From positions 2,970,001-3,002,000 of the forward strand of contig NC_014034.1 in NCBI RefSeq assembly GCF_000021865.1: DNA of 32,000 nt, read 5' to 3'. Each line of letters opens with the position of its first letter. The stretch's first letter is position 1. This DNA is from Rhodobacter capsulatus SB 1003 (GTDB lineage: Bacteria > Pseudomonadota > Alphaproteobacteria > Rhodobacterales > Rhodobacteraceae). The position numbers were made by a program, and so were the translations under genes. The notes under the pieces were generated by a model. That model was not told the DNA's origin. It saw only the letters and a list, made by a program, of their open reading frames with translations, and did not search any database. Shown here piece after piece: positions 1-32,000 of this stretch.

Positions 1-383
1 CGGTCCATCACCACAAGCTTGCCCGCCGCCCGCGCCCGCGCCGCCGCCTCGGGGTGGATCACGCCGAGCTGCAGCCAGAGCACCCGCGCCTCGGGGCGGT
101 GCGCCAGCATCTGATCGACCACCCCGGGCACGGCCTCGGGGGCGCGAAAGACATCGACCATGTCGATCACGATCTCTTTCGGGATCGCCGCCAGATCGGC
201 ATGGACCGTCTCGCCCAGCGCCACCTGCCCGGCCAGCCCCGGATTGACCGGGATCACCCGGTAGCCGCGCGCCTGCAAAAACGCCGCCACCGCATGCGCG
301 GGGCGGTCGGGATTGGCGGAAAAGCCCAAAAGGGCGATCGTGCGGGTCGCGGTCAGGATCTCGCGCAGCTCGGCATCCGTCAT
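1..383 (-). CDS. CoA-binding domain protein (YccU/YneT-like); C-terminal end runs off the window
   Basis: Not in the ORF track because there is no stop inside the window. Hand translation of the reverse strand from CAT at 381-383 gives MTDAELREILTATRTIALLGFSANPDRPAHAVAAFLQARGYRVIPVNPGLAGQVALGETVHADLAAIPKEIVIDMVDVFRAPEAVPGVVDQMLAHRPEARVLWLQLGVIHPEAAARARAAGKLVVMD.., open to position 1. The pattern IALLGFS..P.RPA..V...L...GY.V.PVNP is typical of small CoA-binding Rossmann-like proteins. Confidence 0.7.
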   Translation of the reverse strand, partial: MTDAELREILTATRTIALLGFSANPDRPAHAVAAFLQARGYRVIPVNPGLAGQVALGETVHADLAAIPKEIVIDMVDVFRAPEAVPGVVDQMLAHRPEARVLWLQLGVIHPEAAARARAAGKLVVMD

Positions 384-569
384 CGGGCCTCCGGTCAGAA
401 AAAGCGCCCGGACCACTTGGGCACCGGGCGCGAAAGTGCGGAACGAGGGACAGTGACAGTCAACGCGGAGGTTCCGGATCCGCGTCTCACCACTGAGACA
501 TAGGAATGTGAAAGCCGCGTTAAAGGGTCGCAGCCAAAGATTCCCGAAAAATCGCCCTTTCGTGATCTT

Positions 570-590
570 GGCCGCCCTCTGTCGGCGGCC
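570..590 (-). terminator. GC hairpin just 3' of rlmB (weak terminator candidate, no clear U-tract)
   Basis: GGCCGCC (570-576) / GGCGGCC (584-590) form an inverted repeat with a 7-nt loop, 5 nt downstream of the rlmB stop. The U-run on the transcribed strand is poor. Confidence 0.25.
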
Positions 591-594
591 CCCG

Positions 595-1389
595 TCAGCC
601 CTTCGTGCGGGCGCTGGTCGCGGCATAAAGCGCCACCGCCGCCGCATTCGACACGTTGAGCGAGCCGAAAGCCCCGGCAAAGGGGATCCGCACCAGATGA
701 TCGCAGGTGGCGCGGGTTTTCTCGCGCAGGCCCGGGCCCTCGGCACCCAGAACGATGGCCACGGGCCGCGTGCCCACCTCGGCCAGCCCCTCGGCAAGCG
801 TCATCTCCGCCTCGCCCGCCAGACCGATCAGCACATAGCCCATGTCGCGCAGCGCGCCCATCGCCTCGGAGAGGTTGGTGACGCGCAGATAGGGCTGGCG
901 TTCCAGCGCCCCCGAGGCGGTCTTGGCCAGGGCCCCGGTTTCGGGCGCGGAATGGCGCGCGGGCGCGACCACGGCGCGGGCCCCGAAGACCTCGGCCGAG
1001 CGCAGGATCGCGCCGACGTTATGCGGATCGGTGACGCGGTCGAGCATCACGACGAGGGGCAGCCCCGCGCCGGTCAGCGCCACATCGGCAAGCTTGCCCC
1101 AGTCGAGCGGCTTCACCTCCAAAGCCGCGCCCTGATGCACCTGATCGGGGCCAAGCGGCACATGCGCGTCGAACTTGCGCGGATCGACGATCTCGGGCGC
1201 GAGCCCGCCCGCCGCGATCGCCTCGGCCAGCTTGTCGGCGGCGTTCTTCGTCAGCACGAGGCGCAGCTTCACCCGGGCCGGGTTCATCAGCGCGTCGCGC
1301 ACGGCATGCAGACCGAAAAGCCAGAGCGTTTCCGCCGCCGCCGCCCGCTTGGCGCGTTCCTTGTCGATCACCCAATCCGGTTTCTTCAT
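595..1389 (-). CDS. rlmB: 23S rRNA (guanosine-2'-O-)-methyltransferase, SpoU/TrmH family (RlmB-like)
   Basis: 264-aa ORF with SpoU motifs LDRVTDPHNVGAILRSA, LGAEGPGL and IPFAGAFGSLNVSNAAAVALY. It lies divergent from a tRNA-Tyr gene, an arrangement I recall as common in alphaproteobacteria. Confidence 0.85.
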   Translation of the reverse strand: MKKPDWVIDKERAKRAAAAETLWLFGLHAVRDALMNPARVKLRLVLTKNAADKLAEAIAAGGLAPEIVDPRKFDAHVPLGPDQVHQGAALEVKPLDWGKLADVALTGAGLPLVVMLDRVTDPHNVGAILRSAEVFGARAVVAPARHSAPETGALAKTASGALERQPYLRVTNLSEAMGALRDMGYVLIGLAGEAEMTLAEGLAEVGTRPVAIVLGAEGPGLREKTRATCDHLVRIPFAGAFGSLNVSNAAAVALYAATSARTKG

Positions 1390-1456
1390 CTTGCACCTCT
1401 CATGCGATCTCTGTGCGCTGCGGGGCAGGCTTTGGCAAGAGGGCGCAAAATGCTGC

Positions 1457-1485
1457 TTGACGCCCCCCGCCCCCTTCGTTACATC
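1457..1485 (+). promoter_or_regulatory. sigma70-like promoter candidate for tRNA-Tyr
   Basis: TTGACG (1457-1462), a 17-nt spacer, then TACATC (1480-1485). The -10 element ends 10 nt before the mature tRNA 5' end at 1496. Confidence 0.4.
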
Positions 1486-1495
1486 GCCCCACGTC

Positions 1496-1579
1496 GGGTG
1501 ACGAGCTGCAAGGTGCGGCAGCGGACTGTAACTCCGCCGGGGAGACCCACGCCTGGTTCGATTCCAGGGTCACCCACCA
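1496..1579 (+). tRNA. tRNA-Tyr (anticodon GTA), class II with long variable arm, CCA encoded
   Basis: Hand fold: acceptor GGGTGAC/GTCACCC; anticodon stem GCGGA/TCCGC with loop CTGTAAC (GTA); variable arm CGGGGAGACCCACG; T arm CCTGG-TTCGATT-CCAGG; discriminator A plus CCA. Total 84 nt. Caveat: position 8 is G and the D arm is atypical (see findings). Confidence 0.85.
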
Positions 1580-1671
1580 CTTCCCAAAGTGGTGAGGATA
1601 CCGACAGGCCCGCTTGTGCCGGGCGCAAATCCCGCTACTGTGACGCCATTGATTGCAGCAGGCGCGAGCAA

Positions 1672-2649
1672 ATGCAGCCGGATTACACTGTTTTCTTCAT
1701 CGTTCAGGCCGGGCGGCTCGAATATGAGGCGCTGATCTTCGTGGCCTCGTTCCGCGAGGCGAACCCCGATTTCAAGGGCCGTCTGATCGCCGCCGAACCG
1801 ACCGGGGCGAAATGGTCCACGCCCGTCGCGATCTCGGATCCGGTGCGCCGCTTCCTGCGCGATCATGGCGTCGAGATCCTGCCCTTCGAGAACCGCCATT
1901 TCGGCGAAAGCTACCCGCATGGCAACAAGATCGAGGCGATGGCCGCCCTGCCCGCGGGGCCCTTTGTCTTTTTCGACACCGACACGCTGTTTCTGGGCCC
2001 GCTGTCGCAGGTGGCCTTCGAGTTCGACCGCCCCTCGGCCTCGATGCGGCGCGAGGGCACCTGGCCCGAGCCGCAGCTTTACGGCGCCGATTACACCACG
2101 ATCTGGAAAAGCCTGTACGACAAGTTCGGGCTCGATTTCGACAGTTCGCTGGACGAGAGCCAGTATGAAAACTACTGGCAAAGGTATCTGTATTTCAACG
2201 CGGGCTGGTTCTTTGGCGCCGATGCCCAGGCCTTCGGCAAGCGCTTCCTGCATTACGCCCATGCGATCCGCTGGGACACGCCCGACGCGCTGGCCAGCCA
2301 GTCGCTTGATCCCTGGCTCGATCAGGTGGCGCTGCCGCTCGTCATCCACAGTTTCGGCGGCGGCCGGCCCGGGCCCGGGCTGGCGGGGCTGGATGGCGAT
2401 GTGACCTGCCATTACCGCGCCCTGCCGCTGCTTTATGCGCGCGAGTCGGATGCGGTGGTGGCGCGGCTCGAGGCGATCTGCGCGCCGCAGCCGGTGAAGC
2501 GGATCTTGCGGCTGCACGAACCGGCCCGGAAGCTGATCTACCAGCGCAAGGGGTTGAAGCTGCGCGCGAAAATCGACCGCAACGCGCTGCCGCGGCGGGA
2601 ATCGATGCTGCGCAACGCGATCAAGCGCGAGAAGCTCTGGCTGCGCTGA
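1672..2649 (+). CDS. hypothetical protein with GT8-like nucleotide-diphospho-sugar transferase motifs (DxD)
   Basis: This is the first ATG after the tRNA inside the 508..2649 ORF; the upstream part of that ORF crosses the tRNA and runs antisense to rlmB. The 325-aa product has FFDTDTLF (DxD-like) and YLYFNAGWFF (compare the GT8 YFNSGV motif). Patches have visibly lower GC (for example about 48% over 2161-2220 by hand count). Confidence 0.7.
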   Translation: MQPDYTVFFIVQAGRLEYEALIFVASFREANPDFKGRLIAAEPTGAKWSTPVAISDPVRRFLRDHGVEILPFENRHFGESYPHGNKIEAMAALPAGPFVFFDTDTLFLGPLSQVAFEFDRPSASMRREGTWPEPQLYGADYTTIWKSLYDKFGLDFDSSLDESQYENYWQRYLYFNAGWFFGADAQAFGKRFLHYAHAIRWDTPDALASQSLDPWLDQVALPLVIHSFGGGRPGPGLAGLDGDVTCHYRALPLLYARESDAVVARLEAICAPQPVKRILRLHEPARKLIYQRKGLKLRAKIDRNALPRRESMLRNAIKREKLWLR

Positions 2650-2887
2650 GCCTGCTCCATAGTGACGCACGGCGGGTTTCCCTGACTTGCCGGATCGCCA
2701 CGACGGCGCGACCCTCGCCCCGAGACGCTCGTATACGGTGACACGCGCATCCGTCCGGGGCCTTGCCGACCGGCTTCGGCATCCTGCGGATCCGGGGCGC
2801 TCGCGGACTTTGAAGCGCCAGGGGTCATTGCCGGATTCGGATCATCGCCCGGGCGTCAACCATTGCGACCATGCTCAGGGGAAACAG

Positions 2888-4531
2888 ATGCCAGCAACTT
2901 TCATCACGACGGATTCCATCGGCGCAGGATACCAGTTCACCTTTTCCGCAAATGACGAGCAGCTGACCGTTCTGGCGGGCGCGACCCTCGGCTCGACGAC
3001 AACCTCGGCGATCCAGGCAACTTTCGCCACCGGCCTGAGCCTGTCGATCCTCGGCACGGTCTTTGGCGCACGCGGTCTGTATCTTTACGGAGAGGCGACA
3101 ACGGTGTCGATCGCCACGGGGGGCATGCTGCACACTTCGCAGCAGAACCCGATGGAGATTGGCGTTTACCTCGCCGGGACCGGATCAAGCCTGAGCAATG
3201 CCGGAACCATTTCCGCCCCGATGACCATTGGCGTGCTGTCTGCGGGCCACAACATGATCGTGAACACCGGGCGGATCGACGCGGCTTCCGCGGTGTTCAT
3301 GAACCTGTTTTCGGGCACCGGCGACAGGCTTGTCAACTCGGGCACGATCACGGCCAACAGCGCCTCGGACGGGTCGATGGACAATCGCTACAACAACGCC
3401 GTCTTCAACGAGGGCGGCAATGGCCGGATCACCAACCTGGCCGGGGGCGAGATGACCGCAATGTCCAGCGAGGGCGCCGGGGTGCGGCTGGGGGCCTATG
3501 GCGGCGGAACCGTGGTGCAGAATTTCGGCCAGATCACCTCGGCGCAGGATTGCGGCATCAACCTGGAAATGGTGAATGCCGGGCAGGCGCTGATCCGGGT
3601 GATGAATTACGGCACGATCACCGGCGGCGAGGCGGCCTTTCTGGGCAGCCAGAACGCCGATCTGCTGCTGAACTGCGGGCGGCTTGTCGGCGATGTGACA
3701 ATGGGCCTGGGGGCTGACACCCTGCGCAATGTCGGCGGCACCATCGACGGGGCGGTGCAGATGGGCGACGGGGCCGATCTGCTGATCAATTCGGGCGGGC
3801 GGATCCTTGGCGATGTCGTTCTGGGCGCGGGGGCCGATCGCTACGACGGGCGCAGCGGCGCGCTGGATGGCAGCGTCGATGGCGGCGCTGATGACGACAC
3901 CTTCATCGGCAATACCCTGGCGGCCGAGACTTTCAACGGCGGCGCGGGGCTCGATCTGCTCGACTTCCGTTTCGGCGCCGCGGTCACGGTGGCGCTGGAC
4001 GGCACCTTCGCCAATGACGGCGCGGCGCTGGGCGACAGCTACATCGGCTTCGAGAACATCCTCGGATCGCAGCGCGGCGACGTGATCCGCGGCTCGGCGG
4101 GCGACAACAGCCTTGCCGGGCTGGGCGGCGCCGACCGGCTCGACGGCGCGGCGGGCAATGACGCCTTCACCGGCGGCGCGGGCGCCGACACGCTGACCGG
4201 CGGGCTGGGCAACGACCTTTTCCGCTTCACCGCGCTTGGCGATTGCGGCGACGTGATCACCGATTTCGGCGCCGTCACCGGCAACAACGACTCGTTCCGG
4301 ATCGTGGCCTCGGCCTTTGGCGGCGGGCTTGCGACCGGCACCCTGGCCGGGTCGGCCTTCCTTGCCCGCAACGACAACCTGGCGCAGGACGCCAGCGACC
4401 GCTTCATCTTCCGCACCACCGACACGACGCTGTGGTTCGATGCCGACGGGTCGGGCGCGGGCGCGGCGGTGCTGGTGGCCGATCTGCAGGCGGGCGCGGC
4501 CCTGACTGCCGCCGATATCGTGCTGATCTGA
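2888..4531 (+). CDS. RTX (hemolysin-type Ca-binding nonapeptide repeat) protein with N-terminal beta-helix-like NxGxI repeats
   Basis: ATG at 2888 is preceded by AGGGGA and is in frame within ORF 2687..4531. The N-terminal two thirds carry periodic N-x-G-x-I motifs (NAGTISA, NTGRIDA, NSGTITA, NFGQITS, NYGTITGG, NCGRLVGDV, NVGGTIDGAV, NSGGRILGDV). These are followed by canonical GGxGxD repeats (GSAGDNSLAGLGGADRLDGAAGNDAFTGGAGADTLTGGLGNDLF) and a C-terminal TLWFDADGSGAGAAVLVADLQAGAALTAADIVLI tail typical of RTX proteins. Confidence 0.85.
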   Translation: MPATFITTDSIGAGYQFTFSANDEQLTVLAGATLGSTTTSAIQATFATGLSLSILGTVFGARGLYLYGEATTVSIATGGMLHTSQQNPMEIGVYLAGTGSSLSNAGTISAPMTIGVLSAGHNMIVNTGRIDAASAVFMNLFSGTGDRLVNSGTITANSASDGSMDNRYNNAVFNEGGNGRITNLAGGEMTAMSSEGAGVRLGAYGGGTVVQNFGQITSAQDCGINLEMVNAGQALIRVMNYGTITGGEAAFLGSQNADLLLNCGRLVGDVTMGLGADTLRNVGGTIDGAVQMGDGADLLINSGGRILGDVVLGAGADRYDGRSGALDGSVDGGADDDTFIGNTLAAETFNGGAGLDLLDFRFGAAVTVALDGTFANDGAALGDSYIGFENILGSQRGDVIRGSAGDNSLAGLGGADRLDGAAGNDAFTGGAGADTLTGGLGNDLFRFTALGDCGDVITDFGAVTGNNDSFRIVASAFGGGLATGTLAGSAFLARNDNLAQDASDRFIFRTTDTTLWFDADGSGAGAAVLVADLQAGAALTAADIVLI

Positions 4532-4632
4532 CCGGCAATATCTTCGACGGCACCACATCTTCGAAGCTGAATGTGTTTGAAGGGGCACGGGCGGGCGGCT
4601 AGGCTCGCCCGCGACCATTCAGGGAGACCCCG

Positions 4633-5916
4633 ATGACCGACCAGGCCTTTGACACGCTGCAAATTCACGCGGGCGCCGAACCCGATCCCGCGACGGGCGC
4701 GCGGCAGGTGCCGATTTACCAGACCACCTCCTATGTCTTCAAGGACGCCGACCATGCCGCGCGCCTGTTCGGGCTGCAGGAGGTGGGCTATATCTATTCC
4801 CGCCTGACCAACCCGACCGTTTCGGCACTGGCCGCCCGCGTTGCGGCGCTTGAAGGCGGCGTGGGCGCGGTCTGCTGCTCGTCCGGCCATGCGGCGCAGA
4901 TCATGGCGCTGTTTCCGCTGATGGGGCCGGGGCTGAACATCGTCGCCTCGACCCGGCTTTACGGCGGCACGATCACCCAGTTCAGCCAGACCATCAAACG
5001 CTTCGGCTGGTCCTGCACCTTTGTCGATTTCGACGATCTGGCGGCGCTCGAGGCCGCGGTGGATGACAACACCCGGGCGATCTTTTGCGAATCGATCTCG
5101 AACCCGGGCGGCTACATCACCGACCTGCCCGCCGTCGCGGCGGTGGCGAACAAGGTCGGCCTGCCGCTCATTGTCGACAACACGCTGGCCTCGCCTTATC
5201 TCTGCCGCCCGATCGAGCATGGCGCGACGCTGGTTGTCCATTCCGCCACGAAATACCTGACCGGCAACGGCACGGTGACGGGCGGGGTGATCGTCGATTC
5301 GGGCAAGTTCGACTGGTCGGCCTCGGGCAAGTTCCCCAGCCTTTCGGCGCCCGAACCCGCCTATCACGGGCTGAAGTTCCACGAGGCACTCGGCCCGATG
5401 GCCTTCACCTTCCATTCGATCGCCGTCGGGCTGCGCGATCTGGGCATGACGATGAACCCGCAGGGCGCGCATTACACGCTGATGGGGATCGAGACGCTCA
5501 GCCTGCGCATGGACAAGCACGTCGCCAATGCGAAGGCGGTGGCGGAATGGCTGGCCAAAGACCCGCGCATCGACTTCGTCACCTGGGCCGGGCTGCCCTC
5601 CTCGCCCTGGCACGAACGCGCCGAGCGGCTTTGCCCGAAGGGGGCGGGGGCGCTTTTCACCGTCGCGGTCAAGGGCGGCTATGAGGCCTGCGTGAAATTG
5701 GTCAACAATCTCAAGCTGTTCAGCCATGTGGCAAACCTGGGCGACGCGCGCTCGCTGATCATCCATTCGGCCTCGACCACGCACCGTCAGCTGACCGAGG
5801 AACAGCAGATCAAGGCGGGGGCGGCGCCGAATGTGGTGCGGCTCTCGATCGGGATCGAGAATGCCGCCGATCTGATCGCCGATCTGGATCAGGCTCTGGC
5901 CGCCGCCACCGCCTGA
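4633..5916 (+). CDS. metY: O-acetylhomoserine sulfhydrylase (aminocarboxypropyltransferase), PLP-dependent
   Basis: 427-aa ORF with AGGGAG Shine-Dalgarno upstream. The N-terminus FDTLQIHAGAEPDPATGARQVPIYQTTSYVF and the PLP-lysine context HSATKYLTGNG are typical of MetY/Cys-Met metabolism enzymes. Confidence 0.9.
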   Translation: MTDQAFDTLQIHAGAEPDPATGARQVPIYQTTSYVFKDADHAARLFGLQEVGYIYSRLTNPTVSALAARVAALEGGVGAVCCSSGHAAQIMALFPLMGPGLNIVASTRLYGGTITQFSQTIKRFGWSCTFVDFDDLAALEAAVDDNTRAIFCESISNPGGYITDLPAVAAVANKVGLPLIVDNTLASPYLCRPIEHGATLVVHSATKYLTGNGTVTGGVIVDSGKFDWSASGKFPSLSAPEPAYHGLKFHEALGPMAFTFHSIAVGLRDLGMTMNPQGAHYTLMGIETLSLRMDKHVANAKAVAEWLAKDPRIDFVTWAGLPSSPWHERAERLCPKGAGALFTVAVKGGYEACVKLVNNLKLFSHVANLGDARSLIIHSASTTHRQLTEEQQIKAGAAPNVVRLSIGIENAADLIADLDQALAAATA

Positions 5917-5927
5917 GGCCTGCAACG

Positions 5928-5961
5928 AAAAGCCGCCCTCACTTTCCGGTGGGCGGCTTTT
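5928..5961 (+). terminator. Rho-independent terminator after metY
   Basis: AAAAGCCGCCC (5928-5938) / GGGCGGCTTTT (5951-5961) form a stem with a 12-nt loop and a T-run, 12 nt after the metY stop. Confidence 0.7.
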
Positions 5962-6082
5962 CATGCGCGGTTTTCTGCTTTACCTAGCTTTCCCTGTGCG
6001 GTGCCCGTATCGGCGCCTCTGTCCCTGTGTTAATGCTGCGACGCCCCGCGGGGCGCCCCTGCCCCTGTGTTGAAGCCAAGGC

Positions 6083-9000
6083 ATGAAACCGAACTTCGCC
6101 CTCAATCTCTCGCATGACGGAATCGGATTGCTTCACCGCGGCAAGAGCGGCTGGGAGCGGGTGGGCGAGGTGGCGCTGGACGCCCCCGATTTCGGCGAGC
6201 GGCTGACCGCGCTGCGCCGCGCCGCAAAGACGCGCGCGCCCGAGGGCGTGACCACGAAGATCGTCGTCCCCGCCTCGCAGATCCTTTACACCGAGATCAC
6301 CGCCCCCGGGCCGCAATCCGCCGTGCGGCGTCGGCAGATCGCCGATGCGCTGGAGGGGATGACGCCCTATGCGGTGCCCGATCTGGTCTTTGACTGGTGC
6401 GGTCAGGGCGAGGTGGTGCAGGTCGCCGTCGTCGCGCGTGAAACGCTTGCCGAGGCCGAGGCCTTTGCCGATGATTGCGGCTTCTTTCCGGTGTCCTTCG
6501 TGGCCGCCCCCGATCCGGCGCAATTCGCGGGCGAGCCTTGGTTCGGCATCACCACCACCGCCCCCGCGCATCTGCCGCAGGGCGCAAGGATCGAACGCGA
6601 CACCGAGGCGCTGCCGCTGGATCTGCTGCACGCCGCCGCCGCTCCGGTCGCCCCCGCGCCTGAACCCGAACCTGCGCCCGCGCCCGCGCTTCAACCTGCG
6701 CCCGAACCCGCGCCCGAGATTTCGCCTCCGGCGCAGGCGCTGACGCCCCCGGCCCCGGCGCAGACCGCGCCCGAACCGCCCGCCGCCAAACCCGCGGCAG
6801 AGGTCGCCCCCGTCAAGGCGCCCGCGGCAGAGGCCGCCCCGATCCCGACCGAACCGACCCCGGCCGCCGACCCGAAACCGGCCCCGAAACCGGCGCAAAA
6901 ACCCGCCGCCAAACCCGCGCCTGAACCGGAAAAGGCCGCCGCCCCGGTTGCCCCGGCCACGCCCGCGACGGAGGCCGCAGAGGCCCCGGCCGCCGCGCCG
7001 AAGCCTGCCAAGCCGCAAGCCGCAGAGCCGCCGAAAGCCGCGGAGCCCACGCCGCCCGCCCCCGCCGCGCCGAAAGCGAAGCCCGAGCCGCAACCGAAGC
7101 CCGCGCCGCAACCGACGCCGGAAGCGCAGGGCAAGCCGGAAGCGCAGGCCAAGTCCGAGCCGCAGCCCAAGCCGCAACCGAAGCCGGAGGCCCAGTCCAA
7201 ACCGGACCCCGCCCCGAAAGCGCCCGCCGCCAAGGCGGAGACCCCGGCCCTGGCCGAGAAGGGCCTCGATCTGCTGGCGGCGCTGGAAGAAACGCAGCTG
7301 AGCGGCATCGACACCGTGCCGCCGCTGAAGATCGACATGCCCGAGGCCCCCGCCGCCGCGCCGCGTCCGGGCGATGCCGCCCGCGCCGGGGCTGCGGCCC
7401 GCAAGCCGCTGCCGGGCGCGGCCCGTCCCGGAACGACGCCCGACGGCGCAGACAGCGCAAAACCCGCGCCGCGCAAACCGCTGCTGGCCGAGACCGACCG
7501 CCCCGCTTCCGCCGCCGCCGACCCGGCCGCGCCGCTCAGGCAACCGGACCTGCCCGCCGCCGCCGAGGCCCCCGGCGCGACCGAGCCCTTGCGCAAGATC
7601 GCCGAGGACGGGCGCCGTCTGGCGGCGCTTGGGGCGGCGGCGCTCGAGACGACCGCGAGCAAGGCGCTGGCCAAGGCGCGCGACCTGCGTCCGGGCGCGG
7701 CCACGGCCGAGCCCTCCGCCGCCGAGGCCGCGCCCGAGGCCGATCCCGCAGAGGCGCGGACGGTTTTCGGCGCCCGCAAGACGCCCCGGATCGGCGGCAA
7801 GCCGAAATACGTGGGCGTGACGCTGCTGGGCGGGCTGGTGGCCTTCCTGGCCATCGCCGCGCTGTGGTCGAGCTTCCTGATCGAGCCCGAGGCCCCGACC
7901 GAGGCCCCGGCCCCGACCGAGGCGATCGCCACCGCCCCCGCGGCGCCGGACGCCACACCCGAAGCCGCCACCGCCCCGCAGGCGCCCGCCCCGACACCGC
8001 CCGCAAGCCCGGCGACGGATGCGGTCCCGGCGACGGACACGCCGCCCGAACCGACGCCGCCCGCGACGGCGACGCCCGCCCCCGAAACGCCTGCGCCAGA
8101 GACGCCCGCGACTGCGACGCCCGCCCCTGAAACGCAAGCCCCCGCGGCGGAAGCGCCCCTGACGCTGCCCGCGCTGCCGACCCTGCCGCCGCTCACGACG
8201 CCGCCCGCGGCAACGGCCCCCGAGGGTCAGCCGCCCGTTCAACCGGCCGTCCCGGGGGCTCCGGCCGCCGCGCAGGCGACGCCGAGCCGCGACGGCACGC
8301 TGACCGCCGAGGGCTTCACCCTGTTCGAGGGCACGCCGCCGTCGAAATCGAAACCGCGGCCCGCCTCGGTCAGCCGTGCCGCGACGGAAGCCGCCGAAGC
8401 GGCCGCGGCCCCGCCCGCCGATCCGGCGCTGAAAAACGCCCGGCCGAAAGCCCGCCCGGCCTCGGTCGCGGCGGCTGCGGCGAAAGCGGCCGCGACCCCG
8501 CCCGCCGCCACGGAGCCCGCAACGCCCCCCGGCGAGGCCGCCCCGGCCGCCAGCCCCGAGGAGGGCGCGCTGCTGGCCCCGGGCCTCTCGCCCGATCTGG
8601 CGCGGGTGCTGCGCCGGGCGCAGCCGAAGGAACGGCCCGGCTCGGTCGAACGGCGTGCCGCTGCCGCGCTGGCCGAGGCCGAGGCCGCGAAAGCCGCCGC
8701 CGAGACGGCGCTTGCCGCGGAAACCGCCGCGGCAGAGGCCGGGCTCGCCTCCTCCCGCCGTCCGATGACGCGGCCGCGCAATTTCGAAGCCTCGGTGCAA
8801 AGCGCGCTGGCCGCCGCCATCGCCGCCGAACCGCCGCCCCCGGCGCGCGTCGCCGCGGTCGAGCCCGCCCCCGTCGCGCCGGAAAAACCCGTCCGCGCCA
8901 AGCCCTCGCCGCCGCCCGAACCGACGGTGATTTCCGGCCCCGATGTCGAGACCGGCGAGGTCGAATCCGCCGCGGTGATCCCGCGCGGGCCCACCGCCGC

Positions 9001-9241
9001 CTCGGTCGCGCGCGAAGCGACGCAAAAGAACGCGCTCGATCTGAACAAGATCTCGCTGATCGGGCTTTACGGCACCCCCGGCAGCCGCCGCGCGCTGGTG
9101 CGGATGCCGAATGGGCGCTTCTTCAAACTGCAGGTCGGCGACCGGATCGATGGCGGCCGCGTCACCGCGATCGGCGACAGCCAGATGACCTATCAGAAGG
9201 GCAACCGCCCGATCACGCTCAAGCTGCTCAAGGGCGGTTGA
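6083..9241 (+). CDS. 1052-aa Pro/Ala-rich single-pass membrane protein with globular N- and C-terminal modules
   Basis: ATG at 6083 with AAGG upstream and normal GC3-rich codon usage. Layout: globular N-terminal ~165 aa (MKPNFALNLSHDGIGLLHRGKSGWERVGEV...), long P/A/E/K low-complexity tracts, one TM segment (YVGVTLLGGLVAFLAIAALWSSFLI), and a C-terminal beta-rich module (ISLIGLYGTPGSRRALVRMPNGRFFKLQVGDRIDGGRVTAIGDSQMTY). The fully overlapping antisense ORF is rejected. Confidence 0.8.
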   Translation: MKPNFALNLSHDGIGLLHRGKSGWERVGEVALDAPDFGERLTALRRAAKTRAPEGVTTKIVVPASQILYTEITAPGPQSAVRRRQIADALEGMTPYAVPDLVFDWCGQGEVVQVAVVARETLAEAEAFADDCGFFPVSFVAAPDPAQFAGEPWFGITTTAPAHLPQGARIERDTEALPLDLLHAAAAPVAPAPEPEPAPAPALQPAPEPAPEISPPAQALTPPAPAQTAPEPPAAKPAAEVAPVKAPAAEAAPIPTEPTPAADPKPAPKPAQKPAAKPAPEPEKAAAPVAPATPATEAAEAPAAAPKPAKPQAAEPPKAAEPTPPAPAAPKAKPEPQPKPAPQPTPEAQGKPEAQAKSEPQPKPQPKPEAQSKPDPAPKAPAAKAETPALAEKGLDLLAALEETQLSGIDTVPPLKIDMPEAPAAAPRPGDAARAGAAARKPLPGAARPGTTPDGADSAKPAPRKPLLAETDRPASAAADPAAPLRQPDLPAAAEAPGATEPLRKIAEDGRRLAALGAAALETTASKALAKARDLRPGAATAEPSAAEAAPEADPAEARTVFGARKTPRIGGKPKYVGVTLLGGLVAFLAIAALWSSFLIEPEAPTEAPAPTEAIATAPAAPDATPEAATAPQAPAPTPPASPATDAVPATDTPPEPTPPATATPAPETPAPETPATATPAPETQAPAAEAPLTLPALPTLPPLTTPPAATAPEGQPPVQPAVPGAPAAAQATPSRDGTLTAEGFTLFEGTPPSKSKPRPASVSRAATEAAEAAAAPPADPALKNARPKARPASVAAAAAKAAATPPAATEPATPPGEAAPAASPEEGALLAPGLSPDLARVLRRAQPKERPGSVERRAAAALAEAEAAKAAAETALAAETAAAEAGLASSRRPMTRPRNFEASVQSALAAAIAAEPPPPARVAAVEPAPVAPEKPVRAKPSPPPEPTVISGPDVETGEVESAAVIPRGPTAASVAREATQKNALDLNKISLIGLYGTPGSRRALVRMPNGRFFKLQVGDRIDGGRVTAIGDSQMTYQKGNRPITLKLLKGG
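7117..7152 (+). repeat. 18-bp in-frame tandem repeat x2 (PEAQGK/PEAQAK) inside the Pro/Ala-rich gene
   Basis: GCCGGAAGCGCAGGGCAA (7117-7134) is followed directly by GCCGGAAGCGCAGGCCAA (7135-7152), identical at 17 of 18 positions. Similar short in-frame repeats occur at about 8060-8140 (TATPAPET units). Confidence 0.7.
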
Positions 9242-9273
9242 GCCGTTCACATCCGGTAACAGGGCTGAAACCT

Positions 9274-9309
9274 CGGGCTTTTGCGCTTGGCGCAAAGGCC
9301 CTTTCTGTT
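9274..9309 (+). terminator. Rho-independent terminator after the Pro/Ala-rich gene
   Basis: GGGCTTTTGCGC (9274-9285) / GCGCAAAGGCCC (9289-9300) form a 12-bp stem with one G-U pair and a 3-nt loop (TTG), followed by TTTCTGTTT. Confidence 0.7.
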
Positions 9310-9387
9310 TAGGGTCGGCGCATCCCCCGCGTTTGACGCCGTGCCGCCGCTGCCCCGCAGCCGGGCGTCTTCTCTGAATGGAATTGC

Positions 9388-11283
9388 ATGGAAAGCTTTC
9401 TGCTCCAGGCTACGCTTTATCTTGTCGCCATGGTCGTGGCGGTGCCGCTGGCGACGCGGGCGGGGCTGGGATCCGTGCTGGGCTATCTGATCGCCGGGGT
9501 CTGCATCGGGCCGGTGCTGGGGCTGGCGCAGGGCGAGGCGCATGATCTGCAGCATTTCGCCGAATTCGGCGTGGTGATGATGCTGTTCCTGATCGGGCTC
9601 GAACTCGACCCGAAGGCGCTGTGGTCGATGCGCGACAAGCTGGTGGGCCTGGGCGGGCTGCAGGTGCTGATCACCACGACCGCGGTGGCGCTGGCGGCGC
9701 TGGCGGTGGGGCAGCCGCCGCGGGCGGCGATTGCGCTGGGCGCGATCCTGTCGCTGTCCTCGACCGCAATCGTGGTGCAGATGCTGACCGAAAAGCGGCT
9801 GATGCAGACCGCCGGCGGGCGCTCGGCCTTTGCGGTGCTGCTGACGCAGGACATCGCGGTGATCCCGATGCTGGCGCTGTTGCCGCTGCTCGCCCTGCCC
9901 GGGGCGCGCGAACTGGCCCGGGCCGAGGCCTCGGGCCATGGTGCGGCGGCTTTCATGGATGCGCTGCCCGCCTGGGGGCTGACGCTGGTGACGCTGGCCG
10001 CGGTGGTGCTGGTGGTGGGGATCGGGCATTTTCTGGTGCAGCCGCTGTTTCGCTTCGTGCAGGGCTCGAAGCTGCGCGAGATCCATACGGCGGTGGCGTT
10101 GATGCTGGTGGTCGGCATCGCCTCGCTGATGAATCTGGTCGGGCTGTCGCCGGCGCTTGGCACTTTCCTCGCGGGGGTGGTGCTGGCCGATTCCGAATTC
10201 AAGCATGAACTGGAAAGCAGCCTCGAGCCGTTCAAGGGCCTGTTGATGGGGCTTTTCTTCATCGCCGTGGGCGCGGGGATCGATCTGGACGTGCTTTACG
10301 CCGGGCCGCTGAAGATCGCCGCGCTGGTGCTGGCGCTGGTGGCGCTGAAATCGGCGGTGCTTTACGGGCTGGCGCGGCTCTTCGGGCTTTGGGGTACGGA
10401 CCGCTGGCTGTTCACCTTTGGCCTCGCGCAGGCGGGGGAATTCTCGCTGGTGCTGGTGTCCTTTGCGACGATGCAGCGGATCTTGCCGCAGGAGACGGCG
10501 GAAAAGGCGCTGCTGGTGATCGCGCTCTCGATGCTGCTCTCGCCGATGCTGTTTTTGCTGCATGAACGGCTGGCGCGGCGGCTGAAACCGGCCGCGACGC
10601 GCCCCGACCCCGACCAGATCGACGAGGAACAGCCGATCATCATCGCGGGGGCCGGGCGCTTTGGCCAGGTGGTGAACCGGATGGTGACGATGTCGGGCTT
10701 TCGCACCACGGTTCTTGATGCCGATCTGAAGACGGTGCAGACCCTGCGCACCTTTGGCTTCAAGGCCTGGTATGGCGATCCGGCGCAGCCGCAGCTGCTG
10801 GCGGCGGCGGGGCTGAGCCGTGCGCGGGTGCTGGTGGCGGCGCTGGACGACAAGGAGGCGACGAACCGGCTGGTGGCCTATGCCCGCAAGGAGCGGCCCG
10901 ACCTGCATATCATCGCCCGCGCCCGCGACCGCTATCACGTCTACGATCTTTACGCCGCGGGCGCCGATGACATCGTGCGCGAGATGTTCGACAGCTCCTG
11001 CCGGGCGGCGCGTTATGTGCTGGAAAACGTTGGCCTCAGCGCATTCGAGGCACACGAGCTGGAACGGCTGTTCTGGAAGCTGGACCGGTCGGCCGTGCGC
11101 GATCTGGCCGAGGTCTGGAAACCCGGGGTCGAGGCCGAGAAGAACACCGAATATGTGGAGCGGGTGAAGGCGCTGAACACCGAGTTCGAGGCGCAGATGC
11201 TGGCGCATTTCACCGAGCGGCGGCGGCAGTCCGACGCCCAGGGCAAGGCGCCGCAGGACCGCGACGTGATCGAGGAGGGCTGA
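9388..11283 (+). CDS. monovalent cation:proton antiporter-2 (CPA2) family, KefB/KefC-like K+ efflux protein with RCK/TrkA-N domain
   Basis: 631-aa ORF. The N-terminal ~390 aa is polytopic and hydrophobic (GYLIAGVCIGP, FGVVMMLFLIGLEL). The C-terminal part has the Rossmann motif IIIAGAGRFGQVV typical of TrkA-N/RCK domains. Confidence 0.88.
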   Translation: MESFLLQATLYLVAMVVAVPLATRAGLGSVLGYLIAGVCIGPVLGLAQGEAHDLQHFAEFGVVMMLFLIGLELDPKALWSMRDKLVGLGGLQVLITTTAVALAALAVGQPPRAAIALGAILSLSSTAIVVQMLTEKRLMQTAGGRSAFAVLLTQDIAVIPMLALLPLLALPGARELARAEASGHGAAAFMDALPAWGLTLVTLAAVVLVVGIGHFLVQPLFRFVQGSKLREIHTAVALMLVVGIASLMNLVGLSPALGTFLAGVVLADSEFKHELESSLEPFKGLLMGLFFIAVGAGIDLDVLYAGPLKIAALVLALVALKSAVLYGLARLFGLWGTDRWLFTFGLAQAGEFSLVLVSFATMQRILPQETAEKALLVIALSMLLSPMLFLLHERLARRLKPAATRPDPDQIDEEQPIIIAGAGRFGQVVNRMVTMSGFRTTVLDADLKTVQTLRTFGFKAWYGDPAQPQLLAAAGLSRARVLVAALDDKEATNRLVAYARKERPDLHIIARARDRYHVYDLYAAGADDIVREMFDSSCRAARYVLENVGLSAFEAHELERLFWKLDRSAVRDLAEVWKPGVEAEKNTEYVERVKALNTEFEAQMLAHFTERRRQSDAQGKAPQDRDVIEEG

Positions 11284-11318
11284 GCCCCCCTGCCCCTTCC
11301 TGCCCTTCCGGAAACGAA

Positions 11319-11342
11319 AACGGGCCCCGCAAGGGGCCCGTT
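11319..11342. terminator. bidirectional terminator hairpin between convergent antiporter gene and carD
   Basis: AACGGGCCCC (11319-11328) GCAA GGGGCCCGTT (11333-11342) is a perfect 10-bp stem, with A-rich sequence on the left and T-containing sequence on the right. It lies between the stops at 11283 (+) and 11364 (-). Confidence 0.6.
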
Positions 11343-11363
11343 CGATAATGCGGGGGGAACGCC

Positions 11364-11873
11364 TCAGGCGGCGCGGCCGACCAGAACCTCGTCGACCTTC
11401 TTCGCGGCCCCGGCCTCGTCGGTGCCAGAGACGGCCGCCACTTCGCGGGTCAGCCGCTCCAGCGCGGCTTCGTAAAGCTGACGTTCCGAATAGGATTGTT
11501 CGCGCTGGTCGTCGGCGCGGTGCAGGTCACGCACCACCTCGGCGATCGACAGCAGATCGCCCGAATTGATCTTTTGCTCGTATTCCTGAGCCCGGCGCGA
11601 CCACATCGCCCGCTTGACCTTGGCCTTGCCCTTGAGCGTTTCCAGCGCCTTGGTCACGACATCCGGGCTCGACAATCCGCGCATGCCGATATCCACCGCC
11701 TTGTGGGTGGGAACGCGGAGCGTCATCTTGTCCTTTTCGAACGAGATCACGAACAGTTCCAGCCGCAGACCGGCGATTTCCTGTTCCTCGATCGAGATGA
11801 TCTTGCCGACGCCATGAGCCGGATACACAACGAAATCGTCCGGACGGAATTCGGTCTTCTTCATTTTGGTCAT
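11364..11873 (-). CDS. carD: CarD/CdnL family transcriptional regulator (RNA polymerase-binding)
   Basis: 169-aa ORF with the CarD N-terminal signature FRPDDFVVYPAHGVGKIISIEEQEIAG and AAGGAAG Shine-Dalgarno upstream. Confidence 0.9.
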   Translation of the reverse strand: MTKMKKTEFRPDDFVVYPAHGVGKIISIEEQEIAGLRLELFVISFEKDKMTLRVPTHKAVDIGMRGLSSPDVVTKALETLKGKAKVKRAMWSRRAQEYEQKINSGDLLSIAEVVRDLHRADDQREQSYSERQLYEAALERLTREVAAVSGTDEAGAAKKVDEVLVGRAA

Positions 11874-12246
11874 TCAGTCGCTTCCTTGCACCCGGTTACG
11901 GCCCCATCACAAAAACAGACTCACGCGGCACGGAATGCGCTGCGAGGCCTGATTTTTCGCGAAAGAAGCCCCGTCAGACGAGCAGTTCTGGCCGGGGCAT
12001 GGGGCGTTCTCCTTTGTAACGACTTTATAGCATAAAAATCAGCCGATTCATAGCTTCGCGCGGGGGAACATGCGCGTGAACGGCCGGAATTTGAGGAAAA
12101 ATTCAGGTTTTGGCTTAATCTTGCGGCCCGCCGCGCAGCGACGAATCCGCGCATGCAACGGCGCCGCCCGCAAGGGCCGGTCAAACGGCCCCCGCGGCGA
12201 CTCGGACCGGGGCGGGACAGCCCCGCGCCCCGGGCCCTGACGCGGT

Positions 12247-12274
12247 GCTCAGTCGCCCGCGCTCAGTCGCCCGT
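12247..12274. repeat. 14-bp tandem duplication spanning the fdxA stop codon
   Basis: GCTCAGTCGCCCGC (12247-12260) is followed directly by GCTCAGTCGCCCGT (12261-12274). The fdxA stop (TCA on the + strand, 12263-12265) lies in the second copy. Confidence 0.7.
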
Positions 12275-12601
12275 GCCGGGATTGGGCGAGAAGTATTTCT
12301 CGCGCTTGCCGGTCTCGCCGTCGTATTTCTTGTGATCGGGCATCGGGTCTTTCTTGATCGTGATCACCGGCCATTGGCTTGCATAGGTGCGGTTGAACTC
12401 GACCCAGTCTTCCATGCCCGGCTCGGTGTCCGGACGAATCGCGTCGGCCGGGCATTCCGGTTCGCAGACCCCGCAGTCGATGCATTCATCGGGATGGATC
12501 ACCAGCGTGTTCTCGCCCTCGTAGAAGCAGTCCACCGGGCAGACTTCCACACAGTCGGTATATTTGCAGGCGATGCAGTTGTCGGTGACGACATAGGTCA
12601 T
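12263..12601 (-). CDS. fdxA: 7Fe ferredoxin (Azotobacter type, [3Fe-4S][4Fe-4S])
   Basis: The internal ATG (CAT at 12599-12601) of ORF 12263..12793 gives 112 aa: [55 protein letters not shown]..., with the classical CxxCxxxxCxxxCP and CxxCxxCxxxCP cysteine patterns. The upstream extension of the ORF runs into the repeat element and is not credible. Confidence 0.9.
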
Positions 12602-12632
12602 TCTTTGTAACCCCAATCTTTGGCGCAGGGAT

Positions 12633-12661
12633 GTCCTAGCCCTCCGGGGGCGATCAATCAA
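12633..12661 (-). promoter_or_regulatory. sigma70-like promoter candidate for fdxA
   Basis: On the minus strand: TTGATT (12661-12656), a 17-nt spacer, then TAGGAC (12638-12633), about 30 nt upstream of the fdxA ATG. Sequence match only. Confidence 0.3.
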
Positions 12662-12734
12662 GAGCAGGAGATATACAAAAACCGGGTGCGGCGAAGTGCC
12701 GGGGGGCTGAAGCGCGGCTCGGATCGGGCAGACG

Positions 12735-12940
12735 GGCCGAGGCCATCGCCGAGGCCGCGCGCGACAGAAGCCCCGTGACCCCCGAGGGCCCAAAGGCCCT
12801 CGGGCAGCGCCCGCCCCGCCCCTGGCGGGCGCTTCTCGCCCGCCGGGCCGGGCGCTGCCCTCTGTCGCGCCTGGGGAAACGGTCTTGTCACCGCCGCTGC
12901 GGCACGGGCGGGGAAAGGCGATGCCTTTCCCGATCCGCCC
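12735..12940 (-). repeat. ~205-bp structured intergenic repeat, copy A (minus orientation)
   Basis: The reverse complement aligns by hand with 18032-18245 and 30343-30550. A 50-nt core (CGCCCGGCCCGGCGGGCGAGAAGCGCCCGCCAGGGGCGGGGCGGGCGCTG) is identical to copy B. It contains the hairpins GGAAAGGC-ATC-GCCTTTCC, AGCGCCCGCC..GGCGGGCGCT and CCCGAGGGCC-CAAA-GGCCCTCGGG. It starts about 20 nt 3' of the S4-protein stop. Confidence 0.8.
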
Positions 12941-12961
12941 GAAACCGGTGATGGCAACGGA

Positions 12962-13240
12962 TCACTCCCCCGCCGCGTCGATCAGCGCGTAGAGCGTCAC
13001 GGCTTCCGGCGCGGGGCCGCGGCGCGTGCCGCAGGCCAGGATGCGCAGCACGCGCACCTCGGCGCCCAGAACCAGCGTCAGCACGTCGCCCGGGCCGACC
13101 GCACGGCCGGGCTTTTCAAGCTTCTGCCCGTTCACCCGCACCCGGCCCGCGGTGACCAGATCAACGGCCAAGGCGCGGCTCTTTGCGAACCGCGCCTGCC
13201 AAAGCCATTTGTCGATGCGGATGCGATCGCCTTCAGACAA
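12962..13240 (-). CDS. S4-domain RNA-binding protein (Hsp15/HslR-like)
   Basis: 92-aa ORF with the S4 motif RIDKWLWQARFAKSRALAVDLVTAGRVRVNG. It starts 3 nt after the helicase stop on the same strand. Confidence 0.8.
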   Translation of the reverse strand: MSEGDRIRIDKWLWQARFAKSRALAVDLVTAGRVRVNGQKLEKPGRAVGPGDVLTLVLGAEVRVLRILACGTRRGPAPEAVTLYALIDAAGE

Positions 13241-13243
13241 GGG

Positions 13244-16087
13244 TCAAAGCTTGCCTTTCAGCCCCATCAGCGCCGCCGCAAACGGGTTGTCGGGATCGAT
13301 CGGCTTGTCCTTTTTCGGCGGATGCGATTCGAAGCCGCGGCCACGGTCGTCCTGCGGCTTGCCCTTGCCCCAGGGCTTGCCGCCCTTCGGCCCGCCCTTG
13401 CCGCCCTCGCCACCGAACTTGCGCTCGCCGCGCGGGCCATCCTCGTCGCGATGGCGCGGCTTGCCGCCCTCGTGACGCTTCTCGCCGCCCTTGTGATCAC
13501 CGCCGCGGTCACCGCCGCGATCACCGCCCTTGTGCGGACGGTCGCCGCCCTTGTGATCGCCACCGCGGGCCTCGCGCGGGCCGCGATGGCCCTCGCCGCC
13601 GCCTTCGCGCGGTTCGCGACGCGGGCCGCGTTCGGTGCGCGGACGCGGCGCCCAGGCGAAGGTGTAAAAGCTCTCCATCTCGACCGGAACGGCTTCCACC
13701 TCGGCCTGCGCCTCGGCGATCGGCGAGGCTTCCTCGGGGATCGGATTGTCCGAGCCCGCCTCGGGCGCCTTTGCCTCGACCACGGGTTTCGCCTTTTCGC
13801 GTTCGCCCTTTTCGGCGCGATAGCCCAGCCCGCCCATCAGATCGGCGAATTGTTCCAGCGTCATGCCGGTGATCGACAGCATGTCCGGCGTGGCTTCAAA
13901 GCCTGCCTTGCTGTCTTGCGTGCGCAGCATGTCGGCCAGCCGCTCCAGCATGTCGATGCGGATCGCCCGCACCCCCGCCGGACGATAGCCCGAGCGCGTA
14001 TAGGCCGAGACCGGCACTTCCGCGATATAGGGGATCGTCACCAGACCGGGCGGCGGGCTTTCGGGGAATTCGGACAGCCCGTCCCAAAGCGAGGCCAGCA
14101 CCAGCCGCAGCCGCGTCGGCGCGGGTTTCAGCAACAGCTGCTGGAAGATCGTGTATTGGCCAAAGCGCACGCCATGCTTGCGCAGCGCGCCGCGGGCCTC
14201 CTGATCCAGCTCCTTGACCTCGGCCGCGACGCCCTCGCGCGGCAGGATGCCCATATGCTCGACCAGCCGGAAGGCAAAGCCGCGGGCCAGACCCGTCAGC
14301 GCCTCGTCGCGGCTCATCGCCAGAAGCGGCTCGAAGAGCGCGGCGATCTTGCGGTCGATGAAATGCTGCAGACGGCGGCGGACCTTTTCGGCAACCTCGG
14401 GACCGGCTTCCTCGTCGACGAAGGGCTCGACCGCGGGTTTCAGCGGATCGGCGCCCTTCACCAGCTTGCCCACCGCCTGCGTGCCCCACATCAGCCCGCC
14501 TTGCTCGGTGAAATCCATCTCGGTGTCGGGGGCATTGTAGAAGCGGTCGGACCGCAGGCTGAATTCGGGCTTCAGCGCCTCATAGGCGGCCCGCGCCAGC
14601 ATCTTCGCCTCGTCGGGCGAGGACGTGGTGTCCTGCCGGAAGCGGAAGCCCTCAAGACGGCCGGCGAATTCGCCTTCGACCATCACTTCGCCCTTGTCGT
14701 TCACCTCGGCCACGAGGGTCTCCTTCTGCTTGAGCCGCCGCAGCAGAACACTGGTGCGCCGGTCCACAAATCGTTGGGTCAGCGCGCCATGCAGCGCATC
14801 CGACAGGCGGTCTTCTACAGCGCGCGTCTCTTCGCGCCAATGGGTTTCGTCATCCACCCAGCCTTTGCGTTGCGCAACATAGGTCCAAGTGCGGATGAAG
14901 GCGAGACGTTTCGACAAAGTGTCGATATCGCCCGAGGTCCGGTCGATGCGTTCGATCTGGGATTTCAGCCAGTCCGAAGGCACGCCCTTGCCCGTCTGCA
15001 AAAAGCCGAAGATGCGCGCCAGAAGGGTCGCATGTTCGGTTTCGGAAATCGAGCGGAAATCGGGGATGCGGCAGGTCTCCCACAACAGCCGCACATCGGC
15101 GGGGGCGCGGACGCGGTCGCGGATCTCGGGCATCTCCGACAGGCTTTTGAGCGCGCGCAGATCATCGGCCTCGCGGCCGCGGCTGAGCCATTCGTTCTGC
15201 GGGCTTTCCTCGAGCGACTGGATCAGCCGCGGCACGGTGCCGAATTCAAGCCGCGGATTGCGCCATTGCAGCCGCTGGATCGGCGCGAAGCGATGCTCCT
15301 CGATCGCCTCGATCACCTCTTCGGGCAGGGGATGCGCCTCGCCGGTGATGCCAAAGGTACCGTCCGTCGTGTGCCGCCCGGCCCGGCCCGCGATCTGGCC
15401 CAGCTCATGCGGGAAGAGATGCCGCATCCGCCGGCCGTCGAACTTCGCCGTGGCGGAAAAGGCGACATGTTCGATGTCGAGGTTCAGCCCCATGCCGATC
15501 GCATCGGTGGCGACGAGGTAATCGACATCGCCATTTTGATACATCGCCACCTGCGCATTGCGGGTGCGGGGCGAAAGCGCCCCCATCACCACCGCCGCGC
15601 CGCCCTTTTGGCGCCGGATCAGCTCGGCGATCGCATAGACATTTTCAACCGAAAAGCCCACGATTGCCGCCCGTGGCTTCATCCGGCTTATCTTTTTCGA
15701 ACCTGCCCAGGAAAGTTTGGACAAACGCTCGCGCCGGGCGAATTGCACTTTCGGAACCAGCGCCGCGATGGCGCCCTTCATCGCATCCGAGCCCAGAAAC
15801 AGCGTCTCGTGCAACCCGCGCATGTACAAAAGACGCTCGGTGAAGACATGGCCGCGCTCGGGATCGGCGCAAAGCTGGATCTCGTCGATGGCAACGAAAT
15901 CGGCGCCCACTTCGGGCATCGCCTCGGTGGTGCAGACCCAGTATTGCGCCCGTTCGGGAACGATCCGCTCCTCGCCCGTGACCAGCGCCACGACCGAAGG
16001 GCCGCGCGCTTTCACGATGCGGTCATAGACCTCGCGCGCCAGAAGCCGCAGCGGCAGGCCGATCACCCCGGTGCGGTGCGAGAGCAT
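13244..16087 (-). CDS. SUV3-like superfamily 2 ATP-dependent (RNA) helicase, large ORF lacking its Walker A segment; basic Gly/Arg-rich C-terminal tail
   Basis: 947-aa ORF with helicase motifs AIDEIQL (II), VATDAIGMGLNLD (V) and QIAGRAGR (VI). The C-terminal ~135 aa is rich in GGDHKGG/GGDRGG repeats. The P-loop is encoded upstream, beyond an in-frame TAG (see next feature). Confidence 0.85.
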   Translation of the reverse strand: MLSHRTGVIGLPLRLLAREVYDRIVKARGPSVVALVTGEERIVPERAQYWVCTTEAMPEVGADFVAIDEIQLCADPERGHVFTERLLYMRGLHETLFLGSDAMKGAIAALVPKVQFARRERLSKLSWAGSKKISRMKPRAAIVGFSVENVYAIAELIRRQKGGAAVVMGALSPRTRNAQVAMYQNGDVDYLVATDAIGMGLNLDIEHVAFSATAKFDGRRMRHLFPHELGQIAGRAGRHTTDGTFGITGEAHPLPEEVIEAIEEHRFAPIQRLQWRNPRLEFGTVPRLIQSLEESPQNEWLSRGREADDLRALKSLSEMPEIRDRVRAPADVRLLWETCRIPDFRSISETEHATLLARIFGFLQTGKGVPSDWLKSQIERIDRTSGDIDTLSKRLAFIRTWTYVAQRKGWVDDETHWREETRAVEDRLSDALHGALTQRFVDRRTSVLLRRLKQKETLVAEVNDKGEVMVEGEFAGRLEGFRFRQDTTSSPDEAKMLARAAYEALKPEFSLRSDRFYNAPDTEMDFTEQGGLMWGTQAVGKLVKGADPLKPAVEPFVDEEAGPEVAEKVRRRLQHFIDRKIAALFEPLLAMSRDEALTGLARGFAFRLVEHMGILPREGVAAEVKELDQEARGALRKHGVRFGQYTIFQQLLLKPAPTRLRLVLASLWDGLSEFPESPPPGLVTIPYIAEVPVSAYTRSGYRPAGVRAIRIDMLERLADMLRTQDSKAGFEATPDMLSITGMTLEQFADLMGGLGYRAEKGEREKAKPVVEAKAPEAGSDNPIPEEASPIAEAQAEVEAVPVEMESFYTFAWAPRPRTERGPRREPREGGGEGHRGPREARGGDHKGGDRPHKGGDRGGDRGGDHKGGEKRHEGGKPRHRDEDGPRGERKFGGEGGKGGPKGGKPWGKGKPQDDRGRGFESHPPKKDKPIDPDNPFAAALMGLKGKL

Positions 16088-16099
16088 CCGCTCGATCGC

Positions 16100-16156
16100 C
16101 TAATGTGTCTTGCCGGTGTTCGTCGGCCCAAGGACCGCGGTGATCCGCCCCGTCAT
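16100..16156 (-). pseudogene. orphaned 5' segment of the helicase gene: 18 codons with Walker A, ended by an in-frame TAG
   Basis: The reverse strand from CAT at 16154-16156 reads MTGRITAVLGPTNTGKTH then TAG (16102-16100), then AIER and the M at 16087, all in one frame. A strong Shine-Dalgarno sequence (AGGAGG, within GCAGGAGGAATGCG) sits 5 nt upstream of this ATG, not of the 16087 ATG. Confidence 0.75.
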
Positions 16157-16174
16157 CGCATTCCTCCTGCAGGC

Positions 16175-16735
16175 TCACAAGGTGATGCCCGCAAGCTCCT
16201 TTTCCAGCCGTGTGATCGAATCCTTCACATCCTGCTGATGCGGGTTCAAGGCGAAAGAGGCGCGAAAGGCCGAAAGCGCCCGCGCCCTGTCGCCCATGTC
16301 GGCGAAAATCATGCCCAGACCCGCCAAGGCGCCCCAGTGCCGCGGTTCCAGCCGCAGCACCTGGGCGATATCGGCCATCGCGGGGCCAAGCTGCCCGGCC
16401 ATGTAATAGGCGGTCGCACGGGCATTCCAGCCCTCGGGGAAATCGGGGGCGTGATCGGTCAGCGCGGTCAGATGCTCGATCGCGGCGGGCAGATCGCCCG
16501 CATCCATCGCTTCCTCGCCGCGTTTCAGAAGCAGATCCATCGTCGAGGACCCCGAGCGCGACCAGGCGCGGCGGATATCCGATTCGGCACTTTGCCAGCC
16601 CGCATAGCCCGGATCGGCCAGTTCGGAAAACTGCCGCTCCAGCCCCGTGGTTTCGGCCCCGGCCGGAAAACCGAGGTTGACGAAGACGGCAACTGCCGCA
16701 ACGATACATTTGTCTCTGATCGATCGCGCCCGCAT
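16175..16735 (-). CDS. TPR-repeat protein with N-terminal signal-like segment
   Basis: The internal ATG (CAT at 16733-16735) gives MRARSIRDKCIVAAVAVFVNLGFPAGAE (signal-peptide-like), followed by TPR-like helices (AIEHLTALTDHAPDFPEGWNARATAYYMAGQLGPAMADIAQVLRLEPRHWGALAGLG). The stop lies 18 nt upstream of the helicase ATG at 16156. Confidence 0.7.
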   Translation of the reverse strand: MRARSIRDKCIVAAVAVFVNLGFPAGAETTGLERQFSELADPGYAGWQSAESDIRRAWSRSGSSTMDLLLKRGEEAMDAGDLPAAIEHLTALTDHAPDFPEGWNARATAYYMAGQLGPAMADIAQVLRLEPRHWGALAGLGMIFADMGDRARALSAFRASFALNPHQQDVKDSITRLEKELAGITL

Positions 16736-16798
16736 AGTTGGAACTCTATCCCATATGCCGCGAAAATCGAGGGGGCGGCGTTCACAATCGGAGGCAAC

Positions 16799-17086
16799 AT
16801 GAGCAAAGTCATCGAAAAAGCCGTGGAACAACTGTCGGCGAAGCTGCCGAACGGCTTTTCGTCCACCGCGAAATTCATCATCGAGGGGGAAGGCAGCATC
16901 ATCTGCGACCCCGATGGCGTGCGCGCGGGCGATGACGCGGCCGAGGTCACGCTGACCGCCGACACCGACACCTTCCGCGGCATGATCGAGGGCACGGTGA
17001 ATCCGACGATGGCCTTCATGTCGGGCAAGCTGAAGATCGACGGCGCCATGGGCGTGGCGATGCAGCTCGGCTCGGCGCTTTCGTGA
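16799..17086 (+). CDS. SCP2 sterol-binding domain protein
   Basis: Only the last 95 aa of the 13322..17086 shadow ORF are real: ATG at 16799 after GGAGG, giving MSKVIEKAVEQLSAKLP...TDTFRGMIEGTVNPTMAFMSGKLKIDGAMGVAMQLGSAL (SCP2 C-terminal signature). Confidence 0.8.
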   Translation: MSKVIEKAVEQLSAKLPNGFSSTAKFIIEGEGSIICDPDGVRAGDDAAEVTLTADTDTFRGMIEGTVNPTMAFMSGKLKIDGAMGVAMQLGSALS

Positions 17087-18021
17087 TCGCGGACGCCCCC
17101 CTTTTCCACGATCTGGCCGAAGGGCCCGCGGGCGGTCAGGCTTGGTGGCTGACCGCCGCCGATGGTGTCCGGCTGCGGCTGGTGCTGTGGGGCGGGGGGG
17201 CGAAGGGCACGGTGTTCCTGTTTGCGGGCCGGGCCGAATATGCCGAGAAATACGGTCCCGCGGCGGCGGATCTGGCGGCGCGCGGCTATGGCACGCTGGT
17301 GATCGACTGGCGCGGACAGGGGCTGTCGGACCGGCTGATCGCCGATCCGGTCAAGGGCTTCGTCGGCAAGTTCAGCGATTATCAGCGCGATGTCGATGCG
17401 ATGCTGGCGGCGGCGGCGCAGCTTGATCTGCCGCGGCCCTGGGTCGTGCTGGCGCATTCGATGGGCGGCACGATTGCGCTGCGCCGTCTGATGGGAACGC
17501 ATCCCTTTGCTGCCGTTGCCTTTTCCGCGCCGATGTGGGGCGTGGGCCTGCCCCGGGCGATCCGGCCTTTCGGGCCGGTGCTGGCGCGGATGACCGGATC
17601 AAGCCCCTTTGCGCTGCGCTATGCGCCGGGTTGGGGGCCGGTCACCTTCGTGCATCGCGCGGGGTTTCACGACAATTTCCTGACCACCGATCCCGACATG
17701 TGGGCGCTGCTGCTGCGGCAGGTGGCCAAGGCGCCGGGGCTGGCGATCGCCGGGGCCTCTCTGCACTGGGTGGCCGAGGCGGTGCTGGAATGCGAAGCCT
17801 TGGCCGACGTGCCCGCGCCCGACCTGCCCTGCCATTGCGCCCTTGGCACGCGGGAGAGGATCGTGCCGAAGGCGCCGATCCGCGACCGCATGGCGAGCTG
17901 GCCGCGCGCGGAGCTTGCCCTTTACGACGGCGCCGAGCACGAGGTGATGATGGAAGGCCCCGCGATGCGGGCGCGGTTCTACGACGCCTGCGCCGCGCTG
18001 TTCGACGCCAACCGGGGCTGA
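17083..18021 (+). CDS. alpha/beta hydrolase (lysophospholipase-like)
   Basis: 312-aa ORF. The GTG start overlaps the SCP2 stop (GTGA). Nucleophile elbow AHSMGG; typical VFLFAGRAEYAEKY and IDWRGQGLS segments. Confidence 0.8.
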   Translation: MIADAPLFHDLAEGPAGGQAWWLTAADGVRLRLVLWGGGAKGTVFLFAGRAEYAEKYGPAAADLAARGYGTLVIDWRGQGLSDRLIADPVKGFVGKFSDYQRDVDAMLAAAAQLDLPRPWVVLAHSMGGTIALRRLMGTHPFAAVAFSAPMWGVGLPRAIRPFGPVLARMTGSSPFALRYAPGWGPVTFVHRAGFHDNFLTTDPDMWALLLRQVAKAPGLAIAGASLHWVAEAVLECEALADVPAPDLPCHCALGTRERIVPKAPIRDRMASWPRAELALYDGAEHEVMMEGPAMRARFYDACAALFDANRG

Positions 18022-18031
18022 CCGGCCGCCC

Positions 18032-18245
18032 GGGCGGAGAAGGAAAGGCATCGCCTTTCCCCGCCCGCAGCGCCCCCTGGTCGAAAGACCGTTTCCGCGA
18101 GGCACAACAGAGGCCGGCGCCCGGCCCGGCGGGCGAGAAGCGCCCGCCAGGGGCGGGGCGGGCGCTGGCCGGGACGCTTTGGCGCCCCGGCGGTCCCGGG
18201 GCCGGTGTCGCGCGTGACCTCGGCGATGGCCTCGGTCATGGCCCG
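18032..18245 (+). repeat. ~205-bp structured intergenic repeat, copy B
   Basis: Begins 10 nt after the hydrolase stop. Hairpins: GGAAAGGC-ATC-GCCTTTCC (18042-18060), AGCGCCCGCC/GGCGGGCGCT (18139-18166), GCCGGGACGC-TTTG-GCGCCCCGGC (18168-18191). Aligns with copies A and C. Confidence 0.8.
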
Positions 18246-18253
18246 CGAGGCCC

Positions 18254-18979
18254 TTAAAGCGTGATCCGACCGAAGCCGTCGCGCAGGGCCTCGGACCAGG
18301 CCTGCGACATCGCCGCGAATTGCGCGTCGTCCTTTTCGATCCGCTTGCGCAGCCCGACCCGGCAGGCGTCTTTCTCGATCACCGCCAGATCCAGCGGCAT
18401 GCCCACCGACAGGTTCGAGCGCAGCGTCGAATCCATCGACAACAGAACCGCCTTTTGCGCATCCTCGAGCGACGTCCCCGGCCGCACGACGCGGTCCAAA
18501 ATCGGCTTGCCGTATTTGTGCTCGCCGATCTGCAAGAAGGGCGTGTCCTCGGTCGCCTCGATGAAATTGCCCTCGGGATAGACCAGGAACATCCGCATCG
18601 CCCCGCCCTTGCGCTGCCCCGCCACGATCATCGAGGCAGAGACGGTGACCTTGGACGCGTTCATCTTGTGATCGATGTCCTGGCGCACCGACGCCAGCGT
18701 GTTGCCGATGATCTCGGCCACGGCCAGCATCGTCGGCGCCTGCATGATCGAGGTGTCGGCGCTGGTTTCGGGATGCTCGATCGCCTCGCGCAGCCGGGCA
18801 ATCGTCGTCTGCGTCACCGAAAGCGAGCCCGCGGTCAGGATCGTCACCACCCGCTCGCCCGGCTCCTCGAAGACGAACATCTTGCGATAGGTCGCAATAT
18901 TGTCCAGCCCCGCATTGGTGCGGGTGTCGGACAGAAGAACCATGCCCTGATCGAGCAGCAGGCCCACGCAATAGGTCAT
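18254..18979 (-). CDS. Anbu-type proteasome-like peptidase (ancestral beta subunit)
   Basis: The internal ATG (CAT at 18977-18979) of ORF 18254..19291 gives 241 aa starting MTYCVGLLLDQGMVLLSDTRTNAG. That places Thr directly after the initiator Met, as expected for an N-terminal-nucleophile proteasome beta-like fold. It is the last gene of the ATP-grasp/alpha-E/transglutaminase operon. Confidence 0.85.
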   Translation of the reverse strand: MTYCVGLLLDQGMVLLSDTRTNAGLDNIATYRKMFVFEEPGERVVTILTAGSLSVTQTTIARLREAIEHPETSADTSIMQAPTMLAVAEIIGNTLASVRQDIDHKMNASKVTVSASMIVAGQRKGGAMRMFLVYPEGNFIEATEDTPFLQIGEHKYGKPILDRVVRPGTSLEDAQKAVLLSMDSTLRSNLSVGMPLDLAVIEKDACRVGLRKRIEKDDAQFAAMSQAWSEALRDGFGRITL

Positions 18980-19007
18980 CATTCCCCCGGAAAAGCAGGC
19001 GGCCACA

Positions 19008-19820
19008 TTATTGTTGCACGGCCTCCAAGGCAACCGTGACATCGAGACGCTCGGACCCGTCGCCCTGCGCGATGCCCTTGATCGGCGCCGCCTCATGCGC
19101 GTCGAGCCCCGAGCCGATGCGGATATAGCGCGCATCGGGGCAGCATTCATTGGCCGGATCAAAGCCGATCCAGCCGATGTTTTCCACCCAGATCTCGGCC
19201 CAGGCATGAGCGGCCTCGTGCGGCGCACCATCCTCGCGCGCGAAAAGATAGCCCGAGACATAGCGCGCGGGCATTCCCACGGCGCGGGCACAGGCGATCA
19301 AGGCCTGGGCGTGATCCTGACAGACCCCCTCGCCCTGGGCCAAAGCCTCGGCCGCGGTCGTATGGGCATGCGTCGTGCCGGGGCGATAGGCGATGGCGTC
19401 GCTGACCGCGCGCGACAGCCGATGCGCCCGGTCAAGCGGCTCCTTGACGCCCGTTACCGCGGTTTCGGCCAGATCGCGCAAGGCATGATCGATCCAGGTC
19501 GCCGAGGTCTCGCGCAGATAGGCAAAGGGCGAGACGATCTCGCGGTGGCCGCGCAGCACCCCCGCGGTGTCGGTGGTTTCGACCTGCCCGATGGCGGAAA
19601 TCGTCACCTCGCTCACCGGACCGCGCAGCGACCAGCCCTCGACCTTGTCGCCCGCGCCGTCGCGGAAATTGCCGCCGCGCAGGCCGCCTTCGACCGCGAC
19701 ATCCCAGCGGATCGTGCGCTGGCCATCGAACCGCGAGGGAAACAGCCGCAAGGATTGCACGGCCCCGCGCATCGGCGCGTCATATTCGTAGGTGGTGACG
19801 TGATGGACCGTCAGGATCAT
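19008..19820 (-). CDS. transglutaminase-like cysteine protease family protein
   Basis: 270-aa ORF. Catalytic-Cys context GEGVCQDHAQALIACARAVGMPARYVSGY, then HAWAEIW and GWIGFDP (Cys-His-Asp arrangement). The ATG overlaps the alpha-E stop (ATGA). Confidence 0.85.
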   Translation of the reverse strand: MILTVHHVTTYEYDAPMRGAVQSLRLFPSRFDGQRTIRWDVAVEGGLRGGNFRDGAGDKVEGWSLRGPVSEVTISAIGQVETTDTAGVLRGHREIVSPFAYLRETSATWIDHALRDLAETAVTGVKEPLDRAHRLSRAVSDAIAYRPGTTHAHTTAAEALAQGEGVCQDHAQALIACARAVGMPARYVSGYLFAREDGAPHEAAHAWAEIWVENIGWIGFDPANECCPDARYIRIGSGLDAHEAAPIKGIAQGDGSERLDVTVALEAVQQ

Positions 19821-20770
19821 CGCGCTTCTCCGCTCAGATAAGCCGCCTGCACCATGTCGGACAATTCGCCGACATCGCGGATGAAGCGGGTCAGGAATTC
19901 ATGCAGGCCCTCGTCGAAGATCTCCTCGACGCGGGTTTCGGCGATCTCGCCCACAAGCGCGCGCGCCCGCATCTGCGCCGCGCCGGATTTCTGGTACCCC
20001 CTTGCCAAGGCATCCAGATTTTCCATCGCCATGGTAACGGTGGTGACCAGAGACCGCGGCGATTGCGGATTGAGGATCAGGAAATGCGCGATCTTCGCCG
20101 CGGTGATCTCGCCGCCGTAAGCCCAGTGGAAGGCCCGATGGGCGGAAAGCGCCCGAAGCAGCGTCTGCCATTGGTAATTGTCCAGCCCCGAGCCGATGAA
20201 ATCGACCGAGGGCAAGAGGACGTAATATTTCACGTCGATCAGCCGCGCGGTGTTGTCGGCCCGTTCCAGCGCGAAGCCAAGGTTCAAAAACGCATAGCCG
20301 TCGTTGCGCAAAAGCGTCGCGTCAATCGCGCCGCGCACCAGCGCCGCCTGCCGCGTCACCCATTCGGTCAGCTCGGTCAGCTCCATTTCCGAGCGCGGCT
20401 TGCGCTCAAGCTGCCGCATCTCCTGAAACGCGCCATTGAGCGCATCCCAGACCTGAGAGGTCAGCGCCGTGCGCACGATGCGCGCATTTTCCCGCGCCCG
20501 TTCGATGCAGCTGACGACCGAGGACGGGTTGTCCCGGTCAAAGAACAGATAGCTTTCGATGTTGCGCTGCACCGGGTCGCCATATTTCGCGGCAAAGCCC
20601 TCGGCGGTGCCCGAGGCCTGCAGCAGGCTCTCCCATTCGCTGCGGTAGCCATGCCCGGCCGAGGGCATCAGCGCGATGCGGGCGCCCACTTCCAAAAGCC
20701 GCGCCATGGTTTCGGCGCGTTCGATGTAACGCGCGATCCAGAACAGATTTTCAGCGGTCCGGCTCAGCAT
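19817..20770 (-). CDS. alpha-E domain protein
   Basis: 317-aa all-helical ORF starting MLSRTAENLFWIARYIERAETMARLLEV, the characteristic alpha-E N-terminus. It starts 5 nt after the ATP-grasp stop. Confidence 0.85.
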   Translation of the reverse strand: MLSRTAENLFWIARYIERAETMARLLEVGARIALMPSAGHGYRSEWESLLQASGTAEGFAAKYGDPVQRNIESYLFFDRDNPSSVVSCIERARENARIVRTALTSQVWDALNGAFQEMRQLERKPRSEMELTELTEWVTRQAALVRGAIDATLLRNDGYAFLNLGFALERADNTARLIDVKYYVLLPSVDFIGSGLDNYQWQTLLRALSAHRAFHWAYGGEITAAKIAHFLILNPQSPRSLVTTVTMAMENLDALARGYQKSGAAQMRARALVGEIAETRVEEIFDEGLHEFLTRFIRDVGELSDMVQAAYLSGEAR

Positions 20771-20774
20771 GCTC

Positions 20775-22187
20775 TTACTCCGCCAAAACCCAGGTGTCCT
20801 TGACCCCGCCGCCCTGAGACGAGTTCACGACCAGCGATCCCTCTTTCAGCGCGACACGGGTCAGACCGCCCGGCACCAGTTCGATTTTCTCGCCCACAAG
20901 GCAATAGGGCCGCAAATCGACATGCCGCGGCGCGATCCCCTCCTCGACAAAGGTCGGCGTGGACGACAGCGCCAAGGTCGGCTGGGCGATGTAGTTTTCC
21001 GGATGCGCCGCGATCTTGGCGCGGAAGGTCTCGATCTGATCGGCTGTCGATTTCGGCCCCACCAGCATGCCGTAACCGCCCGAGCCATGCACCTCCTTCA
21101 CCACCAGCTCGCCCAGATGGTCGAGCACATATTTGCAATCCTCGGGCTTGGCGCATTGCCAGGTGGGGACATTGTTCAAAAGCGGCTCTTCGCCCAGATA
21201 GAACCGGATCATCTCGGGCACGAAGGTATAGACCGCCTTGTCATCGGCCACGCCCGCGCCGGGCGCCGAACAGATCGACACCCCGCCCGAACGGTAGACA
21301 TCCATCAGCCCGGGAATGCCCAGCATCGAATCCGGCCGGAAACAAAGCGGGTCAAGGAAAGCGTCATCGATGCGCCGGTAGATCACGTCGAGCTTCTTCG
21401 GCCCCTCGGTGGTTCGCATCCAGACGAAGCCGCCTTCCACGAACAGATCGGCGCCCTCGACCAGTTCGACGCCCATCAGATCGGCGAGGAAACTGTGTTC
21501 GTAATAGGCGCTGTCGTAATGGCCCGGCGTCAGAATGGCGATCGTCGGCTCGCGTTCGCATTTCGCCGGGGCAACACTGGCCAGCGTGCGGCGCAGCGCA
21601 TCGGAATAGCCGTCGACCGGCTCGATGCGGTTTTCGCGAAACAGCTGCGGGAACATCCGCATCATGATTTCGCGGTTTTCCAGCATGTAGCTGACCCCCG
21701 AAGGCGTGCGGCAATTGTCTTCCAGCACGAAGAACTCATCCGCGCCGGTGCGCACGATGTCGATCCCGACGATGTGCGAATAGATCCCGCGCGGCGGGGT
21801 GAAGCCTGCCACGGCGCGCTCGAAGGCCTCGTTCTGAAACACCATCCGCGCCGGGATCTTGCCCGCCCGGACGATTTCGGCGCGGCCATAGACATCGAGC
21901 AGAAAGGCATTCAGCGCCCGCGCCCGCTGCTTGATGCCGCGTTCGAGCTTGCGCCATTCCCCTTGCGTGAAGACGCGCGGAAACATGTCGAAGGGGATCA
22001 GCCGGTCCGGGTCGCCCCCCTCGCCATAGACCGCAAAGGTGATGCCGATCCGGCGAAAAAGCGCCTCTGCCTCGGCCTGTTTCATTGCGCGCAATGCGGC
22101 GGGCATGGCCTTCGTCCAGTCTTCGAGCCGCGCATAGGGCTCGCGGACGGTGCCGCCTTCGTACATTTCGTTGAAATAAGTCGTCAT
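20775..22187 (-). CDS. circularly permuted ATP-grasp (type 2) amidoligase-like protein
   Basis: 470-aa ORF: MTTYFNEMY..REPYARL..FRRIGITFAVYGE..DRLIPFDMFPRV...FVLEDNCRTPSGVSYMLENR... I recognise this as the family that heads Anbu/alpha-E/transglutaminase operons. GAGGGAA Shine-Dalgarno upstream. Confidence 0.85.
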   Translation of the reverse strand: MTTYFNEMYEGGTVREPYARLEDWTKAMPAALRAMKQAEAEALFRRIGITFAVYGEGGDPDRLIPFDMFPRVFTQGEWRKLERGIKQRARALNAFLLDVYGRAEIVRAGKIPARMVFQNEAFERAVAGFTPPRGIYSHIVGIDIVRTGADEFFVLEDNCRTPSGVSYMLENREIMMRMFPQLFRENRIEPVDGYSDALRRTLASVAPAKCEREPTIAILTPGHYDSAYYEHSFLADLMGVELVEGADLFVEGGFVWMRTTEGPKKLDVIYRRIDDAFLDPLCFRPDSMLGIPGLMDVYRSGGVSICSAPGAGVADDKAVYTFVPEMIRFYLGEEPLLNNVPTWQCAKPEDCKYVLDHLGELVVKEVHGSGGYGMLVGPKSTADQIETFRAKIAAHPENYIAQPTLALSSTPTFVEEGIAPRHVDLRPYCLVGEKIELVPGGLTRVALKEGSLVVNSSQGGGVKDTWVLAE

Positions 22188-22335
22188 GCGTGATTCCCTC
22201 GCCCTGATTGAATCCTAGGCAGGCCGCGGGGGAAGCGGAAGCGCCGCAGCAGGAAACAGGCCAGAAAGCCGGAAGAAGCCGCCCGATCGCTGTGCGTTTG
22301 CGTAAAAATTGGGCATCACCGCAATCCAGACCCGG

Positions 22336-22364
22336 CTTGCACGGTGCCTGCCCTGCCCCTATCT
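22336..22364 (+). promoter_or_regulatory. sigma32 (RpoH)-type heat-shock promoter candidate upstream of pepF
   Basis: CTTGCAC (22336-22342), a 13-nt spacer, then CCCCTATCT (22356-22364). Compare the classical CTTGAAA-N13/14-CCCCATNT consensus. It ends 26 nt before the pepF ATG. Confidence 0.45.
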
Positions 22365-22390
22365 CTGATCCGACCCGCAAGGAGAAAGCC

Positions 22391-24217
22391 ATGATCCGTT
22401 CCTTCCCCGCCCCGAAATTCGACGCCGCCCCCGCGCAGGGAGGGGCCGGAGAGTTCGGCGCCCTGCCCGACTGGGACCTGAGCGATCTTTACACCGCCCC
22501 CGACGCGCCGGAATTCCTGCATGACATGGCCTGGCTCGAGGCCGCTTGCGCCTCCTTTGCCAAGGATTACGAGGGGCAGCTGGCCGACCTGGACGCCGCG
22601 GGCATGGCGGACTGCATCGCGCGCCACGAGGCGATCGAGACCGTGGCCGGACGGATCATGTCCTATGCGGGGCTGCGCTATTATCAGAACACCACCGACG
22701 CCGAACGCGCCAAATTCATGTCGGATGCGGGCGACAAGATCACCAGTTTCACCACGCCGCTGGTCTTCTTCAGCCTGGAATTCAACCGCATTGACGACGC
22801 GCGCTATGAAGCGGTCTTTGCCGATCCGCTTGTGGCGCGGTTCAAGCCGGTCTTTGACCGGATGCGGGCGATGAAACCCTATCAGCTTTCGGACGAGCTG
22901 GAAAAGTTCCTGCACGATCAATCCGTTGTGGGGGCCTCGGCGTGGAACCGGCTGTTTGACGAAACCACCGCGGCGCTGCAGTTCACCGTTCAGGGCGAGA
23001 CGCTGAACCTTGAAGCCACGACGACGCTGATGAGCGATCACGACCGGGGCAAGCGCGAGGCGGCGGCGCGCGAGCTGGCGCGGGTCTTCGGGCAGAACGT
23101 CAAGCTTTTCGCCCGGGTGCACAACACGCTTGCCAAGGAAAAGGAAGTTGAGGACCGCTGGCGCAAGATGCCCACGCCGCAGCTGGGCCGCCACCTGTCG
23201 AACCATGTCGAGCCCGAGGTGGTCGAGGCTTTGCGCAATGCGGTCGTGGCCGCCTATCCGCGGCTCTCGCATCGCTATTATGCGCTGAAGGCGAAATGGC
23301 TGGGGCTTGAAAAGCTGCAGGTCTGGGACCGCAACGCGCCGCTGCCCAGCGAAACCCCGCGCAAGATCCTCTGGGACGAGGCGAAGGCCACGGTTCTGGG
23401 CGCTTACGGCGCGTTTTCGCCCCGCATGGCCGAGATTGCCCAGCCTTTCTTTGACAAAGGCTGGATCGATGCCGGGGTGAAACCGGGCAAGGCGCCGGGG
23501 GCTTTTGCCCATCCGACCGTCACCACCGTGCACCCCTATGTGATGCTGAACTATCTGGGCAAACCGCGCGACGTGATGACCTTGGCGCATGAGCTGGGCC
23601 ATGGCGTGCATCAGGTTCTGGCCGCGAAACAGGGGCCGATGCTCTCGGACACGCCGCTGACGCTGGCGGAAACGGCCAGCGTTTTCGGCGAGATGCTGAC
23701 CTTCCGCGCGCTTCTGGATGCGGCCAAGACCCCTGCGGAACGCAAGCAGCTGCTGGCGGGCAAGGTCGAGGACATGATCAACACCGTCGTGCGGCAGATC
23801 GCGTTTTACGATTTCGAATGCAAGCTGCATGCGGCGCGCGCGCAGGGGGAACTGACGCCCGAGGATATCAACGCGCTCTGGATGTCGGTGCAGGCGGAAA
23901 GCCTTGGCCCGGTGTTCGAATTCATGCCGGGCTATGAGACCTTCTGGACCTATATCCCGCATTTCGTGCATTCGCCCTTCTACGTCTATGCCTATGCTTT
24001 CGGCGACGGGCTGGTGAATGCGCTTTACGCCACCTATGCGGCGGGCCTGCCCGACTTCCAGACGAAGTATTTCGAGATGCTGGAGGCGGGCGGCTCGAAA
24101 CACCACAAGGATCTTCTGGCGCCCTTCGGTCTGGATGCCTCGGATCCGGCCTTCTGGGACAAGGGGCTGTCGATGATCGCGGGGCTGATCGACGAGCTCG
24201 AGGCGATGGAGGCCTGA
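22391..24217 (+). CDS. pepF: oligoendopeptidase F (M3B family zinc metallopeptidase)
   Basis: ATG at 22391 after AAGGAGAAAG, in frame inside ORF 22208..24217. 608 aa with HEXXH (LAHELGHGVH) and M3B-like overall layout. Confidence 0.88.
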   Translation: MIRSFPAPKFDAAPAQGGAGEFGALPDWDLSDLYTAPDAPEFLHDMAWLEAACASFAKDYEGQLADLDAAGMADCIARHEAIETVAGRIMSYAGLRYYQNTTDAERAKFMSDAGDKITSFTTPLVFFSLEFNRIDDARYEAVFADPLVARFKPVFDRMRAMKPYQLSDELEKFLHDQSVVGASAWNRLFDETTAALQFTVQGETLNLEATTTLMSDHDRGKREAAARELARVFGQNVKLFARVHNTLAKEKEVEDRWRKMPTPQLGRHLSNHVEPEVVEALRNAVVAAYPRLSHRYYALKAKWLGLEKLQVWDRNAPLPSETPRKILWDEAKATVLGAYGAFSPRMAEIAQPFFDKGWIDAGVKPGKAPGAFAHPTVTTVHPYVMLNYLGKPRDVMTLAHELGHGVHQVLAAKQGPMLSDTPLTLAETASVFGEMLTFRALLDAAKTPAERKQLLAGKVEDMINTVVRQIAFYDFECKLHAARAQGELTPEDINALWMSVQAESLGPVFEFMPGYETFWTYIPHFVHSPFYVYAYAFGDGLVNALYATYAAGLPDFQTKYFEMLEAGGSKHHKDLLAPFGLDASDPAFWDKGLSMIAGLIDELEAMEA

Positions 24218-24284
24218 CGCCACGTTGGCGCTTTGCGCCTGCCCCCGGCCCTGCTAGCCTTTCCGAAACAAGGGGGGGGCGCGC

Positions 24285-25460
24285 ATGGGCTGGGGCAAAG
24301 GCATCGGATGGGGCCTGGGCGGGGCCGTGATCCTGGCGGCGGGGGCCTTCTTCGCCCTTGCCCCCGGCATCGTCGAGCGGGGGCAGAACCGGGTCGTGCC
24401 GCATGAGCCCTGGCCGGTCTCGGCGCAGGCGGCGGCGCTGCACAAGACGCTCGTCATCGGCGATTGGCATTCCGATGCGCTTTTGTGGGACCGGGATCTG
24501 CTGACGCGGTCCGACCGCGGCCATGTCGATCTGCCGCGGCTGCGGGCGGGCAATGTGGCGGTGCAGGTCTTCACCACGGTGACGAAAACCCCCGCCGGGA
24601 TGAATTACGACCACAATGCCAAGGACGCGCGGGACAACATCACGCTTCTGGTGATGGGGCAGTTGCGGCCGGTGCGGAGCTGGTTCAGCCTTGCCGAACG
24701 CGCGCTGGATCAGGCGGCGCGGCTGCGGGCGATAGCCGAGGCGGCGCCCGATCAGCTGGTGGTGGTGCGGCGGGCGGGGGATCTCGACCGGGTGCTGGCG
24801 GCGCGGGCGCAAGGCGCGCAGACCGTGGCCGGGATTCTGGGCGCCGAGGGCGGTCATGCCCTGGAAGGCCGGATCGAAAATCTGGATCGGCTTTACGACG
24901 CCGGGTTTCGGCTTCTGGGGCTCACGCATTTCTTCGACAACGAACTGGGCGGCTCGCTGCATGGCGAGGATGACGCCGGGCTGACGCCCTTCGGGCGGCA
25001 GGTGGTTGAAAGGATGGTGCAAAAGCGCATGGTGATCGACCTTGCCCATGCTTCGGAACCGATGGCGCGCGAAGTGCTGGCGATGCCGGGCACGCGGCCG
25101 ATCGTCAGCCACGGCGGCATTCACGGCGTCTGCCCGGTGAAGCGCAATTTCCCCGATGCGCTGATGCGGGAGATCGCGGCGAAAGGCGGTCTGATCGGGA
25201 TCGGCGCCTGGGCCGAGGTGACCTGCGACGCGACGCCCGCGGGCGTGGCCCGGTCGATCGTGGCGGCGGTGCGACTGGTGGGCGAGGATCACGTCGCGCT
25301 CGGCTCGGATTTCGACGGCGCGGTCGAGACGGAATTCGACAGCTCGGAACTGGCGGCGCTGACGCAGGCGTTGCTGGATGCGGGGCTGAGCGAGAGCGTG
25401 ATCGCCAAGGTCATGGGCGGCAACATGATCCGCTATCTGCGCGAGACGCTGCCGCAGTAG
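24285..25460 (+). CDS. membrane-anchored dipeptidase, peptidase family M19
   Basis: 391-aa ORF with N-terminal TM (GLGGAVILAAGAFFALA). M19 motifs: GDWHSDAL (HxD), GAEGGHAL, IDLAHAS, GSDFDG. Confidence 0.85.
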   Translation: MGWGKGIGWGLGGAVILAAGAFFALAPGIVERGQNRVVPHEPWPVSAQAAALHKTLVIGDWHSDALLWDRDLLTRSDRGHVDLPRLRAGNVAVQVFTTVTKTPAGMNYDHNAKDARDNITLLVMGQLRPVRSWFSLAERALDQAARLRAIAEAAPDQLVVVRRAGDLDRVLAARAQGAQTVAGILGAEGGHALEGRIENLDRLYDAGFRLLGLTHFFDNELGGSLHGEDDAGLTPFGRQVVERMVQKRMVIDLAHASEPMAREVLAMPGTRPIVSHGGIHGVCPVKRNFPDALMREIAAKGGLIGIGAWAEVTCDATPAGVARSIVAAVRLVGEDHVALGSDFDGAVETEFDSSELAALTQALLDAGLSESVIAKVMGGNMIRYLRETLPQ

Positions 25461-25461
25461 G

Positions 25462-25679
25462 GGAGCAGGATTTCGCCTCGCTTGCGCGAGGCGACCCGCC
25501 GGGGGCTTCGCCCCCGGACCCCCAAGAGGCGTATTTTGCCAAGGAAAACCCCTTCGGTTGCCGCCCCGCAACCCGTCGGCGGCCCAGCGCCCTGCTTTTC
25601 CTTGGCAAAATACGCCGGGGGGTGCGGGGGGCGGAGCCCCCCGCGGGTCGCCCCGGCTTGCCGGGGCGAAATCCCCCGC
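25462..25679. repeat. ~218-bp near-perfect palindromic, multi-hairpin intergenic element (MITE/REP-like)
   Basis: Fills the whole gap between the convergent stops at 25460 and 25680. Perfect 21-bp inverted repeat GGCGTATTTTGCCAAGGAAAA (25528-25548) / TTTTCCTTGGCAAAATACGCC (25596-25616). The outer arms also pair (GGATTTCGCC../..GGCGAAATCC). Each arm has its own 9-bp hairpin (25473-25494 and 25648-25669). Confidence 0.8.
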
Positions 25680-26495
25680 TCAGTCCCAGAGACTTTCGAC
25701 CTCGAACCGGGTCAGACGCGGATGCGCAGGCGGGCCGAAAGCCGCAAGGCTGGCGAATTGCGGGAATTGCGCCTCGAAAAGCGACAGCATCCGCGGATCG
25801 ATCATCCGCTCCACCCCCTCGCCGGGGTGGAAGGCCTCGACCTCGAGCCCCGCGACGCGCAGCGAGCCGTGCTGTTCCAGCACCACATGATAGACCGTAA
25901 CCGGCGCCGAGGGGGTGACCTCGATCACGCTGATGCCGTCGAGGAAGGCGCGGGCGGGCACATAGGCCGCCTCGAGGCCCGAAACCCGGCGCAGGCGCGG
26001 ATCGCGCAGGCACAGCCGCGCCCGCGGGCCCAGCACCAGATCCAGGGCGGGCCGTCCCGCCCCGAAAGCCTCGGCGGTGATCCGCGTCAGGCTGACCTGT
26101 TCCTCCAGATCGCGGCCGGTCTCGGCGCCGGGATAGATCACCATCGAGCCGATCCAGCACACCCGTTCCGCCCGGCCCTCGGCGGTCAGGACGCTTTGGC
26201 CGGGCTGCAGATCCTCGATCGCGACCGGACCGTCTTCGGTCATCAGCACCGAGCCCCGCGCCAGCGCCGAGAAGGCCTCCTCGAAAAGCGGCGTCGCCGG
26301 GGCCAGCCGGGTGCTGGTCTGCACCGCGCCCTCAGGCGTCAGCCAGCAGGACTGATACCGCCGCGTCAGCGGCATCGCGCGCAGCGATTTCGCCGCCAGC
26401 AGGGGCGGCTTGCGGGCGCTCAGCCCGGCAGAGGGATCATCGCGGTCCACGGGCAGGGCAGCCTGCCCGGCCCCGAGCCGGTGGGTAATCGACAT
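25680..26495 (-). CDS. Hint (Hedgehog/intein-like) domain protein
   Basis: The internal ATG (CAT at 26493-26495, GGAAGG upstream) gives 271 aa. Its central region (LARGSVLMTEDGPVAIEDLQPGQSVLTAEGRAERVCWIGS ... DLVLGPRARLCL ... VYHVVLEQHGSLRVAGLEVEAF) matches the bacterial Hint-domain pattern common in Rhodobacterales. Confidence 0.75.
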   Translation of the reverse strand: MSITHRLGAGQAALPVDRDDPSAGLSARKPPLLAAKSLRAMPLTRRYQSCWLTPEGAVQTSTRLAPATPLFEEAFSALARGSVLMTEDGPVAIEDLQPGQSVLTAEGRAERVCWIGSMVIYPGAETGRDLEEQVSLTRITAEAFGAGRPALDLVLGPRARLCLRDPRLRRVSGLEAAYVPARAFLDGISVIEVTPSAPVTVYHVVLEQHGSLRVAGLEVEAFHPGEGVERMIDPRMLSLFEAQFPQFASLAAFGPPAHPRLTRFEVESLWD

Positions 26496-26558
26496 GGCAC
26501 AGCCTTCCGGTCTGGTCACATCTGCGACGGCCCCCACCGCATGCAGAAAGACCGGGCC

Positions 26559-26587
26559 AGAATGCCCGCCGGGCGGCCCTGCGTCAA
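26559..26587 (-). promoter_or_regulatory. sigma70-like promoter candidate for the Hint-domain gene
   Basis: On the minus strand: TTGACG (26587-26582), a 17-nt spacer, then CATTCT (26564-26559), about 60 nt upstream of the ATG. Sequence match only. Confidence 0.3.
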
Positions 26588-26778
26588 ATTTCGTGAAGAA
26601 TTGCTGAACGGCGGCAACCAATCCGCCCCGCCTGCCCGCCACTTGTTGCGGTTACGGCAACAATGCCCGGATTTCGCCGCAATCGGATCGAATCATCCGC
26701 TTTCGGCCGGGGGTGGCAGCCCCCGGCCGCTGCGGCAGCCGATCATGCCCGAAGGCGCGGCCCCAAAGGCGGAAAGGA

Positions 26779-26949
26779 TCAGCAGGCGGCCAGCGCGGGC
26801 CGCTTGGCCGCGACCGGGGCAGCGGCCCCCTTGCGCCGTGCCAGCATCTCGGCCCGGCGGGCACCGCGTTGCCAGGGCATCGCGACGGAGGCCTTGGCGG
26901 CGCTGTCAAGGGCGGTCTGCATCCAGCGCGGGGTCGGTTTCAGGGTCAT
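26779..26949 (-). CDS. small basic hypothetical protein (56 aa)
   Basis: The ATG (CAT at 26947-26949) is preceded by GGAGAG at 4-nt spacing. About 50 of 57 codons end in G/C, consistent with a real reading frame in this genome. Product: MTLKPTPRWMQTALDSAAKASVAMPWQRGARRAEMLARRKGAAAPVAAKRPALAAC. No family recognised. Confidence 0.4.
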   Translation of the reverse strand: MTLKPTPRWMQTALDSAAKASVAMPWQRGARRAEMLARRKGAAAPVAAKRPALAAC

Positions 26950-27173
26950 TCTGCTCTCCTGCGGTTCTTGCGGACCGATGCCAGGCATCGGCCCCTGAGG
27001 TGTTTTCCCCCCGCAATACGGCGGCGATTGGGCACCAAGCGTGCTTTCCTGCGCCACCCGCGGGCGAAATCATGGCAGGAAGTGTTGCGCGAAACTGCAA
27101 AATAAAGGGTTAACGGGCGTTGCGGCGCGGATTGCGCCACAATCCGGGCCCGACAGGCGCGGACCGCCCGCGC

Positions 27174-27935
27174 CTAAAGCCGAATCGCCGAGATCAGGCG
27201 GCCGTAATCGGCCTCGCCCGCATGGGTGGTGCGGCGGAAGGAATAGAACCGCTCGGGATCGGCATAGGTGCAGTGCCGCGTCCATTCCGCCTGCCCGACC
27301 CCGGCCGCGCGCAGCCGTGCAAGCCCGTAGCCCGGCAGGTCGAACATCGGCTTGCCCGCGGGGCCGCCCGCAAAGAACCGCGCCGCCTGCGGATCGTCGA
27401 TCAGGAAGTTTTCCATGAAATCATCGCCGACCTCATAGGCGCGCTGCGAAATGCAGGGCCCGATCACCGCGGAAATCCGCGCCCGATCGGCCCCCAGCGC
27501 CTCCATCGCGTCCAGCGTCGCTTCCAGCACGCCGTCGCGGCTGCCGCGCCAGCCCGCATGGGCCGCGCCCACCACACCGGCCACCCGGTCGGCAAACAGC
27601 ACCGGCTGGCAATCCGCCGTCAGCACGCTGAGCACGATGCCGGGGCGTTTCGTCACCAGCGCATCGGCGCGCATCGTCTCGGCGGGGACCTCCTCGACCA
27701 CCAGCACATCGGCGGAATGGATCTGATGCACCCCCACCAGCGCCGCGGGCAGGACCCCCATCGCCGTCGCCACCCGCGCCCGGTTCAGCGCCACCGCCTC
27801 GGTCTGATCCGAGGACCCATGGCCGCAATTGAGCCCGGCGAAGATGCCGGAAGAGGCCCCCCCCTTGCGGGTGAAAAACCCGTGCGTCACCCCCGAAAGG
27901 GCCGGAGAGGTCAGGATTTCAAGCGTCGTGGGCAT
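27174..27935 (-). CDS. pgeF: YfiH/PgeF family purine nucleoside phosphorylase / peptidoglycan editing factor (laccase-domain protein)
   Basis: 253-aa ORF with family motifs HGFFTRKGG, QIHSADV, TADCQPVL, AHAGWRG and YSFRR. Confidence 0.85.
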   Translation of the reverse strand: MPTTLEILTSPALSGVTHGFFTRKGGASSGIFAGLNCGHGSSDQTEAVALNRARVATAMGVLPAALVGVHQIHSADVLVVEEVPAETMRADALVTKRPGIVLSVLTADCQPVLFADRVAGVVGAAHAGWRGSRDGVLEATLDAMEALGADRARISAVIGPCISQRAYEVGDDFMENFLIDDPQAARFFAGGPAGKPMFDLPGYGLARLRAAGVGQAEWTRHCTYADPERFYSFRRTTHAGEADYGRLISAIRL

Positions 27936-27938
27936 GGA

Positions 27939-29009
27939 TCAGACATCGAAGCCCGGGGGCACCGGGGCGGTTGCGGGAAAAATGGCAAGACTTTGGAACA
28001 CCTGACCCATTTCTTCGGGATGGGTCAAGCGCCGATGCGCGGCGACATGCGCCTCCCGCGCCGCCCCGGACAGCCGCGCCGCCAGTGCCTCGGCCCGGGC
28101 GGTGATGCCGAGACGTTCCAGCAGCACCCCCTGCGCGGTCATCGCCGAGGCCTGCGCCCCCGCCGCCCGGGCGGCTTCGGCCAAGGGTTCGAAGGCGACA
28201 TGGGCGGTCAGATCGGCCTCGCCCGGGGTGGCGAAAGGGTCGCAAAAGCCATGCGCCCTGACCGCCTGAAAGGTGTCGCCCAGGCTGCGCCAATGGCCGT
28301 AATCGATCACCAGCGCGACGCCGCCATGGGTGGCGATGCGGCGGGCGATTTCCCCCATGATCGGCGCGGCGGCGGGACAGGTTTCCACCACATCGCCCGG
28401 TGTCGTATCGACGAGCCGGTGTTCCAGCGCGGCAAAGCGGGTCGGCGGCGCAAGGCCGGGCACAAGGCACTCGCCCACGAGACCCACCTGACGCTCGGCC
28501 CAACCTGCCTCGGTGCGCAGGAATTGCCGGATCGGCAGGGCGTCGAAGAACTCGTTCGCGAGCAGGAACAGCGGCGCCTCGGGCAGGGTTGCGACACTGT
28601 CATGCCAGCTGACCGGATGCGCGGCGAGCGTCTGGCGCTGCACCGCGCGCAGGGTGGGCGAGGCCTCGATCAGATGCAGCCGCGCCGCATCCGCCATGCC
28701 GGGCACGCGGGCGATCACCCGCGTCACATCGGCCAAAAGCGTGCCCCGCCCCGGCCCGATCTCGGCCAAAATGAAGGGCGCGGGGCGGCCCTGATCCAGC
28801 CAGACCTGCGCCAGACAGAGGCCCAGCATCTCGCCGAACATCTGGCTGATCTCCGGCGCGGTGATGAAATCGCCCGCCCGGCCAAAGGGATCGCGGGTGG
28901 CGTAATAGCCGTGCTCGGGATGCAGCAGGCAGGCGGCCATATACTGGTCCAGCCCGATCGGCCCCTCGGCCGCGATGCGCGCAGCGAGAAGCCGGGCGAG
29001 CGGCGTCAC
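27939..29009 (-). CDS. class I SAM-dependent methyltransferase, MidA/NDUFAF7-like
   Basis: 356-aa ORF. The GTG start overlaps the lgt stop (GTGA). Motifs [15 protein letters not shown] and [13 protein letters not shown] are typical of the MidA/DUF185 family. Confidence 0.8.
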
Positions 29010-29890
29010 CTTGCCCCCCGCATCCGGGCGTAAAGCACCAGCATCAGCCCCATGGCGATCATCGGCGCCGAGAGCAGCTGCCCCATGGTGATGCCGATAT
29101 CGCCCAGAAAATAGGCATAGCCCATCGGATTGGTCGCGCTGGCGAATTGCGCATCGGGCTGGCGGAACAGCTCGACAAAGGCGCGGGCGAGCCCGTAGCC
29201 GATCAGGAACACCCCCATCAGCAGCCCCGGGCGGCGCAGCGCGCCGCGGGCGAACAGCGCCCAGAGCACGGCGCCCAGAACCAGCCCCTCAAGCCCGGCC
29301 TCGTAAAGCTGCGAGGGATGGCGGGCGCAGGCGTAATCGACCTGCCCGGCCCAGCCGTTGCAGATTTGCGCCGCCTCGACCGGGAAGATCACGCCCCAGG
29401 GCATGTCGGTCGGCCGCCCCCAAAGCTCGGGCTTGATGAAATTCGCGATCCGGCCCAGGAACAGCCCGATCGGCGCCACCAGCGCAAAGGCATCGCCCAC
29501 GGACAGGGGCGCGATGCCGCGCCGCCAGCAAAAGACGAGCCCCGCGACGACGACGCCCGCAAAGCCGCCATGGAACGACATGCCGCCTTCCCAGACCCGG
29601 AAAATCGCCAGCGGATCAGCCAGATAGGTGGCGGGATCGTAGAACAGCACAAAGCCCAGCCGCCCGCCGAGGATGACGCCCAGGATCACCCAGGTCAGCA
29701 GATCCTCGACCGCTTCGGGCGGCATCGGCGCGGCCCTGCCCCAGAGCTTCGGGCGCCGCATCAGCGCGACGACGATGCGCCAGCCCGCCAGAAGGCCTGC
29801 GATATAGGCCAGCGCATACCAGCGGATCGGCCAGTCGAGGATCGGGATCTCGAACGCGTCGGGGGAGATGTCGGGGAAAGGAAGGGCCAT
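29006..29890 (-). CDS. lgt: prolipoprotein diacylglyceryl transferase
   Basis: The internal ATG (CAT at 29888-29890) gives 294 aa: [26 protein letters not shown].., with GGMSFHGGF and [16 protein letters not shown] signatures. Confidence 0.88.
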
Positions 29891-30024
29891 GACGTCCTCG
29901 GGCTGAAGCGGTGCCACTTGGCCCTTGCGCTGCGGCGAAGTCAACCTTGTCTCGGCGGGCCTGACAGCCCATATAGGGCGCAAGCGGGGCCGGTGCGGCG
30001 GCCCGCAGGCAGAAGGTGAAGACG

Positions 30025-30264
30025 ATGCAAGCTCCGAACAAACTTTTCGACGAGATGTCGAAGCTGATGACCAATGCGATGGGCGTGGCGCAGGGCGCCA
30101 AGACCGAGGCGGAAACGGCGATGAAAAGCTGGATGGACCGCTGGATGGCGGATCGCGATTTCGTCACCCGCGAGGAATTCGACGCGGTGAAGGCGATGGC
30201 CGCGAAAGCGCGCGAGGAAAACGAGGCGCTGAAGGCGCGTCTCGACGCGCTGGAAGCGAAGTAA
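30025..30264 (+). CDS. ubiK: UbiK/YqiC (BMFP) family accessory factor, coiled coil
   Basis: ATG at 30025 ([55 protein letters not shown]) with AAGGTG upstream. The track ORF starts at a GTG at 30016, which is an alternative start. Confidence 0.8.
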
Positions 30265-30294
30265 GCTTTCGGCTTCTTCCCGGGAAAGATACGC

Positions 30295-30329
30295 CCGCCG
30301 AAGGTTCGCGCCTTCGGCGGTTTTGCTTT
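30295..30329 (+). terminator. Rho-independent terminator after ubiK
   Basis: CCGCCGAAGG (30295-30304) TTCGCG CCTTCGGCGG (30311-30320), followed by TTTTGCTTT. Confidence 0.75.
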
Positions 30330-30342
30330 GATCGGTCCCTTC

Positions 30343-30550
30343 GGGCGGATCAGGAAAGGCACCGCCTTTCCCCGCCCGCGGCACGACGCGGATGAAACGA
30401 CCGCATCCCCGAGCACGACGAGAGGCCAGCGCCCAGCCCCGGCGGGCGAGAAGCGCCCGCCATGGGCGGGGCGGGCGCTGGCCGGGACGCTTTGGCGCCC
30501 CGGCGGTCACGGGACATCTGTTTCGCATGGCCTCGGCGATGGCCGAGGCC
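30343..30550 (+). repeat. ~205-bp structured intergenic repeat, copy C
   Basis: Begins about 14 nt after the ubiK terminator. Contains GGAAAGGC-ACC-GCCTTTCC (30353-30371), GCCGGGACGC-TTTG-GCGCCCCGGC (30481-30504) and a terminal GGCCTCGGCGATGGCCGAGGCC palindrome (30529-30550). Aligns with copies A and B. Confidence 0.8.
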
Positions 30551-30559
30551 AGATCAGCG

Positions 30560-30862
30560 TCACTTCAGCGCCACATCCTGCGCCAGCCCGCCATCGGGGC
30601 GATAGACCAGCACCCGGCCGCTTTCCGTCACAACCACGGTAAAGCCCCGCCCGAAGGTCACGGCCTCGGCCTTTTCCCCCGCGGGGAGCGTGATCGCAGC
30701 GGGCAGCGCGGGCAGTTTCGTCGCCCCCGGCAGGCGGGTGACAAGCAGGAAGATGATCGTTAGAAGGCCGAAGATCATCACCCCCGCAAGGGTGGTGGTG
30801 AGAATCTTCAGAAACTTCACCTCGGGCGGCGGCGCCGGATCGGAAGGCATCATGTCGGACAT
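30560..30862 (-). CDS. small single-pass membrane protein (DUF6476-like), about 100 aa
   Basis: ATG (CAT at 30860-30862) with AGGAGG 9 nt upstream. Product: MSDMMPSDPAPPPEVKFLKILTTTLAGVMIFGLLTIIFLLVTRL.. (one TM) plus a short beta-rich C-terminus. The longer track ORF (to 31021) runs antisense into rluD and is unlikely. Confidence 0.65.
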   Translation of the reverse strand: MSDMMPSDPAPPPEVKFLKILTTTLAGVMIFGLLTIIFLLVTRLPGATKLPALPAAITLPAGEKAEAVTFGRGFTVVVTESGRVLVYRPDGGLAQDVALK

Positions 30863-31895
30863 CGCGGCACACCTCCTGCGCATCGAAATCGGCGAAGACC
30901 CCGCCGAGCGGCTTGATAAGGCATTGGCGGCGCTTGTGCCAGAAGAAGCGGCGCTGTCGCGCTCGCGTCTGGCCCGGCTGATCGCCGAGGGCGCGGTGAC
31001 ACGGGACGGCGTCGCGATCACCGATCAGAAGGCCAAGGTCGCCCCGGGCGAGGTCTACATGATCGCGGTTGAGCCGCCCCGCGCGGTCGAAACCCTGGCG
31101 CAGGACATTCCGCTGACCGTGCTTTGGGAAGACGAGGACCTGATCGTGATCGACAAGCCCGCGGGGATGGTGGTGCATCCGGCGCCCGGCTCCGAGGACG
31201 GCACGCTCGTCAATGCGCTGCTTCATCATTTCGGCGGCAGGCTGTCGGGCATCGGCGGCGAGGCGCGGCCGGGCATCGTGCACCGGATCGACAAGGAAAC
31301 CTCGGGCCTGCTCGTCGTGGCGAAATCCGACCGCGCGCATCACGGCCTTGCGGCGCAATTCGAGAAACACACGGTGCACCGCCATTACACCGCGCTGGTG
31401 CAGGGCGTGCCCTCTGCCGCCGATCCGCGGCTGCGCGGCATCCGCGGGGTGAATTTCGAACAGGGCGGCATCCTGAAGATCACCTCGCAGCTCGCCCGCC
31501 ACCCGACCGACCGGCAGCGCCAGGCGGTGCTGTTCACCGGCGGGCGCCATGCGGTGACCCGCGCCCGCACGGTCGAGGCCTTTGGCGGCGTCGCGGCCTT
31601 GATGGATTGCTGGCTCGAAACCGGGCGCACGCATCAGATCCGGGTGCATATGGCGCATGTGGGGCATGGGCTGGTGGGCGATCCGACCTATGGCGGCAAG
31701 CGGAAACTCTCGGTCCGCGCGGTCGGTGCCGCCGCGGCCGAGGCGGTGGCCAATTTCCCCCGTCAGGCGCTGCATGCGACGACGCTGGGCTTTACCCATC
31801 CGGTCACCGGCGAGGAGCTCAGCTTCACCTCCCCCCTGCCCGAAGATTTCGAGGCGCTGCTGGCAACCTTGCGCGCCGGGCCGCAGATCACCTGA
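30852..31895 (+). CDS. rluD: RluA-family 23S rRNA pseudouridine synthase (RluD-like) with N-terminal S4 domain
   Basis: ATG at 30852 after GGAAGG. 347 aa with an S4 segment (RLDKALAALVP..SRSRLARLIAEGAVTRDG), the catalytic motif HRIDKETSGLLVVAK, and GRTHQIRVH. Confidence 0.88.
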   Translation: MSDIAAHLLRIEIGEDPAERLDKALAALVPEEAALSRSRLARLIAEGAVTRDGVAITDQKAKVAPGEVYMIAVEPPRAVETLAQDIPLTVLWEDEDLIVIDKPAGMVVHPAPGSEDGTLVNALLHHFGGRLSGIGGEARPGIVHRIDKETSGLLVVAKSDRAHHGLAAQFEKHTVHRHYTALVQGVPSAADPRLRGIRGVNFEQGGILKITSQLARHPTDRQRQAVLFTGGRHAVTRARTVEAFGGVAALMDCWLETGRTHQIRVHMAHVGHGLVGDPTYGGKRKLSVRAVGAAAAEAVANFPRQALHATTLGFTHPVTGEELSFTSPLPEDFEALLATLRAGPQIT

Positions 31896-32000
31896 TCTCA
31901 CGCTTGCGTCATCAGTGCTTGCCCGGCGCCGGATTCCGGCCCATCCTGCGTTCATCCCCATGACCGGCGGCCGAACCCCTTGAAAGGGCAGGCCTCCTTC

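Follow-up and report, generated by a model that had tools for sequence, protein, structure and literature searches.

An amber codon in the SUV3-like helicase gene of the Rhodobacter capsulatus SB1003 reference is very probably a sequence error

The closest described relatives of the protein considered here are the mitochondrial RNA helicases SUV3/SUPV3L1, which carry PF22527 and PF00271 domains (structures 6f4a and 3rc3). SUV3 orthologues were recognised in Rhodobacter as early as 1999 (cited in PMC2800237). ATP-dependent unwinding is known for the eukaryotic homologues alone, and the Walker A mutation G207V abolishes both the ATPase and the helicase activity of human SUV3 (PMC2800237). The R. 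capsulatus protein resembles this family in its GPTN(T/S)GKT, DEIQ and QIAGRAGR motifs; however, with 970 residues it is much longer, and it possesses a large uncharacterised C-terminal region with a Gly/Arg/Lys-rich tail at its end. A further difference from SUV3 is seen in the window (the whole stretch of 32,000 nucleotides of strain SB1003 that was analysed), where a TAG codon splits the P-loop from the remaining protein.

The SUV3-like DExQ-box helicase gene lies on the minus strand (13244 to 16156) and was recognised from its translation, Pfam matches and a match to yeast Suv3 6f4a. It comprises 970 sense codons and a terminal TGA, the sole interruption being an amber at codon 19 (16100 to 16102). 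On direct reading, the minus strand runs from an ATG (16154 to 16156) through MTGRITAVLGPTNTGKTH (reported as 18 sense codons after the ATG) to the TAG, and continues with AIER and a second ATG (16085 to 16087, Met24), which is in frame with a 947-codon open reading frame ending at 13244; the sequence-only reading had described this same arrangement, and direct reading bears it out. The first ATG, which also serves as the start of P0121, P0004, P0005 and P0006, is invariant in all eight aligned sequences. It is preceded by the Shine-Dalgarno sequence AGGAGG (16163 to 16168, minus strand) that the earlier reading had noted, at a measured spacing of 6 nt (AATGCG) and not at the 5 nt given there. 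The second ATG has just a GAG at positions -6 to -4, which does not qualify as a credible Shine-Dalgarno sequence, in agreement with the earlier statement that this ATG has none of its own. A scan for promoters and terminators around the amber site gave nothing relevant.

Walker A (motif I, GPTNTGKT; 16106 to 16129, minus strand, residues 10-17) aligns to GPTNSGKT of yeast Suv3, and the TAG is found two codons past it, whereas in all relatives Walker A is contiguous with the helicase core. Motif II, the DExQ box DEIQ (15875 to 15886, residues 91-94), and motif VI, QIAGRAGR (15374 to 15397, residues 254-261), follow on the same strand. In the reconstituted protein, the DEXQc_Suv3 family (PF22527) matched residues 4-114 (E-value 2.3e-24; 86.1 bits, cut-off 27); Helicase_C (PF00271) was matched in the helicase at 3.9e-9, and sequence matches were obtained to yeast Suv3 6f4a (1.8e-33) and human SUPV3L1 (3.6e-31). 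Since the upstream 18 codons encode the same residues as in the orthologues and the PF22527 match starts at residue 4, the TAG cannot be dismissed as a random stop in a spurious reading frame. Pfam matches on syntenic R. capsulatus loci recovered the order TPR, helicase, S4, ferredoxin and CarD, in keeping with the TPR-helicase-S4-fdxA-carD cluster proposed earlier.

The same codon was compared across relatives. A sense codon was found at position 19 in 98 of 98 loci (Tyr in 72, His in 23, and Phe, Cys and Glu in one each) and a stop in none of them. Among close R. capsulatus sequences the codon is always TAC (the closest relatives) or TAT (some others); the one-base change of a Tyr codon that had been suggested from sequence is thus upheld, and the orthologue sequences do read GKTHYAIERML as had been stated earlier. 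The discrepant base is 16100, which on the plus strand is C in the window and G in all relatives (TAG against TAC on the gene strand), and L084-L091 all have TAC. P0121, a protein of 970 residues annotated as 'helicase-related protein' (ETD00755.1 / ETD75386.1 / ETE52816.1), shares the start codon and gene neighbourhood of the window and agrees with its frame at 969 of 970 positions, the sole difference being Tyr19 (TAC) in place of the TAG. We take ETD00755, ETD75386 and ETE52816 to be strains Y262, R121 and DE442, from the accession series of Ding et al. These strains are B10-derived siblings of SB1003 (PMC3924369), and on that reading their common ancestor had TAC.

The two forms were also compared by their distribution over sequenced contigs. 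Records of P0121 exist for 58 contigs (69 blocks; NCBI, Logan and ENA), which include three complete genomes and numerous short Logan contigs. In contrast, the 947-residue product of the window (P0127) is recorded on one NCBI contig only, of 3,738,958 bp; the same single contig was returned by exact-sequence look-ups for the S4, hydrolase and ATP-grasp proteins with window-private alleles, and no such look-up found any of these proteins in Logan, ENA or JGI. The alternative alleles are well represented (S4 on 55 contigs, hydrolase on 99, helicase on 58), and so are the unaffected neighbours (TPR on 86, SCP2 on 137, KefB-like on 93, Alpha-E on 138). As a control, the unchanged TPR protein of the window was followed on other contigs: the next gene was the 970-residue helicase or a truncated fragment of it in all 23 contigs read, the fragment occurring where the contig ends early (L098), and the 947-residue model was never there. 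This control, together with cluster look-ups of the proteins, confirms that the absence of the window alleles elsewhere is allele-specific. The short Logan contigs probably include runs from SB1003 itself, which several laboratories state as the wild type for deposited RNA-seq data. Dates and strain usage suggest that SRR4051164, SRR4051179, SRR18021777 and SRR18021783 are linked to Bauer-lab projects; a full-text search found these accessions named in no paper.

The amber is accompanied by other differences of the same kind. With private defined as a window base that differs from every one of L084-L091 (the more divergent L085 among them), eight window-private substitutions were found in 23 kb, at 3819, 7811, 12999, 14495, 16100, 17766, 17809 and 21515. 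The locus L084 (CP198954.1) shows 99.94% identity to the window over 22.9 kb and no private substitutions, a zero that is uninformative if CP198954.1 is the ancestor B10. Six of the eight changes are protein-altering, one of them creating the stop, and two are synonymous. Within the helicase gene, position 14495 (minus strand) is synonymous at Gly554 (GGG against GGC). In the downstream S4-domain gene, position 12999 (minus strand) gives Val81 against Ala in all close relatives, and the alpha/beta-hydrolase gene on the plus strand has a synonymous change at 17766 and Val243 against Leu at 17809; in both genes the private allele is on one contig only. The eight differences look unselected. Four of them are transversions, and three of these are G/C exchanges in a GC-rich context; G/C miscalls are typical of Sanger compressions. 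Discrepancies between the reference and laboratory stocks have also been met elsewhere in this lineage: sequencing of MT1131, a derivative of SB1003, at ~300x gave ~385 SNPs and indels relative to CP001312.1 (PMC3903287), so that differences of such order are documented. Set against the genome-wide average that follows from the 385 differences of MT1131, eight private substitutions per 23 kb are ~3 times as dense.

Taken from assembled contigs, these observations make it very probable that the TAG is an error of the SB1003 reference assembly (in base calling or in a clone) and not biology, and we infer a technical cause. Single-base errors in finished bacterial genomes of the Sanger era are known to create apparent pseudogenes, and the TAG is like them in being unique to one assembly, in having other private and unselected-looking differences alongside, and in disagreeing with high-coverage assemblies made later from the same lineage; it differs from those cases in that it is judged here from assemblies and not at the read or trace level. 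The gene-strand change from C to G (TAC to TAG) would have arisen while the reference sequence was produced, candidate sources being a miscalled base in GC-rich DNA and an alteration of the sequenced clone, and the living strain lineage probably lacks the amber. In that case the true gene would be an intact SUV3-like gene of 970 codons for a predicted ATP-dependent helicase, starting at the ATG at 16156 behind its strong Shine-Dalgarno sequence and encoding Tyr19 just past Walker A, and the deposited 947-residue model from Met24 would be a consequence of the error. The sequence-only reading had offered four explanations, of which sequencing or assembly error is favoured by the TAG and seven other bases being private, while gene loss, readthrough and reinitiation find no support.

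A real nonsense mutation, confined to the SB1003 isolate that was sequenced or to stocks of SB1003 and making the helicase a recent pseudogene, appears unlikely. The deposited sequence does have the TAG; apart from it the gene is unbroken and matches P0121 exactly, which fits a lesion of very recent origin. A real mutation in the sequenced isolate or cosmid would leave the present data looking just the same. At best, such a gene might be served by reinitiation at the in-frame ATG 12 nt past the TAG, giving a P-loop-less and predicted ATPase-dead protein; by analogy with human SUV3 G207V (PMC2800237), loss of Walker A would be expected to inactivate the product. However, that ATG is without a Shine-Dalgarno sequence, and the TAG, the 947-residue product and the seven other private alleles occur on no other contig (~55-99 contigs of the same lineage). 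The lesion is not reproduced in independent data of this lineage, the 947-residue form being on one contig against 58 for the full-length form. Moreover, at a rate of eight private substitutions per 23 kb the whole genome would hold more than 1,000, which is unexpected for a spontaneous laboratory derivative of B10, and the three G/C transversions among the eight belong to what is probably the least frequent type of spontaneous mutation.

Decoding of the amber, whether through programmed readthrough or a suppressor tRNA, would give full-length helicase despite the TAG but is highly improbable. The reading frame is open and conserved both before and after the stop, which speaks for such decoding; however, the stop is conserved in none of the 98 loci, TAC being present even in 99.9%-identical sequences, and TAG is the ordinary terminator of the neighbouring gene at 24285-25460, with no sign of codon reassignment in the window. 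The sole tRNA in the window is a tRNA-Tyr with the normal GTA anticodon (GUA), and hence the window holds no suppressor tRNA. An Rfam scan of the window returned no matches whatever and missed this tRNA-Tyr too, and is accordingly given little weight.

The idea that the 947-residue model is correct, with a genuine start at Met24 and a non-coding P-loop-like stretch upstream, agrees with the GenBank model P0127 (947 residues) and with a RefSeq model of strain SP108 that starts at the same Met (P0132, WP_249306546.1, 946 residues), but it is refuted by the sequences and almost certainly wrong, since MTGRITAVLGPTNTGKTHY is present in all six top matches read, five of which begin at or upstream of the ATG at 16156, the top 120 matches span 81-100% of the full-length query, the DEXQc_Suv3 alignment starts ahead of Met24, and P0132 is the 969-residue protein of SP108 itself minus its first 23 residues. 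Orthologues that start at M16087 had been named earlier as the observation that would speak against the proposal; those found carry the N-terminal P-loop. An independent truncation in a second strain was also considered for P0132 and rejected, as the SP108 DNA is open in this region with TAC; the shorter record is merely an annotator's different choice of start site.

For the annotation of this organism, the helicase model of 947 residues without the ATP-binding loop is to be replaced by the protein of 970 residues with Tyr19, and a faulty choice of Met24 as start is present in at least two records (P0127 and SP108 WP_249306546.1). The seven further private differences in 23 kb of the reference, five of which alter residues of neighbouring proteins, mean that such discrepancies are to be expected in variant calling or construct design that relies on the SB1003 reference. 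It is quite unlikely that the amber is real in the sequenced SB1003 isolate, in which case the isolate would be naturally knocked out for the SUV3-like helicase or would make a P-loop-less form, reinitiated at Met24 and possibly dominant-negative. If it were real, the strain affected would be the most widely used laboratory strain of R. capsulatus and the gene a conserved alphaproteobacterial SUV3-like helicase. A standard laboratory strain would in that case lack a helicase that is conserved in Rhodobacterales and related to mitochondrial SUV3, which would be of moderate interest for RNA decay, and the knock-out or P-loop-less form could colour the RNA-metabolism phenotypes of SB1003.

An in-frame TAG is present in the window at 16102-16100 on the minus strand, as codon 19 of the SUV3-like helicase gene (13244-16156). 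Read from the sequence, the minus-strand frame begins with an ATG at 16156, preceded by an AGGAGG Shine-Dalgarno sequence at 16168-16163, and its codons run through ACG GGG CGG ATC ACC GCG GTC CTT GGG CCG ACG AAC ACC GGC AAG ACA CAT to the TAG and on to GCG ATC GAG CGG ATG (16087), translating as MTGRITAVLGPTNTGKTH*AIERM...; past the TAG, the frame is open as far as the TGA at 13244. Direct reading of the window bears out the position and frame of the stop given in the sequence-only reading, apart from the Shine-Dalgarno spacer, which is 6 nt long and not 5 nt.

A protein database search detected thousands of full-length relatives of the helicase, with ...GKTHYAIERML... in all six of the six top matches whose sequences were read, and a scan of species-representative genomes found R. 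capsulatus SP108, DSM 1710 and SP36 at 97-98% protein identity. Seven relatives in a nucleotide alignment carry TAC or TAT at the site of the TAG, and a sense codon occupies the site in 98 of the 98 loci compared (Y 72, H 23, F 1, C 1, E 1), confirming the earlier proposal that a Tyr codon became amber through a single base. The possibility that orthologues start at the equivalent of Met24 is refuted by the relatives carrying GKTHYAIERML and by the same 98 sense codons. The 947-aa product starting at Met24 (P0127) is recorded on exactly one contig, the NCBI reference. A full-length protein of the same cluster (P0121, 970 aa), in which every residue is as in the window frame except Y19, is recorded on 58 contigs (NCBI, Logan, ENA), with accessions including ETD00755, ETD75386 and ETE52816, which, going by the accession series of Ding et al., we take to be drafts of Y262, R121 and DE442. 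These strains derive from B10, the parent of SB1003 (Ding et al. 2014, PMC3924369); if the three accessions are B10 derivatives, TAC was the codon in the lineage's common ancestor.

The window was compared by BLAST with eight near-identical loci, namely the complete genomes CP198954.1, CP198940.1 and CP198942.1, one ENA contig and four Logan contigs of ~5 kb (SRR4051179, SRR4051164, SRR18021777, SRR18021783), and every difference was listed. Across 22.9 kb, CP198954.1 and the window share 99.94% identity, and the eight substitutions of CP198954.1 relative to the window are common to every other locus covering the site, including the clearly more divergent CP198940.1; the eight are therefore derived private substitutions of the window, and CP198954.1 has none of its own. 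They comprise D to V in a HemolysinCabind-type protein (3819), M to V in a 1052-aa ORF (7811, M577V), A to V in the S4 protein (12999), synonymous changes at 14495 and 17766, Y to stop in the helicase (16100), L to V in the hydrolase (17809) and N to D in an ATP-grasp protein (21515). Six of the eight alter a protein, five of them being residue changes in neighbouring genes, and this is the proportion expected of changes unfiltered by selection. By contrast, many of the differences that CP198940.1 itself shows from the window are multiples of three bases apart, a spacing that by itself suggests third-codon positions. Half of the eight private substitutions are transversions (4), three of which are G/C exchanges in a GC-rich context, the amber site among them (TACGCG read as TAGGCG). 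Sanger compressions typically give such G/C miscalls, and among spontaneous mutations G:C to C:G is probably the rarest class.

In searches for exact sequences, the window's versions of the helicase (947 aa), S4, hydrolase and ATP-grasp proteins each turned up on one contig, the reference, and none of them in Logan, ENA or JGI. The unaffected neighbours occur on 86 (TPR), 137 (SCP2), 93 (KefB-like antiporter) and 138 (Alpha-E) contigs from all sources, and the alternative alleles are common (S4 55 contigs, hydrolase 99, helicase 58). As a positive control, contigs were read for the TPR protein; in 23 of 23 it was followed by the 970-aa helicase or by a truncated fragment at the contig end (locus L098), and the 947-aa model stood next to it in none of the 23. 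Many such contigs stem from sequencing runs, measure 2-10 kb and resemble transcriptome assemblies, and SB1003 is the stated wild type of several laboratories depositing R. capsulatus RNA-seq data. Assuming, as we infer, that SB1003 runs are among these contigs, it would be difficult to see why none of them shows any private allele of the reference if those alleles were present in circulating SB1003. Independently, disagreement between the reference and laboratory stocks has been documented, as an SB1003 derivative sequenced at ~300x showed ~385 SNPs and indels relative to the reference (Ekici et al. 2014, PMC3903287).

We consider it very likely that the TAG is an artefact of how the reference sequence was produced, and the seven further private differences probably arose in the same way. 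A genuine mutation confined to the isolate or clone that was sequenced is less likely than an artefact and on the whole improbable; were it real, translation would stop after 18 residues, and any reinitiation at the ATG at 16087, which lies 12 nt downstream and is not preceded by a Shine-Dalgarno sequence, would yield a product lacking motif I, which by analogy would be inactive because a single Walker A substitution in human SUV3, G207V, abolishes both ATPase and helicase activity (PMC2800237). Programmed readthrough or suppression, also raised from the sequence, is very unlikely and gains no support, since even sequences sharing 99.9% identity with the window do not keep the stop, TAG terminates the gene at 24285-25460 in the ordinary way, and the sole tRNA within the window is a tRNA-Tyr (1496-1579, plus strand, ARAGORN) with a normal GTA anticodon. 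An Rfam scan of the entire window at the gathering threshold gave zero matches, tRNA family included, which is odd and suggests that the scan overlooked the tRNA-Tyr, so its result is weak evidence against recoding.

The RefSeq model of the SP108 helicase (WP_249306546.1, P0132, 946 aa) starts at the Met24 equivalent and hence is without the Walker A loop; the SP108 DNA (L002, 2868-3048) has TAC and an open frame, and the true ATG is where the original GenBank model TKD15409.1 (969 aa) begins. The RefSeq start appears to be misannotated and may have been carried over from the truncated model of SB1003. An indel of 14-16 bp, GCGAGGnCGGGCAG, lies upstream of the helicase ATG and downstream of the Shine-Dalgarno region (window 16157-16162 against L001, L002, L004, L082 and L083); it is found in SP108, SP36 and several metagenomic relatives, is missing from the window and DSM 1710, and where present the ORF is called 7-12 codons further upstream.

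The window holds three copies, 83-87% identical, of a GC-rich dispersed repeat ~210 bp long (12735-12943 minus, 18031-18238 plus, 30340-30551 plus), of which the first two are intergenic. Several perfect hairpins lie within the repeat, and one copy folds at a z-score of -3.6 against shuffles; the repeat had no match in the Rfam scan that also missed the tRNA-Tyr, and it may represent a REP/MITE-like element or a family of sRNAs. Between the S4 and ferredoxin genes, a different variant takes the place of the window's copy in some other R. capsulatus strains. At 25496-25501, an in-frame 6-bp indel (GGCGGC) separates the window from CP198954.1 in an otherwise identical region. The 1052-aa ORF (6083-9241, plus strand, in a stretch of ~75% GC) has no Pfam match recorded for its orthologues, and its exact window sequence was not found in the protein collection, which may reflect the private M577V or a different start in the deposited model. 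CP198942.1 (L086) shows many single-base G/C indels across the whole locus relative to all other close relatives, so that several genes are fragmented or fused, with, for example, the 1052-aa ORF split and the hydrolase lengthened to 394 aa; such indels look like homopolymer errors of uncorrected long reads.

When Tyr is substituted at codon 19, the resulting 970-aa protein has a match to Pfam DEXQc_Suv3 that begins at residue 4 (E 2.3e-24) and another to Helicase_C, and it matches solved Suv3/SUPV3L1 structures, its GPTNTGKT aligning on their GPTNSGKT; DEIQ at residues 91-94 is motif II, and QIAGRAGR at residues 254-261 is motif VI. SUV3-like helicases have long been known in Rhodobacter (PMC2800237), and the gene is an ordinary intact member of this family, whose model in the reference is to be corrected, with caution over single-base discrepancies in that sequence.

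Follow-up and report, generated by a model that had tools for sequence, protein, structure and literature searches.

The Anbu-1 operon of Rhodobacter capsulatus SB 1003 and a conserved upstream palindrome as a candidate NtrC site

Anbu operons have reportedly been treated earlier by Valas & Bourne (2008), Iyer et al. (2009), Fuchs et al. (2017), Piasecka et al. (2018) and Vielberg et al. (2018). The operon has been known since 2008-2009 and is annotated, and Anbu structures have been solved; the copy of Rhodobacter capsulatus is an ordinary one. Under nitrogen limitation, the Anbu operon was the most induced operon in P. putida (PMC3235984), and in B. cenocepacia the expression of an ATP-grasp/Alpha-E/transglutaminase cluster depends on NtrC and sigma54 (PMC5491218). 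The physiological trigger, which the original prediction had described as not established, is thus partly known, since nitrogen limitation and NtrC induce the operon in these two species. A reconstructed NtrC regulon includes PF04168 and PF01841 and places a 'carboxylate-amine ligase' beside PF04168 (PMC5343134 supplement), and in marine metagenomes the operon's domains co-vary with urea-metabolism domains (PMC3597751). At the protein level, the ATP-grasp protein of Yersinia liberates phosphate from ATP, purified Anbu proteins showed no cleavage of standard proteasome substrates, and no stable complex was detected among the four operon proteins (PMC6376114). Anbu of Pseudomonas (Pa-Anbu) binds proteasome inhibitors and has an S1 pocket formed by T20, F30, T48, L52 and S55 (PMC5666114). 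In the literature searched, we found no paper establishing an Anbu substrate.

Here, we analysed a 32,000-nucleotide stretch of the R. capsulatus SB 1003 chromosome (hereafter the window), in which positions 18254-22187 are, judged by sequence, the canonical Anbu-1 operon of this strain. From the open reading frame list and the sequence itself, we read four co-directional genes on the minus strand, namely gene 1 for a circularly permuted type-2 ATP-grasp protein (20775-22187, 470 aa), gene 2 for an Alpha-E protein (19817-20770, 317 aa), gene 3 for a transglutaminase-like protein (19008-19820, 270 aa) and gene 4 for Anbu of the Anbu-1 subtype (18254-18979, 241 aa, beginning MTYCVG). A database match showed the four proteins to be identical to those of the adjacent annotated SB 1003 genes ADE86526-ADE86529, the gene 1 product being an exact match of ADE86529.1. 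The gene order is that of the published Anbu operon, as had been proposed (PMC5666114, PMC6376114, PMC3235984).

The packing of the genes is tight. The stop codon TAA of the ATP-grasp gene is followed by GAGC and the ATG of the Alpha-E gene, the Alpha-E stop and the transglutaminase-like start overlap in an ATGA at 19817-19820, and 28 nt separate the transglutaminase-like stop from the Anbu ATG at 18979. The operon limits, the ATGA overlap and the 28-nt gap given in the original prediction therefore hold, while the first gap is 4 nt and not 5. Purine-rich boxes resembling Shine-Dalgarno sequences were read ahead of genes 2-4 (GGCGGAG, GGAGAA and GGGGGA), and the box GAGGGA lies at 22195-22200 on the minus strand, 7 nt ahead of the ATP-grasp ATG. 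Based on this spacing, the four genes probably form a single, translationally coupled transcription unit. Neither an AAA+ unfoldase nor a tag-protein gene belongs to it. Downstream, a convergent spacer of 232 nt separates the Anbu gene from an alpha/beta-hydrolase gene and contains a weak terminator-like hairpin candidate (18113-18130, minus strand), about 125 nt past the Anbu stop; the terminator scan called 2 terminators in the region against 3.2 expected from shuffling, i.e. not above expectation.

All four reading frames fall by profile HMM into the families that had been named for them, with full-length coverage, and these assignments are far beyond chance (Pfam E-values, in round figures, of 6e-165, 1e-91, 3e-26, 1e-15 and 3e-7). 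The ATP-grasp protein matches PF14403 (CP_ATPgrasp_2; E=5.9e-165, profile positions 1-374 of 374) and PF04174 (E=4.9e-145), and its residues 3-469 match PDB entry 3n6x (E=3.9e-189 in a PDB sequence search); it is predicted to be an ATP-dependent carboxylate-amine/peptide ligase. The Alpha-E protein covers PF04168 over positions 1-294 of 294 (E=1.2e-91). Its residues 5-20 read TAENLFWIARYIERAE, and it carries two ERAxNxAR-type motifs, E17-R18...R24 and E169-R170...R176. Among the residues kept at 30-60% identity are W11, R14, E17, R18, R24, R93, N95 and R100, together with G165, E169, R170, R176 and P238-R239-S240. An AlphaFold2 model (pLDDT 85.8, pTM 0.87) is all-helical with 15 helices. We found no PDB relative of this protein by sequence search and no fold relative of the model in the PDB (best Foldseek E=0.34). 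Alpha-E is presumed to be a partner of the ATP-grasp enzyme.

The gene 3 product matches PF01841 (Transglut_core; E=3e-26), PF08379 (Bact_transglu_N; E=9.7e-16) and the PDB entry 3isr, a 'putative cysteine protease' (E=1.2e-10 in a PDB sequence search). Its GVCQDH motif holds Cys167, which is followed by His205 and Asp221, and this triad is invariant across 78 relatives; a cysteine peptidase, isopeptidase or amidase is predicted. Anbu matches PF00227 (Proteasome; E=3.4e-7) and is a proteasome beta-like Ntn hydrolase without a propeptide, with Thr1 directly after Met. The expectation that Anbu structures exist was borne out: in PDB sequence searches it matches 5loy, an Anbu-1 consensus design (E=6.9e-80), as well as 5nyj, 5nyf, 5nyw and 5lox (E=1e-59 to 1e-72), aligning with these solved Anbu proteins over nearly their full length. 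Thr1, Asp17 and Lys32 are present, as is an S1 pocket of T20, Y30, T48, L52 and T55, which agrees with the pocket published for Anbu-1, and across 72 relatives all of these residues vary hardly or not at all. An in-frame ATG lies 3 nt upstream of the Anbu start (MMT...); we rejected it as a conserved start, as it occurs in only 5 of 74 relatives. The signatures quoted in the original prediction were thus all found (TAENLFWIARYIERAE in Alpha-E, the GVCQDH Cys with His/Asp, and Met-Thr1 in Anbu), and the catalytic residues Thr1/Asp17/Lys32 and Cys167/His205/Asp221 are present in alignments and invariant in 72-78 relatives. The copy is intact, as had been suggested, with four identified families and with catalytic residues, order and junctions kept. 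Calling it a good model locus was an overstatement, as it is an ordinary annotated copy of an operon already studied in Pseudomonas and Yersinia.

Is this arrangement common among relatives? Gene order, junctions and catalytic residues are common to about 70-80 related Paracoccaceae genomes. The same four-gene order recurs wherever the contig permits and is complete in 72 of 80 loci. Among these 72, the ATP-grasp/Alpha-E gap measures 4-7 nt in 68, the Alpha-E/transglutaminase-like junction is -4 or -1 in 70, and the transglutaminase-like/Anbu gap is mostly 26-50 nt. In Rhodobacter, the operon is flanked by a divergent pepF (M3 oligoendopeptidase) and an M19 dipeptidase gene, and in many genera pepF no longer adjoins it. 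Housekeeping genes surround the operon, and its chromosomal position is stable across the family.

Beyond the original prediction, we found a conserved 17-bp palindrome upstream of the operon (22299-22315; minus strand TGCCCAATTTTTACGCA, family consensus TGCCCAAAATTTGGGCA), which we infer to be a candidate NtrC enhancer site. Measured from its centre, the palindrome sits 120 nt upstream of the ATP-grasp ATG, and the likely promoter lies about 100 bp downstream of it. The pattern TGC-N2-W7-N2-GCA has a single match in the window, where 0.02 would be expected. When 969 kb of related loci were scanned with a position weight matrix built from the same operator sites, 62 of 67 hits of at least 15 bits fell 100-160 nt ahead of the ATP-grasp gene, which is the orthologous position. 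The operator remains with this gene even where a DNA-ligase/exonuclease pair replaces the divergent pepF. In metagenome contigs, exact motif copies stand upstream of PII genes and upstream of glnB-glnA, there with a second TGC-N11-GCA 6 nt away; the exact motif also lies about 110 nt upstream of a sigma54 promoter (TGGCACG-N4-GTGCA) driving a PII gene. Compared with the NtrC consensus published for Rhodobacterales, the window site agrees at only 9 of 11 positions, a quality reached 28 times in the window against 40 expected, i.e. not above chance. Reading the palindrome as an NtrC site fits the nitrogen-limitation induction published for Pseudomonas and Burkholderia. An uncertain, weaker second site of the form YGC-N11-GCR (CGCACAGCGATCGGGCG, 22280-22296) follows 2 nt downstream of the first; only 11 of 71 loci have such a site, with about 4 expected by chance and 5 of 71 on the control side.

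A candidate sigma70-type core promoter lies on the minus strand at 22212-22240 (TTCCGC at 22235-22240, a 17-nt spacer and TAGGAT at 22212-22217), where upstream alignments show the conserved blocks 'gCTTyc' and 'CTGCCTAAG / CTGATTAAC'. Its -35 and -10 elements match at 6 of 12 positions, and a generic promoter scan called 0 sites, this candidate included; its poor -35 would fit an activator-dependent promoter. We found no conserved -24/-12 promoter in the upstream alignments, which fits the partnership of R. capsulatus NtrC with RpoD rather than RpoN (PMC6925177).

Based on these observations, we lean somewhat towards an NtrC-controlled operon in which a ligase pair and two hydrolases turn over peptide or protein nitrogen during nitrogen limitation. 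Upon exhaustion of fixed nitrogen, NtrC would switch on the operon together with the housekeeping sigma factor. The ATP-grasp enzyme would use ATP to activate a carboxylate as acyl-phosphate, which would then be joined to a peptide or protein substrate through an amide bond (peptide or isopeptide), with Alpha-E as substrate-binding or specificity partner. Anbu, as Thr1 hydrolase, and the Cys-His-Asp enzyme of transglutaminase fold may cleave the amide-linked products or marked substrates, so that the net role would be a controlled turnover of peptide or protein nitrogen. We thus infer ATP-dependent amide ligation and peptidolysis for nitrogen recycling.

The reversible peptide tagging predicted by Iyer and Aravind, restated in PMC3495828 and PMC6376114, is a possible though clearly weaker candidate. 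Here, ATP-grasp and Alpha-E would add amino-acid or short peptide tags to proteins as TTL/RimK do, the transglutaminase-like peptidase would remove them, and Anbu would degrade or process the tagged proteins, resembling ubiquitin or Pup without a protein tag. In its favour, the operon combines an intact ligase-type active site with two intact hydrolase-type ones, and the multi-subunit, ring-like architecture of Anbu argues for processive cleavage (PMC5666114). However, a tagged protein has never been reported, no AAA+ unfoldase is associated with the operon or found among its neighbours, and complexes among the operon proteins were not detected (PMC6376114). The same ring assembly and the S1 pocket, which are akin to those of polypeptide-cleaving proteasomal peptidases (PMC5666114), speak against a rather doubtful proposal in which the ATP-grasp enzyme, taken as glutathionylspermidine-synthetase-like, synthesises a free compound with an amide linkage, be it a nitrogen-rich polymer or a metabolite of the gamma-glutamyl, polyamine or oligopeptide type. 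The two hydrolases would mobilise this compound, so that nitrogen is stored and released or scavenged and proteins are not modified. This proposal draws on the nitrogen-regulon link, the co-variation with urea-utilisation domains, the 'carboxylate-amine ligase' beside PF04168 in the NtrC regulon table, and the nearest solved structure 3n6x, deposited as a 'putative glutathionylspermidine synthase'; yet this name is the depositor's label, and the conserved unit contains neither a transporter gene nor one for precursor supply.

Untargeted bulk proteolysis and deamidation in starvation, an idea raised in PMC6376114 and, according to PMC3235984, by Hervas et al., appears unlikely. Anbu would degrade damaged or unneeded proteins without tags, the transglutaminase-like enzyme would free ammonia from Gln side chains, and ATP-grasp/Alpha-E would be regulatory or unrelated, which does not explain why the ligase pair is strictly inherited together, and translationally coupled, with the hydrolases. 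The adjoining pepF and M19 dipeptidase genes in Rhodobacter would suit it, but many genera have lost the pepF adjacency, and Anbu alone is inactive in vitro (PMC6376114). An anti-phage defence or toxin-like module is highly improbable: apart from the generic point that defence systems are sometimes found among multi-enzyme operons without an assigned function, PADLOC matches 0 of 4 proteins, the chromosomal position among housekeeping genes is stable in the whole family, and regulation is linked to nitrogen status.

With HslVU and the 20S proteasome, Anbu has in common the Ntn-hydrolase fold, the Thr1 nucleophile and the active-site geometry of beta-subunits; in contrast to these and to the Pup system, it lacks an AAA+ unfoldase, an alpha subunit and a propeptide, and published Anbu structures are open dodecameric split rings and not closed barrels. 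A ligase stands beside a proteasome-like hydrolase, as the Pup ligase PafA does beside the proteasome, but PafA is glutamine-synthetase-like while the ligase of the Anbu operon is a circularly permuted ATP-grasp, and a tag-protein gene is absent, since none would fit into junctions of 4, -4 and 28 nt. The archaeal Connectase, likewise proteasome-like in fold and with a Thr nucleophile at its N-terminus, provides a precedent for such a fold acting as transpeptidase/ligase and not as protease (PMC7980362). Unlike Anbu with its full beta-subunit core and C-terminal helix H5, Connectase is a monomer without helices H1/H2 and with an insertion of its own, and ligase activity is not reported for Anbu. 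TTL/RimK-type ligases share the ATP-grasp chemistry (acyl-phosphate to amide bond) on protein C-termini or side chains, an analogy used for the predicted function of the Anbu operon (PMC3495828), while the R. capsulatus enzyme is a circularly permuted fold variant with an obligate Alpha-E neighbour.

The B. cenocepacia cluster I35_5080-5083 has an ATP-grasp/Alpha-E/transglutaminase triad like that of R. capsulatus, with NtrC- and sigma54-dependent expression measured under nitrogen limitation (PMC5491218); it differs in its sigma54-dependent promoter and in its fourth gene, given in the published table as a large transglutaminase-like protein and not Anbu. The Anbu operons of P. aeruginosa (PA1733 region), P. 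putida, Yersinia bercovieri and Hyphomicrobium contain the same four families in the same order as R. capsulatus, and the likeness extends to the Anbu-1 subtype, Thr1 after Met without a propeptide, Asp17/Lys32, the type of S1 pocket and the lack of an AAA+ partner. Structurally, nothing separates the R. capsulatus operon from them. The difference is likely a regulatory one, with NtrC and sigma54 in Pseudomonas and Burkholderia, and NtrC and a housekeeping sigma factor in R. capsulatus, whose operon combines a distal palindrome with a sigma70-like core and no conserved -24/-12 element.

The four genes of the Anbu operon lie on the minus strand in the order ATP-grasp (20775-22187, 470 aa), Alpha-E (19817-20770, 317 aa), transglutaminase-like (19008-19820, 270 aa) and Anbu (18254-18979, 241 aa), each located both in the ORF list and by reading the sequence, for which the minus strand at 18150-22420 was inspected. 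The outer limits, 18254 and 22187, are exactly those that the original prediction had given for its four co-directional ORFs. Its description of the junctions holds for the ATGA stop/start overlap and the 28 nt before the Anbu ATG, while the gap between the ATP-grasp and Alpha-E genes is 4 nt (TAA-GAGC-ATG) and not the 5 nt it had proposed. A purine-rich Shine-Dalgarno box precedes every one of the four starts. Long antisense ORFs across the operon DNA were dismissed as the usual artefact of a genome with 63-70% G+C. All four genes share a strand and follow one another in the order of the published Anbu operon, which likewise lacks an AAA+ ATPase partner (PMC5666114, PMC6376114); Valas & Bourne defined that operon in 2008 (PMC3235984). 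The protein sequences do not differ by a single residue from ADE86529, ADE86528, ADE86527 and ADE86526 of Rhodobacter capsulatus SB 1003, where the annotations are DUF404/circularly permuted ATP-grasp, DUF403/Alpha-E, transglutaminase domain protein and proteasome-type protease. The window copy is an ordinary, already annotated example of an operon described since 2008-2009; it adds no new component or architecture.

The ATP-grasp protein matched the Pfam profile CP_ATPgrasp_2 (PF14403) over positions 1-374/374 (E=5.9e-165, 549 bits against a cut-off of 32) and CP_ATPgrasp_1 (PF04174) likewise with full profile coverage (E=4.9e-145), and in a PDB sequence search it matched the solved structure 3n6x (E=3.9e-189). 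For the Yersinia orthologue, the activity reported is phosphate release from ATP (PMC6376114); ATP-dependent carboxylate-amine ligation is a predicted activity. The transglutaminase-like protein carries Bact_transglu_N (PF08379, E=9.7e-16) and Transglut_core (PF01841, E=3e-26), both above their cut-offs, and the same PDB search matched it to the putative cysteine protease 3isr (E=1.2e-10). Its papain-like triad C167/H205/D221 aligns with 3isr and is invariant in 78 sequences. NCBIfam contained no specific model for these two proteins or for Alpha-E.

Alpha-E covers its Pfam profile completely (PF04168, 1-294/294, E=1.2e-91) and retains every residue that 81 family members of 30-60% identity have in common. 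It contains two ERAxNxAR-type motifs (E17-R18...R24 and E169-R170...R176), of which E17-R18 and E169-R170 are kept in 81 sequences down to 30% identity. An AlphaFold2 model built from 55 homologues is all-helical, with 15 helices, a pLDDT of 85.8 and a pTM of 0.87. The PDB sequence search with Alpha-E gave no match, and Foldseek of this confident model against the PDB returned nothing significant (best E 0.34; the matches listed had TM-scores below about 0.3), so that no functional hint comes from the structure. Judged by the model, Alpha-E remains a fold without a solved analogue, which backs the view that the system is under-studied; the family itself comprises 5,732 clusters at 50% identity (E up to 1e-3).

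In the PDB sequence search, the Anbu protein matched the designed Anbu-1 consensus 5loy (E=6.9e-80, residues 2-237) and 5nyj (E=2.7e-72, residues 1-239 of 241, with the C-terminal helix H5 region included), and the weakest of the Anbu structures listed still matched at E=2.6e-59; the Pfam profile Proteasome was found at E=3.4e-7. With numbering from Thr1, the protein begins M-T1-YCVG..., with Thr right after the start Met and no propeptide. All 72 relatives share T1, D17 and K32, which have been named as candidate catalytic residues in YbAnbu (PMC6376114). The S1 positions T20/Y30/T48/L52/T55, conserved in 71-72 of the 72 relatives, equal the S1 pocket of Pa-Anbu (T20/F30/T48/L52/S55; PMC5666114) but for two conservative changes; by these residues, the window Anbu is classed with the amphiphilic Anbu-1 pocket and not the basic Anbu-2 pocket. 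At its start lies a tandem ATG-ATG (18979-18984, minus strand), and some database entries adopt the upstream codon (242 aa, MMTY..., Thr at position 3 instead of 2). This in-frame ATG occurs in just 5 of 74 relatives, and as judged from the alignment the conserved start is the downstream ATG, adjoining the Thr codon. Structures of Anbu homologues from 2017-2018 revealed an open dodecameric split ring, or lock-washer, with a proteasome-like active site (PMC5666114, PMC6376114). Pa-Anbu bound proteasome inhibitors (PMC5666114), but tests with standard substrates showed no peptidase activity, nor did the operon proteins yield a stable complex with one another (PMC6376114). Taken together, Pfam profiles and, for all but Alpha-E, matches to solved structures support the four family assignments made from the sequence: the original finding is real and was interpreted correctly.

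Is this arrangement maintained among related bacteria? To a conservation scan with one genome per species, 80 Paracoccaceae loci contributed an ATP-grasp gene at 83-98% identity, followed by the other three genes in identical order wherever the contig was long enough. The ATP-grasp to Alpha-E junction measures 4-7 nt in 68/72 loci, the Alpha-E to transglutaminase-like junction is -4 or -1 in 70/72, and the transglutaminase-like to Anbu junction mostly spans 26-50 nt. In 13 loci, an extra gene of ~220 aa without a Pfam match lies between the transglutaminase-like gene and anbu. The gene has a hydrophobic C-terminal segment and is found in a subclade of Pseudotabrizicola, Pseudorhodobacter and relatives; one copy lies in the related locus L017 (9294-9962, plus strand), and others occur in L020, L024, L025, L031, L034, L036, L037, L044, L047, L048, L053 and L066, with a partial copy in L015. 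These copies share 42-62% identity with that of L017, and none is present in the window; the gene may serve the operon as an accessory in this lineage.

Family-wide synteny extends to a divergent pepF, the operon, a convergent alpha/beta hydrolase plus SCP2 gene, and a TPR protein. In the window, pepF (M3 oligoendopeptidase F, 22391-24217) and an M19 dipeptidase gene (24285-25460) lie on the plus strand, divergent to the operon. In many genera, an ATP-dependent DNA ligase (LigC-type) and a metallo-beta-lactamase-fold gene separate these two peptidase genes from the operon. Since their adjacency is broken by inserted genes in so many genera, we regard it as synteny and not as a conserved functional link, and pepF and the dipeptidase were rejected as parts of the Anbu system. 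LigC-like ligases between pepF and the operon are found, for example, on the minus strand of the loci L023 (3216-5836) and L017 (3111-5832), among Tabrizicola, Gemmobacter and other genera; the L023 insert also holds a weakly matching metallo-beta-lactamase-fold gene. A Hint-domain protein (PF13403; 25680-26642, minus strand) is encoded by a gene that recurs near the operon in many related loci. Elsewhere in the window, we observed an RTX calcium-binding-repeat protein (2687-4531, plus strand), a Suv3-like DEXQ-box helicase of 947 aa (13244-16087, minus strand) with a long C-terminal tail rich in Gly, Arg, Asp and Lys (GGDRGGDHKGG... repeats), and a 1052-aa ORF (6083-9241, plus strand) in DNA of 73-80% G+C that is strongly skewed towards A over T. 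The N-terminal part of the latter is globular and its C-terminal domain looks conserved; it also has long low-complexity regions rich in Pro, Ala, Glu and Lys, with degenerate repeats of 12-24 nt, and a single hydrophobic helix at its centre. Its region gave no Pfam match on either strand. Rfam found no RNA element in the whole window, and a tRNA-Tyr (GTA; 1496-1579, plus strand) was the sole RNA gene detected.

Aligning the upstream regions of the relatives revealed one sharply conserved element, a 17-bp palindrome TGC-N11-GCA whose centre is A/T-rich. The window copy of this operator reads TGCCCAATTTTTACGCA (22299-22315, minus strand), its centre 120 nt before the ATP-grasp ATG, and a strict pattern places it 100-160 nt upstream of the ATP-grasp gene in 58/80 loci. 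From the strict-pattern sites we derived a symmetrised weight matrix (consensus TGCCCAAAATTTGGGCA, threshold 15 bits), which across 969 kb of related DNA gave 67 matches reaching 15 bits or more, 62 of them at the orthologous position, a count that is partly circular because the matrix was built from those very sites. The core pattern occurs once in the window against 0.02 expected, and the operator keeps with the ATP-grasp gene where pepF is displaced. A further matrix match in the window at 29101 (16.5 bits) was set aside as chance, lying inside the lgt coding sequence. A tandem second site at 22280-22296 is weakly enriched, such a site being present in 11/71 loci against about 4 expected. 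Counted from the likely start site of pepF, the operator lies ~65 nt upstream, and it might be shared by the operon and pepF units.

Downstream of the operator, the alignment contains conserved blocks. We infer that they fit a weak sigma70-type core promoter (TTCCGC, 17 nt, TAGGAT; 22212-22240), which would place the palindrome near -100; a generic promoter scan did not call a core at this position. A sigma54 promoter upstream of the operon was considered and rejected: the -24/-12-like strings TGGCCTGTTTCCTGCT and GGCACCGTGCAAGC had been picked by eye, neither is conserved in the alignment, and GGCACCGTGCAAGC belongs to the divergent pepF promoter (plus strand, TTGCAC at 22337-22342, 17 nt, TATCTC at 22360-22365). 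A 34-codon GTG ORF (22215-22319, minus strand) crosses the operator-to-promoter spacer and is the one small ORF that the flanks contain; because relatives do not conserve this spacer, we regard the ORF as non-coding.

Which regulator could recognise the palindrome? Its geometry is that of NtrC sites, and it agrees at 9/11 positions with YGCM-N4-TT-N2-TRGCA, the NtrC motif of Rhodobacterales that was subjected to mutagenesis at the nasT promoter of Paracoccus (PMC5424462). With 2 mismatches allowed, the published NtrC consensus YGCMNNNNTTNNTRGCA was found 28 times in the window against 40 expected, which is not above chance. Likeness at the 9/11 level is no evidence, and we therefore relied on conservation and on metagenome context. 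As an independent test, scanning metagenome contigs for the exact motif TGCMCAAAWTTTGKGCA yielded at least 120 loci of mixed G+C, and in at least four of these it stands directly upstream of nitrogen-assimilation genes, where by a rough estimate chance would give a few tenths of one such case among ~100 independent loci. The motif precedes a glnB-glnA operon in contig L106 (61% G+C), with a second TGC-N11-GCA 6 nt away; a PII gene in L143 and in L117, the latter gene being preceded by the sigma54 promoter TGGCACGCGTCGTGCA; and, in L175, a Fis-like gene followed by what appears to be glutamate synthase (a putative assignment). The exact palindrome TGCCCAAATTTTGTGCA also occurs in eight near-identical contigs (L109, L111, L116, L126, L129, L139, L158 and L189), one of which derives from a human gut sample; there it lies 116 nt ahead of a LysM-G5-M23 peptidase gene, and another phylum probably employs it for an unrelated purpose.

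Published data link the operon to nitrogen limitation. In P. putida, it was the most strongly induced operon under this condition (PMC3235984), and the B. cenocepacia ATP-grasp/Alpha-E/transglutaminase cluster depends on NtrC and sigma54 (PMC5491218). The reconstructed NtrC regulon of one proteobacterial group includes PF04168 and PF01841 (PMC5343134), COG3484 is enriched in predicted sigma54 regulons, and marine metagenomes show covariation of Anbu-operon domains with domains of urea metabolism (PMC3597751). R. capsulatus NtrC activates the housekeeping RNA polymerase, using RpoD (PMC6925177), with which the lack of a conserved -24/-12 element here agrees. From the metagenome context and the nitrogen-limitation data, NtrC is the best candidate regulator, and we consider its control of the operon through the operator reasonably likely, as far as sequence comparison can indicate. 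If so, the search for the substrate can focus on nitrogen-starved cells.

What the operon would then act on is a matter of several readings. By sequence comparison, an active site of ligase type and two of hydrolase type are intact and inherited together, downstream of the conserved operator. In the reading we favour, NtrC would activate the operon as one unit, the ATP-grasp/Alpha-E pair would join a carboxylate of a peptide or protein in an amide bond, and the Cys-His-Asp enzyme and Anbu would cleave such bonds or marked substrates, in the service of nitrogen recycling during starvation. Rival readings, which we hold less likely, differ in the nature of the substrate: reversible protein tagging, the view of Iyer et al. 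2009 of a peptide-ligase system whose transglutaminase-like domain is a peptidase reversing ligated tags (as restated in PMC3495828); an amide metabolite in free form, or a store of nitrogen; or proteolysis without targeting, combined with deamidation. The negative in vitro results for Anbu activity and complex formation (PMC6376114) count against any simple version. A more specific proposal, protein marking triggered by nitrogen starvation and switched by NtrC, in which ATP-grasp/Alpha-E add amino-acid or peptide marks to selected proteins and Anbu, inactive by itself, serves as a mark-dependent peptidase or connectase-like transpeptidase, appears to us improbable; were it true, it would be a third way for bacteria to target proteolysis or remodelling, and one that needs no tag protein. 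A 2021 survey lists no known function for Anbu, and our literature searches found no paper that establishes a substrate of the Anbu operon. PADLOC defence models assigned 0 families to all four proteins.

In evolutionary terms, Anbu is considered to stand near the root of the proteasome family. R. capsulatus is genetically tractable, with an unusually well characterised NtrC system. The operon is widespread (Alpha-E alone forms 5,732 clusters) and without a known substrate, so that any tractable handle is valuable; the practical value of the window copy is that a tractable host and a single, sharply defined conserved operator make the question of when the operon is on directly testable. The remaining interest thus lies in an unsolved family function combined with a testable NtrC operator. 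Ubiquitin/Pup-type systems use a small protein dedicated to tagging and a protease to which an AAA+ unfoldase is coupled, whereas the Anbu operon has neither: with gaps of 4, -4 and 28 nt, a small tag-protein gene would not fit within it, and no AAA+ gene lies in its neighbourhood. The Anbu operon is not a member of these systems, although it may work in a loosely analogous manner.
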